Assembly (NCBI GenBank): GCA_004431415.1
Contig: QPMI01000546.1
Location: 1-64,000, forward strand
DNA: 64,000 nucleotides
DNA from: Cyanophora paradoxa CCMP329
Taxonomy: Eukaryota; Plantae; Glaucophyta
Direction of reading: 5' to 3'
The notes under the pieces are model-generated. The model was not told the origin of the DNA, searched no databases, and saw only the letters and a list, made by a program, of their open reading frames with translations. How positions within the stretch are numbered: the first letter of the stretch is position 1; each line of letters begins with the position of its first letter. Positions 1 through 64,000 of the stretch are shown here, one piece after another. The translations under genes were made by a program, and so were the position numbers.

Positions 1-372
1 CGACTGTGCGTACGTGGTGGGGGGCACTTTGCCGTCCGAGCCTGTGCTGCTGCTGCCCTGCTCGCGAACCGCAGCCACCCGGTAGAGTCGGAGCTCGCCG
101 AAATTAAAGGGCGAGTTCGTGTATGTGAGCGTGGGTGCGTTCACCGTGGCCACCAGCGTCCAGGTGCCGTTGAGGCTCGGTGCCCTATACACATTGTACT
201 TGACGGCGTCGGTGACGGCGACCCAATTCATTTGAAATCCAAAGGTACCGCCCCCATTGTTGAGCACTGAGCCCGATCGGATCTGGGGCCTGCCCACCGT
301 GAGCGAGATCGGCTCCACGCCATACTGCGGCGCCTGCACCACCTGCTTCTTCACGAATACGAAGCGGGGCAT
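1..372 (-). CDS. Fibronectin type III-like domain protein (runs off window start; absent from ORF track)
   Basis: Hand translation from ATG 372: MPRFVFVKKQVVQAPQYGVEPISL...FQMNWVAVTDAVKYNVYRAPSLNGTWTLVATVNAPTLTYTNSPFNFGELRLYRVAAVREQG. The W, YxVYR, TYT and YRVxAV pattern is typical of FN3. Confidence 0.7.
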   Translation of the reverse strand, partial: MPRFVFVKKQVVQAPQYGVEPISLTVGRPQIRSGSVLNNGGGTFGFQMNWVAVTDAVKYNVYRAPSLNGTWTLVATVNAPTLTYTNSPFNFGELRLYRVAAVREQGSSSTGSDGKVPPTTYAQS

Positions 373-411
373 GTTCCTCTACGATCCGAAAAAATATCTG
401 CGCCGGGGTAA

Positions 412-1088
412 ATGACTTCCAACTGGTACCAGACCCTCAGCGGCTCACTTGACGTTGGCAACAACACCAAGGATTTCGCGCGCATCCCCTCCGGCAGTTA
501 CGTCGACGTCTTTCTGCAAAATCCCGTCGTGATTCAGGTCGTTCAGAACGCCTACGCCACGCCCAAGATTTACTCCTATCAGCTCTTCTTCGACCCTTGA
601 GCCTCAGCGCAGAGGTCATCGAGCTGCTGCACGAATCCGGCCTCGTGAAAAAGGTGGCGCCGGCGACAGCCACGGCCAACGTCCTGCGCTGTTTGGAAGT
701 TAAGTTCAGGGAGACGGGGTACGGCCCCACCGTGAACCAGTACACCAGTACCGACCTGCCGGGGACGGGTGCGTATACGGCGCGGGGTACGCTCAAGGGC
801 GACGTGCTCTTCACAAAATTCAATCCGAGTCCCGCCACCCTGGGGCCCTCTACACGGGCGGCAACCCGCGCGCTTCCGGGCTACCCCGCTTTCCCTTCAC
901 CTTCTTCAAGTTCCAGGTCTTCCCCTCACGTACGCCGCAGACCAGCCCCATTTCAGCACGGGCGCCAGCCTCTGCGCGGAGCTGCGCGAGTGCTCGATTT
1001 CCTACAGGCACACCACCGGCTCGACGCCGTGCAGCCCGCGGCCCGCATCTCGGGCATCGGCAACGACATCGCCCTCTTCTACGGATAA
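412..1088 (+). CDS. Beta-rich hypothetical protein A (226 aa after repairing four -1 frameshifts); paralogue of 1112-1892
   Basis: Collinear similarity to the neighbouring gene across frames: QNPVVIQV/QNPVMLRI, LHESGLVKKVAP/LWLSGLLKKIEP, LRCLEVKF/IRVLELKF, NPRASGLPRFPFTFFKF/NPRTQVWPRLLFTKFTF, GASLCAELRECSISY/GSTLMAELIEAEADY. Confidence 0.65.
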
Positions 1089-1111
1089 TCTTTCTCATTC
1101 GAGATCGCAAA

Positions 1112-1892
1112 ATGCCGACCACCTCGGCCACCATCGTGAAGACCGTGCTGCCTACCCCGATTTCTACGGCGACACCGTAGCGGCCAACGCTGGGACGGAT
1201 TCCGTGGTCTGGGACGGCAACTACGCCTCCATGCTGACCGTGAAAATCCAGAATCCAGTCATGCTGCGCATCACCTCCAACGACTTCGAGAATCCCGCCT
1301 CCTGCTCCGTGTACGTGTACTTTGACATCGACTCGGGCGTGAGCGCGGACGAGGCCGAGGCCCTCTGGCTTTCCGGCCTCCTTAAAAAGATAGAGCCCTC
1401 CGTACCCGATCGGCCCGCGATTCGCGTGCTCGAGCTCAAGTTCACTGCGAACACCGCCCTCACCCGCACATTTAATGGCGGCTCCAAGACTCACATCGAC
1501 GGTGCTGCCATCGATAGCACGCGCAAAACTACACAGGCCGTCCCTTTGAGATGTACAACCTCTGGAAGATGACCGCAAAGGAGATGATGACGAATGCCAC
1601 CACGGGCGGAGTCTCGGGTACCTCGTTTTCCTACGATTCCTCGAATCCCCGTACCCAGGTCTGGCCCCGGCTTCTCTTCACGAAATTCACTTTCAAATTG
1701 TACAACAACATTGCGGGTATGCCTACCTCTGGAATGGTCGTGGGCTCTACCCTCATGGCCGAGCTGATAGAAGCGGAGGCCGACTACACCACCGCCACCA
1801 CCAACCCTGCAAACGGCACGGCTACAAACTACGTAGCCTGGAGCACGATCGACCGTGAGTACGACACTAAGATTCACACCACTAGCATCTAG
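1112..1892 (+). CDS. Beta-rich hypothetical protein B (260 aa after repairing two -1 frameshifts)
   Basis: ATG at 1112 in an AAAATG context. Joins the 769-1572 and 1551-1892 ORF frames. Paralogous to 412-1088. Confidence 0.65.
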
Positions 1893-2102
1893 ACTGGCTA
1901 AGCTGCATTAGCGCCTGTGCCGCCTCCATCATCTCCGCAATTTCCTCGCTCTTCTCCTGTAAATTGGCGTACCCCCTCCTCTTCTTGCGAATCTCCGACA
2001 TCGATGCCCAGCGCAGGTTCTCCCTCCTGTAGTCCAGCGGGTTGCCGTTGATGTGTTCCACGTAACGACGTCTTGCGAGTCGGTGCACCGGAGCAGGGCC
2101 AT
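1882..2102 (-). CDS. Small HNH (HNH_3-like) protein, one -1 frameshift near the start
   Basis: VHRLARRRYVEHINGNPLDYRRENLRWA matches the HRL...VDHINGNxLDNRxENLRW signature. The ATG at 2102 (AAAATG) comes into frame if one C is added. Confidence 0.7.
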
Positions 2103-2123
2103 TTTGCCCTAGGTTCGGAAAAA

Positions 2124-2225
2124 CCTGGGACTTGGGACTTGGGACTTGGGACTTGGGACTTGGGACTTGGGACTTGGGAAGAGTTGAAACCCAGGTCCCG
2201 GCCCAGACTTTCTCCAGGATCAGAA
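2124..2225 (+). repeat. Heptamer cassette 1: CCTGGGA(CTTGGGA)7 followed by AGAGTT and a ~40-bp semi-conserved tail
   Basis: Read directly; array spans 2124-2179. Confidence 0.95.
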
Positions 2226-2559
2226 ATTTGTCAGACAAGTCAGGTGAGTTTTTCTACCGACTTTTTTACTCCTACCACCCCTCATACTCTTTTTTACTCG
2301 TAGTCTTTTTTACTCGTATCCCATCTCGTACCCTCCTTCTCTCGACATCTCGCACGAAAACTCCTACCCCTCTTCACATCCTTTTTCGGTTGCATACTCT
2401 CGTGAGCTTTCATGTCCAGTATCATGCTACAAGTCGTACACCAGTTCAGACTCTACCTCGCTTGAAATCTCACCTGGAATGTCACCAGAAACGTCGTATC
2501 CAGAATTCCGTACCCCTTTCTAAGTCTGCCCGGTGGTTAGGGACTTGGTGCAGCAAACT

Positions 2560-2646
2560 CTCGGATCCAGTGAAACTCTGGGCCCAGACCCTGAGTCTAA
2601 CTCTTCCCAAGTCCCAAGTCCCAAGTCCCAAGTCCCAAGTCCCAGG
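2560..2646 (-). repeat. Heptamer cassette 2 (inverted relative to cassette 1): CCTGGGA(CTTGGGA)5 AGAGTT plus tail
   Basis: (TCCCAAG)5 TCCCAGG at 2605-2646. The flank GGCCCAGA...TTTC...GGATC is shared with cassette 1. Confidence 0.95.
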
Positions 2647-2717
2647 ATCGCGCCAAGTCGTAACTGAATAGTCGGCCAATTTTTACAAGTATGTACAATG
2701 GAATGACGCAATACTAT

Positions 2718-3768
2718 TTACAGCATCTCAAAGTCAGAGTCATCATCGGAAACCAAGTCAATCGGGGCCTCGGGCGCCGACTTAAGGGGAATGCGGGGAA
2801 GGGCCTGCGCTGCCTGCACTAAGTCCTGCCGCTCCTGCTCGCGCTGCGCCGCCAAGGCCGCTGCCGCCTCTGCCTCGCGCCGCTGCTGAGCCTCGACGCG
2901 CGCCCTAAGTTCCGCTGCCTCCTTCTTCTTGCGCTCGGCAATCTTGGCCAGCGTCATCTCGCGACGAAGAAGGCGCTCGTGACGCAACTTGCGCCGGAGT
3001 TCGGCCATTTCGCGCTTGGCGATGATGCGCTTCTCAATGGTCTTGACGTGCTGAGTCAGGCGCTTGCTGAAGTGTGACGTGACGCGAGAACGGGCAATGC
3101 CAGCGCCGATCTTCAAGTCTTTTTCGTGTTCCTTGGCGGGATTCTTGACTCGCTCGGAGTTGTCGGTGAATGACGTGGTCTCCATGAACTTCTTCTTGAC
3201 GATTGACTTGGTCTTGATAATGCGGCGCTTGCGAGTCGGGTTTTCGTTGTCGCCTTCAGAGTCGGAAGAGGACTCAGAGTCGTATGGAATCGGCACGTCA
3301 AAGTCGATAAAGTCGTTGATGTCAGACTCGGCGTCAGAGGCCTCGGACTCGGCGTCATCGACTGGCTCGGGAGCGGGCTCGGCGACGGGCTGAGGGCAGA
3401 TGACGACGATGACGGAGGGGGGTAATTCGTGAAGACTTGAGGGGGATAGGCCCAGGCGAGCGTCTCGGCGGCAGACTCGGCGAAAAGCTTGGGGTCGCCC
3501 CAGCCAGTGGGAGTCTTGACCCAGCCGGGGACGGGGGCACGTCGACGGGCTCGGGCTTGGGCTCGGGCTTGGGTTGCTTGGACTTGGGCAGAAGGGAGGA
3601 TACAAAGTTGAGGTTGATGGTATGGAAGCCTTCTCCGCTGTGAGCTTGGTAGAGGTACCCCAGCTTGCGGGCACGCTTCTCCATTTCACGGGTAGGCCAA
3701 TCGCGGGACTTAGCCCACATCTCACGGGCCTTGGCAAGGTCCTCGACAAGCTCAGAGGGAATCGACAT
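2718..3768 (-). CDS. Putative nuclear protein (350 aa after two -1 repairs): acidic tract, NLS, coiled coil, C-terminal SUMO-interacting motif
   Basis: ATG at 3768 (MSIPSELVEDL). A middle frame reads GWVKTPTGWGDPKLFAESAAETLAWAY. Then RKRRIIKTK, an E/R/K/A-rich helix, and a C-terminus ending PIDLVSDDDSDFEML. Confidence 0.65.
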
Positions 3769-3827
3769 CTGCGCAAAGGGAAGAGAGATTAGCAAAGGCA
3801 AAACGTGAGGTGACTGAGAGAGCGGAC
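3769..3827 (-). other. Probable 59-nt spliceosomal intron in the 5' UTR, ending immediately before the ATG
   Basis: GTCCGC donor, CTAAT branch point, pyrimidine tract, then GCGCAG|ATG. Confidence 0.5.
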
Positions 3828-4107
3828 TTGTGAAAATTCGGAGAGGCGGGGTTTCCTTGGGCTGAGAGAAGGCGGCGAACCCGTTTCAAGAGTGAGCCAA
3901 AATGGCGGCGGACCGCGGTTTTGTGGGCGATTTTTTTCGCGGTCTAGTTCGCAACGGAAAACGTTGCCAACTGGCCTGAAAAAAGCCAAATTTAGCGTTG
4001 GACCGAAGGCAGAAAAAGGGAGCCGGCCTGACGGAAATCGCCCGAGTGCGTCCGCCGAAGGTCGAGTCTCGGATGGGGGGTACACCCTCAGGGGCCCCCC
4101 TGGCCCC

Positions 4108-4578
4108 TCACCCTGGTAGTGCCCTCTCAAAGGGATTTTCGAAGCCGTACAATTCTTGGTAAGTCTCGTAATCCGGGCTGTACCCCCTCACAATCTGCGG
4201 GAGCCCCATTGAAAGCCTCCGTCTATCCTCTCTCAATTCCCTGCGGAAAAGTCTACGGTCTTCTCGAGCTTCGCGTGTCACGCCAGCTGGGCGTGGTCTA
4301 TGATTGTTAGGGTTGTCGTAGCCTGGTCCCACCAGCCTCACGAAATTTTCGCGTATGGCCTCGGGGAGGCTCTGGAAACGGCTCGTCGCGTGGAACTCAA
4401 TCCATTCATTGAATCGACGCGGATATTGACGGATGACTTCAAGCACGCCCTGTGTGTTGGGCTCTGGTGTTACGTCGGGGATGTCATGTCCCGTGAGGTG
4501 CCAACGCCAGAACTCGCGCAACCTCTCGAATGCCATATTCAACTCAAAGGGAAAATCGTAATAGAGATTGCCTGACAT
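4108..4578 (-). CDS. Hypothetical protein (156 aa, intact, intronless)
   Basis: AAAAATG start reading MSGNLYYDFPFEL. The longer ORF-track version merely reads through the repeat array. Confidence 0.55.
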   Translation of the reverse strand: MSGNLYYDFPFELNMAFERLREFWRWHLTGHDIPDVTPEPNTQGVLEVIRQYPRRFNEWIEFHATSRFQSLPEAIRENFVRLVGPGYDNPNNHRPRPAGVTREAREDRRLFRRELREDRRRLSMGLPQIVRGYSPDYETYQELYGFENPFERALPG

Positions 4579-4589
4579 TTTTCTCCCCG

Positions 4590-4691
4590 TCCGAAAATTT
4601 CCCCGCTTTTGGGTCCAGACTCTGATTCCAACTCTTCCCAAGTCCCAAGTCCCAAGTCCCAAGTCCCAAGTCCCAAGTCCCAAGTCCCAGG
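4590..4691 (-). repeat. Heptamer cassette 3: CCTGGGA(CTTGGGA)7 AGAGTT plus tail, ~57 bp upstream of ATG 4578
   Basis: Array at 4636-4691. Confidence 0.95.
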
Positions 4692-5081
4692 TCACATTTT
4701 TCTCCCATTTTGACTCGAGATTCTGACCAAGTCCAAATCCGGGCCCGGGATTCGAACCCTCGTTTTCGATCGATTTCACGCGTGAAAACGGCACTTTTCG
4801 GCCTTTTCCGATTTTTCCTTTCTCGCGATCGCATTAATGTCCCCGATCTCGAAATCGCGATCGAAAAGGGTCGCGATCGGGAGAAAATCGCGATCGCCAG
4901 GGTCGTGATCGCCGCGATCGCCAGCCTCGGAGGGGGTACCCCCACAGCTGTTGCGGCGGTTATAAGAACCTCCGCAATCCAAGCGTCACTTCCGAGTCTC
5001 GAGCTCTCGGAGTTGACTTTTCGCGTTTGGCCCATTGATGGCCCTCTTATATACAGTATTATAGACTACTACTAGGCTAGT

Positions 5082-5253
5082 GCGCCGCGGCCGCCGCGGC
5101 GGCGCCGCGGCGCCGGCGCCGCGGCCGCGGCCCGCGCGGCGCGCGCGGCCCGGGCGGCCGGGCCCGGCGGCGGGCCGGCCCGGGCGCCGGCGGGCCCGCG
5201 CGCGGCGGCGGGGCGGCGGCGCGCCGGCGGCGCCCGCCGCGGGCCGCGGCGCC
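5082..5253. repeat. 172-bp tract composed only of G and C
   Basis: No A or T between 5082 and 5253. Confidence 0.9.
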
Positions 5254-5488
5254 ACAGACTCAGTGACTGCCACTGTCTGCCAGTCACTGCCGACTCACTG
5301 GGCAGTGGGCCCTGATCGATCACGACTCACGAGTGAGCTCGAGATTCACGACGAATCGTCGACGATGATCAATGACTCAGTTAGTGCCTGGCCGCCGGGC
5401 CCCGGCCCCCGGGCCCAGAGGCACTGCGGCAGACTCAGCCTCACTCAGGCACTGCGGCAGTCTGGCAGTGCCTGGCAGTGGCTGGCAC

Positions 5489-5956
5489 TAGTGCTGGGTT
5501 CAGTCAGGCTCCACCCCTGACCCAGTCGCTCAGCCCCCCTGACTGTGACTGAATCAGTCAACCCGAGGTTCAGTCAGGCTACCGTGCAAAAACTGAGGAA
5601 AATGACTCGGAAATGACCCAGATGCGATCCATCTAAGTTGCCAAGCACAGTGCGCGGGCAGTAAGGACTCTACTAAGGAGTGATTAGGCGAGCAAAGCAT
5701 AAGAACACTGGCCCCCGTTAGCCTCGTTAGCGCGGGCGGTTTCGTTCAGATTTTGTTGTTTTTCTGGAGGTAAGACGACAGAAGATCCTTTTTAGATCGA
5801 TCCACGTCGAGCTTCAGATGGAAAAAGCCCACAGGGGGGCACGCTCCCAGCAGGGTTTTGTATGGGACTGAGAGATCCTCAGTCGGCCAATTTGGTGACT
5901 CAGTCGGGTCAGTCAGACCCTCTGACTTTGACTGACAGTGACTGAACCCAGCCCTA
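5489..5956. mobile_element. hAT-type MITE (468 bp), family 1
   Basis: 18-bp TIRs TAGTGCTGGGTTCAGTCA / TGACTGAACCCAGCCCTA (1 mismatch). Exact 8-bp TSD GCTGGCAC at 5481-5488 and 5957-5964. Subterminal TCAGTCA/TGACTG motifs. Confidence 0.9.
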
Positions 5957-6054
5957 GCTGGCACTGCCTGGCAGCAGCCTGGCTGCCCCGGCACTGCCGT
6001 GAGGCCCGGGGGCCGGGACTCTCGAGTCTCTGGCCCGGGAGTCCGAGGACTCCC

Positions 6055-6110
6055 CGGGAGTCGGGAGTCGGGAGTCGGGAGTCGGGAGTCGGGACTCGGG
6101 AGTCGGGACT
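6055..6110 (+). repeat. (CGGGAGT/CGGGACT)8 heptamer array
   Basis: Read directly. Confidence 0.9.
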
Positions 6111-6397
6111 CTGTTAGCGTCAACTTAGCGAGCGCACTGCGGCAGTCTGCAGCTGTCTGCTGCGCAGAGCGCTCAGGCGGCTCGAGCGCTCCCCGGCTGC
6201 GACTACAGCTAGACTGCGAGCACTGCGGCAGCTACAACGAGCCCAGTAAGCTGCGCGCCGCGGCGCTTAGCACTGCGCTAGCACGCGCGTACCGCGATTG
6301 TTGCCACACGGCCGCCGGCGCCCCAGCCCCGGCCCGCTTTCAGCCGCGGCGCGGCGCTGACGAGCTCGAGATACATGTACATGTGTATATATACACC

Positions 6398-6621
6398 GAT
6401 ATCGCGATCGCATCGCATCCGCTGGTGTGCATTACATGCAAGCGTGCACATACGTATAAGTATTCTATTAGGCTATGCATACCGGTATGATGTGTCTGCG
6501 TGCACTGCGCGACCGATATCGCGATCGCATCGCATCCGCTGGTGTGCATTACATGCAAGCGTGCACATACGTATAAGTATTCTATTAGGCTATGCATACC
6601 GGTATGATGTGTCTGCGTGCA
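6398..6621. repeat. Perfect tandem duplication of 107 bp (period 117)
   Basis: 6398-6504 is identical to 6515-6621. Confidence 0.9.
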
Positions 6622-8058
6622 TATGCATATAACGCTCTCATGCATATATGTGTATGTGTGACCGTCGGACTGCGATACAGCATTAGTACTGACCCGATAG
6701 TCTGCATTTGCGTGCGCAGTTCGAATCATCATTATGACCAACTTGACAAGTGTGGAAAGGCCGATACCTGATCATGATCTGTATGGAATGCAATGTGTAC
6801 CGATACTCCATGGCCAGCACCCGCATGTGCGCAGCTTCCAAAGTTCAAGTTTATGCACGCATAAACGCGCATATCCGCCCCATCAATTGCTTCGATGGTC
6901 TAGATCTGTGGAGCGCAGAGCCGGCGCCGATTGTAAGCGCGGGACAAGGAGAGCGCTACCGCGAGCTCGCTGATTTCACGAGGAACGCGCGTAGAACGCG
7001 TGTGCGCCTTCAGCGCGCCCACACCGGTGCCAGCGCCCATACCAGAGCCGTCGAGCAGCATGCGCAGCACGACACGCTTGAGCTCTGGTCCTGATTGCAA
7101 TCGGCGGTCCGCAGTTGCAGGCTCACCGCGGCACGAGAGATTGGCGAATCGCGGAGTCTGAAGTGTCCATTGCGAAGCCTTCATCTTGAGCCTCGAGCTC
7201 CTTCTACATATATATCCCAGCCTTGAAGATCGGCTATAGTACCTGTGCGCCATATTTCTGACGCGATCTATGACGCGTGATGTTAATGTTCATCCAGTAT
7301 CCTGCGAGTGCAGGCTTGAGCTTGGCCCTCGCGGCCTCAACGCCAGCGAACAGTACGTCAGCGCCAACGAACAGTGGCCTAGGCCCCGGATCCCCGGAGT
7401 CACTCCTCCATTGCTTGCAGGCCGTGCCTTTAAGGGCGAGCCTTGCGATCGATACCGGACGGGCGGGCGGCCGTCCGCGGCCAGCTGCAGCTGCAGGCCC
7501 AGGCCCAGCAGCTCCGGGAATCCGGATCCAGAGCGTTGCCTGCAGCGCTAGCCGCGCGCTGCAGCATTGAGGGAAGGGAGTTCGCGTCGCCGTGCACGTG
7601 CACGCTCGCATCTGGCTTCGATCAGGTAAGAAAAGGACATAGGCGAAACGCAATCGAAGCACAACATGTACATCATGATCAGCCGCTGCTGATCGTTATT
7701 CCGCAGTTTTTTTCCCCTTCAGATCGATCGCCATTCATGAGCTGACAAATGCATGCGAGCAAGTTTCAGATCACGAATTCGAATCTCTGAAAGATCCAAA
7801 ATCCTGAGGTGATCATGACATCAATTCTTTTCAACACTTTTTACGCAACCTTCCGCTGACTGGAAAAAGTCTGTACCGGGATTCTCGGGGCCGATATAAC
7901 AGCCGTTCATTTATCAAATAGCGAATGGAATCCGGAGGTTTCCTTGAGCTTGGCGATCTCCTGAAGCTAGCGCTTGGCCCCCCTTCGAATTCGGGAATGA
8001 CGCAAACAGGCACGCGCAAGCTTTAAAAAGCGTATTTCGGCTCGCGAGTGAATATTAA

Positions 8059-11000
8059 ATGCGCGCGATTTTTGCAGAATGTGCGATCGGCGACATTGCT
8101 CGAGACGCACGAATAAACATCTCCGCTTCGGTATTATCGGAGACCGCGAGGAGTGGGAGGCGGCGGAGTCGCCCGGGTGGGAGCTCGCATGCGAGAACAC
8201 TTTTTTTGCAATTCCTTCTCTGCCTCCTCCTGCTGTCAATGAACACGGCGAGGACCGACGCGTGGTGCGCGGAAGCGGGAATTTTCTCGTGCACGCGGCG
8301 CCGTCATGCGCAGTACTAGTGCTAGCCGCGTCTAAAATGCGCGTTCCCCCAACTTCAATATCTGCTAATTGTAAGCGCGAGCGCAGGGTCACGGTTTCCT
8401 ACAGCGACACCGCGCCCGGCGCTTCCTCCGCGGGCGTCGCCATCCTCGAGTCCGACGCGTTTGTAGGTGCATGGACCCGAAGAATTCGAACCCTATGTCT
8501 CCTTCTGCAAATGCAGCGCTCATGCTCGGGCGGGGTCAGGCTACTACCTCCGAACGGCGTCCCCGGCCCGGTCCCTGTTCGTCTCTGGGAACCTCACGGT
8601 GGGTCGCTCGGGTAGCGGCGGGAGGCTGGCGGTGTCTGGTGCGCAAAACGGATTTCGCGCTCGACGGCACAATTGAAGTCCGACGGTGTGGGGCGCGCGT
8701 GCAGGATCTTCGGTTATCGAGGGGGCAGACTCCAACGACCTGACGCTGCGCGCAGCGACGGATGCTGCACAGGTGAGAGGGCTATCTACGTATACGTGTG
8801 CACGACCGATAAACGCCCTTCGGCCTCGTTGAACGCTGCGGCCCCCGCGGGGTCATCTAAATTCACGCATTTCGAAACCGTCGGGAAAACGTGCAAATAA
8901 AAGTTCTCGCTATTTTCTTGGATCCTCTTTCTAATTGATGAACTCGCCTGTATATTTCGCCGAGCGCAGATAATTCTACGGGCCCGCGGCAGGGCCGGGT
9001 CCGCAGATGCCGGCGCGGCCTCGAGCTCTGACGTCCTTCTGCTCCCGGGCGGGCCCGTGGGCGTCGTGCGTTGGCTTTCGATTCTGTCTTCAATGCCAGG
9101 TCTAGCGGTCCACCTCTTGATTAATTCCTGCGCCAGGTTTCCGTGCTGGGAGCCCTATCGACGCTTGAGGCCAGCAACGTGAGGGCGCCATCCTCCTCGC
9201 CGACCCTCGTCCTCTCCGGGGCACAAGGTGCGCTTCGTTAAAGCTTTCATTACTCTAGCGAGACCATTATCGACCGCCCACGTGCACCTCTTTTAAACCT
9301 TTCAGTTTCTATTCCGCCCCCATGCGCACCCCCCCCCCCCTCCTCCTCCTCCTCCTCCTCCACCCTCCCCCCCCCTCCCCCCCCCCCCCCCCACCACCAC
9401 CATGGCCATTTCCCTCTCAGCACGAACTCTCGCGCCCATTTCTTTGGGGGGCTCCCAAGACCGGCACGTCCTCGCTCCCTCCCCATTTGCCGCGTTAAAT
9501 TTCCACCCTCGAGCTCCCGTGGCCACCTTCCACCGTTCATCCGGATCCCTTCCCCCTCTCGTCATCCTTTCCCTGGCACCTCGCTCCACGAATCCTCCAG
9601 CTTCGCCGCGGCCACCCGAAACGCACGTGGGCAGCGTCTGACTGTACCTTGCAATCGCTTGGCCATGGCAGCAAGCGCTGGCTCCGGCACAGTTTCCGGG
9701 GCTGGAGCGCTTCCCGCCGCTGTCTCGGTCGGAGGCTCCGCATCGCCGAATATCGAATTGCGCCCTGGGAGCGCCGGTACCATTACGGTCCGCCATATTT
9801 TTTTTGGATGATAATTGTTTCATTCTTCTGCTTACTCGTCCAAACATAACAGGCCACGGGGAACCTCGTCCTGGCTTCGAGCCGGGAGCTGAGGATAGAC
9901 GGCGCTGCGCTGACCGCGCTCTCCGCGACGGGAACGCTCTCGGGCAGCTTCGTCCTTCGGAACGCGACCCTGTCCTCGCCGTCTGCGGCCGACGCGCGCC
10001 TGGCGGGCCGCTGGGGGGTCGGCGGGGCGACGCTGGCGCTGTCGGCGGGCGAGGCGCTGCGCTTCGAGGCCGGCCCCAACGGGCAGGCCGTCGATATCGC
10101 GATCGTGCAGTCGGACTCGCTGCGCGCGGTCGCCCCCTTCGTCGCCGAGGCCGGCGTCCAGGTCAACGCGGGTGCGTCCAAGTTGATCGGGCGCCGGCGC
10201 CGGATTTCGAATTCGAATGATGTTCTGAAATCGCGCGCAGGTCTCGTCGCCGCGAACGGCGGGCTGGCGGTGCAAACGTCTCGCTTTCAAGTTGATGCAT
10301 CAGGCAATGTGCTTGTGACCGGCAGCTTGGGAGTGACAGGAACCGTTACGGCCACGGGGTTGCTGGTCCTTCTTGGCGGATCCGGCTCGAAGGGCGGACT
10401 GGATGTCGGGGGGAACCGCTTTACTGTGGACGACAGCGGGAACATGCTCGTCACGGGATCCGCGGGCATCACTGGAACCTTCAGCGCGACGGGTCTGCTG
10501 AACGCGAATGGCGGAATCAACGTTCGGGCGGACCGGTTCACAGTCGACGACAGTGGCAACACACTTGTCACGGGCACGCTCGGGATCACCGGCACCCTCC
10601 GAGCGACTGGCTTGCTCGAGCCCTATGGCGGTATCAACGTACGGACGAGCGCTTTTGCGGTCGACATCAGTGGAAACACGCTCATCACAGGAGATGTAGG
10701 AACTACAGGGACCATCACCGCTACGGGCCTGCTCAACGCGGACGGCGGTCTCAACGTGCACTCGAACAAGCTCGTCATTGACATGAGCGGGAATGTGCTT
10801 GTCACAGGCGCGATCGGGACGACAGGGACCGTCACCGCCACCGGCCTGCTGAACGCGGACGGCGGTCTCAACGTGCACTCGAACAAGCTCGTCGTCGACA
10901 TGAGCGGGAACGCGCTCGCCACGGGCACGGTCGGCATCACGGGGACCGTGACAATCACCGGGCTGATGAACGCGGAGGGCGGCCTCAACGTGCAGGCGAA

Positions 11001-14000
11001 CCGGTTCACTGTCGACATCTCCGGCAACGTGCTGACCAGCGGCACCCTGGGGGTGACGGGGACTGTCACATCGACCGGCATGCTATCGCTGATCGGGGGC
11101 TTCGGCGTCTCGGGGGGCTTCGACGTCGGCACGAACCGATTCGCTGTGGACGCGAGCGGGAACACGATCGTGACGGGCTCCTTGGGTGTGACTGGCACAG
11201 TGACCTCGACGGGCCTGCTGAACGCGGACGGCGGCCTCAACGTGCACTCGAACAAGCTCGTCATTGACATGAGCGGGAATGTGCTTGTCACAGGCGCAAT
11301 CGGGACGACGGGGACCGTCACCGCCACTGGGCTGCTGAACGCGGACGGCGGCCTGAACGTGCACTCGAACAAGCTGTCGGTCGACATGAGCGGGAACACG
11401 CTCGCGACGGGCACGGTCGGCGTGACAGGGACCGTGACGATCACCGGGCTGATCAACGCGGACGGCGGCCTCAACATGCAGGCAAACCGGTTCACTGTCG
11501 ACATCTCCGGCAACGTGCTGACCAGCGGCACCCTGGGGGTGACGGGGACTGTTACATCGACCGGGATGCTGTCGCTGATCGGGGGCTTCGGCGTCACGGG
11601 GGGCTTCGACGTCGGCACGAACCGATTCGCTGTGGACGCGAGCGGGAACACGATCGTGACGGGCTCCTTGGGTGTGACTGGCACAGTGACCTCGACGGGC
11701 CTGCTGAACGCGGACGGCGGCCTCAACGTGCACTCAAACAAGCTGTCGGTCGACATGAGCGGGAATGTGCTTGTCACAGGCGCAATCGGGACGACGGGGA
11801 CCGTCACCGCCACCGGCCTGCTGAACGCGGACGGCGGCCTCAACGTGCACTCGAACAAGCTCATCATCGACATGAGTGGGAACACGCTCGCGACAGGCAC
11901 GGTCGGCATCACGGGGACCGTGACAATCACTGGGCTGATGAACGCGGAGGGCGGCCTCAACGTGCAGGCAAATCGGTTCACTGTCGACATCTCCGGCAAC
12001 GTGCTGACCAGCGGCACTCTTGGGGTGACGGGGACTGTCACATCGACCGGCATGCTGTCGCTGATTGGAGGCTTCGGCGTCTCGGGGGGCTTCGACGTCG
12101 GCACGAACCGATTCGCTGTGGACGCGAGCGGAAACGCACTGGTGACGGGTTTCGTGGGTGTGACGGGCACAGTGACCTCGACGGGCCTCCTGAACGCGGA
12201 TGGGTATCTGAACGTGCATGCGAACAAGCTGTCGATTGACATGAGCGGGAATGCGCTGGTGACGGGCGCAATGGGGCTGACGGGCACGGTGACCTCGACG
12301 GGCCTGCTGAACGCGGACGGCTATCTGAATGTTCGTACCAACAAGTTTGTGATTGACGCGAGCGGGAATGCGATGGTGACAGGCTCGATGGGACTGACGG
12401 GCACCGTCACCTCGACGGGCCTGCTGATTGTGGAGGGTGGTCTCAACGTGCACGCCAACAAGTTTACAATCGACATGAGCGGGAATGCGCTGGTGACCGG
12501 CGCGGTGGGGCTGACGGGCACTGTGACCTCGACGGGCCTGCTGAGCGTGGAGGGTGGCCTGAACGTGCACGCCAACAAGCTCACAATTGATATGAGCGGG
12601 AATGCGCTGGTGACCGGCACAGTGGGGCTGACGGGGACGGTGACGTCAACGGGTCTGCTGAGCGTGGAGGGTGGCCTCAACGTGCACGCGAACAAGCTCT
12701 CGATCGATATAAGCGGAAATGCGCTTGTCACGGGGACAATGGGGCTGACGGGCACTGTGACGTCAACGGGTCTGCTCAACTCGTTCGGCTACCTGAACGT
12801 GTATGCGAACAAGCTGTCGATCGATGTTAGCGGGAACGTGCTGGTTACAGGCGCGATGGGGCTTACAGGCACGGTAACCTCGACGGGCCTGTTGAACGCA
12901 GACGGCTATCTGAACGTGCAAACGAACAGGTTCGTCATCGACGCGAGCGGGAACGTGCTCGCCACCGGCACCCTTGCAGTGACGGGAACGGTGACTTCGA
13001 CGGGCTTGCTGGCTCTAATCGGGGGCTTCGACCTGTCCGGGGGCTTCAATGTCGGCACAAATCGGTTTGTGGTGGACGCAGGCGGAAATTCAATTGTGAC
13101 GGGCTTCTTGGGTTTGACCGGCACGGTGACTTCAACGGGCCTGCTGAACGCGGATGGCTACCTGAATGTGCACGTCAACAAGCTCTCGATCGACATGAGC
13201 GGAAACGCACTGGTGACGGGTTTCGTGGGTGTGACGGGCACAGTGACCTCGACGGGCCTCCTGAACGCGGATGGGTATCTGAACGTGCATGCGAACAAGC
13301 TGTCGATTGACATGAGCGGGAATGCGCTGGTGACGGGCGCAATGGGGCTGACGGGTACCGTCACCTCGACGGGCCTGCTGAACGCGGACGGCTATCTGAA
13401 TGTTCGTACCAACAAGTTTGTGATTGACGCGAGCGGGAATGCACTGGTGACAGGCTCGATGGGACTGACGGGCACCGTCACCTCGACGGGCCTGCTGATT
13501 GTGGAGGGTGGCCTGAACGTGCACGCCAACAAGCTCACAATTGATATGAGCGGGAATGCGCTGGTGACCGGCGCGGTGGGGCTGACGGGCACTGTGACCT
13601 CGACGGGCCTGCTGAGCGTGGAGGGTGGCCTGAACGTGCGCGCCAACAAGCTCACAATTGATATGAGCGGGAATGCGCTGGTGACCGGCACAGTGGGGCT
13701 GACGGGGACGGTGACGTCAACGGGTCTGCTGAGCGTGGAGGGTGGCCTCAACGTGCACACGAACAAGCTCTCGATCGATATAAGCGGAAATGCGCTTGTC
13801 ACGGGGACAATGGGGCTGACGGGCACTGTGACGTCAACGGGTCTGCTCAACTCGTTCGGCTACCTGAACGTGTATGCGAACAAGCTGTCGATCGATGTTA
13901 GCGGGAACGTGCTGGTTACAGGCGCGATGGGGCTTACAGGCACGGTAACCTCGACGGGCCTGTTGAACGCAGACGGCTATCTGAACGTGCAAACGAACAG

Positions 14001-17000
14001 GTTCGTCATCGACGCGAGCGGGAACGTGCTCGCCACCGGCACCCTTGCAGTGACGGGAACGGTGACTTCGACGGGCTTGCTGGCTCTAATCGGGGGCTTC
14101 GACCTGTCCGGGGGCTTCAATGTCGGCACAAATCGGTTTGTGGTGGACGCAGGCGGAAATTCAATTGTGACGGGCTTCTTGGGTTTGACCGGCACGGTGA
14201 CTTCAACGGGCCTGCTGAACGCGGATGGCTACCTGAATGTGCACGTCAACAAGCTCTCGATCGACATGAGCGGAAACGCACTGGTGACGGGTTTCGTGGG
14301 TGTGACGGGCACAGTGACCTCGACGGGCCTCCTGAACGCGGATGGGTATCTGAACGTGCATGCGAACAAGCTGTCGATTGACATGAGCGGGAATGCGCTG
14401 GTAACGGGCGCAATGGGGCTGACGGGTACCGTCACCTCGACGGGCCTGCTGAACGCGGACGGCTATCTGAATGTTCGTACCAACAAGTTTGTGATTGACG
14501 CGAGCGGGAATGCGCTGGTGACTGGCGCGGTGGGACTGACGGGCACCGTCACCTCGACGGGCCTGCTGAGCGTGGAGGGTGGTCTCAACGTGCACGCCAA
14601 CAAGTTTACAATCGACATGAGCGGGAATGCACTGGTGACAGGCTCGATGGGACTGACGGGCACCGTCACCTCGACGGGCCTGCTGAGCGTGGAGGGTGGC
14701 CTGAACGTGCACGCCAACAAGTTTACAATCGACATGAGCGGGAATGCGCTGGTGACCGGCGCGGTGGGGCTGACGGGGACGGTGACGTCAACGGGTCTGC
14801 TGAGCGTGGAGGGTGGCCTCAACGTGCACACGAACAAGCTCTCGATCGATATAAGCGGAAATGCGCTTGTCACGGGGACAATGGGGCTGACGGGCACTGT
14901 GACGTCAACGGGTCTGCTCAACTCGTTCGGCTACCTGAACGTTTATGCGAACAAGCTGTCGATCGATGTTAGCGGGAACGTGCTGGTTACAGGCGCGATG
15001 GGGCTTACAGGCACGGTAACCTCGACGGGCCTGTTGAACGCAGACGGCTATCTGAACGTGCAAACGAACAGGTTCGTCATCGACGCGAGCGGGAACGTGC
15101 TCGCCACCGGCACCCTTGCAGTGACGGGAACGGTGACTTCGACGGGCTTGCTGGCTCTAATCGGGGGCTTCGACCTGTCCGGGGGCTTCAATGTCGGCAC
15201 AAATCGGTTTGTGGTGGACGCAGGCGGAAATTCAATTGTGACGGGCTTCTTGGGTTTGACCGGCACGGTGACTTCAACGGGCCTGCTGAACGCGGACGGC
15301 TACCTGAATGTGCACGTCAACAAGCTCTCGATCGACATGAGCGGAAACGCACTGGTGACGGGTTTCGTGGGTGTGACGGGCACAGTGACCTCGACGGGCC
15401 TCCTGAACGCGGATGGGTATCTGAACGTGCATGCGAACAAGCTGTCGATTGACATGAGCGGGAATGCGCTGGTGACGGGCGCAATGGGGCTGACGGGTAC
15501 CGTCACCTCGACGGGCCTGCTGAACGCGGACGGCTATCTGAATGTTCGTACCAACAAGTTTGTGATTGACGCGAGCGGGAATGCACTGGTGACAGGCTCG
15601 ATGGGACTGACGGGCACCGTCACCTCGACGGGCCTGCTGATTGTGGAGGGTGGCCTGAACGTGCACGCCAACAAGCTCACAATTGATATGAGCGGGAATG
15701 CGCTGGTGACCGGCGCGGTGGGGCTGACGGGCACTGTGACCTCGACGGGCCTGCTGAGCGTGGAGGGTGGCCTGAACGTGCGCGCCAACAAGCTCACAAT
15801 TGATATGAGCGGGAATGCGCTGGTGACCGGCACAGTGGGGCTGACGGGGACGGTGACGTCAACGGGTCTGCTGAGCGTGGAGGGTGGCCTCAACGTGCAC
15901 GCGAACAAGCTCTCGATCGATATAAGCGGAAATGCGCTTGTCACGGGCACAATGGGGCTGACGGGCACTGTGACGTCAACGGGTCTGCTCAACTCGTTCG
16001 GCTACCTGAACGTGTATGCGAACAAGCTGTCGATCGATGTTAGCGGGAACGTGCTGGTTACAGGCGCGATGGGGCTTACAGGCACGGTAACCTCGACGGG
16101 CCTGTTGAACGCAGACGGCTATCTGAACGTGCAAACGAACAGGTTCGTCATCGACGCGAGCGGGAACGTGCTCGCCACCGGCACCCTTGCAGTGACGGGA
16201 ACGGTGACTTCGACGGGCTTGCTGGCTCTAATCGGGGGCTTCGACCTGTCCGGGGGCTTCAATGTCGGCACAAATCGGTTTGTGGTGGACGCAGGCGGAA
16301 ATTCAATTGTGACGGGCTTCTTGGGTTTGACCGGCACGGTGACTTCAACGGGCCTGCTGAACGCGGACGGCTACCTGAATGTGCACGTCAACAAGCTCTC
16401 GATCGACATGAGCGGAAACGCACTGGTGACGGGTTTCGTGGGTGTGACGGGCACAGTGACCTCGACGGGCCTCCTGAACGCGGATGGGTATCTGAACGTG
16501 CATGCGAACAAGCTGTCGATTGACATGAGCGGGAATGCGCTGGTGACGGGCGCAATGGGGCTGACGGGTACCGTCACCTCGACGGGCCTGCTGAACGCGG
16601 ACGGCTATCTGAATGTTCGTACCAACAAGTTTGTGATTGACGCGAGCGGGAATGCACTGGTGACAGGCTCGATGGGACTGACGGGCACCGTCACCTCGAC
16701 GGGCCTGCTGAGCGTGGAGGGTGGTCTCAACGTGCACGCCAACAAGTTTACAATCGACATGAGCGGGAATGCGCTGGTGACCGGTGCGGTGGGGCTGACG
16801 GGCACTGTGACCTCGACGGGCCTGCTGAGCGTGGAGGGTGGCCTGAACGTGCACGCCAACAAGCTCACAATTGATATGAGCGGGAATGCGCTGGTGACCG
16901 GCACAGTGGGGCTGACGGGGACGGTGACGTCAACGGGTCTGCTGAGCGTGGAGGGTGGCCTCAACGTGCACGCGAACAAGCTCTCGATCGATATAAGCGG

Positions 17001-19917
17001 AAATGCGCTTGTCACGGGCACAATGGGGCTGACGGGCACTGTGACGTCAACGGGTCTGCTCAACTCGTTCGGCTACCTGAATGTTTATGCGAACAAGCTG
17101 TCGATCGATGTTAGCGGGAACGTGCTGGTTACAGGCGCGATGGGGCTTACAGGCACGGTAACCTCGACGGGCCTGTTGAACGCAGACGGCTATCTGAACG
17201 TGCAAACGAACAGGTTCGTCATCGACGCGAGCGGGAACGTGCTCGCCACCGGCACCCTTGCAGTGACGGGAACGGTGACTTCGACGGGCTTGCTGGCTCT
17301 AATCGGGGGCTTCGACCTGTCCGGGGGCTTCAATGTCGGCACAAATCGGTTTGTGGTGGACGCAGGCGGAAATTCAATTGTGACGGGCTTCTTGGGTTTG
17401 ACCGGCACGGTGACTTCAACGGGCCTGCTGAACGCGGACGGCTACCTGAATGTGCACGTCAACAAGCTCTCGATCGACATGAGCGGAAACGTGCTGGTGA
17501 CGGGCGCGATGGGAATCACGGGCACCTTCACCTCGACGGGCCTGATGAACGTGCTGGGGGCGGCGGCGTTCACGTCGCTGGTGAAAGCAAACGGCGGCGT
17601 GAACGTGATCGCGAACCGCTTCGTGGTCGACACGAGCGGGAATGCGCTGGCGACGGGCACGGTCGGCATCACGGGCTCGTTGTCCTCGACGGGCCTGCTG
17701 AGCGTAGAGGGCGGTCTCAACGTGCACGCGAACAAGCTCTCGATCGACATGAGCGGGAACGTACTGGTGACGGGCACAATGGGCATCACGGGCACCTTCA
17801 CGTCGACGGGCCTCCTGAACGTGGAGGGGGCGGCGGTGGTCACGTCTCTGGTGAACGCGAACGGCGGCGTGAACGTGATCGCGAACCGCTTCGTTGTCGA
17901 CACGAGCGGGAATGCGCTGGCGACGGGCACGGTCGGCATCACGGGCACGGTGTCCTCGACGGGCCTGCTGAGCGTAGAGGGCGGTCTCAACGTGCACGCG
18001 AACAAGCTCTCGATCGACATGAGCGGGAACGTGCTGGTGACGGGCACAATGGGCATCACGGGCACCTTCACGTCGACGGGCCTCCTGAACGTGGAGGGGG
18101 CGGCGGTGGTCACGTCTCTGGTGAACGCGAACGGCGGCGTGAACGTGATAGCGAACCGCTTCGTTGTCGACACGAGCGGGAATGCGCTGGCGACGGGCAC
18201 GGTCGGCATCACGGGCACGGTGTCCTCGACGGGCCTGCTGAGCGTAGAGGGCGGTCTCAACGTGCACGCGAACAAGCTCTCGATCGACATGAGCGGGAAC
18301 GTGCTGGTGACGGGCACAATGGGCATCACGGGCACCTTCACGTCGACGGGCCTCCTGAACGTGGAGGGGGCGGCGGTGGTCACGTCTCTGGTGAACGCGA
18401 ACGGCGGCGTGAACGTGATCGCGAACCGCTTCGTGGTCGACACGAGCGGGAATGCGCTGGCGACGGGCACGGTCGGCATCACGGGCTCGGTGACCTCGAC
18501 GGGGCTGCTGAACGCCGACGGCGGGTTCAACGTAAATGCGAACCGTTTCAGCATTGATGTGAGTGGTAACGTGCTCGTGACGGGTACCTTCGGAATCACG
18601 GGTACTATCACCTCCACGGGTCTGCTTTCGCTCACGGGTGGCATCAACATTCGAAATGCTGCCGGCACCATTCCTCGCCTCGTCGTCGATCCCCTCGGGG
18701 AGCTGTCTTCATCTGCCAACGTCGCCGTTCGGGGCGATGTCACGACGACTGGAATGATACGCGCATTCGCAACCGCCATTGCCCGCAATGGATACACGAC
18801 TGCCGGCGGCGGGACAGACATTGTCCCAGCCCTGGAGGTCAATGGGCGCGCCGTGTTCAAGGCGTTTACCTCCGTCCCCGGGTCCAGCGAATTGCCTCCG
18901 CAGTTCGAGTGGGGTCTTCGTGTCGTCAACCCCGCTTTGAGCGATGGCGTAAACCCTTCCACGACTCTTTTCGAAGTCGGAAGGGGCACTTCGCCTGAAA
19001 GTATGATCGTTCTTGCGACGGGGACTGTCGGCATCACGGGAACTACGAGCTGCACTGCACTGCTGAACGCGGAAGGTGGCATCAACGTTCGGTCGAACAA
19101 GTTTGCTGTCGACATGAGCGGGAACGCGTTGCTCACTGGAGCGCTCGGCATTACGGGGACCTTGACATCCACTGGCATGCTGAGTGTTGATGGCGGCATA
19201 CTTGTGAGCACGAACAAGTTCTCCGTCGACGTGTCGGGCAATGCAGCCGTCACGGGGTCCCTGACGGTGACGGGCGGCATTAACTCCGTCGGCTCAATCA
19301 CGTCAACGGGTATGCTGTATGCAAACGGGGGCATAACGGTGAACGTGAACAAGTTCATTGTCGACGGCACCAGTGGCAATACCCAGATCTCGGGCTCCCT
19401 CACGGTTACGGGGGCGATCACGGCCGGCACGGGCGTGACGGTGACCAGCGGCGGGGCTACCATCACAGATGGCGGCCTGACCGTCAACGGGGGCAGTTCG
19501 CTGACGCAGACGTTGACGGTCAACACGGGCGGCCTGACGGTGGCCGCGGGCGGCCTGACGGTGAGCACGGGCGGCCTGGCTGTGACAGGGGTTATTACGG
19601 CTAACAATGGAATCGCTCACAAAGCGGCCACGACGAGGACAGTTGTTGCTGCTGGCTCGCTTACACTGGACCCAGCAACAGACACGGTTCAGCAGATCAT
19701 CAACGCTGCAGGCCTGACGACGGGAGCGTATACTGTCACGTTCAGCAATTGCGTGGCTGGCTATAATGGGTTTACTTTTTGGATTTATGTTGAGAGTCTA
19801 GGAGCAGGCGCCGTGACTGTCAAAGGGGTCGGTCTTGGAACCGGAAGAGCTGCTATGTGCATGTGCTTCGCTGCTGTCAGCAATTTCCTTTGCAGTTCTT
19901 TCTTCAGCAATTTCTAG
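8059..19917 (+). CDS. Giant G/T/V/N-rich repeat protein, beta-helix/fibre-like, possibly secreted (start uncertain)
   Basis: Uninterrupted exon 10241-19917 with about 70 units of a 39-aa repeat (TGTVTSTGLLNADGGLNVHANKLSIDMSGNALVTGAMGL) and 45/51-aa variants. Short upstream exons (VTVSYSDTAPG..., RSLFVSGNLTVGRSG..., ALRFEAGPNG...). In-frame 69-nt GT-AG intron at 10172-10240. Hydrophobic TLFLQFLLCLLLLS near 8197-8238. Confidence 0.8.
10741..18510 (+). repeat. Nested higher-order coding repeats: ~3 x 486 bp, 5 x 1071 bp (12130-17484), ~3 x 270 bp
   Basis: Recurrences at 10741/11227/11713; 12130/13201/14272/15343/16414; 17701/17971/18241. Unit arithmetic: 486=3x117+135, 1071=8x117+135, 270=117+153. 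Confidence 0.95.
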
Positions 19918-20128
19918 CACCTGCTTAAACTATGTTGTGTCCGACATGTTGCTCCTTATATAATTGGACATTGTTTTATTTCTAACAGTTGGAATTCGTA
20001 TTGGCTAAACAATTCACCATGCGCATGTACATGTGTTTTAATTTCACGAGCTTGAGCAAAATCTCAACACTCAAATGGATTGAACAAATTCAGGATCAGC
20101 CAATTGATCATGAGATGTATACGTAGTT

Positions 20129-20262
20129 GAGATCGAGATATCGATCGATTTTCGGTTACATTGAGATCAATTGAGATTGAGATTTCGCGCCCTTGGAGAT
20201 CGAGAGATCGATTGAGTTTCGGTTATATTGAGATCGATTGAGATTTAGATTTCGCGTCCTTG
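20129..20262. repeat. Degenerate 67-bp tandem duplication, GATC-rich
   Basis: GAGATCGAGA...TTTCGGTTA...AGATTTCGCG.CCTTG occurs twice. Confidence 0.8.
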
Positions 20263-22242
20263 AATGCATGGGGGGTGCACCATGTGAATGCATGCCTAGG
20301 CCTCTCGCCGGCCCCGGCCCTATGTATATAGCTACTGATCGTGACATGTACACGTGGAGTCGACGTCGCAGGGGCGCGTGAGGGGATCCGGAACTGCAGC
20401 TGCAGCTGATCGTGAGATATAATTATAAACACGGCATTTAACTTGTGCACCCTAGGCCTCATCGTCGACGCATGACCGGCAACTGGCTAGCACCATCGAA
20501 TTCGGCTCTCTAGCTATAGTTGATCAGTCGTTTTTTCTGCAAAAGTGGACGTCGACGTCGCATTGATACACCATGCCCGGCGCCAAGGCACATGTACCAA
20601 TGCTCTACTACCCAGAACCAGAACCCCCTCCTCACCTGCGCCCCCCTCCCCCCCCCCCCCCCCCCCCCCCCAAATTCGAAGGGCACGTCATGTAGAGCAG
20701 TGATCCATGTGCCGTGGTGTGTCAGTGCGACGTCCACTTTTGCAAAAAACGAAATGCATTCTGCATTAATGTTCGTACTACGTATATGGTATATATTGGC
20801 CACTTGTATGTGTTTAATTTTAAGTTCACCTCGTGTTTTAACCTGCATAACATCGGCATGAGGATGCAGGTTAAAGCTTCCTGCGTTAAAGCACTCCTGA
20901 AGGCTGAACCACGTGCACGTAATGGCTAAAACGAATCAGTCTGCATGGCTCAATTAAAACGGACTGACTAGTACTGCTGCTGAACGTGGGCGGATTGGCG
21001 GTCGGTGACTGAAATGCTTGAGCTTGATGGAAAGATTGTGCACTCGTAATTATAACAAAAGTAAAGCTCTGAGTCTGTTAACTGCCAGAACGTTAACTAC
21101 CATACCTCGTGGAATTCGAAAGCTCTGACATTTTATTACCGACGCCTTCCGCAGCAGTCCGTCCAAAGAATCACAGCTGGATAGTTGCCGAATCGAAGGG
21201 CCCTGAACTTGGTCCGCCTGGGCGGGCGGCTTCGAAGTGGAGACTTTCGCGCGCTGGCGCTGCAGGGTCTCCAGCCGCCGCTAGCGCTGGTCGTGGTGCT
21301 CCTCGAGCTCGTGGTGGTCCTGCATATGCGTGCGTCTCACTCAGTGACTTAAGCTTAAGCTTGGAGTTCGCTCTCGGAGGCGCGTTCCGGATCCGCACCG
21401 TGCCGAAGAAGAAGCGGTGCTTATAAATGGATTAACTATAAGCTTGAGCTTCCCGTCAGTTAATTGACCTCCGCCTCCGGCGCCGGGCCCAGGGCGACCG
21501 CCTTCTGCCCCCGCATCTGGCGCACGGCCGCCTGCCGCAGCAGCCTGCCGCGCGAGGCCGTCCACTGGCGATGGCGATCAAATCGCACCGAGTCCTGTAT
21601 TCACGACATCAGGCCTTAAGTTGCCTCGGGCCTCGAACATCGATATCTTCCACGTGCACTCGGCGCGGATGAGGCCCGAGGTTCAGCAATAGGATGCCGA
21701 TGCCATCGGCCTGTTCGAACCTCGGTTGAGCAAGAAAGGAATAATTGCAAGGGCAGCCAGCCTCAGCCGAGCACCTGCAGGACGGTGGCTGCCAGTGCCG
21801 AGTAGGAGCCCCGAGACGCCGACCGTGATCTGAGCGCGAGGCAACAGGCCAACTATACCTGTACAGATGTGCGAACGATCTCTACGTGTACGTAACTCTC
21901 GATGACCTCACTGTCGACGCAGATCACAATCACGCGAGCTCGAGCTCGGCCATATGCATGATCATGATGGAAGATCACGAGCTCGCGGATCCGATGATCG
22001 GTTGCTTTGCAATTGCCAACTGCAAAAAGCGCATGCACACGAAGATATCTACCTGTAGCTATAGCTAGATCTCGTTGTTCAAAACCATTACCTGCCTGAA
22101 AAGACATCGCAATGAATGGACATCGCCTAGAGTTGCATGTTCGATATGCAAGCAGTCCGCTAAACGCGATTCCAGACGCGAATCATGTCCGCTCGTGATC
22201 ACGACCTACTCAAACAACTCAAACAAGACAGCCTACGGCTTT

Positions 22243-25200
22243 TTACGGCTTCGAATTCGCATCTCCCCCCTGGGCACTTGCGGGTGTGGCCGCCGGGGCC
22301 GCCGGGGGCGGCGGGGCGGGGCGCTTCTCGACGTGGACCTCGAGGGAGGAGATCCAGTCGAGGAGGAGGCGGAAGAGCTTGTCCCGCTTCACCGGCTTCG
22401 TGCTGTAGTCGTCTGCGCGCGGCCGCAGGCGGCGCGGGCGCCTTCAGTGCCGACATGGAACGAAGTTTCAAAGAAGAGCGCACCCATGCCGGCCTGCAGG
22501 CACTTGGCGCGATCTGCGGCGCGGAGGCGCGAACTCGGCGGGTGCCGCGAAGGCTGAAGGGCGGCCAAGCCCGGCGGGGCGGGGCGCACCGTCGGCGTTG
22601 GCGGCGAAGGCGGTGACGGCGATGACGGGGTGCCGGGGCAGCCCCAGCTCCGCCTCTGCGGCACCGGCGCGTGAGACACGAGACACGGAGAGCTTTGTGC
22701 ATGGAAAAGGGAAGCGGGGCGAGGCGCACCGATGGCCCGTATCCGTTGCGTCGCCTCGTACCTGCGCGGGGCCCGCGTCAGGCGCGAGGCAGCGGGCCCA
22801 GCGGCGGCGCGTCGCTCGCCCGTTCATCCGCGGCATCTGCGGGGCAGGGCAGAGCAGGCGGAGTCAGGCCGGGAAGCGGGCGGGCCGAGCTAGACAAGCA
22901 ACGGGCCGACCTCGCAGTCCATGCACACGACCGTGAAGGCCTTCGCAGCGGGGCGCGGCGGCGTCAGAGCGCGGCGGAAATCTTCAGGATTTCGGAGGGC
23001 GGCAGGGAGGGGCGGCGCACGTGCGCGGAGCTCCCCCCCTTGTCCTTCACCTCCTGCAGCCTGTGCCGAGCGGAAAGGGTCAAGACGACCACGAGAGCCA
23101 GGGGCGCGCGAGGGGGAAGGGCACCGCTGGCGGGCGCGGGCCTCGAAGACCTCGGCGGCCTCGACGCCGTCCTTGGCGCGCGTGGCGCGCCACCCGACGT
23201 TCTCGAGCATCGCGCACAGCACCTTCATGTTGATCGGGTTGTCTGCCGCGCCGAGGGTGAGAGCGGCCCCGCCGGGCGGGCGGGCGGGCGCGGCCGCGTC
23301 TCGCGCGGGAATTCGGGCGGAAATTGGGCGCGCGCGCGGGCGGGCGCGCCTTCGGCGACGAGGACGTCGAGGACGACCTCCTCGGGCCGCAGCTGCTCCC
23401 GCGGCCGCGGCTCCGGCCCCGTCACCCTCAGCGCCGGGGGGGCCGGCGCAGGGGCCGCCGCGGGGGCTGGCGGCGGCGCGGGAGCGGAGGGCGCGGCGGC
23501 GGGCGACAGCGGCTCGCCGGCCTGGCGGGTCGGGCGGGGCAGGAGGACGGGCGCCGGCGGGGCCTCGTCGGGCGGGTCGGCGTCGAGGGGCACGGCGGCG
23601 CGGAACTGGGCGATGGTCGCCAGCAGCTGCGACCGCACGATCGGCTTGTGCAGGTGCGCGTCCTGTTTGCAGAGAAGCGGCTCAGTCGGATCGAACCGGG
23701 GGCGCTGGGGCGGGGCGGGGCGCGCGGGCACCATGCCGGCCTGGAGGCAGCGGCGCTCGTCCTCGGGCAGCACGCTCGCCGTGAGGGCCTGCCGGCGCAC
23801 GCGGCCGTGGCTCGGCCGAGGCGAGGGGCGGGGGGAGCGCAGCGCAGAATCAAGGGCTGGGCGCACGACGATGGGGTGCCTGCAGATTCCTGCGGATGCA
23901 GAAACCAATGACGCGGTCAGGGATCGCAAGGCCGGGTGGCGGCGCGGCAGCCGAGGGCGGGCGAGCGGAGGGCACGTGCACGGACCCGACGCCGCCTCAA
24001 TGGCGCGGATCTCGCGCGTCGCAGTGAGCCTGCGCACCCGCAGCCGCGCCACCTCAGCACCGGCCACGCTCGCTCGCTCGCTCAGCCACGCATACGCACC
24101 CGTCCTGTGAAGCGAAGAGGAGGCGGAAGGGAAGGGGGGGCAGGGCCGCAGGTCAGTAACGGGTCGGGGCGGCGCGCGCGCCGCTGCGCAGCGCGGCGCC
24201 TGTCACCTTTGTCGGCATCTGCGGCGGCGGCGTCAGACGTTATTCAAGACTCTTCTTCGAAGACAACTCAAGGATGCTTTGAGAGAGAAACGCTTCGAAC
24301 TCGCCTCGAAGTCCATGAGGATGACGTCGAAGGCGCGCAGCTTGGCGGGGCGCGGGGCCGGCCCCGCCCCGGGGGCCGGCGGCTCGCCGGAGAGGGGCTG
24401 CGGGGAGTGCGCGGCGTGGATACGGTTGACGGCCCTCACGAACTCGTCCACGGCCTGCGGGGCGGGGCCGGCCGCTCAGCTCAGCTCAGCCCGCTCAGCT
24501 CGGCTTAGCTGAGCTTCGCCCAGATGGACGAGGGTGAAGGAGGGGCGGCGGCACCTCCTGGCCATCCCCGGCGACCGTCACCGTGTGCCCCGCCTGCCGC
24601 CCGTCAGATCATCCTCGGAGCAGAGGGCGGGCGGGGGCGGAGGGCGCCGCGCCTTCTCGAGCATGGCCTTCACGATGCGCATGTTGATCTGGTTGTCCTC
24701 CGCCACCTGGCGCCCCCCGCGCGTCGGCCGAGCTTGCTAGGGCCAAAAGCGCGCGGGCGGGCGGGCATCGCGGGCGGGGCGCCGCACCAGGATGCGGGCC
24801 GGCTGGGACGCCGGCTGGTTCAGCGGCTGCCCGTATTGATCCGAGAAGTTCTGCGCGCCCCGCGGCCCGTCAGATCGGGCGGCATCGAACCGGCTGCCTT
24901 CCTTCCCATCCTCCCCGCCCGCCCTCGCTCGCGCGCAGCGGAGCGGAGGGGGAATCCAGTGCAAGCTCCGGGCTGCCCAGGCCGCCGCGCGCGCACCAGG
25001 ACGGTGTCGCAGCCGGCGCTCGAGGCGCGCCGCGTCCTCCGCACGGCCCCGGGCAGCTGCAGCTCCTCCCAGCCCGGGCCCGCCCCCGCCTCCGGCTCCG
25101 GCTCCGCCTGCGCCCCGCCCCGTCGGCGCCTGGACTCTCCAGGGGCGAGACGCGGGCCGGGGCGAAGGCGGGCCTTGACGAGCGGGGACGAGTAGCGGCG

Positions 25201-28200
25201 CCGGGACCGGGAGCCGTCGCCGGGCTCGCCCAGCGACTCGGCGTTGGACCTGCCGCGCCCCCGCCATCAGCGCGGGGCGGCAGAGGCCACCGCGGCCGGG
25301 GCCGGGGCGCGCGCTCGCCTTGGCGACTCCTGGCCGCCCTCGCTGGAGACGGCGGAGGACTTGCGGGGGCGGCCGAAGCCGAGCGCCGAGAGGCCCGACA
25401 TGCCGAGGGGCGAGGGCGGCGCCAGGGCCGGCGGGGCGACCTCAAGAGGCAGCACCACCCAGAAGGTGCTCCCTGCGCGCCCACCCCGCTGCTGTCAGCC
25501 GGTGCCGGCGCGGCCCCCAAGGGGCGTGCGGGGGGAGGCGCGCCGGTGCCCGGGGCCGACTTGACGCCGACGGTGCCGCCCCAGCGCGTCGCGATCTCCT
25601 TGCAGATCGCCAGCCTGCCGCCGCCCCCTCAGAAAGAGTGCGGCGCGGCCGAGGCGCGGCGGGCGGACCCGAGGCCGGTGCCGCCGGGGTCCTGGCGCGT
25701 GCGGTCCAGCACACGGAAGAAGCGCTGCGCCGCGCCCCGTCAGGCCCGCCTCCCTTTGGGCGGGGCGGAGCGGGCGGGCCTGGAAGAGCTGCGGCTGGTC
25801 CTCCGCGCGGATCCCGAACCCGTCGTCCTCCACCTGCCCCGCCGCGTCCGATCACTTCTTCTTCGTCGCCTCTTTCGTGCACCCCGCCCAGGGGCGCCGC
25901 ACCTCGAAGACAACCTCGACGTTGTTGCCCTTGTGGCAGCGGGGGTACGCCCGCACCACCAGGTTGCCCCCCTCCTGCGCGCGGGGTGAGCGGCAACGAC
26001 GACGCGAGGTTTCCTTTCGGGGACTCGAACCGGCGTGAACTTCACTCCCTGCAGCGCGGAACGAGGAAACGCGCAAGTCAGCGGCGTCCGCCAGTGGATG
26101 CCGACGATCAGGTCAGGTCAGAGGGCGACGACAAAGAAGCGCACGTTGCTGCGGCGCGAAACACGCAGTCAGAACGAGGGCGGGACGGGCTCGCGCGAGG
26201 GGCTCCGGGGCTCACCTGAGGTAGTTGAGGAGGATCTGCTGCAGGCGCTGCGGGGGGCGCCGCCGGGGCCGCCCGCTCAGCGAAGAAAAGGCAAAGGCGA
26301 AGCGCAGCACGGCGCAGCGCGGCGTGGCGCGGCGTAGCGGAGGGGAGGGGAGGGGAGGGGAGGGGGCCGACCTCGGGGTCGCCGCAGACGTCGGGGAGGC
26401 GGTTGGAGACATCGACGCGGATGTTGATCGCCTTGGCCGTCGCCTGCGCCCCGCGCCGGGGAGCGTGAGCCGCAGGTGCGGGTGCGGGGCGGCCCCCGGG
26501 GCGGGGCGGCGCCCCGGGCCGCTCGGGCACCTTGGGCTGGACGACCATGACCGCCGCGTTGACGCTCCGCGCCACGTTGAACCGCACCTGCCGCCGCCGC
26601 CCTCAGCCGCCCGCTCTTCTCGGCGGGGCGGGGGGCGGGGGGCGCGGGGGGCACCGAGTCGAGGGTCATCTTGCCCGCCTCGATGCGGTTGATGTCCAGG
26701 ATGTCGCTGGGGGAGGCCGGGGGATGAGGGGGGTGGGGGGGGAGGGGGGGGAGGGGCGGTGCGGAGGGCCCGGGGCGCACTTGATGCTGCGCGGGGGTAA
26801 GCGGGCGGAGGGTGGGGGCTGGGGGGCTGGCGGGGGTGCGCACAGGTTCAGGAGGTGCTCCCCGCTGCGCATCGCCCCGTCCACGTAGTCCCGCTGCGTA
26901 CCCCGCCGCTCAGCGCTGCCCCAGAGGGGCGGGGGAGGCGGAGGGGGGGGAAGGGGGTACCGCGGCGGGGTGCATGGGGTAGTCCTTGGCCAGCTGGAGC
27001 ATACCCCTGCAGGCGCGGGGGGCTCGGGCGGGCGGGGTGCGGGAACGGGGAAGGGGGGGCGGCCGGGTCGGGCCGGACGCACAGCACGCCGTTCTGCGCG
27101 GGGCGGTCAGAGGAGCGGCCGGCAGGGAGAGCAGGCGGGAGGGGCGCACCAGGGGTGTCCTCATCTCGTGGCTGCGCGGGGCGGGGAGGGGCGGAGCGGA
27201 CGGGCGACAGGAGTCAGCAGGGGCGCAGAGCAAGCGCGCTACCGTCGGGGGGCCCGAGGCTCCTCCTCCGCGCCCCTACTATCCCCTGGAGGTGCGTACC
27301 TCATTGTGGCGAGGAACTTGCGGGTCTCCTCGGCGCGGATCTCCGCCTTGAGCTTGCTCTTCCGCTCCGTCAGGTCCGTCTGCGCCCCCCGCCCGCCAGC
27401 CAGGATCAGATAGAACCAATTCGGATCGGGTGGGGGGCGGCGGGGCGGGGCGGGGCGGACGCAGATGCAGCAGACGCCGCAGACGCCGCCGCCCTGCGGG
27501 TCCAGCCGCGTCACCGCTCGCATCAGGATCTCCATCGGCTGCGCGGGGTCCGTCAGAGGGCGGTCCCTCGACTTCGACGCGTCGCCAGGGGGGAGGGGCG
27601 ACCTGGTGGGCGTGGTCGCGGGAGCGCGTCGTGAACTCGAACTCGCGGGAGCCGATCGCCTTCCCCACCGCCGCCGCCTGCCCCGCGGTGTGGGGGGGCG
27701 CCGGCGCGGGGCGGGCCGGGGCGGGCGGGGTCGGGGGAAGGGACGGACGAGGAGGACGCCGCGGGCCTCGTTGGCCTGCATCTCCGACACCATCGCATCC
27801 ACGAAGTCCTGCGGAGAAGGCGTCCCCGTCAGGCCCCGAACGAGGGGGCCGGCCCCTGCTTCCCCGCCCCGCCCAGCGGACCTGGCCGAGAACGGAGGCG
27901 CGGGTGAGCCCGAAGAGCTCCTCCGCCCGCGGGTTCCTGCCCCCGCCCGGCGCGCTCAGGTGGAGAGGAGAAAGGAGGCGGGGGGAGGGAGCGGGGCGGG
28001 GCACCAGTCGACGACGCGGAGCTCGCGGGAGAGGGTCACGATGGGCACCGTCACCGCCTCCATCAGCTGCCGCAGGTCTGCCCCGCCGCGCCGCGCCGGG
28101 GCGGGTTAGATGGGGTTGGATCGGGCGGGGGGGCGGGGAAGGGGCACCCTGGGAGACGAGCTTGAGCTGGCGCGAGATGCCGAGCTTCTCGTTCAGGTTC

Positions 28201-31200
28201 CACACGCTCTTCTGCGCGGGACTCAGCCGCGAGGGGCGGGGCGGCAGGTGCGCGTGCGCCACGCGCCAGCACGTCGACGGAGGCGATGTCCCCCGGCGCG
28301 AACTGCTCGCTGTGGCCCTTCGTGTACTCCACCCTGGAAAGGGGGGGAGGGGGTTTAGGGCGGCAGGGTACAGGTGCGGGGGGCGGTAGGGGCACCAGAG
28401 CTCGAAGGACTCGCGGGGCGTGAGGTGCCGCGCGGGGCTCTGCGGCCGTACCCCGTCGACGGGGGGCGGGGCGGCGGGAGGGGTACGGGCGCCGCGCGCA
28501 CGGTGAGGTCCTGCTCGCGCCCCGCCCACTGCCGCACGAGGGAGACCTCCTCGCGGAAGTACATCACGTAGGCACCTGTACCCCACCCCGTGAGCTCCTC
28601 GCCGGCACCCGTACCCCCCGGTTGCTTTGCGCACCGGGGGAGAGGCGGACGCCGAGGAAGCCGCAGAGGCCGGCGGGGGGCGCGACCCTCGCCGGCATGT
28701 GCCGTCCCTGCGCGATCGACCCGTCAAAATCGGAAGCGAAGAGCAAAGGGGCCGGATAAACCGCCCGTCGCACCCAGCAGTTCGTGTGGACGACCTCGGG
28801 CTCGCCCCGGCGCGCCTTCTCCTCGCACGCCCGCTCCAGGAACGACCCCAGCGCCAGCAGCTGCCCGGGGGGCGCGTCGGGCGGGCGGGGCGTGGGGGAG
28901 GGCGAGGGGCGGCGCGGGCGCACGTCCTTGGTCGACGGGACGTGCCCCAGCGTGTTGACGGTCGCCTGGGGGAGAAGGAGGGGAGCAGGTCACGGCGACG
29001 ACGAGGAGGGCCGGGGCCGGGGCCGGGGCCGGGGGCGGCGGGCGGGGCGCGCGTGCCTGAGACTCGTCCTCGGCGAGGGCGGCGGCGGCGGCGGCGGCCG
29101 GCCCCGGCCCGTTCAGAACGAGGAGGGCCACCCCCGCGCAGGGCAGCAGGTCCTGCGCGCCGGCCCCCCTCAGCCCTCCCTCTCCCCGCGGGCCCGGGCC
29201 GGGCTCGGGAGGGCGGACCTTGACGTTGGGGGAGCAGTTGAAGAGGGCCTCGGTGAACGTCCGCGCCATCGCCGAGTCCTGCCGGGGCCAGAATGAGGGG
29301 GGCGGGGCGGGGTGGGGGCGAGGGGGAGCAGGGAACGAATGCGGACCCGGGCGGACTCGAGGATGAGGCCGTGGAGCTCGCGGGCGCGCGTCTCGTGCCG
29401 GCGGTACTGCTTCTCCAGCACGTACGAGATCTGCGAGGAGAGCACCTGCGGGGGGCGTTCCTCAGCCGGGGCCGTCCCTCCCCTCCAGGAGGCCCCCGTC
29501 CCCCCGGGGGCCGCCGGGCGGGGGGTACCATCACGAAGTTGTTGCAGGCGAGGCGGAGGCGCCGGTCGCAGTGCTTCGGAGAGTAGTTGTGGCTGCGCGG
29601 GGCGGGGCGATGAGTTAGCGCGCGTGCCGCCAAGGAAGGGGGAGGCGGCGGGGTACGGCGCACCAGACGAAGAGCCCCCACATGTTCCCCGAGACGACGA
29701 TCGCGTTCACGATCGTCGCTTGTACCCCCTGCCCCAAAGTTCGAACGGGGGGGGGGGGAAGGGTCGCGGGGCCGGGGTAGGGTTACCATATGCTTCAGGT
29801 ACTGGAGATGGCCTGGGGGAAATAGGATCAGGACAGGAAGGAAGGAGAGCAGACGGGCGGGCGGGGCCGCACATTGGGAGACGGAGCGGAGGGAAGAGCG
29901 CGCGAGGTCGAGGGGGGGCTCGTCGGGCGCCGAGAGGATGGGCACGGGGTCTGTGGGGCGCGCGCGGGAGGGCAGGGCCTGAGTCTGGGGAGGGAAGGGC
30001 GAGCAAGCGGGCGGGGCACCGGCGTTGACGTCGGGGATGCTGCGGAAGCGGTTGAGGAGGAAGAGCTCGCGCGCCGCCGGCGGGATGTCCTGCCCCCCCG
30101 CGCAGCGTCCAGTGCGGCCCGGCGGGGCGGGGCGGGGCGGGGCGGACCATGCCGGGGAAGGACATGCCGAGGAACGAGCCGCGGCTCGTGTCCTTCAGGC
30201 TCTCCGCCACCACCTCGCCGTCCCCCGACGCGTCGAACCGGTAGATCATGCACCTGCCGAGGGGCGAGGGCATGGGGGCGGAGCTGGGGGCGGAGCTGGC
30301 CGGGGGCGGACCGGTCGAAGCGGACGATGTCGTTCGCCTCGTCGATGAGCTGCCGCACCAGCACCTCCACGCTCGTCGCCTCCTCCGCGCACACTGCGAG
30401 GCCGCCCCCGCCCCCGCTCTGAGCCGAGGGCCCCCGCCCTTCTTCCTCTTTGCAGGGGCGGGCGGGCGGGCGCACGCATGGAGCGGGCGGAGAGGCCGGC
30501 CAACTCGTCCGTCGGCGCCCCCAGCGCCCCCGCCGGCACCGTCCTGCGCCCCGCTCGCCCCGGCGGGGGGCGGCGGCGGGAGGGAGGGGGGAGGGGGGGG
30601 GGCGGACGAGGGGTACACGGGCTCGAGCTCGAGGACGGCCTCGCGGCCAGCGCGGCCGCCCGGGAAGTGCAGGAGGCCCATCCACTCTGAGGCGCGCGCG
30701 GCGGTGAGCGGGGCGATGGGCGGATCGAAAGCGGAGCGGATTGGAGAGAAGAGCCGAGCGCGGGCCGCACCGACGCCGTTCGCGGTTGCGATGAGCAGCT
30801 CGACGGGCGCGGCGCCGGCGCCGCCGGGCACCGGGGAGGACGCTCCGTCGGTCCGCACGGCGAACTGGTACCTGCGAGAGGGCTCGGCACGCGGGAGAGC
30901 GCCTTCCGCGACGCGATCTTCGGTGGAGAGCGCACCGCGCGATGGCGCCGACGACGGCGGCCATCGACTCGGGCTGGAGGACGGCCGAGAGCGGGCCGCC
31001 CAGCGCCGAGTCCGCGTCTACCCCGGCCATCTCCAGGAGGTTCGCGGAGACTCGCCGCACGACGGGCGAGCCGCCCGCCGCCGTGTCCGTCTCCACTGCG
31101 CAGCACTCAGCGCGCTCTATCGTTCACCGAGCGCGGACGGCGCTGCGCGTACGGGCGAGGAGGACGCCGTGCCCTTGGATGGCGTTGACGTGACGCAGGG

Positions 31201-31461
31201 AAGCGGGGTCCTGCGCGTGGGGATGAGAACGGTGCCAAGCTCCGAGAGCGCCTGCAGCTCGCGCACCCGCCAGTACGGCGGAAGCTGGCTCAACCGCCGC
31301 TTCTCCAAGCCGGGCCGATCTAGCTGTGGTTCGCTCGTCAAACTACCCGACGACGCGATCGCCGGCCGCTCGTCCCCGTGCCCCGACGAGCCCGCGCGTC
31401 CCCGTGCCGAGTCGGAGCGCGGGACGGCGAGGCCTGCGGCCGCAGGAGCAGACGAATCCAT
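22243..31461 (-). CDS. Phytochrome, PAS-GAF-PHY-PAS-HisKA-HATPase-REC-REC (glaucophyte-type), multi-exon
   Basis: Spliced motifs: IQGHGVLL; DRCMIYRFDASGDGEVVAES; FPGMDIPPAAR; LRSVSQC|HLQYLKHM (bilin-binding Cys-His); PRESFELW; SHEMRTPLNG; LINDILD; LSNGVKFT; VEDDGFGI; GGTGLGLAICK; two receiver domains (VAEDN...DVILMD; VAEDN...VVCMD...KPV). Confidence 0.95.
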
Positions 31462-32444
31462 CCCCACGGTCTCGTACGCGCCGCCGCGCTTGTTTTTGGA
31501 GCCGGCACGCCGCGGCCGACGCGCGGATGGTTTGACTCCTCGGGCTGGTAATCAGCGCTGCTCTGCCGTTTCGATCTAAGAACTTCGGGCTCAACGCTGC
31601 GTGGATGCCCCGCAGTTCGGGGATCCCTGCAGGAGGGCGGGGCGAGCGGGGATTCTCGCGGGCTGAGTGCTTGATGGGTTTCGAGGGAGCTGGGCGGAGC
31701 CGAACCCAGGTCTTGGCGATGGGACTACCCGCCCGTTGCAAACTTGTCGGTGCTATACGCATGGAAATTGTCTGGGGCCGCGCGCACTCCGCGGCCCGCG
31801 GTAACGGTTCGCGGACCGTCAAGGTCGACAAATAGACGACAATCATTTTGAATAGCGATAGACGAAAAAGCGATAGACGACTGTGAATAAGGCTGGTGCT
31901 GGCCAATCGCAAGGCCCGCTGAGGGTCCGCAAGCTCGCAGTCATGTTGGACACATTCATTCGTATCCCGTCACGTGCGTTCCCCTTCTAGCTTTCAAGTT
32001 TAGCCGAGCCCAACAACTTGGCTCTAGGCGCTAGGCGCCGGCAACTTCCGGCAAGTTGGCTTAAGCTTCCGAAGTTCTAAGTTCTACGGTCTTCTACCGT
32101 AGTACCTTCACTGGAGTCAGCTTCGAATTCGAAGGTAAATTCTAAGCAGGTATCATAGATAGTTGAAACGTTTGTTACAAGTTACGTACCATAAGGAATA
32201 GATAAACATGATTAAGGGCCGCGTTCGTGGAGTTCATAATTCTCCGATAAATTTAATTTCTTCAGCGATTTGGCGGCGATTTGGCGCTGCCCCGACTCCT
32301 GCTGGCACTGCCACAGTCTGCCAGGCTGTGCTGCCAGTGGCCAGTGGCCACTGCTGGGCCCTCCAGTTGCTGGCCCGCTGCCCGCGCGAGCAGCGCCGGG
32401 CACAGGCGCAGCCGCGCCGGCCGGGGCCCGGGGCGCCCTACGGG

Positions 32445-32962
32445 TAGGGTTGCCGCGCTTAAGTTCAAGTGCACTTAAACTTAAGCGTTTAAGTTAAGTT
32501 TAAGTTTTAGTTTAAGCGGCCTGCTTAAACTTAAGCTTAAACGGGGACACTCCCGGTTCGAATCCCGGGGGCAGAACCCCCGGAAACCCCCTCAAAACGA
32601 TGTCAGATGTGCAGAAAACATGCTGTATGCCATCGCCATCGGCTATAAAACTTCTCTGCATTCATAGTGGTCGCAACACTGCCAGTTTCGAGGCTGGGTC
32701 TCCCTCAGAAAGGATTACGTATACCCCCTTCAGAAGCTTCACTGACTGAAACTTCTGGAAAATCGTGTGTTTAGTGATTAAAATCCGTCAGGAAGGCATT
32801 CTAGCATGTCTGTGGCGCGTTTGAGATTGAATCGGTGTCTGTTTCCTCATCATACTGGGTGCTCTTGTATGGACTTAAGTTTAAGCGCTTAAACGCTTAA
32901 GTTTAAGCGCACTTTTAGTTTAAGTGGGGCAGGCTTAAACTTAAGCTTAAACGGCAACCCTA
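32445..32962. mobile_element. hAT-type MITE (518 bp), family 2
   Basis: Perfect 11-bp TIRs TAGGGTTGCCG / CGGCAACCCTA. Exact 8-bp TSD CCTACGGG at 32437-32444 and 32963-32970. Subterminal TTAAG/CTTAA arrays at both ends. Confidence 0.95.
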
Positions 32963-35900
32963 CCTACGGGGGCGCGTGGGAGCCCTCCTCTGCAGGGGCG
33001 CCGCTGACGACGACGAGGACGGGGCGGCGCTTGGGCGGGGACCCCCCGAGGCCGGCCTCGAGGGGCCCCGCCGCGGCGTGGCGGGCGCGGGCGCGGGCGG
33101 CCGCCAGGCCCGCGAGCCACCGGGCGAGCCCCGGGGGAACAGCGCCCGCTCCTCCTCCGACGGGCCCGCCGGCTGCGGCTCCCGCCCGGCGCCGCCCTCC
33201 AGCGCCGCCGCCAGCCCGACGCCGCCGCCGCCGCCGCCACCGACGGCGGCAGGCCCGGGCGGGCGGCCCCGGAAGAGGCGGAGCAGGACGGCGGCGCGCG
33301 CGGCGTTCACCTCCAGGCCCAGCGAGCGGTCCGCCTTGCGGCAGAGCCGCCACGCCCGCTCCGCCCCGCGCAGGTCCCCCCGCGCGATGCTGGCGAGGCG
33401 CCGCGCCGGTCAGAAGAGAGGCCGCGGGGCGCGGCGGCGTCGGAGGCCTGGGGGCACCTGTGGACGCCGGCGGCGAAGTGGAGGAGGGGCACGACGACGG
33501 GCAGCGTCGCCCGGCACGCCGCCGAGCTCGCGAGGAGCGCCCCCGCCGCCTCCAGCGGGCCCTCGCCCCCGCCCTGCTCGCCCGCCCCGCCGGATCAACG
33601 AGGCCCGCGGGGCGGGGGCGGGGGCGGGGGAACGGGGGGCGCGTACCCCTTCGGAGCCGTGCGTGTGGCCGTTGAGCGCGAGGGAGCACCCGGCCAGCGC
33701 GGCGTGTATCCGGAACTGCGGGGTACGGTAAAAACCAACCGCGAGGGCGAGGAGAGGGGGCACGCACGATGAAGAGGGCGGACATGCAGGGGTACGGCAC
33801 GGGCCGCGCGAGGGCGGCGGCCCGGCCCAGGGCCTCCAGCGCGCGCCGCCGCAGCTCGGCGGCGCCGCCGGCGGCGGGGCGGCAGAGGAGGAGGAGGAGG
33901 AGGAGCGGGGTGCGGCCTCGCGCGAGAGGGCCTCGAACGCCACGGCGAGCGACGCTGCGAGAGAGAGCCTCAAATCAAGAGAAAGACTGGACGCCGGCTC
34001 TACGTCTGCTGGGGTTTGCTAATCGGTCACCTGCGACGAACTCGGCGTTGGCGCCGACGAGGGGCCGCCCGCCGCCGCCGCCGCCGCCTCCTCCGCCTGC
34101 AGGCGCGCGGCGAGGGCGGCGGGGCCCTCCCCGCCCGCGAGGCCGGCCGCCCGTGCGCCCGCCCCCGCCGCCCGCCGCGCAGTGGGCGAGGATGCCGTGC
34201 GCCGGCTGCCACACGCGGCCCTGCGCTCCCCGATCGGGAACCGGGCGAGAGGGCGAGGCGGCCGGGCGCCCCCGCCCAGGCGTACCTGCACGGAGCGGGC
34301 GGGGGCCGACGCCTCGCGCTCCGCCCGCGCGAAGTCGCCCTGGGACGCGCGGGCGGAAGTGAGGCGCCGCTGTACGGGGGGCGAGGGGGAAAAGCGTCGC
34401 CAGGGGGGTACCTGGAGGAAGGCGGAGAGGAAGGCCTGGGCGGCGAGCTGGTCCAGCCTGTGCCCGTCCTCCAGCGAGCGCGCCTGCCCCTGCCCGCCTG
34501 TCAGACGCCGCCGCAGGGCGGGGCGGGGGCGGGGCGGACGCGGGCGGCCTCCTGGAGGCGGCGGGAGCGGTTGAACTGGCCCCGCAGCGCCCTCGCGAAC
34601 CCAAGCTGCGGGGCGCGCGAGGTCAGAGGGGAGCGGCGGGCGCGCTGCGGGCCCGCGGGCCACCTCGCAAAGGGCGCGGGCGCGGTGCGTCGCCGCTGAG
34701 TCCCGCGCGTGCTCCAGCGCCTGAGGCGGGGTCGGCAGGGGCGGGCGGGAGGGGGGCATCAGGGGCGCGCCTTGCGCTCGAAGTAGTCGTGGAGGCGGCG
34801 GGCGGCGCGGAGGGGCACCCCGGCGAGCACGACGGCGACCTGCGCGAGGGAGCGAGGCCGCTCGACGCCTCCGCAGACGGCGGGGCGGGGCGGGGCGGAG
34901 GGGGCAGGGCGGGGCGGACGGCGGAGTAGCAGACGGAGAGGAGGGGCCGCACGCGCCCCGACTCGGCGTCGTTCAGCGCCCGCACCGCGCACCTGCGGGG
35001 GCGGGGAGGCTCGGCCGCGGCGGAGGGAGGGCCGGGCGGGACGGGCTGCGGGGCGGGGGCACCAGAGGGCGGGGAGGGTGTCGTTGTGGAGGAAGCAGAC
35101 CTCGAAGAGCGAGAAGAAGGTCGCGATCTGAGGGGCGCTTGATTCGGGGGCCCCGGGGGGGCGCGTCCGAGGGGTCGTGGAGGGGGGCCCGCGCACCCCG
35201 GCGGCGGCGCTGTCCCGGTGGAAGTGCGTCGCAGCCGGCACCTGCGCCCCGCCCGCCCCGCCGCGGCTTGGACTGGAGCTAGAGGCGAGGCTGGCGGGGC
35301 GCGGGGCGGGCACGGCGGGGGCGTGGAGGACGGCGTCGATGAGGGGCCCGACCGCCGCCTCCCACTCCAGGTCCCCCCGCAGCGGCGTCTGGCTGCCGCT
35401 CCCGCCCCCGCCCCCGCCCGCCCCGGACCCGCACGAGGACCTGTTGTGCGAGTGTGAGGCCGGGGCTTGTGGGAGGCCCCTCTCTAAGGGTTATCTTAAA
35501 GGCGCCGCTCTCAAGAAGCTTGTACATCTGCGTGCGCGCGCGCGTGCGGACCTTCGGCGGCCGAGCACGAACTCGTCGACGCGGAACGAGCCGCGGCGGG
35601 GGCGCGCCGGCGTGGAAAGGAGCTCGCCGGGGTTGGAGCCCGTGGAGCCCGAGCGGGGCCGCAGGAACGGCGAGTTGAGGGGCAGGACGGCGGCGGAGGC
35701 CGAGGAGCGGCGGCGCGCGGCGAGGCCCGAGGAGGAGGGCGGCCCCGGGGGCAGGAGGATGGGCGGCGGGTGCGGCCCGTCGGGGTCGCCCCAGTGCACC
35801 CCCTCCGGGCTCCCGAAGCACGCCCCCGGCGGCCCGTCCCCGCACTCGTCCTCCTCGGGCGGGGGCGCCGGGCGCGGGCGCGGGGCCACGTAGGGCCCGA

Positions 35901-38900
35901 AGAGCCGCTCCCGCACGCGGTGCGCCACCTGCAGGCGGGTGCACACCGTCAGGGGGCGGCCCGAAGCGGGCCGCGTGCCGCGGCGTCGCCCGGGCGCACG
36001 GCCGTGAGGAGGGCGGCGTGGAGGGCGAGGAGGCCGGCGGGCCCGCGGCGGAGGGGCCGCCCAGCAGCGCCGCCGCCGCCTCGAGGTGCGGGCGCGCCTC
36101 CTCCAGCCGTCCCTGCGCCGGCGGGGCGGGCACCGGGCATGGGCTTGAACCCCCGAAGCGGCGGCAGAGGCCCCTGCTGCCGGGGAAGGGCGGGGGCGGG
36201 GGCGGACCTGCTGAACGAGGGCGTGTCCCAGGCCCGCGTTCGCCGCCCGCTTCGCCCCCAGCAGCTCCTCGCCCCCCGCTGCGCTCGCCCCCGCGCGCGC
36301 GTCGGCCGCCCGCACCCCCCGCCCCACTCTCCTTTCCCGTCTCACCGGGCGGGGGCGCGGCCTCTCCCTCCGCCTCGATCTCCGCGACGGTGCTCAGGAC
36401 GCCCCGCAGGACCTGCCGGGGCGGGACGGTGAGGGAGGAGCGGCGGGGGCGGGCCGGGCGGTGCGGGGCGGCGCCCGCGCCTCGCAGGCGGTCGCATTGT
36501 CGAAGACGGCCGCCGCCTGCGCGAGCGAGCGGAAGGGACGGGCGTGGGCGCGTGCGTGGGCGCCGGCATCCGACTGATTGTGCGCACGCGGGCGGCGTGG
36601 CGGAGCATGTAGGGGAGCGCCCGCGCCTGCTCCCCGGCCTCCAGCCACTGCGCCCCGTCGGAGAAGGCCCGGCGAGGAGCGCACGCGGGGCGCGCACGTG
36701 GTGGGAGAGGAGCACGTCGCGGTCGCCCCAGCGCAGCCGTCTGCGCGGGCAGGGCGAACGGTCCGTCGGCCGGCGCGGGGAGGGAGGGGCCCCCGCCCCG
36801 GCGGCGTCGAGGGGCGCACGAGGCGCCGGAGGAGGAGCGGCCGTCGGCCTCGCGCTCGGCGCCCCCCTCGGCCGCCTCCGCCGCCCGGTCCTCCTCCTCC
36901 AGCTGCGCCCCAAGGTCACGGCGCAGCCTCGGATAGGGGGCGGTGGGGCGCGGGCCGGCGCACGCGCTCGAGGTACTCGGCGGTGGCGCGGTGGAGGCGG
37001 CACCGCTGCGCCGGCGGCAGCAGCTCCCGCACCGCCTGCGCCGCGCCGCCGTCAGCGTCGTCGCGCCGGGCGGGGCGGGGCGGGGCGGGGCGGGCGGGGC
37101 GGGGCGGGCCTGCTGGATGCGCTCGTGGCGCCACTCGAAGACGGGGTCGGGCTCCCCCTCGTCCTCCCCCGCCCCGGGCCCCAGCCCCAGCCCCAGCGCC
37201 GCACGCTGCCCCGCACGAGTCAGCCGACGGGGCGGCGGAGGGGGGAGGTCGAAGGCGAAGACGAAGAACGGTGAAGCTATTTTAAAAGGCTATCAAGAAG
37301 AAGAAGAGAAGAAGGGCGCGCCTCGCCCTCGAAGTCATCGGCGTACTCGAACTCGCCCTCCTCCTCATCCTCCTCCTCGTCGCCGCACGCCGTCCCCTCT
37401 GCGACGCCCGCTCGGCCCGGGCGAGGGGAGAGGAGAGAGGGCGGGGCGCGCTTCCGATGGCGTGCGGGGCGCGCGCCCGCGCGAACCCGATGCTCCGCAC
37501 CGCGTCGTCTGCCGCCGCCGCGCCGGTGAGGGGGGCGCCACAAGAAGAACGCTGACGAGAGGCGGGGCGGGGCCGCACTGGCGAGGAGGGCGCGGATGGC
37601 GGCGGGGGAGGCGTAGCGCTGCTGGGGGTACACCGCGCAGAGCGTGGAGAGGGGCACCCGCGTCCCACACACCGCCGCCACCTGCCGGGGGGCTCGGGCG
37701 GAGGGGCGCGGGCGCTGGAGGGGACGGCGGGGACCTTGAGGAGGAGCTGGGTGTGGAAGGGGAGCAGGGAGACGCGCGAGACGACGAAGTACGAGAACTG
37801 CCCCCGGGGGGCGCCCCTCGGCGCGTGCGTCAGCGGCGCCAGAAGGCAGGAGCGAGGGGCGGGGCGGGGCGGGGACCTGGCGGGGCGTGTCATCCCCGCT
37901 CGAGTCGGCGTCGACGAGCTCGGCCAGGCTGTGGCGCCGCCCCTCCGGCCCGGGCACCTGCCGGGGCCTCAGCGGCGGCCGAGCCGGGAGGGGCGGGGCG
38001 GCGCGGCGCGCCGAGAAGCGGGAGAGGAGGTTGGAGGCCCGCAGCGCCTCCACCATCTGCGCGGGGCGGGGCGGATCAGATCAGATCAGATCAGATCAGA
38101 AGAGGAGGCCGCCGGGACGCGCCTCGACGATGACGAGGGGGTTCCCCAGCGCCTGCTCCTTCAGCAGGTGCGTCAGCTGCGCGGGGCCGGTCAGCCGGTC
38201 AGTGAGCCGGGCGGTCAGTCTGGGGCGCCGCGTCGCGGGGCGCACGGCGGGCCCGAGGCGCTCGACGCCGAGGACGGAGCGGGCGAGCTCGTCCGAGTCC
38301 GACCCGTCCTGCGGGGAACACGCGTGAGGCGCGGGCCGCGGGGCGCCGGAGGGAGGGAGGGGGGGGGGGGGGGGGGGGGGGGGTGCGGACGAGGGCGAGC
38401 AGGTCGACGGCGGCGGCGCGCGGCAGCGCCAGCAGCCGCCGGCACGCCGCCTGCGCGGAGTGAGGCCGGCGGCGGAGGCCGGTGGGGGGAGCGGGGCGCG
38501 CACGGCGGTGTGGGGCGCCTGGCGCTCCCCTTCGTCCGTGCGGACCGCCGCCAGCACCGCAAAGTCCCCCGAGGCCGCCGCCTGCGCGTTTGGGCGGGGC
38601 CCGCGTCGCTCGGCTGCCGGCGCCTGCGGCGGGTCCCGCGCACCTCGATGGCAATGTCCAGCGAGGGCCCGTCCGTCCAGTCCTGCGGGAGGCGGGGCGG
38701 TGAGGCGGGGGCGGGGAGAAGAAGGGGGCGGGGCGGGCACGAGGTGGTCGACGACGAGGAGGGGCCGTAGGTGCCCCGCCCCCCGCGCCGAGGGCGGCAG
38801 CGACCGCGCGCTGCGCCCCGAGGCCGCGCCGCGTCAGGGGCCGCTCGCTTCGAGGACGGGCGGGGCGGGGCGGGCCTGCGGGGCCGCCAGGGCGACTCGG

Positions 38901-41900
38901 CTTCGGCGGGGCCACCCTCGTAGTCCTCCCCCGACGTCGAGCCCGCCCCCTCCGACGTGAAGCTGCCGTACCCCCCCTTGGGCTAGGGCGAGGGGTGGGG
39001 GGGGGTACGGGGCACCTCGGGTAGCGGCAGACGGGCGCGCGGGATCGGACGGAGTGCTTCACTGCGGGGGGCGGCGCGCGGGGGCGCGTGAGCCGCCCGC
39101 GAGGAGGGAAAAGGGCCCCGCGGGGATCCGTACTCGCGAGCTCGTGGACGTAGGCCTTGAGCACGAGGACGACGAGGCGGCGCACGGCGCGGGCCCGCGA
39201 CTCGGCGTCCCTGCGACTCGGCCTCAGGCCGCGGGCGGGGGTACCACATCGCCGGGCGAGTAAGGGGTACGCACATTCCGCGGGTCGCATCCGTCTCGGG
39301 GAGGCCGAAGCCGGGTACAACCGCGTTGAGGAGCGGAAGGACGCCCGCTGACGGTGGGCAGGTCACACAATCTTTTCGGAAAGAGAAGGAGGGGGAGGGG
39401 GAGCAAGCAAAGGGGGTACCGACGGAGAGGGCGGCGCTTCCGAGGGGTACCAACCGGTGCACGATCGCGTCCTGGACCTGGGGGCGGCAGCGTGGAATTG
39501 AAAACCTGTACCCCAGGGCGCTTGCCACCCCCCACCCCCCCCCCCCCCCCCCCTCATTCGCGTCAAGCGGACCTCCTCGGGATCGAGCCGGGCGTCGGAA
39601 TCGGCGCGCGACTCGCTGGCGTTCGACTCCGCGTAGGGGGGATCGCCAGGCGCGGGGCCGCCGCCGGAGGTCAGTGCCGCCAGTCCCGCCCCGGAGGCGC
39701 GCGGCCGGTGGGAGCCGCCTGCGGTGGCGGCGTGGCCGGAGCGGAGCGGGGCGAGCCACTCGGCGAGGATGGTCTGGAGGGTCTCGCGCCACGCCCAGTA
39801 CGGGTGCTCCCGCTGCTCCGGCACTGTGGGGCGGGGTGGGTTACGGACGGGCCGCGGGGAGGCGCGGAGGGGGCGCGGCAGGCGCTCACCGCCGCTGCAG
39901 GAGAAGAGGACGAAGCCGCAGCGCCGCAGGCGGTCCGACGCCATGCGCACTGCGCGGCGGCGCCGGCCGGCGAGTGAGCGGGCGCCGGACCCAGGTCCGG
40001 CGGAGGGCGACGAGGAGGAGGGCGGCTAGCCAGCTCGCTGGCTCGCTGGCGGCAGGTGGAGGGGCGGCGAGATGGAAGGGACGCACCGAAGGTGGACTTG
40101 CCGGCGCCGGCGCGGCCGCGCACGAGCACCGCGCCCCCGCCCTGCCACCCCGCCCCTGAGCTCCTCCCTCCCGCCCTCCCCCGTGAGAGGCGGCGGACCT
40201 GGGGCCGGGCGAGGCGGGCGACGGCGAGGGCGAGCTCCTCCCGCCTCCCCACCGGCGCGAACAGCGGCTGCGCGGCGCCAGGCGTCGGACCCGGGGCGGC
40301 CGGGGGCGGCCAGGGCGGGGGCGCGGACGAGGGCGGGGAGCTCGAAGCGGCGGCCGCTCTTCGTCGCCGCGTGCGCCCGGAACGCCGTCACCGCGTCCGA
40401 GAAGCTGCGCCGGGGTCGGCGGAGCCCCTAACCTGCCGGGTCGGGGCGGGGGGGTACCCCTTGAGGGCGAGCTGCTGGGGGGGGTCGAAGAAGGCCGCCC
40501 CGCCCGCCGCCTCGTCTGCCCCCGGGTCGGAGGAGGCGGCGGAAGGGAGAGGCAAGGGGGCGGACGGGTGGCGGCGTCGACCAGGACGCTGCCGCCGGCC
40601 TGCTGCATCAGCCGCGCCGCCAGGTTCACCGTCCGCCCTGCCCCGAGTCGCCCGGTTAGAAGCCGGGGAGTAAGTTAGGTTGGGGGGGGGGGGGGGGGGG
40701 GGGGGGGGTGGGGTCGCTTCAGGGGCCTCACCGAGGACGGTGTACTCGCAGCGGAGGCCGCCGGCGCCCCCGACGCACCCCGCGAAGACGCTGCGGGGGA
40801 GACGCCCAGTGAGGGGCCGGCGGCGGGCGGGCGGGCGGGGGCGGAGGCGCGCGACCGCACCGCCCCGTCGCGATGCCCGCGCTCGAGCCTGCGCAGGGTC
40901 AGAGGGGCGAGGGGCGAGGGGGGAGGAGGCGGAGGGGGGTACCGAAGCCGGCCGAGTGGAGGTCCTTGCGCATGGCGACCGCCGCGCTGACGGCCCGCGC
41001 CCCGTCGTCGACGTGGACCAGGGGGGGCAGCCCCAGCACGAGCCTGCCGGCGCGGTCAGGGCCGGGGGAGGAGAGGGGTACGGCAAAGACAAAGAGAGAG
41101 AGAGAAATGGGCGCCCGGGCGCACACTGCGACGCAGCCCTGCGGGGGGCGGGGCGGCCGGCGGAGTCGGGTGCGAAGGGAGAAGAGGAAAAGAGCGGGAC
41201 GGGATTCGAACCTTGTCGTCGACGACGAGCTTGTTCAGCTGCGCGCCGTACTCCGCGCAGGCCGCCTGCAGGGGTGCGGTGAATTGAAGGAAAGAGAAAG
41301 GGAGGGGGGTATGGGCGCGCCTCGAAGACAGTGAGGGCTGCGTGCAGGGAAAGGGCGACGCTGCCGGTCGCCTCCTCGCGGGCAGAGGGGGCGCGGGGCA
41401 GGCGCCGCCGGCTGCCGCGCCCGCCCGCCGGTCGGCGGTGGAGGGGTACGGGGTGTCACGCGGCGGGGGGTACCGCACCTGTTCCGGTCGAGCGCTGCGG
41501 CGTCGCTCGAGAGGATACCCGTCACCGAAACGAACACCACCGAGGCCGTCCTCGTCTGGGGGGTACAGGATATGCGCGGGCGGGGGCGCAGCGTGCGGGA
41601 GGGGGTAGAAGCACCTCGTCGATCCACTCGCCGAGGCCGGACCTGAAGGCGTCGGCGACGCGCTTGGGGACGAAGGCGGCCGGCTCGACCCGGACCCAGG
41701 GGCTGTTCGGGGGGGCGTTCGGCGGGGGTATACGGGGAGCGCCGGCGCGGGGCGGGGGGTACGAGGCACCTCGGGAGGTCCCAGACGGGGGAGGTGGTCG
41801 GGACGGGAACCGCGCGGGCGGCGGAAAGGGCATCGGGGGGTATGAGGTAGTTGCCGGACCCGAGCGTCGTTCCTGCGGCGAAAGCGGTCGGAGGGGTACC

Positions 41901-43041
41901 CAATGCGGGCACGCGGGGGGCCGCACCCTCGTAGGAGCTTCCTAGGGCCTCCATCGCCTGCGCGCCGCAGACGAGCTGCGGGAAAACGCGCGCAGGGGTT
42001 GGATCGGGGGAGAAAGGGGGCGGCGCGGATTCGAGCACCTGCCCCGGGAGGGCGTCGGGCTCGGCGCAGCACGCCTCCTCCACGGCCGGGCCCGTGCAGA
42101 CGTAGCGCCGAAGTCCCGCTGCGAAAGCGTGGGCGGGCGCAAGGGGGGGGGAGTCCTGGAGGGGTACCGGGCCCCGCGCAGACGGCGACGACGGTGCCGA
42201 AGCCCATGCCGACGTGCAGGGAGACGGGCGGGGAGCCGGGGATCGCCGCCTGGAGGTCCTTCGCCTTGGCCTGCCGGCACGCGGATCAACGGCGGCGGGC
42301 GGGCGGGCGCGGGCGGGGCGCCTCGGCGGCGGCGAAGAGGCGGGAGGCGAGGGCGACCGCGCGGGCGGCGGTGGCCGCCGGCGCCTCATCCCCCGCCGGC
42401 TCCAGAACGAGCAGGCTGGCGTCTCCCGCTACGGGGGGTCACGCGGTTACGTTACGGCGGGGGTTCGCGGCGGGGCATGGCGGGGCGGGGGCGGGGGCGG
42501 GGGCGGCGGGGGCGGGAGCGGCGGGGCGGGGGGCGGACCGAAGGTGGCGACGTCCGCCCCGAAGCGCTCGGCTTCGGCGAGGAGCGGCGTGAAGAAGGCG
42601 TTCAAAAGCGAGGCGAGGGCGGCGGCGGCGCGCGACGGCTCCCCCGCGCAGATCTCGTAGGCGTCCGCCTCGAGCCGCGAGAAGCCGCTCACGTCGACGA
42701 GCAGCACGCAGCAGCTCCTCTTCGTCACGCACGAGGCGCCCGCGCTCGCGTCGGCGGCGGCCGGCGAGGGGCCGGCATCGGGCGGCGGCCTGCGCACGGG
42801 CCCGACCGTCGGACTATGTTGGCGGGAAGGGGCCGGCGTTCCCGGAGGCAGCGCACCGCCTCAGATCATGAGGCAGGAAGGCCAGAAGCGCGTCGGCACC
42901 GCGCGGCAATCGCGAGGCGCCCTCCAGCGCGGAGAATCCCAGCGCAACCGTAGACCCGGACCGCATGCTGATCCGCCGGCCTTGGGGCAGCGCGACGCTC
43001 GGGGCCCGCGCCCGAGAGGGCCGGCTCCGCCCATTGCCCAT
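32960..43041 (-). CDS. Soluble adenylyl cyclase (ADCY10)-like protein: two class III cyclase domains, STAND P-loop NTPase, helical C-terminus; multi-exon
   Basis: LLVDVSGFSRL; DVATFAGDA; LHVGMGFG; NKLVVDDK; LGLPPLVHVDDGARAV; VFAGCVGG...CEYTVL; VNLAARLMQ; VGRREEL; Walker A GRAGAGKST; GNPL motif. Confidence 0.85.
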
Positions 43042-43744
43042 CCGGGGCCTGGCAACGCCCGCAGCGAGTAGCGCTGGAGATGCGGCAGGGAGAGGCTTGG
43101 AAAGGCTGCTGGAATGCACTGTCTAGCTAGAGTCCTGACTAGCGCTATGCGGAAGCGGCCGGCCGCCTTCGAATCGCTCGTCCCGCACGCTCGAAAGAAT
43201 GCGTACCCGTGTATGGTAAGCAGAAGTGCGTGCTCGAACTGCGGCCCCGTGCGCATATATACGCGCGCGCAGCAGCTGTCGCGTCGCGATGCATCTTGTT
43301 AGTGTGGCGAGCTGCGCGCCGCGCCGGCGCCGGCGCGGCGCGCGCGGCGCATTCGCAGCGCGCGCTAGTTGCAATTGCGCATGCAGGGCCACTGTGCCAT
43401 GGGCTTGGTCTTCGCTCGAGCTTGCGTGCGCGCAGCCTGGCCCAGTGGCATTATGAGATGCACGCGCGCTTCTTCATACGCGCGATGAGCGGCGGTGGGT
43501 GCAGCTTCGCCCTAGGCGCCTGCACGTGCACAAGAGACGAGCAAAGAAGGCTTAGGAATTCATACACAATCCATTCTGAAGACTCTACATTACTGCACAC
43601 CCGACCTCCTGCTGGCTAACAATCCACGCTACGAAGCAAAGTCGAACCCCAAAACTCGGATCTAGATCTACGGACGGGGAACCCGGCCGAGCTAGGCTAG
43701 CTAAGGAAAGGGGGCCGGCCCGGCCCCCGCGGGCGGCGGCGCCC

Positions 43745-45230
43745 CTACTGCTGCTCGTTGTCGGCGGAGGAGAGCATGCGGGTGAGCTCGGCGCGGTTCT
43801 CGAGGCCCTTGAGGTGGTAGCCGACGAGCATGGCCCAGAAGGTGAGGTGGGCGAGGTAGTCCCGCGTGGTGGTCGCCGTCGTCTGGATCTGGGGGCCCGA
43901 CATGCTCCCCAGCTGCTCCGCCAGCACCCGCTCCATCGCCTCCAGCGCCTCCTCGCTCGCCTCGTTCCGCGCCCTGCGCCCCCGCAGCTATCGTCGGCGC
44001 CGGAGCGCGGCGGACCGCGCGGCGGGGCGGCGGACCGCGCGACGCTCTCGGGGTCGGCGTGCAGGAGGTGGTCGATGAGGGGGTTCGCGTCCGCCAGCTT
44101 CACCTTCAGCCGGTCCCGCTCGGCCGTCGCCGCGGCCAGCTCCGCGCGCAGCCGATCGATGTACTCCGCCGCCTCCATCATCCCCTCCTCCCCCTCCAGC
44201 CTCACCTGGCCCGACACGTTCCCCGCCCAGCTCCGCCCGCCCAGGCTCCGGATCTGAGGACGCGTTAGAACGGTCCCCGGAGGCGCGCGGGCGCGGGCGG
44301 AGGGCCGGCGGACCGAGGGGGAGACGGGAGCGAGGGCCTCCGGGTGCGCGGAGGCGAGCGCGTCCTCCGGCGCGGCGCCCGTGAGCAGGTCGGGGTGCTG
44401 CTCCGGAGACAAGCTCTTGTTCAGCGACACGCGAATCTCCGCGTTCCTGCCCGGTCCGTCGGCCGGGACCGAGAGCCGGCGGGCGGGAGGGCGGGCGGCG
44501 CCGCCGCTCACCGGAACGAGAAGCCGGTCATCATCGCGGAAAACAGAAGGCGCTTCAGGTTCTCCTTGTTCGTCGAGACCTGAGCGCCGGCGGGTCGGGT
44601 CAGCCGCGCGCCCGCGTGCGCAGATGCGTACGTGCGCGGGAGCGCACTTGGAAGACGAAGTGCTCGCTAGGGAGCGTGCCGACCATCGAAAGGATCGTTT
44701 TCTGCGCGCGGAAGCGGCGGGTGAGCTGCGGGTGCGCGAGGCGTGCGCGAAGAGTCGAGAAGCCCGGTCACCTTCATGGCGTCGGCGGCCTCGGGAGAGA
44801 GGGTCGCGATGAGCTGCTTGAGATCACTGCGACGCTAGTGAGCCGAAGAGCGGCGCAGAAGGGCCCCCGCTCGCTCTCACCTGGGTTGCATCGTCCGCAC
44901 TTGCTCGAAGAGAAGATTCGGGCCGCTCGCGGTCAGGGGCCGATCCTCACGATCTTCGCCGCCGTCGGACTCATCCGGAGGAAGCTGGTAAACCGCCTTC
45001 GGCGGCTGGGCGACGACGCTCCGGTGGAACCGCCTCAGCGGCCGGCTAGAGGCGAAGACACGCGCGCCGAGGAAGCTGCGCTGCGCCAGAGGCCCAGAAG
45101 AAGAGGAGGAGGAAGAGGAGGCTGCCGGCGGGACCTCCGCTGGCAGCACGTGCAAGGCTGCGACGGAGCAAGGCCGCGCGCGGCCCGTCCGAACAGCGGC
45201 GCTCGCAGGGAAGACGAAGGCGTTCTGCAT
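43745..45230 (-). CDS. Plastid-targeted double-DUF760 protein (At3g17800-like), multi-exon
   Basis: MQNAFV plus an S/R-rich transit peptide; SPEAADAMK...ILSMVGTLPS; ENLKRLLFSAMMTGF...NAEIR; NPLIDHL; TTRDYLAHLTFWAMLVGYHLKGLENRAEL. Confidence 0.85.
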
Positions 45231-45629
45231 TGGATGCTGCAAATTCTGCGGTTGCTGCGGTTGTGCGGACTGCGTGGTCCTCGGGCCTCTAGAAGCTTCG
45301 CCGATTATCAGGTAAGCAATGTGTACCCCCTAAATCGCGCGCGTGCGCACGAAGGCGACCTGCCGCGTGCGCACGCCCCGGCTTCGCATGCGCACGCCCC
45401 GGCCCGGCCCGGCGCTTCGCACGGCGCGCGCGCTGTGGCTGGCCTTTAAAATTCGAAGACAGTGAAAGGCCGGGCGCTAGCGCTGCGCATGCTTGCCAGC
45501 GCTAGCCGGCGCCGGCGCCGGCGCCCGGCCCCAGCTGCAGCTGCAGCTAGCTTTAGCGCTACCTGGCGCTAGCGCAAGCTGTAGATCTAGATCTGGCGCA
45601 CAGCCTAGGCCTGGCCGGGCGCGCGAGGC

Positions 45630-48600
45630 CTATGTGCGGGCTGGGCCGGCGCCGGCGCCGCGGTTGAAGGGGTCGTAGGGGCGCGTGGGGCGTGCAGGCG
45701 GACCCCCGGGGGGAAGGTAGGGCCGCGTGGGGCGGGGCCCGGGGGCGGGCGGCGCCGACGCGGGCGCAGGCGCCGGCGCCGGAGCGAGAGCGAGCTGATC
45801 CATAGCTGCCGCGGCGACCGCAGCCTCGAGAGGGTCGGCGGGCACGGGTGCCACCGGCGCTGGGACCGGAGCGAGCTCAAGGGCGCCACTGGGGCCGGCG
45901 GCGGGGGGGCGACGGGGCTGGGGCAGCGGGAGGCGCCTGTCGGGGACGGGGTCGGAGGCGGTGCCGGAGAAGGGGGCGCGGCACTGCGGGCAGCTGGTGC
46001 CCAGCGGGCTCGCCCGCCACGTCGCGATGCAGCGCGCGTGGAAGCGGTCTGCGGCGGCGTCGGCGAGCGGCGGAGTGGCGGGGGCGGGCGGGGCGGGGCG
46101 CACGGCCGCAGGGGAGGGGGCCGACGGGGCTCGAGGGGCCGCCGCCGGCGCCGGGCTCCGAGTCGAGGCAGATCGCGCACGCCGGCTCCGGCTCCTCGCG
46201 GGCGGGTCCGCCGGGCTGCGCTGCGGGCCCCGAGAGAGGCTGCCCCGCAGCGTCCGATGCGGTACGGCGCGCCATCGGCGCTGCTTGGCGCTCCTCTTCG
46301 AATTGCCGCCGCCACCGTTCGGCCTCCTCCGCCACCCGCCTCTCCTCCCGCTCCTGCGCCAGCCGCTGCTGCTGCTGCCGCTGTCGGTCCCGTGCTGCTT
46401 GCTCCTCCTCCTCCCGCCTCCGCTGCGCCTCCCGTCGCGCCTCCTCCGCCCGCCGCCGCCGTTCCGCTTTCTCCGCTGCCCGCCGCGCCGCCTCCTCCCG
46501 CCGCCTGTCCTCCTGCTGCCGCTGCTGCTCGGCCTCCTTTAAGAGCTGGCGCACCGCCTCGTCCGCCCGCTCTTCGGCCTCCCGCCGCTCGCGGAGCGCC
46601 GCCTCCGCCCACTGCCGCTCCTTCCGAACCCTGTTGCCACAAGTGAGACAAATTTAAAGATGGCAAGGCAAACCAGAGCGGCACACCTCGCGATCATTGT
46701 TGTCTTGTCGGTGCTAGCTATAGGGCTTGAGCTCCAGACAGCTGCAGCGAGCTCGTGCTCTAACGCCTCCGCCTCCCGCGCGGCCGCGTCCAACCGGCCC
46801 ACGCCTCTCATGCACTCTGTGCGTGGCGTGAGCTCGAGGCAGCGTCGCCACCCAACTACAAAGAACAAAAGCGCACGGATGCGGAGCAGGCGCGCCTCCA
46901 CATCCCCCGGCGACCGCTGCGGCGGCAAGGTTCAGTGTGTAGGGAGGAGAATGACGAAGGAAGAAGGGGAGGGAGGGGGGAAGGGGGGGAGGGGGGAGGG
47001 TGGGGGGGAAGGGTGGTGTGATGCGATCAATTAAATACCTTCAATAGAGCGTCCAGCAGCGCGCGGGCGCGGGCCCAATTCGACTCCCGAATGTGATCGA
47101 GCGCTTTGTACTGCCAATTGCAAACGATCAGCACGAACGGTTCTTGTTTCAGATTTTTCATTTCTTGAATTTTCATTTCTTTTTCAGATAAGCCTAGGGC
47201 GTCTCCAAAAAGAATGAGTCGCACCCGGTCGGCGGTGTCGCGCTTGGCCCGCAAAGCCCGCTCGACCACTGAGTGAGGTTCTAGGTGCCCGTTTTGCTCT
47301 TGTGTCGTTGCAGGTTGCCCTAGATGGACTTCTTGTATGGATGTAGGCAAGTGCCCGTTGGGAAAAGCCCCATCACGAAGCGCACTGACAATGAGAAGTG
47401 AATGATATTCGGCGCTCTCCAGTCGCTACAAGGCCATCACATATAGCATGTTTCCGACATTGACAAAAAGGGTTTCTTACAGAGATGAACTCATCCAGAG
47501 GAATGTCGCCAGGATGGACGCTGTCCGGCAACCTTCCTGTCTTTTTGAAGAAAGCTAGAGCTTTCTGCAAGGAATTCAATCGATTCACTTGCACTCGTGG
47601 GATCAGTAGCTTTAATTTCGACGGGCACACCTCAGCAAGAAAGGCAGCGTGCGCTTTGTCGTGCTTCGTTAACAGCAGCGACATCATGTGCTTAAAGTCA
47701 ACCTCTGTTTTCGTATGGTCCAACCCGCAGGCCGCCTCGTGCAGGATGAAAGCACGCTGCGGCCGCGGTTATGTTTTTCGATCCTTATGCACGTGCGGAT
47801 ATATAGCAAGCAAATTTGTGGCTTACACGGAGCGCCACTGCAGCTTTGTCGAAGTGCTCCATGAATGTGTAAACGTCACCGAGGCTGTTTAGTATATCAG
47901 CGACACCTTCACCTTCGCCAGACACCCTCTCGATTTCTTCAGCTGCACGCTGCGCTTTAAATTAATTTCGAACCCATTTCGAACAGCATACGACAAAACC
48001 CACCTTCACGTATGTCTCGGCGCGGGCGAAACAGTTTTGGACGTGGTCGTGGTGATCCGAGTTGAGAAAATAAGGGCCCTCCTTCAGGTGTGGCTTGGCT
48101 CTGTCCAGGGCCAGTCCCCATTTGAAAAGCAGATCTCCCAGAGCATACAGTGCGATACCAAGGAACCCGCCTCGTTTACACTCTTGGCATGCTTCCTCGG
48201 CAATCTCCAAGTTCATCTGCACGAAATTCGAAATAATAATAAGCGATAGGAGCTTTAAGAGGTGGGCAATCGTACCTGAAGAATAGCAACCGCTTCGAGC
48301 GATTGGTCTGCGTTCACAAACTGGCGAGCGAGGTGCAGTAGGATCGATTCCCTCGTAGAAGACCGTCGCCCGTGCGCATGAAACAAATGACGGCAGCAAC
48401 GGGGAGCCAGCCGCTCTGAATCTCCAGGGTCTCGATCGCTCCCTTTCAACAACTTCGTGTGCGTGCTTAAGAATTCGAGGACTCCTTAATCAATTAAATA
48501 TTTTTAACAATTGCAACGCACTTGAAAGATCCTCCACGCTTCCTCTCGTTCTTTCAGCGCAACAGAGGTGACCGCCAGTTCCCAAAGCGTGGCAGTGACG

Positions 48601-49552
48601 TCGTCATGAGCAACGTCGACGTACCATCCTAACACTTCGAGCGCGGCCTGAAGCATATGCATTGAAATCAAGGCCTGCATACGTAGCAAAATGTAGAACA
48701 AAATAGGCTCGAACCAGGAAAGCTTCCTTCGTGCCCGGGCTCGGGGCAGATGCGGATCCGGAATGGTCGGCAGAGCGTGAAAGCAATTGACCGAAAGTGT
48801 GCGCATGACGGACAAGGTTTGTCGGAGACGATGCGTCGAGAAGCTCGCCCCGTCGCGTCGAGTCCAGGAGGCGTTGCGCAAGGAAACGCTGCAAGAGCTC
48901 GATCATGATCATGATCATGTCATGTAAACGTATATATACGGAGCTGAACAATAGCTATAGATATATGTAGCTATATACGATGAAAATTTTAAAAACGCGT
49001 CGAATGACACACCTGGTAAAGTTCGAAGGATTTTTCTTGCTTGGAGAACATGTAAAAAAGACCAGCAAGCCGGAGGGCATACGTGATCGACGCCAGGCCC
49101 TGCTCGCCCCGCCTGGCTACGCACTCGTCGAGCTCGCTCTGCGTCCGTGTGAGGCTCGAAAATAACTTAGTAAAAGAATTAAAAGAGATCAGAGCGCGAG
49201 CCTGCCAGCGAGCCGCGCAGGCCTCCCAGTCATCGCCGCCCGGGTGGGCCATCGCCTCGACGTGGAGAATGAACTTGTTGCAGAAGCGGCCGGCGCTTGC
49301 GCCAGAGCCCGAGGCCGCGGCCAGCGAGCTCGAGTGCGCCTCCTCGCACTGCCGACAAGCGCAGCGGTAATCGCACGCCCATGGCCGGGGATCGGGGCTG
49401 CGACATGCCATGATGAGGGACGCTCTAATTGACGAGGGCCGGCGCGGGACATGGCTACGGGCCGATCGCGACCACGGACCGCATGCGCACCTGATGCACT
49501 CAACGCACTGACATGCGACACCCAATTCGGGGCATAAATCCTGATCGTGCAT
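45630..49552 (-). CDS. Cys-rich N-terminus / TPR-like / coiled-coil / RING-H2 E3 ligase, copy A; multi-exon
   Basis: CAICLD...LPCG|HRFHARCIATW...CPQCR (C3H2C3). TPR-like ADILNSLGDVYTFMEHFDKAAVAL. E/R/Q coiled coil. N-terminal CQCVEC...WACDYRCACRQC. Start is tentative. Confidence 0.75.
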
Positions 49553-50790
49553 GTGGCCCTGAGAGACACGAGCGATGGTCAGCGTCGTGATCAACGCGAA
49601 CGGCCACGCGGGAGTGCGGGCACCGGAATTTGACAGTAGTTAGGGTTCTCATATGCCGTCCAGGTCCCAGCCTTGCGCTTGACCGCCGCGCACATGATGC
49701 CTGGAATTTGAAGCTGAAGGATCCAGTCACTTTCCGCTTTGCCATGGCCAGGGCCCTCGAGCTCGGTACGTATACTCGCATCCAGCTCCGACGCTGCTGG
49801 AGCTTCGTCTCCAAGATCACGATCCATGTTCGCGTCGACGTCACGTGTTCCGGCCAGGTCGGGCCGCCCGGCCGTCGCCACGTCTCAAGCACGGTCGCCG
49901 TGGGCCAGGCCGGACCCGGCTGGGCGGGACTAGCTATAGTGCTGGGCGCCGCGCGCCGGACGCGTACGGGCCAGGCCGGGCTGGGGCGCCGGGTGCGCGC
50001 CGGCAGCGGCCGCGCCGCGGACCGGACCGCCGGGCGCCCCGGGCCGCGCCGGCCGGCCGCGGGCGCTGGCCGGCCGCGCGGGCGCTGACCTCGACTGCAG
50101 ATGGGCGCCGGCGCGCGTGTGCCAACGTTTAGCGCCGCGCCTGCGTGAATATCCGGCCGAGCTCGCGCTTCTGCAGCAGAGGACAAGCAGCTAAGCGCAC
50201 GAAATCAGGGCGCGGCGTCGACGGGCTCGGGAATGGCGCCGGCGCGGTCGCGGGGGAATTGGATATGCCTGGCGTGCTGCGGCGATAGTTCTAGATCGAT
50301 GACGAGTCTCGGGGCGCAGGCGCGCCCGGTATATACAGAGCTAGCCGCCGCGACCGGGACGCCTTTAGCCATTTCTAGCTCGGCAGCGTGCCATGTCAAG
50401 CGTGAGGGGCGCACCGATGCGGCGGGACCTCCGGGCGACGCTCCAGCGCGGTCCAGCGGGTTTCGGCAGTTAGCTTGGGGGGAGGGTCCGATCGTCCCCG
50501 GGTACGCTTAAACTCCGTGCAAGAGGAAGCCGGAGCCCGAACCAGCCTCTCCGAGCACGGAACGTAACCGGGAACCGGTCTGACCGGCAGCTGCTTCCTC
50601 CGAAGGTCCGTCCGATCGGTCCCCGCGCTTTCGAGGCGCTCCTGACGGCAGCGGCGCGTGCCGACGGCAGCCGTGCGTCTGGTTCCCCGTCAGAAGCATG
50701 CTGGAAGCGGCCGGCGACGCGCCGGCTGCATCGAGGGGCAGGCGGCATCGGAGCGTCAGCGACCCCAATCAACCCGCCCCGCCGCCGGCG

Positions 50791-53700
50791 ATGGCCGCGG
50801 AGCGTGCCGGGGCCGTTGCGGGCCCCGAATTCACACGTACAGGCCGTCTCTCGTCCCTCGCAGGTGGGCGGCGCCGCGCGGCGCCGCGGCGTCGTTCGGG
50901 CCTCGCTAAGGCACGTGACCCGTGCGCAGGCACAGCGGCGTTCGTCGCGCCTGCTCCCACGCTCGGCAGCCCGAAGTTCGTGTCCCTGGCGCCGCTGGCG
51001 GCGGCCCCGCAGCGGCGCCCGCAGGCCCCGCGGCGCACGCGCGGGCGGGAGCCGCGCTGGTTCGCTGTGGAGACGCCCCAGCGGCGCCAGCCGACGCCGG
51101 AGGGGCGTCGGAAGCCTCTGAAGGACGAGGCGAAGACGGACAAGGAGCCGCCGGCGGCCGCGCTGCGGCCCGGGCGCGGGTGGGACCTCTCGCCGCCGCC
51201 GGCGCCGAGCCCCGTGCTGCCGGGCTCGCCGGACCCGCGGGGCCTCGGGGCGGAGCGGGACGACTCGCCGAGCCGGCGGGCGCTGGCGCGGGCGGCGGAG
51301 CGCATCCGCGCGCAGATGCGCCTGCCGCTGCTGGGCCTCAAGAAGGGCGGCGACGCCCCAGCCGAGGTCGCCGCCCCCTCCCTCCTCACCAGCGAGAGCC
51401 CCGGCTGGCTCTCCGACGTGCGTACCCTTCCCTTCCGAACCCGCGGCCGGGCCCGAACGGACGAGCCCCGCGCGCAGGTCATTCCCCCCGAGACCGTCCT
51501 CCCCGTCCTCTCCTGCGTCGTCGGTGCGACGGAACCCCCAAGCGCGATGCGCCTGTGTCACCTCTTACACTTTTCTGTACCCCAGGCGCCGCAACCGGCC
51601 TCAGCGTCGTCATCTTCAACGTGGCGATTCGCACCGTCCACCACTGGTGCGGTACCCCCTCCGAACGCGTTGCGTACCCCGCCGAGCGCGTTGCGTACCC
51701 CGCAGGGCGCTCGAGGACGACCACGCGCTGATCGCCATGCTCGTCTCCTTCATGGGGGTACCCCCTTCCCGTCCGCGTCCCGTACCCCCTGGCCTCCGCC
51801 AATCGCGTACCCCGCAGCCGACGGCACTGGCGCTGATCCCGGCCATTGCGGGTGTCCTCGTCGCGATCCTCCGCGAGCGCTTCGACTTCGACAGGCGCGG
51901 CGCTACCCCCCGGGGGCTCTCTCCCCTCCCCCCTCCCCTGACGCCCTTCCCACGCAGCCTGCCGACGGCGCGGCAGCTCTTCGCCGCGACGGGGGGTAAC
52001 CTCTCCAAGGTCCGGCCGCCCTCCCCCTCTACCCCTGCCCAGCTCCTCTCAAACGCGGCGGGCAGGTCGGAGAGATCGGCGTGCGGCCGATCGCCAAGTC
52101 GGCGGCGGCGGCGATCTCGCTCGGCGCCGGCGCCTCCCTCGGGCCCGAGGGTCCGCCGCGCCCCGCCCCGCCCCGCCCCCGCCCTCGCCCCCCTCCAACC
52201 GGACGCCAAACGCAGGCCCCTCTGTGGAGATCGGGGCGAACTGCGGCCTGCTCGTTTCCCGCTTCTTCGACGTCCCCTCCGAGCGCCAGCGCCTCCTCCT
52301 CGGCTGCGGCTCCGCCGCCGGCATCGCCGCCGGTACGCCCCGCCCCGCCCCGCCCCGCCCCGGAGGCGACTCTGGAGACGGACGCCTAGAAAGACTCCAT
52401 TACTAGATAGTCCGAGCGCCGGTTAGGGATATTAGATTCCCTCGGAGCAGTGTCGGCTCTAGCCTACCTGCCGGCATCCCTCGGCGCGCTCTGACGGGCG
52501 GGCGGGGGCGGCTGGCGCAGGCTTCAACGCGCCGACGGCGGGCGTCTTCTTCGCCCTCGAGATCGGCAAGGTCGAGTCCGGCTAGTGCGCCCTCCCAGCC
52601 CGCGACGCCCCTGCTGCCCGGCCCGCCGAGCCTCGTCGGCAGCGCGCCGTTCCTGCTGCTCTCGGCGGTGATGGGCTCCCTCATGTCCAACATCTTCCTC
52701 GGCGAGGGTCCGCCCGCCCCTTCCTCTCCACCCCCTCCTCCCGCCCCCGCCCCCGGCTCACCCCCTACGGCAGCGCCGGCGTTCGTGGCGCCGGTGTACT
52801 CGCTGCGGAACCTGCCGCTGGAGATGGTGCTGTACCTCGGCCTCGGCGCCTGCTGCGCCATCACCTGTCCGCCCCGCCCCGCCCCCGCCCCCCGCCCCTG
52901 GCTCCGCCACTCGTCTGAGGCTCCCCCGCCCCTTTCCATCGCAGCGATCTCGACGAACTGGGCCATCGCCTTCGCCCGCCAGGCGCGGCCCCCGCCCCCG
53001 CCCCGCACCTCTAGCGTGGAGGAGCAGGGGCCGGCTCACCCCCCCGGGGGCAGGTGTTCGAGGAGGTGGGGAAGTCGCCGCTGGCGGGGCGGCTGCGGCC
53101 CCTCTTCCCCGCCATCGCCGGCCTCACCGTCGGCCTCATCGGTGCGTCTACACGCCGCCCGAGGCTAGCTGGACACAGCTCGCCCCGCCCCTCCCGGTCG
53201 CCCGATCGCCCCTCCCCTCCCTCCCCTCTGAGAAGAGTTGAGAGGAGGGAGAGGGCCGGGCTCGCCCGACCTCTCCCGCTTGCCTCTGACGCCCGCCCCG
53301 CCCCGTCCCCCCCCGTGCCTCGCCCGGCAGCGCTGGAGTTCCCGCAGATCATGTTCAACGGCTACGCCACCGTCTCCAACCTCCTCGAGGCCCGCCCCCG
53401 CACCCTCCTCCTCCTCCGGGCCCCGCTGCTCTGCCTTGCTGAGGGGCGCGCAGAACAAGCCCATCTCCGCCCTCTACGCCCTCTCCCTCGTCGTGTGCGT
53501 GCACCCCCCGCCCCGCCCCGCCCCAGGCCGGCCCGGAGCCGAGAGCCCGGGTCGCCCCGGCGCGGCGCAGGGCGAAGACCATCGGCACGGCCGTCTCCCT
53601 CGGCGGCGGTGCCTCCCGCCCCGCCCCGCCCCGCCCCGGGGCCGTATTTGAAGCCTCCCGGCCCCGGCTGACGGGCGCCATCGCGTCGCAGGGCTCGTGG

Positions 53701-55404
53701 GCGGCGTCTTCGCCCCGTCCCTCTTCCTCGGCGCCGGCCTCGGCACCGCCTACCAGAAATGTGCCCCCGCGCCCCCTCCCTCCTCTTTCCCCCAGCCCTT
53801 CTCTCGGAGAGTTATTGATACCGTACCCCCCTTCGCAGACTGGGCGAGCCTGCTGGGGAGCTCGGCGATCGCGGAGCCGTCCGCGTACGCCCTCGTCGGC
53901 ATGGCCGCCACCCTGGGTACGCGAAATCTCTTCCCCCCCTTCCCCCCTCCTGCTGAGGGGGCGGGCAGCGGGCATCGTGGGGGCGCCCCTCACCTCCATC
54001 CTCCTCCTCCTCGAGCTCACCCGCTCCCACGACATCCGTCCGTACCCCCCCCCCTTCGCGCCCCCCCCCCCCCCCCCCCGCCTCATCTGACTCGGCCGCC
54101 GCAGTGCTCCCCCTGATGGCCGCCGTCGGACTCTCCACCATTCTCGAGCAGGTACCCCCCTTTTCCACCGTGTACCCCCCCCTTCGCTCTCAGCGCCGCG
54201 GCAGACGAACACGGCGAAGCGCGCGGCCTCAAAGGCCCGCGAGGTCGCCCCCGCCATCCCCGAGGTCCGTACCCCCCCTCCTCACCTGAGCCTCGGCTCG
54301 AGCTGAGCCGGCGCCCGGGATACACAGCTCGCGGGGGCGGAGGACGAGATGTGCGAGGCGACGGGCGCCGCGGCGGCGCTGGTGGCGCTCGCCGTGTGCG
54401 ACGTGATGCTACCCGTCCCGCTTCTGTTCCCCCCGGGGGCCCGCCTCACGCGCGCGCTGGAGGCGATGCTCAAGCAGCGCGCCACGATCGCCGTCGTCCA
54501 GGACGATGACGCGCGCGTCCGCGGCGTCGTCACCGTGCGTCACAACTGCCAGCCGTTACTAACCGCCGAGTAACCGCCGCCGGGCTAACCGCCGGGCGCA
54601 GCTCTCGGAGATCAACGCGGCGCTGAAGCTCGAGGGCTCCGAGTTCGGGCGCTCCCTCACCCTCGCCGACGTCGTATCCAGGCGCGCGCGCCGTACCCCC
54701 CCCCCCTGCTTTCTCCCCACCCGATTCCAACCGGCGTCCCCGCAGCCGGCTGGCAGCCACCGTCGGCCCCGCCACGCCCGTCCTCGAGGCCCGACAGGCG
54801 CGTCGCCCGTACCCCGGCTCAGCTTTATTCGCCCAACTCACTTTTTCTCAGGCGATGGACGTCCGCGGCGTCGCGTACGCCCCCGTCGTCGACGACCAGG
54901 CGCGCGGCCCCGTATCCCCCTCCCCTCCAGACTTCTCCCCCCCCTGACGCCGCCTCTTCTCCCCCCCAGGGCCGCGTCGTGGGCGTGCTGGACCGCGAGG
55001 TACCCCCCCGAACCCCCCCCCCCCCCCGTCCCCCCCGCCTCAGGGCGGCGGCAGTTCATCCGATCGGAGGCGCTCTTCGCGACGGCGCGCCGCTTCCTCG
55101 ACGAGGTGCGAGCGAAGCGCGCCCCCGGCTGCAGCTAGAAGCTTGAGCGTACCCCTCGGGGGCTGGGCGCTGACCGGGGCGGGCCAGGCGCGCCTGAACT
55201 CGACCTCGCCGGCCCCCGAGGTCCGCCCCGACCCGCGCCCTCCCCGCCGGGACCAGGGCGGCGGGCCCTAACCGCGGGCCGGGGCAGCTGCTCGTGCCCC
55301 CGGAGACGAAGGCGGCGCCGGAGGGGCCCGAGGAGGGGCCCGAGGGAGAGGGGAAGGGGAAGGAGGCGAGGGGGCTGCCCCCGAAGGAGGGCGGGGCACA
55401 GTGA
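50791..55404 (+). CDS. CLC chloride channel/transporter of the CLCe/f (prokaryote-like) type with CBS domains, probably plastid-targeted; multi-exon
   Basis: ISLGAGASLGPEGP|SVEIG; LLLGCGSAAGIAAGFNAPTAGVFFALE; GGVFAPSLFLGAGLG; AYALVGMAATL; APLTSILLLLELT; LPLMAAVGLS; CBS-like VRGVVT and VVGVLDRE; N-terminal AAFVAP with an R-rich stretch. Confidence 0.9.
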
Positions 55405-55711
55405 GGCGCCCTCCCGTTCCGTGGATCGCACCCCTCTTCAGCAATCACTGAGTCAGCAGCGTATTTCCGTTTTAATTTGTAGATTGCTCTTTTTGCCGCC
55501 TTGTATGCCCTTACGAGCTTTCTGTCGCCCTGGGGGGCTTGAGTCCCGATTGCGGCACCTTTCCGTTTTGTAGTGTAACTCTTTCCGTCACTTTGCAGGC
55601 AGGCCTCTGCAGTAGCCGGGCCGCCGCCGCCGCTTTCCTAGGCCTCGTTCGAATTCTGATATCGATCCTACGGGCTTCGCGCACGGGCTTGTACTTATAA
55701 TTAGCTTCGAA

Positions 55712-56256
55712 TTTTTTTTTTTTTTTGGTGAATTACCGGCCACAGTCTCTAGACACCAGCACTGCGGGGGCTGCCCAGGGGGCATAGAGACAAAATAGCA
55801 AAATAACTAAGACAAGAGCACGAAGAAAGATAAGACAAAGAGCCAAAATCGACAATAAAAAAGGAAAGACACAGAGCTCGAGACAGATCGATTGCGAGAA
55901 GAGACGATAAATCGAGCAGATCTAGGGACAGAGGATAACTGACACGAAGAAGAGCCAGAGCTAGAGGATAACTGACACGAAGAAGAGCCAGAGCTAGAGA
56001 TACCATCAATATCAGAAGGAATTACATCACTAAGAAGCGGGGGACAAAATTGAGAAAGATAAATAACAGGAAGAAGACAAGTAAGAGGAACAACAAGACG
56101 ACATGGAGGCGGAGGCGAAGCAGGACGATGCGAAAGGGCAGAGCTACGGCACGAGGTCGAGGAGGACACAGGAGGCGGAGCAGGCGGATCAAGAGCAGGC
56201 AAAAGAACAGTCAAAGGAATCACTAAAGCCGGCCGGGGTCGAGGCGGGCAATCGAA
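55712..56256 (-). mobile_element. Putative non-LTR retroposon fragment (truncated LINE 3' end or SINE)
   Basis: T15 at 55712-55726 (a poly-A tail on the minus strand). Flanking direct repeat CTTCGAATTT at 55705-55714 and 56257-56266. Strongly purine-skewed body with a 33-bp tandem repeat at 55931-55996. Confidence 0.5.
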
Positions 56257-56995
56257 CTTCGAATTTATGTTCACGATCGCGATGGCTGCTAGACAGATAC
56301 GCATACGTATACGCGCGCGTCGTCAGAGGGCTGGTTTTGGGGGGTATAGTGATCGGCCGCGTGTCGCCCAGGTATTATAACTGCCGCCGGCCGCGGCAAG
56401 CGTTGCGGAAGCACTGCGGAGCGCCAACCACAGCAGCGCAGAAACGCGGATCGAGCAGAAGGTGAGCTCCGCCCGTGCGTGGAGCGAGCCGCGGCCGCGC
56501 CGGGGTAACTGCCCGCGCCGTAGCATCTTCCCCATCTGCCAGTATCTTCCAGCCACTATAGCTAAATCGGCGCGGCCATTGCCATGCATATGGCTGCGCT
56601 GGGGCCGCGCGCGGTTGCTGAACCTAGAGCACGCGACGGACGCGCGCCAGGTCCGCTAGTGCAAGCCAAATAGATGCCTCCATGTGCATTCATATGTCGC
56701 CGAGTCGCGTCCTCGCGCGCGCTCGCGCCCATCGCACATCTCGTGTACATGTACTAGTATCCTGCGCTGACGTGCGCTCGCACGGCCGCGGCCGCGCTGC
56801 CTGCGCAGCTTCACACATCAGCTGCGGGAGCGAATCGGCATCAGTCACAGCAAGACCTTGGCCGCGGCGCCCGAGCCCGCGGCCGGCCTAGGCCAAAAGC
56901 TTCGAGCAGCGATATCGGCGCGGCCCGCGCCCGCCCGGGCCCGCATCTTCGGGGCCGCGGCGTCGACGTCGCAGCACATTCGCGCCGCGCCCGTC

Positions 56996-59900
56996 ATGCC
57001 CCGGCCGCGGATCTCAAGGCCTGCAGCTGGCCATGGGGCGGCGCCGGCGCACCGATCGCAATGCAGATGCGCCGAGTGCTGCAGGTCCGACCCGCGCGCG
57101 GCTGCCGCGATCGCGAGCGCCACTCACTCACCTCCTTGACTTCATGCAGCCCCCAGCCCCGGCCGTGGGCCTGCGAGTACCGCTGCGCGTGCCAGCAGTG
57201 CGAGGCGGCGCGCTCTGGATCTCCGGCCGCGGGCGCAGCGGCCCGCTTCTGCTTCGACTTCGTCCTCCACTTGGAGGGGATGGTCACCCAAGGGCCCGAG
57301 ACCAGCAAACGCGACTTGAAGGCCTGCGTGGCTCGCTGGAGGGTGCTCCTTTACGTATGCATGCATACTTGTCAATGTCCGAGTAACTTGGACGCGCGCG
57401 GCCGCAGGGCGAGCTCGAAGCCTGCGTGGCCGAGCTGGGCGAGCAGCGCCTCGCGTCGGTCGCGCTCGCCCTCAGGCTCGCCCGCCTTCTTTGGGTTTTC
57501 AGCCGGGACGCAGAAGCCCGCGAGGTCTACCAGGTGCCACTGCTTGCAATTGCCCGACTACTCACAGCGCTTCTTTCGCGTCTTCATACTTGAATTCTGA
57601 AGGCGCTTCCTCACCCCCCGGGCCCGGCCCCCCCCTTCGCAGCGCTTCCTCGCCCCCCGCCTCCTGGACGAGAGGAGGCGGGACGAGCTTCTGGGCGCCA
57701 GCACCACGAATGCTCTCATCACCCACGCCGACAATTACGGTTCCTTGTGCATGGACGCCAAGGACTATTCGACCGCCAAGAAGGCCTACGCGGTTCGCGA
57801 GCGTTCGAGAACAACAAATGCTAGATGCTTATATAATTATGCGCATCTACAGAAGACTCCGTCGTATCAGTGGCTCACTGCGTTTCCTCGTAACAGGCCA
57901 CGCTCGAGATTTTAAATTGTTATGCCAAGTTGGACGCGAGCCACGAGAGTGTCTCCGATACGCTCTATAAACTCGCGCTATCCTGCCTCGGGCTGAAGGA
58001 ACGAGATGAAGCTTTCAATAACTACCAGGTGCGCAAGCTTTAATACATTCGAATAGATTTGTCGAAGTCGACAGTTCTCTGCCAAAACTTTCAAGTGCAG
58101 TCTAGATCTAGATCTCTAATTTAATTTGTCTCCCGGATGTTCTGTGCCAATAATTTCAAGTGCAGCTGGCGTTGGGGCTCGATCAGGATTCGGGAGACGC
58201 GCGGCGGCTGGCCTCCATGTGCTGCCGCGCGGATCCCTTCCTTGTCCCCATCGCGCGCCAGTTCGAAGAGGCGGGCTTCGCAGGCGACGCCGAACAGATC
58301 CTCGAGGCAAGCAACTTTAATTTTGAGATGTGCATCGTCGATCTGATCCGAAATTCGTGCGCGCAGATGAATTTCAAAATTGCAGAGCGAGCGTGCGAAG
58401 CATGTAAGCACCGCGGTATGCTCGGCAGAGCATCAGGCGCGTTCGGTATCTTCATCTTCCGAGCTCGAGCGGGCCGAGTCCGGATTCGGAGCAATTTGGG
58501 CAAAGCACAGTTTCTTCTGAAGGTATGGCGTATATCGCGTAGCCCCGGCCCCACGCACATGCACCATGGCTAGTACTAGTGCCTATATATATGTCGGCCC
58601 GCGCGCAGCTCGCGACGAGCTCGCGACATTTCCATGACCCGCCTCGCGCAGTTGGCGCTCGAATTAAGAGAGGATCCGGATTTAGATGTTCTGTACACGC
58701 TCGGCATGCTGCACGGCACAACCGACCGACTGGACGAAGCCAGAGCGTATTTTCGCGTAAGCAAAGAAGGGCCCTTGAATTGTCGCGGTTGTTCACAAGA
58801 GATCTCTAGATCTAGTAATTAACGCGGTCCTGTAATTGACACGAGTCGCAGCGTGGTCTAAATCTGGCTGAGGCGACATTTGGACTTGTACACGATGAAA
58901 CTGAAAGATTTCTCGCAATGCTATACAAGACAAGCCCGAACCCTCTGGACCACGATTTAACTAAAGATCCCTCCGCGGCGAAGCACTACTGCGACAGTAT
59001 TTCTTTCTGCTATGAGGCGCGCTGGTGCCACCGCTCAGCTTGTTCAAACTCGTTCCGAATTCGTATTTCTGAAGATGTACTCGCCCAGAAAATGACCAAC
59101 TTCATCAAACAGACGGGCAGGATGCCCGCCGGAGTCACGACAGGTGACATGACCCTGAGCGCCATTGTCAAGGTGAGAAATATAAGGCTCCCGCTAGTCT
59201 TACATTTATAAATATTGTCTTCGACTTCGAATTCAATCGTTTCAAAATTGTGTTCTCGTACGCAGCGGCTGGAAGAGACTGCGAAACTCGCGCGTCTTCA
59301 GAGTTGGCTAACAACGTCTCCGGAGACCGTCCAGCCCTCAAGTCCGGAGCTCCAGACACGTGCACCTCCCGTTCAATCAGAAATCCGGCGAACGGCGGAG
59401 CACGAGGGGGCGGAGGCAGGGCGGGAGCGGGTGCACCAGGACGAGCTGGAGGGGCGGAGGAAAGCAAATGCAAGACCTGAAGCGGGCCGCGGTCGCGAGC
59501 GGGCGCGGCAGGAGGCTGAGCGCAACGAGCGCGAGCGGGCGCGACGGGAGGCCGAGCGCGCCGAGCGCGCCAAGCGCGACGCCGCCGACCGCGTGCGTCT
59601 CAGATGCCCTGTCCTAGGCCTCTCATGAATTAAAAATGAATTGTTACATTTCGCGCTGAGAACGTAAACCTCGGATTCGCAGAACAAAGCGCTCGATCTC
59701 GCAAAGGAATCGAATTGGCCCGCCGCTCGCGCGCTGCTGGACGCCTTGCTTGAGGTCGTCCCCAGCTCGTGTTCGCACCACGCTGTCTCCCGATCCCGTC
59801 CTCAACTGCATTCTCGCAGCGATCGCCCGGGGACGTTGCTGCCCGCCTGCTCCGCATGCGTGCGCTCCTTTTGATATCTTGCAACTGGCACACGACGCTA

Positions 59901-61193
59901 CTGCTGTCTCACACCCGTGCAGAGTGCATGGACGGGATGGGCCAGCTGGAGGCCATTGTGCAGGAGGCGGAGGCCTGGGAAAATGCGCTTGTGGCAGAGT
60001 CGTATGCAACGAGCTCGACGACAGGCGTCGACAGGCGCGATGTACTTGTAAAGTGCGCCGCTATATTTTTTCGCTCTTCATGATCATCGATATCGTGCAA
60101 TCTCTCCATCACCAACGACGCTGGCCACAGGGTCCAAAGGCTTCGGCAGAAGGCCGAGCGCGAGACTGCGCTCCGCGAGCGGCGGGAGGCCGAAAGGAGA
60201 GCGGACGAGGCGGCGCGCCAGCTCTTGGAGGAGGAAGAACAGGAGCGGCAGCAGGAGGAGCGGCGGCGGGGGGAGGCCGCACGGCGGGCGGCGGAGAAGG
60301 CGGAGCGGCGGCGCCGGGCGGAGGAGGAGCGGCGGCAGGCGCAGCGGAGGCGGGAGGAGGAGGAGCAATCAGCGCGGGAGCAGCAGCGGCAGCAGCAGCA
60401 GCGGCTGGCGGAGGAGCGGGAGGAGAGGCGGCGCAGGGACGAACAGGAGACGTGGGCGGTGGAGGAGGCCGATCGCGAACAGCAGCGGCGGGAACTCGAA
60501 GAGGAGCGGCGGCGCGAGGAGGAGCGCCGAGCAGCGCCGACGGCGCGCCGCACCGCACCGGACGCTGCGGGGCAGCTTCCTGCCTGGCCGGCAGCGCAGC
60601 CCGGGGCGGCCGCGCCGGCGAGGAGCCGGAGCCGGCGTGCGCGATCTGCCTCGACTCGGAGCCCGGCGCTGGTGGCCCCTCGAGCCCCGTCGCGCCCCTC
60701 CCCTGCGGCCGTGCGCCCCGCCCGCCCCGCCCGCCCTAGGCCTCCTTCACGTGCCGACGCCTCCGCAGACCGCTTCCACGCGCGGTGCATTGCGACGTGG
60801 CGGGCGAGCCCGCTGGGCACCTCCTGCCCCGAGTGCCGCGCCCCCTTCTCCGGCACCGCCCCCGACCCCGCCCCCGAACAGGCGCCTCCCGCCGCCTCGG
60901 AACCCGCCGCGCCTGCAGCCGCTGGCCCCAGTGGCGCCCTCGAGCTCGCTCCGGCCCCGGCGCCGGAAGCACCCGCGCCCGCCGGCCCTCTCGAGGCCGC
61001 GGTCGCCGCGGCAGCTATGGGTCAGCTCTCTCTCGCTCCGGCGCCAGCGCCTGCGCCCCCATCTTCGCCGCCCGCCCCCGGGCCCCGCCCCACGCGGCCC
61101 TACCTGCCCCCCGGCGGCCCAATCGTCCGCCCCACGCGCCCCTACGACCCCTTCAACCGCGGCGCCGGCTCCGCGGCCGGTCCCAGCCAATGA
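56996..61193 (+). CDS. Cys-rich / TPR-like / coiled-coil / RING-H2 protein, copy B (inverted paralogue of copy A; frameshift at ~60603)
   Basis: CRCAECC|SPQPRPWACEYRCACQQC; LDVLYTLGMLHGTTDRLDEARAYFR; RSPGDVAARLLRMRALL; CAICLD...LPCG|HRFHARC...CPECR; the same PYDPFNRG tail as copy A. Confidence 0.7.
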
Positions 61194-61397
61194 GCGCTAT
61201 AAATTCGACAGGCGCACGCGATTGTATTTACAGATGCAGATAACGACGATTGCTACAGCTGCAGATTGTATTTACAGCTTATATTGTTTTCTTCCTCATC
61301 GTCCTGATTTTAGAGGTGGCGCCTCCGAAGGGCCCCGCGGGGTGGGATCGCCGGGCCGGGGGACCGGGCCGGGGCCGGGGCCGGGGCCGCGGGCGCC

Positions 61398-63603
61398 TCA
61401 CTCGGCCTTCTTCTTGGGGGCGGCGTCGCCGCGGCGGGCGCCCCAGACGGCCGCCGCCCAGTCCCGCACCGACGAGAACCACTCTGCCGGACGCGGGAGG
61501 TCGCGAACCAAGAGAGGGAGAGGGGCGAGGGCCGCACCGAAGAGGCCGGCGCCCCAGGAGCGGAGGGAGTCGAGCCAGCCGCGCTCGCTCGCCGCAGCCC
61601 GCTCCTGCTTCACCTGCCCGCCCCGCCCCCGTCTGGCCCTCCCCCTTTTTCTCGCCCGTAGAGCGCGTACCCGGTCCTCGATCTCGAAGAAGAGGGTCCC
61701 TGGGGGTACCGGTTCGTGAGGGCTCGGACGGGCACCGCGAGACATGTTGAGGGTGCCCCGCACCGTCGTAGGCCTTCCGGACCGACTCCTTCGGGACCTG
61801 GGCACGAACAAATAAATTTCGCGGCAAAGCTCGAGGGGGACGGGATTTTGAGCTGGGGAGGGGGGTACCTTGCCGTTCTCGGCGGCGATCCAGAAGAGGA
61901 AGCCCCACTCCATCATCTGCGACACCCAGCCCACCGGGTCCTGGGACCGGGTGGGGGTACGCGAATTTCAGAGCTCGCATGCCGGGAGACAGATTTTTTG
62001 GGGGGGGGTACGGCACCGCGATGTTGCGCTTGGAGTACGCCAAGTTGACGAGCTCCTGGGCCGTGAGGGCCCCGTCCCGGTCCAGGTCGAACTGCGTACC
62101 CGGGGATCGGGGGCGGAAGGGTTGGGGGGGGGGGGGGGGTAAGGAGGGGGACCTGGGTGAAGAGCTGCGGAGAGGGAGGGGTGAGTCGGCGAGCGGCGGG
62201 CGCGGGCGGGCGGCGCCGGCGAGGGAAGCAGTCGCGGACCTGGGGTGGGAGAGCGGGCGGGGGGTACCGGGCGGACAAGCCGGTGAGGGTCAGGACTTCA
62301 ACAGCGGACGAGGGGACCCGCGCAGACCTCCTCGAACTGCGGGTCCGTCCAGTGAACAAAGGACGGGGGGTAGATGCGCGGAACGAGGGGGGTACAGAAG
62401 TGCAGACCTTCTCGGGGATGAACCGCCCCTGGTGGTCGTAGACTGCGAAGGGTTAGCGAACCAAGATGAGATCAAAGCTCCATTCGAATCCAAGCTCAGG
62501 AGCGCGCCGCCGGAGTCGCTGCCGTGCTTGGCGCGGTGGATGTTGCGCAGGTCGATGGTGAGCGTCGGCCACCAGCTCCGGCTCGTCCACCTGGCGCCGA
62601 ATTCGATCCAAATTTGAATTTGAATTCGAATTCGATCCGCGCCGCGCGCGCGAAGCCGCGGCGGGGGCGCGGGCAGGAGGAAGCACCAGCCCATCGTGAC
62701 GTTGACCATGCTGATCGCCCAGAGGGACCAGAACCAGCTGCGGGGCCGCGGATCAATTTGCATACGGGATCAGCAAACTGCCGATGCGCATGCGCACCCG
62801 AAGCCGAGGGCGCGGAAGCCTGCAGCGATACGAGCGCGCAAGCGAGTGTACATGTGAGGGGCCGCCGCGCCGCGCGGGCACGACGCGAGCTTGAGGCGCG
62901 CGTGCGATGGCGTGCACGTGCACGAGCGTCCGCACCGCGGAAAGTATCCAGGGCGGACACTGCGGGGGTTACATGAATATTAGCAAAGATAGCGAAGCAA
63001 GCTCTTAAACGAGCCGAGGCGCACCCTTGTTGTCGTGGTCGCGGTCGAAGCTGCACGAAAGCAAAACTTCAGTGTTTCCGAAAGCGAGCGATCGGAGCTC
63101 TTAAGTCCGTAGGCGCGCAAATCGCAGTGGAGCTGCAGCACGGAGCGATCCTCGCGCGTGCCTGTGCAGGGCAGGCGCCGCGTGATCATGAGCACGCGAG
63201 GATTTGAGCGCGATTCTCCGAGCCTCGCGATCGCAGGCGAAGCAGAGGCGGCGCACCAGGAGTGCCCTGCGGATGCTGCGCATCGACGGCCTTCGTGGCG
63301 CGCGGGAGCTCCGGGTGGCTCAAGGCCTGCAGCGCGCGCGGGAGACAAGGACCCAGGCCGTCAAACAGAGCGGCAGGGGAAAGCGCGCCCAGGCTGCAGC
63401 GTGCGCGTAAAGCGCGCGAGCCTTCACGGAGGTGGGATCGACGGGCTGCAGGATCGTCGCTGGAGCGCCCTGCGTACGTCCTCGCGGGTGAGCCCCACGG
63501 CCGAGCGCCGAGTGGCATGGAGGGAGCGATGGTCGACGCGAGCGCACCGTGTTAAATTTGCATTAGCACAACCGTACAACACTGAAGTCGTAACGTCGAC
63601 CAT
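61398..63603 (-). CDS. Caleosin/peroxygenase with a C-terminal extension; multi-exon (start uncertain)
   Basis: PRATKAVDAQHPQGT; SVLQLHCDF|FDRDHDNK (EF-hand); FRALGF; DLRNIHRAKHGSDSG; YDHQGRFIPEK; GWVSQMMEWGFLF; KESVRKAYDG|TLFFEIE. Confidence 0.9.
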
Positions 63604-64000
63604 ACCCTCACTGAAAACTATATCCAGGAAGAGAATATGAGGACTCTCGTGTGCTGTGCCTAAACATCTACCTATATATATAACTAGCTATCCATCTAAC
63701 TCTACCCCTGGGCTAGACCTATGCTAATAGGTGGGGATGGAGCGAGGGTGGTAAAGCTGGTGGGGTGGTACTGCCTGAGTGGAGAGGTGAGGAGCTTGGT
63801 GCCTCCGGCCCCGCTAGGGCCGGGGGTTCAGAGAGGATTAGGCCTCCACTTTGGCTGGGCACTCCCGCTCCGTTGCTCCCCGACTCCAGCTGTCCGCCCC
63901 CTCCCAAGTCTACCCCCCTCTCCCCCCCGGCATGGGTCCGCCCTCCCCTGCCTGTACGCACAACTTGCCAGTGTCCTTCACACTAGCACGTACAATCCTC

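What the first reader, a model, noticed from the sequence alone, without database searches (positions are those of the whole stretch)
1..5079. Right end of an endogenous Polinton-like virus with an adenovirus-style protein-priming terminus
Seen: a compact, nearly intronless gene block ends at 5'-AGTAGTAGTCTATAATACTGTATATAAG (minus strand from 5073), followed by an abrupt compositional break. Known: Polintons/Mavericks have AG...CT termini with short tandem repeats such as (AGT)n and 5-6 bp TSDs, and adenovirus origins likewise pair a trinucleotide repeat with an AT-rich core. Inference: this is an integrated protein-primed DNA virus whose visible cargo is mostly orphan genes, possibly a new lineage. 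The predicted TSD is AGGCT(A) at 5074-5079.
Basis: partly seen in the sequence, partly recalled or inferred. Interest (0 to 1): 0.8.

Follow-up and report, generated by a model that had tools for sequence, protein, structure and literature searches.

The report
Algal endogenous virus ending at TATATA
This is one end of a virus-like DNA element repeated on dozens of contigs in the alga Cyanophora paradoxa; related sequence at other loci stops at a TATATA site, so the adenovirus-like AGTAGTAGT motif 20 bases further out is likely not the element's end and gives no support for protein-primed copying.

Summary
The motif is real: AGTAGTAGTCTATAATAC reads on the minus strand from 5073. Bases 1-5053 belong to a multicopy element of Cyanophora paradoxa. 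Its genes have models on at least 47 contigs, with conserved adjacency on 19 of 19 testable contigs. It encodes a fibronectin-III stalk protein with at least five swappable tips, two paralogues weakly predicted to be OB-fold ssDNA-binding proteins, an HNH relic and two orphans.

The boundary is probably misplaced. In public contigs the shared sequence runs into unlike flanks at 5053 (12 contig ends in 4 of 4 runs), directly after CCCTCT-TATATA. None of the 17 rows shown lies at 5073. One short solo piece has TATATA on both sides. The (ACT)3 and the 'TSD' AGGCTA are therefore likely flank. The compositional break is only a 172-bp GC-only stretch.

No polymerase, capsid or integrase lies in the window, and upstream DNA could not be fetched. 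The scan probably saw this family before on other DNA (e1-10416734, HUH Rep, unreviewed). Polinton-like viruses in this genome are already catalogued (366 capsid genes, PMC10120064).

Verdict: new member of a known kind, with a corrected end.

The parts
1..372 (-). Gene A, N-terminal 124 aa (continues left of the window). Multi-FN3 stalk protein with a variable C-terminal tip; likely a virion fibre or receptor-binding protein.
   Evidence: 21 hits: 17 carry Cyanophora gene names, 2 unnamed EukProt proteins are 99-100% identical to the window, P0054 is also a named model, 1 is a weak ENA hit. Pfam fn3/RGI_lyase. Stalks 71-97% identical over 55 pairs, tips in at least 5 groups. Tip domains include fibrinogen-like GGGW and Gly_rich_2.
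412..1088 (+). Gene B. Intact relatives are 226 aa; here the frame changes near 600 and again within about 850-1050. Paralogue of C.
   Evidence: tblastn with P0034. B versus C 29% identity, E 2e-17. AF2 pLDDT 38, best Z 4.8, T7 gp2.5 Z 3.5.
1112..1892 (+). Gene C. Intact relatives are 260-270 aa; here there are two frame changes, near 1157 and 1548. Weakly predicted OB-fold, T7 gp2.5-like ssDNA-binding protein.
   Evidence: 98-100% identical to P0005 in three pieces. AF2 pLDDT 47. Top structural rows are OB-type proteins, best Z 4.9; 1je5 Z 4.0, rmsd 5.4, 110 aligned.
1885..2115 (-). HNH endonuclease relic with no upstream ATG; its frame runs into the first 7-mer array.
   Evidence: Pfam HNH_3 E 2.7e-6; PHROG HNH E 5.8e-7; ORF listing.
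2123..2205 (+). Module 1: (GGGACTT)n array plus a conserved tail of about 30 bp; G-quadruplex-type pattern.
   Evidence: 7.7 copies; 90% inverted match to 4610-4692 over 83 nt; G4 pattern match.
2572..2646 (-). Module 2, facing module 1 across 359 nt of pyrimidine-rich spacer.
   Evidence: The array's translation also appears in a gene model from another contig, P0025.
2718..3768 (-). Gene D, an orphan of about 350 codons split over two frames: Pro-rich linker, acidic patch, basic patch, coiled-coil-like end.
   Evidence: No Pfam, PHROG or NCBIfam hit above cut-off. Not searched against the large protein database.
4108..4578 (-). Gene E, 156-aa orphan ORF (unverified gene).
   Evidence: 0 of 182 candidates scored; no usable Atlas hit.
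4610..4692 (-). Module 3 of the 7-mer array, just upstream of gene E.
   Evidence: 8.3 copies; 94% direct match to module 2 over 66 nt.
4700..5047 (.). High-copy non-coding terminal region (GATC/CGATCG-rich) ending in CCCTCT-3', with a subterminal hairpin at about 4985-5017. May be a TIR; the left end was not seen.
   Evidence: Single contig records at about 27-49 times the depth of long single-locus contigs in X1-X3 (table 8; rough). Hairpin on the minus strand z -2.87, 1 of 200 shuffles as good, one of 6 stretches folded.
5048..5053 (.). TATATA: likely target site, TSD or recombination core at the shared right boundary.
   Evidence: 12 contig ends leave the reference after 5053 with unlike flanks (consensus agreement 0.53-0.6 where several are pooled). 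A solo 4993-5053 piece has TATATA on both sides.
5054..5081 (.).
   Evidence: no junction at 5073 among the 17 rows shown.

Best explanation
Bases 1-5053 are the right end of a DNA element whose genes recur on at least 47 contigs of the alga Cyanophora paradoxa, likely an endogenous virus of the polinton-like-to-mriyavirus range that likely ends at CCCTCT and would insert at TATATA sites. Shown: multicopy status, conserved A-B-C gene order, tip swapping on the FN3 protein, and junctions of at least six loci clustered at 5053-5055. Inferred: A is a capsid fibre whose exchangeable tips vary receptor binding. B and C are duplicated ssDNA-binding proteins that would coat displaced strands. An integrase encoded upstream (RVE making a 6-bp TATATA duplication, or a tyrosine recombinase using TATATA as crossover core) would place copies in TA-rich tracts. 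After excision the DNA would most likely copy by HUH-initiated rolling-circle replication rather than protein priming; this step rests on an unreviewed note on a probably identical family. The (ACT)3 beyond the boundary would be flank. The frame changes in B and C fall in short C runs of otherwise near-identical genes and may be long-read assembly errors.
For: Multicopy: 32 named A models on 32 contigs and 40 named B/C models on 34 contigs, 47 contigs in union. On 19 of 19 contigs that have both, they lie within two gene numbers. Tips: stalks 71-97% identical, but only 7 of 55 tip pairs match, forming 5 groups; a sixth type is P0052. Boundary: 12 contig ends at 5053 in 4 of 4 runs, plus one locus at 5055 in X1-X3, all after a full TATATA. 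One 8-kb single-locus contig carries only 4993-5053 with TATATA on its left, and a second junction at 5001 also has a TA-run on its left. The 3' end CT fits the AG...CT ends of Mavericks (PMC8097293 passages). SSB: the top 14 structural rows for C are OB-type proteins (fold labels recalled), including T7 gp2.5, LEF-3 and DUF2815; 1je5 and 4klk recur for B. Gamadviruses have a T7-like SSB (PMC11253617 section 6). HUH and RVE both occur in Zora/VC218 PLVs (bioRxiv 10.64898/2026.06.19.733378 section 6). Four of the six Cyanophora MCPs listed in PMC10120064 Table S2 hit ascovirus or iridovirus capsids, and two hit a Pyramimonas virus capsid.
Against: (AGT)3 in the right orientation 20 bp from the boundary is unlikely by chance: 1 in 64 kb, 2 of 100 shuffles. 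It matches the commonest Maverick end motif. Some 5053 junctions are solo end pieces, not full copies, and 2 loose-end rows were not shown. One X2 contig shares 7 more bases, to 5060. Both folds are low-confidence (pLDDT 47 and 38; every Z under 5; no Foldseek hit at E<=0.001). No capsid, ATPase, integrase, pPolB or HUH was seen here. No free viral relative was found.
Confidence: 0.55

Rival explanations
1. One reading: a pPolB Polinton or PLV whose TIR ends at 5073 in (ACT)3 with the 6-bp TSD AGGCTA. The 5053 junctions would come from a separate set of short derivatives.
For: The motif is rare by shuffle and matches the 5'-(AGT)2//(ACT)2-3' end used for jumping-back priming (PMC8097293). Adintovirus-like PolB and integrase relatives exist in this genome (PMC8502044 passage).
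Against: No junction at 5073 among 17 rows, against 12 contig ends at 5053. This reading needs two different mobile ends. The unreviewed note e1-10416734 reports HUH Rep for what looks like the same family.
Confidence: 0.17
2. A pPolB/RVE PLV whose true end is 5'-AGAGGG at 5047 (a two-copy AG repeat that would still allow slide-back priming), with TATATA as a preferred 6-bp TSD.
For: The boundary evidence. (AG)3//(CT)3 is a known Maverick end type. RVE typically makes 6-bp TSDs (PMC12220804 passage).
Against: Only (AG)2 is present. No pPolB was seen. Solo pieces with internal left ends are hard to make with RVE.
Confidence: 0.1
3. The element has no integrase and inserts by HUH-mediated rolling-circle transposition, as IS91, Helitrons and Replitrons do: one fixed end at a TA target and a variable far end.
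For: Two short pieces share the fixed right end but start at different internal points (4993, 5001), both inside the subterminal hairpin and next to TA-runs. One contig carries 7 extra bases, like a 'fuzzy end'. Rep transposons show target specificity and hairpins (bioRxiv 10.1101/2022.12.15.520654 passages). Mriyaviruses lack integration genes.
Against: Only two short pieces were seen. HUH was not verified here. Deletion remnants could explain them. That preprint found no Replitron-like proteins in glaucophytes.
Confidence: 0.13
4. Nested insertion, compatible with the best explanation: 5048-5073 is the real tip of a second, Polinton-type element into whose AT-rich TIR this element inserted.
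For: It explains both the rare (ACT)3 and the 5053 junctions. A second locus shares TATATACAGTATT. About 7% of this genome is estimated to be PLV DNA (PMC10120064 Table S4).
Against: No direct evidence. 5054-5260 matches elsewhere in the window only through GC-rich low-complexity hits.
Confidence: 0.15
5. A capsid-less transposon or amplified host gene cluster, not a virus.
For: No virion core gene was seen, and GC equals that of the neighbouring intergenic DNA.
Against: Dense, intron-poor genes, an HNH relic and a stalk protein with swapped lectin-like tips are typical of viruses. Host genes in the window are intron-rich and 74% GC.
Confidence: 0.05

Closest known systems
Endogenous PLVs of Cyanophora paradoxa counted by Bellas et al. 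2023 (PMC10120064; 366 MCP genes in two clusters of 272 and 94, in columns headed 'new')
   Same: Same host, multicopy integrated virus-like elements. This family is probably one of them.
   Different: Could not link this family to either MCP cluster. The main text has no occurrence of 'TATA'.
Zoravirus (VC102) and VC218 mriyavirus-like PLVs (bioRxiv 10.64898/2026.06.19.733378)
   Same: PLV-sized groups in which HUH endonuclease and RVE integrase are both common; this fits the inferred replicate-and-integrate logic.
   Different: HUH, RVE, MCP and Mriya48 were not testable here. No fixed TATATA target is described in the section read.
Gamadviridae, class Mriyaviricetes (PMC11253617)
   Same: T7 gp2.5-like OB-fold SSB (weak structural hint here); two HUH domains reported for the probable same family by an unreviewed note.
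   Different: Mriyaviruses lack integration genes and list one SSB. This element is integrated in dozens of copies and has a paralogous pair.
Mavericks/Polintons (PMC8097293)
   Same: An (ACT)3 motif near the end, an alternative CT-3' end and a 6-bp candidate TSD.
   Different: The motif appears to lie outside the shared sequence. The candidate TSD is fixed rather than varied. No pPolB, integrase, protease or ATPase is visible.
Rep-mobilised transposons (Helitron, IS91, Replitron)
   Same: Fixed end, target preference, subterminal hairpin, short derivatives.
   Different: This element carries virion-type cargo, and no Rep was seen here.

Membership tests
Maverick/Polinton | [quoted passage not shown] | not testable with these tools
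   Not in 1-5073. No genome is held, so upstream DNA could not be read.
Maverick/Polinton | RVE integrase | not testable with these tools
   Lies outside the window if present.
Maverick/Polinton | Terminal inverted repeats | not testable with these tools
   The left end is not in the window; one match only for the end motif.
Maverick/Polinton | (AGT)2//(ACT)2 or (AG)3//(CT)3 motif at the very end | tested here: inconclusive
   (ACT)3 is present at 5065-5073, but junctions cluster at 5053; at 5047 only (CT)2.
Maverick/Polinton | 6-bp target site duplication | tested here: inconclusive
   TATATA on both sides of one solo piece. The left copy of AGGCTA cannot be checked.
Polinton-like viruses (broad) | Multicopy endogenous element with dense, intron-poor genes | tested here: met
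   47 contigs, with synteny on 19 of 19; high depth of the terminal region.
Polinton-like viruses (broad) | Double jelly-roll MCP and A32 ATPase | not testable with these tools
   None in the window. The low-confidence B/C models gave no jelly-roll row, which does not exclude one.
Polinton-like viruses (broad) | Fibre or adhesin proteins (common, not strictly defining) | tested here: inconclusive
   FN3 stalk with swapped tips, PHROG tail-protein hits; virion location not shown.
Mriyaviricetes / Gamadviridae / Zora-like | HUH endonuclease | not testable with these tools
   Reported only by the unreviewed note e1-10416734 on another piece.
Mriyaviricetes / Gamadviridae / Zora-like | T7-like OB-fold SSB (PEV_26) | tested here: inconclusive
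   1je5 Z 4.0 for C and Z 3.5 for B, on low-confidence models.
Mriyaviricetes / Gamadviridae / Zora-like | NCLDV-like MCP, VLTF2/3, Mriya48, RuvC | not testable with these tools
   Outside the window.
Rep-mobilised transposons | Fixed end at a preferred target, variable other end, terminal hairpin | tested here: inconclusive
   Two short pieces and a hairpin of z -2.87.

The most novel reading that the evidence does not exclude
A virion-forming relative of giant viruses that enters the host chromosome with no integrase. It would use its rolling-circle HUH nickase as a Helitron/IS91-style transposase aimed at TATATA tracts, leave short one-ended fragments behind, and diversify its FN3 fibre tips across dozens of stored copies.
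Probability: 0.13. Interest if true: 0.8.

Novelty: new member of a known kind. Interest (0 to 1): 0.4.

Why it matters
The result corrects a persuasive but probably wrong terminus call and moves the likely replication mode away from protein priming. What remains of interest is a young family of dozens of copies in a cultured, sequenced glaucophyte, with an apparently fixed TATATA insertion site and a fibre with interchangeable tips. That makes two open questions cheap to test: how HUH-type (mriyavirus-like) viruses become endogenous, and whether tip swapping stores receptor diversity in the host genome.

Tried and rejected

Terminus scans. One viral-contig hit to the 18-mer (L001) is an unrelated AT-rich contig with no further similarity. 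The 23-mer before TATATA gave 0 hits in metagenome and viral contigs. Protein-based locus searches found no relative: 0 of 88, 0 of 591, 0 of 11 and 0 of 8 pattern matches.

Sequencing runs. There is zero cover at 5064-5095 in 4 of 4 runs. The 5050-5063 bin equals only 2.6-3.2 of 14 positions at the previous depth in X1-X3. This fits an end at 5053, but it is not counted as evidence because the tool filters records and this locus's own junction is missing too. No RNA holder is on record. The guessed-RNA run X15 gave one contig; no conclusion on expression. Read depth over the gene block 1-4700 was not obtained.

B and C as capsid proteins. There is no jelly-roll row, no PDB sequence hit (0 at E<=10) and no Foldseek hit at E<=0.001. 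The Atlas gave only a 0.80 lead to a cluster with 12% Nanovirus_coat. The capsid reading is unsupported but not excluded.

The profile search of 1.84 billion representatives gave 8 hits. Six looked up afterwards are Cyanophora models, as are P0001 and P0002.

A CRESS-type nonamer look-alike at 5054-5062 (motif recalled) was rejected: 24 of 100 shuffles contain the pattern and no stem-loop forms (z +1.18 and +0.61). The 4840-4930 palindromic region folds no better than shuffles (z about -1). Rfam gave 0 hits in 1-7000.

Paper searches. No paper holds all of polinton-like, integrat, TA dinucleotide and target site duplication. Cyanophora plus Polinton gave 5 papers. These searches are narrow. 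The element sequences of the Bellas dataset were not seen and may already describe this family. bioRxiv supplements were not read.


Full report
Observation. The motif is there: AGTAGTAGTCTATAATAC on the minus strand from 5073, followed on the plus strand by AGGCTA. AGTAGTAGT occurs once in the window and in 2 of 100 shuffles. The 'abrupt compositional break' is local. A 172-bp GC-only stretch lies at 5082-5253, but the element (57.1% GC) and the flank 5261-9000 (57.6%) are alike, whereas host genes at 22-47 kb are 74% GC.

Host and copy number. Homologues of the ORF at 1112-1892 carry EukProt accessions of Cyanophora paradoxa. Named models of gene A occur on 32 contigs and of B/C on 34, 47 in union. 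On all 19 contigs with both they lie within two gene numbers. These are lower bounds, since only some clusters were expanded. Single contig records over 4700-5050 are about 27-49 times deeper than long single-locus contigs in three DNA runs (rough). One unnamed ENA protein at about 64-70% identity to C is the only clear relative outside these models.

Anatomy. Gene A (1-372, continuing left) is a 450-700-aa protein in full-length copies. Its FN3 stalk is 71-97% identical among copies. Its tip falls into at least five mutually non-matching groups among 11 proteins, plus a Gly-rich type; one tip is fibrinogen-like. I infer a virion fibre with exchangeable receptor tips. B (226 aa) and C (260-270 aa) are 29%-identical paralogues. 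The window's C is 98-100% identical to P0005 but split by two frame changes in short C runs, possibly assembly errors. AF2 models are poor (pLDDT 47 and 38). For C the top 14 of 50 structural rows are OB-type proteins by my recall of their folds, including T7 gp2.5 (Z 4.0), but no Z reaches 5. For B the list is mixed, with 1je5 and 4klk the longest plausible alignments. An SSB role is thus a weak prediction. An HNH relic, three copies of a (GGGACTT)n module and two orphan ORFs, D and E, complete the block.

Where the element ends. Laying four public runs on 4700-5095 gave 17 listed loose-end rows, with 2 more not shown. Twelve contig ends leave the reference after 5053 (X1 2, X2 4, X3 5, X15 1) with 255 or more unlike letters, and the pooled flanks disagree. 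One locus leaves at 5055 in X1-X3, one short contig at 5060 and one at 4746; none leaves at 5073. The runs are of one organism, so this is at least six loci, not twelve. All keep the full TATATA after CCCTCT. An 8-kb single-locus contig holds only 4993-5053 with TATATA on its left, and another junction at 5001 has a TA-run on its left. So 5047/5053 is a mobile boundary with a fixed TA target. That it is also the end of full-length copies is an inference. Against it, the (ACT)3 is rare and matches the commonest Maverick end (PMC8097293 passages). The lack of cover beyond 5063 is reported under Tried and rejected only.

How it likely works. A virus DNA stored in dozens of chromosomal copies would be inserted at TATATA by an integrase encoded upstream: RVE with a 6-bp duplication, or YR with TATATA as core. 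It would be excised, copied with the help of the B/C ssDNA-binding pair, and packaged with fibre A. For the copying step I favour HUH rolling-circle replication. An unreviewed scan note on an 18-kb piece of this genome describes a paralogous pair, fibres, telomere-like arrays, dozens of copies and HUH Rep (e1-10416734). The description fits this family, and I reached the same DNA-binding prediction independently, but I could not check the HUH or the identity of the family. Protein priming stays possible from a 5'-AGAG end (0.10). Integrase-free HUH transposition is the boldest reading (0.13); it rests on two short one-ended pieces and a subterminal hairpin (z -2.87, one of six stretches folded).

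Comparison with what is known. Endogenous PLVs in C. paradoxa are catalogued: 366 MCP genes in two clusters, about 7% of the genome (PMC10120064, supplement rows; main-text passages). PMC12220804 mentions fibre and lectin domains in glaucophyte PLVs (passages; supplement hits). PMC8502044 notes adintovirus-like proteins in this genome (passage). Gamadviruses have two HUH domains and a T7-like SSB (PMC11253617 abstract and section 6, parts 1-2 of 3). Zora and VC218 PLVs often have HUH and RVE, whereas mriyaviruses lack integration genes (bioRxiv 10.64898/2026.06.19.733378, passages and section 6). Replitron end features come from passages of bioRxiv 10.1101/2022.12.15.520654, and terminal palindromes of Halocafeteria elements from passages of bioRxiv 10.64898/2026.07.28.741278. 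The element works like an integrating PLV. Membership in Polintons, mriyaviruses or Zora cannot be decided, because the defining genes lie outside the window.

Verdict. A real end of a young multicopy endogenous virus-like family, in a host where such elements are already known. The specific claim of an adenovirus-style protein-priming terminus is probably wrong by 20 bases and unsupported mechanistically. New member of a known kind; interest 0.4.

Noticed in passing
window 9850-19917 (+): A 3355-codon open frame built from about 64 copies of a 39-aa repeat with higher-order periods, resembling a beta-solenoid or fibre-like adhesin. Only weak Pfam hits (SBBP E 5.9e-6).
   Followed up: partly
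window 5082-5253: A 172-bp stretch of only G and C, by far the longest in the window (next is 49 bp), right beside the element's end.
   Followed up: partly
window 5254-6330: Motif-rich non-coding region (GACTCA and GCACTGCGGCAG repeats, short inverted arms) with a (CGGGAGT)7.7 array at 6055-6108 that resembles the element's GGGACTT array. It could be the end of another mobile element; there is no other copy in the window.
   Followed up: partly
window 2123-4692: The outer 7-mer modules form an 83-bp inverted repeat around genes D and E and truncate the HNH gene; this could be an invertible or separately inserted cassette.
   Followed up: no
X1-X3 8-kb contig; X2 junction at 5001: Solo 47-55-bp end fragments of the element sit in TA-runs at single-copy loci.
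   Followed up: partly
window about 22900-31100 (-): Intron-rich host gene with GAF/PHY/kinase/receiver-like peptide stretches, probably a phytochrome (recognised by eye; single-frame Pfam scans gave no hit).
   Followed up: partly
window 45600-47300 and 59500-61200: Inverted duplicate gene pair (81-93% arms) encoding coiled-coil proteins with a RING-like CxxC motif.
   Followed up: no
window 6395-6621: Exact 110-bp tandem duplication (period 117) in intergenic DNA.
   Followed up: no

What the first reader, a model, noticed from the sequence alone, without database searches (positions are those of the whole stretch)
8059..19917. Giant fibre-like protein: intron-rich host-style N-terminus fused to a 9.7-kb single exon
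Seen: about 70 beta-strand/turn repeats (NKFxVDxSGNxLVTG, TGTVTSTG) nearly devoid of Pro, Cys and Trp. A non-repetitive insert (~18640-19010), GGLTV repeats and a Cys-containing terminal domain follow. There is a candidate signal peptide. Neighbouring genes have introns about every 100 bp. Inference: the shaft-knob-tip layout resembles trimeric beta-helical phage or virus fibres and adhesins, so it may be a domesticated fibre forming a surface filament or extrusome component. Regular TxT arrays could also be glycosylation or ice/mineral-binding surfaces.
Basis: partly seen in the sequence, partly recalled or inferred. Interest (0 to 1): 0.7.

Follow-up and report, generated by a model that had tools for sequence, protein, structure and literature searches.

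The report
Phage-fibre repeat protein in freshwater alga
An alga, likely Cyanophora, carries a gene predicted to be spliced from nine exons into a 3,600-residue protein whose roughly 70 repeats match those of bacteriophage virion fibres; the repeat likely came from a virus, and the protein is predicted to be exported as a three-stranded filament about 150-250 nm long.

Summary
A 3,355-codon stop-free frame carries 69 complete repeats, each a 9-residue knob plus 5, 6 or 7 Gly-started hexads. A nine-exon model with canonical GT..CAG introns joins it to a signal-like N-terminus (3,583 aa); it needs one exon (9672-9787) inside an apparent long intron. No transcript confirms the join. The closest relatives are Cyanophora paradoxa paralogue fragments. 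Next come proteins with the same knob-plus-hexad grammar, which sit in tailed-phage structural modules (26 of 36 viral loci checked) and include a cyanophage 'fiber'. The shaft repeat is therefore homologous to phage fibres; transfer from a virus is likely, but direction and donor are unproven. The trimer is inferred from the pattern and the relatives; no trimer model was obtained. Phage ancestry of the tip is inconclusive. Ice binding is unsupported. Protist triple-beta-helix fibrils are already known (TLP-12); this one differs in repeat, lacks the S74 chaperone and is in a glaucophyte. The scan had no sequence look-alike, but six earlier notes describe analogous fibre genes in other eukaryotes. 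Verdict: new variant of a known kind; candidate subunit of Cyanophora's long flagellar hairs.

The parts
8059..8264 (+). Predicted exon 1: in-frame ATG 8059 and a signal-peptide-like hydrophobic stretch (about 8200-8241). An out-of-frame ATG at 8189, just before a run of seven T, would give a canonical short signal peptide if the run were miscalled.
   Evidence: start and export are inferred
8387..8466 (+). Predicted exon 2
   Evidence: open-frame splice model
8540..8638 (+). Predicted exon 3
8705..8772 (+). Predicted exon 4
8970..9065 (+). Predicted exon 5 (donors at 9057 and 9063 are also in phase)
9137..9227 (+). Predicted exon 6
9672..9787 (+). Predicted exon 7, needed to keep the frame; further exons in 9228-9671 are not excluded
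   Evidence: frame breaks without it and is open with it
9853..10171 (+). Predicted exon 8, followed by a 69-bp in-frame, stop-free intron (10172-10240)
   Evidence: GC3 0.93
10241..19917 (+). Predicted exon 9, 9,677 bp: shaft, insert and tip
10276..18639 (+). Shaft: units 1-70, each a 9-residue knob (NKF.VD.S) plus 5-7 Gly-started hexads
   Evidence: dN/dS 0.25 among 37 distinct 117-bp units
12103..17457 (+). Five tandem copies of a 1,071-bp nine-unit block, 94-100% identical: recent expansion or homogenisation
18640..19020 (+). Insert: one degenerate unit, then about 85 non-repetitive residues, likely a larger knob
   Evidence: Atlas hits are viral but below the recognition level
19093..19440 (+). 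Last three knob units (71-73)
19450..19590 (+). Five GG[LA][TA][VI] heptad motifs
   Evidence: the same motif recurs in EGF + S74 proteins
19600..19914 (+). C-terminal tip, about 105 aa, 4 Cys, predicted all-beta; no S74 chaperone

Best explanation
This algal nuclear gene encodes about 70 repeats homologous to tailed-phage virion fibre repeats, likely acquired from a virus, and its product is predicted to enter the secretory pathway and wind three chains into a thin filament about 150-250 nm long that likely stands on, or is released from, the cell surface. Shown: the frame, the repeat grammar, the homology, purifying selection among units and paralogues in Cyanophora. Inferred: (1) splicing of eight short exons supplies a signal peptide or signal anchor; (2) three chains align at the C-terminal tip, which would replace the S74 chaperone, and zip towards the N-terminus; (3) each hexad forms one side of a triangular rung, with Gly at the corner and residues 3 and 5 in the core, while each knob forms a small hairpin bulge every 5-7 rungs; (4) outward Thr/Ser at position 6 may be O-glycosylated, as in TLP-12; (5) filament length was tuned by tandem duplication of 486-, 1,071- and 270-bp blocks; (6) the tip is the distal contact end. 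The long narrow flagellar hairs of Cyanophora are the most attractive candidate structure; a cell-surface or mucocyst fibril is equally open.
For: Grammar: 358 of 362 hexads start with Gly; positions 3 and 5 are 97% and 80% hydrophobic, position 6 is 61% Ser/Thr; unit lengths differ only by multiples of 6. In 166 fetched non-Cyanophora proteins, 168 of 237 inter-knob spacers are multiples of 6 and 644 of 766 hexads start with Gly; commonest spacings 40, 28, 34, 39 (these proteins were fetched mostly as hits, so the set is not random). An HMM of the window's 28 distinct 39-aa units hits 96 of 168 fetched proteins, 0 shuffled and 0 reversed copies, an IMG/VR ORF at E 6e-16 and the cyanophage Syn2 'fiber' AGH56301.1 at E 3e-5. 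That IMG/VR ORF lies among terminase, head-tail, major head and head-closure genes. A knob-motif DNA pattern matches an estimated 540 viral stretches; 26 of 36 such loci checked have a head, tail or connector PHROG neighbour at E <= 1e-8. A bridging hit (P0086) matches 310 of 50,697 phage records, mostly cyanophages, the listed ones largely annotated structural or fibre, but only 4 loci in 185,579 prokaryote genomes (word-limited scan); the two strong ones carry virion-protein matches. 13 of the 56 best non-Cyanophora hits carry Peptidase_S74, the chaperone of triple beta-helices; 9 of the 13 are not GGLTV-rich. PHROGs hits of the shaft: phrog_36982 E 9e-12, phrog_697 E 1e-8. Selection: dN/dS 0.25. 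Family: three Cyanophora paradoxa fragments on two contigs are among the five best hits, and two repeat-bearing contigs absent from the window appear in a DNA run and in runs guessed to be RNA. Precedent: TLP-12 is a triple beta-helix with 9.6 A per 12 residues (10.1101/2025.09.30.679562, passages); T4 gp34 residues 901-1270 span 18 nm (PMC5537660, passages); these give 157-257 nm. C. paradoxa has two kinds of mastigoneme, one long and narrow, and mucocysts (PMC6704402, passages).
Against: No trimer model and no solved structure related by sequence. Direct tblastn of window pieces against named phages found nothing; the link rests on profiles and a bridging protein, and the repeat is low in complexity. 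The tip's link to phage tips is weak: best 7.2 bits with 4 of 500 shuffles as high, best of five seeds; hhalign probability 0.5%; model pLDDT 59 with best Z 5.7, from a phage-seeded alignment. The hydrophobic stretch lies about 47 residues from the in-frame start and peaks at only 1.5 on a 19-residue Kyte-Doolittle window. The N-terminal 370 aa have no detected relative. GGLTV heptads also occur in eukaryote-looking EGF + S74 proteins. No tree was possible, so direction of transfer and donor (phage or eukaryotic virus) are not shown. Nothing ties the protein to flagellar hairs except shape.
Confidence: 0.6

Rival explanations
1. Same fibre, but it is stored in mucocysts and discharged as mucilage or capture fibrils rather than displayed as a standing surface hair.
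For: Cyanophora has mucocysts docked at alveolar sutures (PMC6212826 and PMC6704402, passages). The protein has a signal-like stretch and no clear membrane anchor. TLP-12-type fibrils were found free in pond water.
Against: No localisation data either way. A shaft with a distinct distal tip fits a displayed fibre at least as well.
Confidence: 0.2
2. The repeat is an old or convergent eukaryotic beta-helix motif, not a viral acquisition; the likeness to phage fibres reflects the few ways to build a Gly/Thr/Val triple helix.
For: Low complexity; no direct tblastn match to named phages. Eukaryote-looking EGF + GGLTV + S74 proteins exist, and alveolates have triple-helix fibril candidates.
Against: The match includes the specific knob (NKF.V.D.SGN) and the hexad order after it; shuffled and reversed controls give 0 hits. 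22 of the 23 GGLTV-rich proteins have no knob. Of 30 hits looked up, the only ones with a named eukaryotic source are the three Cyanophora fragments; most others are unnamed metagenomic proteins.
Confidence: 0.15
3. This copy is a dormant or mis-modelled paralogue: the upstream exons are not joined, or the gene is not expressed, and other family members do the work.
For: The splice model is computational, one exon had to be added, and the start is awkward. Paralogues exist.
Against: 10 kb without a stop or frameshift, all unit-length changes in multiples of 18 nt, dN/dS 0.25, and recent block duplications that keep the frame.
Confidence: 0.15
4. The gene is still a fibre gene of an endogenous virus or mobile element and serves virions, not the cell.
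For: An intronless, virus-like stretch with 7-bp arrays lies about 3 kb upstream. An earlier unchecked note reports endogenous viruses with phage-type fibres in this genome (e1-10416734).
Against: Eight host-type introns, a signal-like N-terminus, GC3 0.78-0.93 in exon 8 and the main shaft, and a host signalling gene as downstream neighbour. No capsid or packaging gene was recognised nearby, though the Pfam scan of seven upstream ORFs was simply blank.
Confidence: 0.07
5. A monomeric beta-solenoid that binds ice or mineral through TxT ladders.
For: 15% Thr in the shaft and a TxT motif in almost every unit.
Against: Only 65 of 362 hexads have Thr at both 4 and 6, and never two in a row, so no ladder forms. 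The phage-type repeats are also Thr-rich.
Confidence: 0.03

Closest known systems
Knob-plus-hexad virion fibres of tailed phages (PHROG 697-type; cyanophage Syn2 'fiber' AGH56301.1; uncultured phage ORFs L089, L092, L005, L085)
   Same: Same knob motif and Gly-started hexads, same 6-residue length steps, often a small C-terminal beta domain.
   Different: At most 11 knobs per fetched protein against about 72 here; here nuclear, intron-bearing at the 5' end, with a signal-like N-terminus instead of a virion-attachment domain; no S74.
TLP-12 glycofibril and its candidate proteins in Amoebophrya and other alveolates (bioRxiv 10.1101/2025.09.30.679562; passages read, supplements closed)
   Same: Giant protist repeat protein; triple beta-helix with two short strands per 12 residues; Ser/Thr available for glycans.
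   Different: TLP-12 candidates have up to 1,263 GSxxSx7 repeats and a C-terminal ICA chaperone. Here the helix is broken by a knob every 5-7 rungs, there is no tandem GSxxSx7 pair and no ICA, and the host is a glaucophyte.
Bacteriophage T4 long tail fibre gp34 (PMC5537660; passages read)
   Same: Predicted architecture: narrow triple beta-helix punctuated by wider antiparallel domains.
   Different: No sequence match to any PDB chain; the likeness is architectural and inferred.
Unnamed metagenomic EGF + GGLTV + Peptidase S74 proteins (P0036, P0037, P0042, P0072)
   Same: Signal-peptide-like start in several, GGLTV heptads, eukaryote-like appearance.
   Different: They have Cys-rich EGF heads, mostly an S74 end, and almost never the knob repeat; only about 50 residues of the window protein are of this type.

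Membership tests
Tailed-phage knob-plus-hexad virion fibres | Repeat homologous to the phage knob-plus-hexad unit | tested here: met
   HMM hits with 0 shuffled or reversed hits; shared grammar; PHROG hits
Tailed-phage knob-plus-hexad virion fibres | Homotrimeric triple beta-helix | not tested
   The complex-prediction queue was full; only the residue pattern and S74-bearing relatives bear on it
Tailed-phage knob-plus-hexad virion fibres | Encoded in a phage structural gene module | tested here: not met
   Intron-bearing eukaryotic context; relatives do sit in such modules
Tailed-phage knob-plus-hexad virion fibres | N-terminal virion-attachment domain | tested here: inconclusive
   Only exon 8 was scanned against libraries (no credible hit); the rest only against fetched sequences (best E 0.07)
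Tailed-phage knob-plus-hexad virion fibres | C-terminal tip of the phage beta-sandwich type (PF25692/PF26209-like) | tested here: inconclusive
   Atlas 0.92 and 0.90 to viral clusters; HMM 7.2 bits, 4 of 500 shuffles as high; hhalign 0.5%; Z 5.7 at pLDDT 59
TLP-12-type protist glycofibril proteins | Tandem G-S-x-x-S-x7 dodecapeptides | tested here: not met
   0 tandem pairs; a single G[ST]xx[ST] occurs in 47 of 56 39-aa units
TLP-12-type protist glycofibril proteins | C-terminal ICA (Peptidase S74) domain | tested here: not met
   No S74 hit in the last 838 aa at E <= 0.1
TLP-12-type protist glycofibril proteins | Dense O-glycan coat | not testable with these tools
   61% Ser/Thr at hexad position 6 is compatible only
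Known mastigoneme proteins (Chlamydomonas MST1; stramenopile EGF-type) - features recalled, not from a call | Cys-rich EGF or Ig-like domains, or a Pro-rich stalk | tested here: not met
   1 Pro and 0 Cys in 2,788 shaft residues; no EGF hit in the pieces scanned
Trimeric autotransporter adhesins (YadA type) - feature recalled | C-terminal membrane beta-barrel anchor | tested here: not met
   No YadA anchor hit in Pfam or NCBIfam for the C-terminal pieces
Ice-binding TxT beta-solenoids - feature recalled | TxT on consecutive rungs forming a flat ladder | tested here: not met
   Longest run of consecutive TxT hexads is 1

The most novel reading that the evidence does not exclude
This protein or a paralogue is the subunit of the long, narrow flagellar hairs of Cyanophora: a eukaryotic surface organelle built from a captured phage fibre repeat, given a signal peptide and introns and lengthened about sevenfold by tandem duplication. 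That would be a molecular solution to flagellar hairs independent of the green-algal and stramenopile ones.
Probability: 0.2. Interest if true: 0.8.

Novelty: new variant of a known kind. Interest (0 to 1): 0.5.

Why it matters
It gives a named, testable candidate for a glaucophyte surface structure whose proteins I did not find named in the searches made. It adds an Archaeplastida case to the giant triple-beta-helix fibrils so far tied to alveolates, with a shaft that can be traced by sequence to phage virion fibres and without the usual S74 chaperone. The older Cyanophora annotation holds the paralogues only as 140-200-aa fragments, so the family has likely been overlooked. The phage repeat itself has no solved relative by sequence, so a structure of a few units would serve both fields. 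The interest is tempered because analogous fibre genes are already described in protists and recur in this scan.

Tried and rejected
Trimer prediction of the last 274 aa: never ran, the queue was full; no verdict. Single-sequence AlphaFold of the last 190 aa: pLDDT 45, unusable. Tip model from a phage-seeded alignment: pLDDT 59; Foldseek found nothing at E <= 0.001 in PDB or BFVD; the top four VIA rows are phage spike, baseplate-region or tailspike chains at Z 5.1-5.7, rmsd 4.5-4.8, within the range common for unrelated folds and biased by the alignment. PDB sequence searches: nothing credible. Pfam and NCBIfam on window pieces: only compositional noise. Expression: no RNA holder listed for 8000-11000; three runs guessed to be RNA gave no cover of the gene's unique 3' part; neither is evidence for silence, and the strain may differ. 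No read check of the splice joints or of the T run near 8200 was made. Exon 8 against longer proteins: 0 of 7,082 candidates. Window pieces against named phages and viral contigs: no match. P0010 against plasmids: none. P0003 and P0013, which look like giant-virus proteins to me, had no locus in viral contigs, so a eukaryotic-virus donor is untested. PF27148, listed for P0002, is not in the local Pfam. In one search my pattern for the phage knobs was too narrow; one search replaces that part. Of 125 loci, 80 were listed, 75 were read after dropping 5 overlapping ones, 40 carried the strict peptide pattern and 36 had neighbours to scan; only 6 of those 40 repeat ORFs reach E <= 1e-3 with the narrow window HMM. 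No tree was built: 39-residue low-complexity units cannot resolve a donor. Literature: searches for a published phage-type fibre in glaucophytes or algae gave no such paper in the listings (listings and abstract starts only; the library lacks most subscription journals). The supplementary candidate list of the TLP-12 preprint could not be seen and may bear on novelty. No whole genome was held, so paralogue loci could not be read.

Full report
Observation. The + strand is stop-free from 9850 to 19917, 3,355 codons, against at most 325 codons in 200 base shuffles. A knob pattern occurs 73 times; 69 intervals are complete units of 39, 45 or 51 residues. Units 1-70 contain one Pro and no Cys or Trp in 2,788 residues. 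The array has three tiers: 486-bp blocks near 10762-12102, exactly five 1,071-bp blocks at 12103-17457 (94-100% identical) and 270-bp blocks from 17458. Among 37 distinct 117-bp units dN/dS is 0.25. One DNA run holds 18520-20110 in one contig without a difference; it may be this DNA's source. The copy number of the central blocks was not checked with reads.

Gene model. Joining the obvious exons with seven introns breaks the frame at 9227/9853. Adding an exon at 9672-9787 gives an open nine-exon frame of 3,583 aa with eight GT..CAG introns of 65-444 bp; the last exon is 9,677 bp. The donors resemble those of the intron-dense histidine-kinase gene downstream, but I chose them partly on that likeness. 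The N-terminal 370 aa are rich in Ala, Ser, Gly and Leu and have no detected relative. A hydrophobic stretch of about 14 residues lies about 47 codons behind ATG 8059. An ATG at 8189 would give a textbook short signal peptide but is one base out of frame across a run of seven T; whether this is a sequencing slip was not tested. No transcript evidence for the join was obtained.

Host. Three of the five best hits among 1.84 billion representatives are Cyanophora paradoxa fragments of 140-201 aa on two contigs; a second search returns the same three plus one metagenomic protein. They differ from the window's units and look like pieces of mis-annotated paralogues. Two further repeat-bearing contigs that are not in the window appear in a DNA run and in runs guessed to be RNA, one of 1,319 bases at depth 61-64 in all three. 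The host is thus likely Cyanophora, with a small family, at least one member of which is likely transcribed.

Shaft grammar. Every complete unit is a 9-residue knob followed by 5, 6 or 7 hexads. 358 of 362 hexads start with Gly; positions 3 and 5 are 97% and 80% hydrophobic; position 6 is 61% Ser/Thr. This is the pattern expected of a narrow triple beta-helix. TLP-12 has two short strands per 12 residues and rises 9.6 A (10.1101/2025.09.30.679562, passages); T4 gp34 has an 18-nm triple helix over about 370 residues with wider antiparallel domains (PMC5537660, passages). These bounds give 157-257 nm. TxT occurs in 65 of 362 hexads and never twice in a row, which argues against an ice-binding ladder.

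Homology to phage fibres. The other hits share the grammar: in 166 proteins, 168 of 237 spacers are multiples of 6 and 644 of 766 hexads start with Gly. An HMM of the window's units hits 96 of 168 fetched proteins and none of their shuffled or reversed copies; these proteins were fetched mostly as hits, so the count shows specificity, not frequency. The HMM aligns over 38 of 39 positions with units in an IMG/VR ORF (E 6e-16) and in the cyanophage Syn2 'fiber' (E 3e-5). The first lies among terminase, head-tail, major head and head-closure genes; four more viral loci show head or packaging neighbours. A knob-motif pattern matches an estimated 540 viral stretches; of 36 loci with scannable neighbours, 26 have a head, tail or connector PHROG at E <= 1e-8. 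A bridging hit matches 310 named phage records, mostly cyanophages, and 4 loci in 185,579 prokaryote genomes, the two strong ones carrying virion-protein matches. 13 of the 56 best non-Cyanophora hits carry Peptidase S74. Against this: direct tblastn of window pieces to named phages is blank, only 6 of 40 pattern-bearing ORFs pass the narrow window HMM, and no donor or direction can be read from such short units.

Other parts. The insert opens with a degenerate unit; its Atlas hits are viral but below the recognition level. The five GGLTV heptads match a separate set of unnamed, eukaryote-looking EGF + S74 proteins that almost never have knobs. The tip has no Pfam, NCBIfam or PHROG hit of weight. 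The Atlas places it at 0.92 to a viral cluster with 11% PF26209 and 0.90 to one with 33% PF25692, and the tip of one repeat-bearing hit is a PF25692 member. A profile of those tips scores it only 7.2 bits (4 of 500 shuffles as high, best of five seeds), hhalign gives 0.5%, and the alignment-driven model (pLDDT 59) reaches Z 5.7 to phage spike chains. Phage ancestry of the tip is a lead, not a result. There is no S74 domain, so the tip is the likely trimerisation nucleus.

Mechanism. Most likely the spliced N-terminus sends the chain into the secretory pathway, three chains register at the tip and wind into a thin filament with small bulges about every 3 nm, perhaps O-glycosylated, and block duplications set its length. 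C. paradoxa has short flat and long narrow flagellar hairs and mucocysts (PMC6704402 and PMC6212826, passages). The long hairs fit the predicted shape, but nothing here localises the protein. I give 0.6 to an exported, virus-derived trimeric fibre and 0.2 to the specific flagellar-hair reading. No trimer model was obtained because the queue was full.

Comparison and novelty. It works like a phage fibre shaft and like TLP-12, but is a member of neither: it is not in a phage module, and it lacks TLP-12's tandem dodecapeptide and ICA domain. Eight literature searches listed no paper on such a protein in glaucophytes (listings only; the TLP-12 supplements were closed). The scan's index has no sequence look-alike and nothing near this place, but six unchecked notes describe analogous giant fibre genes in other eukaryotes; two of them gave me the TLP-12 lead, which I then read. 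Verdict: new variant of a known kind, interest 0.5.

Noticed in passing
window 1-6100: Intronless, virus- or transposon-like stretch: several compact ORFs (two similar ones near 412 and 1126, one fibronectin-like on the minus strand running off the window start), flanked and interrupted by 7-bp tandem arrays (TCCCAAG and its complement). No Pfam hit for seven ORFs. It may be part of the endogenous virus noted elsewhere in this genome (e1-10416734).
   Followed up: partly
window 22200-31500, minus strand: Intron-dense gene with phytochrome-like sensor, PAS-like, histidine kinase and receiver motifs; read by eye and by short motifs, not scanned against libraries.
   Followed up: partly
window 8189-8264: An ATG one base out of frame with the signal-like stretch, separated from it by a run of seven T; a homopolymer miscall or allele would give a canonical signal peptide.
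   Followed up: no
window 19600-19914 and 18640-19020: GC3 falls to 0.51 in the tip and 0.65 in the insert, against 0.78-0.93 in exon 8 and the main shaft; possibly later-acquired or faster-changing parts.
   Followed up: no
P0036, P0037, P0042, P0068, P0072, P0103: Unnamed metagenomic proteins with Cys-rich EGF heads, long GGLTV heptad arrays and, in several, Peptidase S74. They look like secreted protist fibres; the EGF heads recall stramenopile mastigoneme proteins (recalled, not tested).
   Followed up: partly
L089:7845-9416, L092:7776-9047, L005:7638-8852, L253:2973-4379: In several uncultured phages the repeat protein lies shortly after the major head gene, and in L080 it is fused to a virion structural domain, suggesting head fibres rather than tail fibres.
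   Followed up: partly
window 47000-49000: Lower-GC (about 0.50) island between host-type genes, with no ORF of 150 codons on the plus strand.
   Followed up: no
window 6395-6621 and 20129-20262: A perfect 117-bp two-copy repeat upstream and a 67-bp two-copy repeat downstream of the gene; the 117-bp period equals the coding unit length but the sequence looks unrelated.
   Followed up: no
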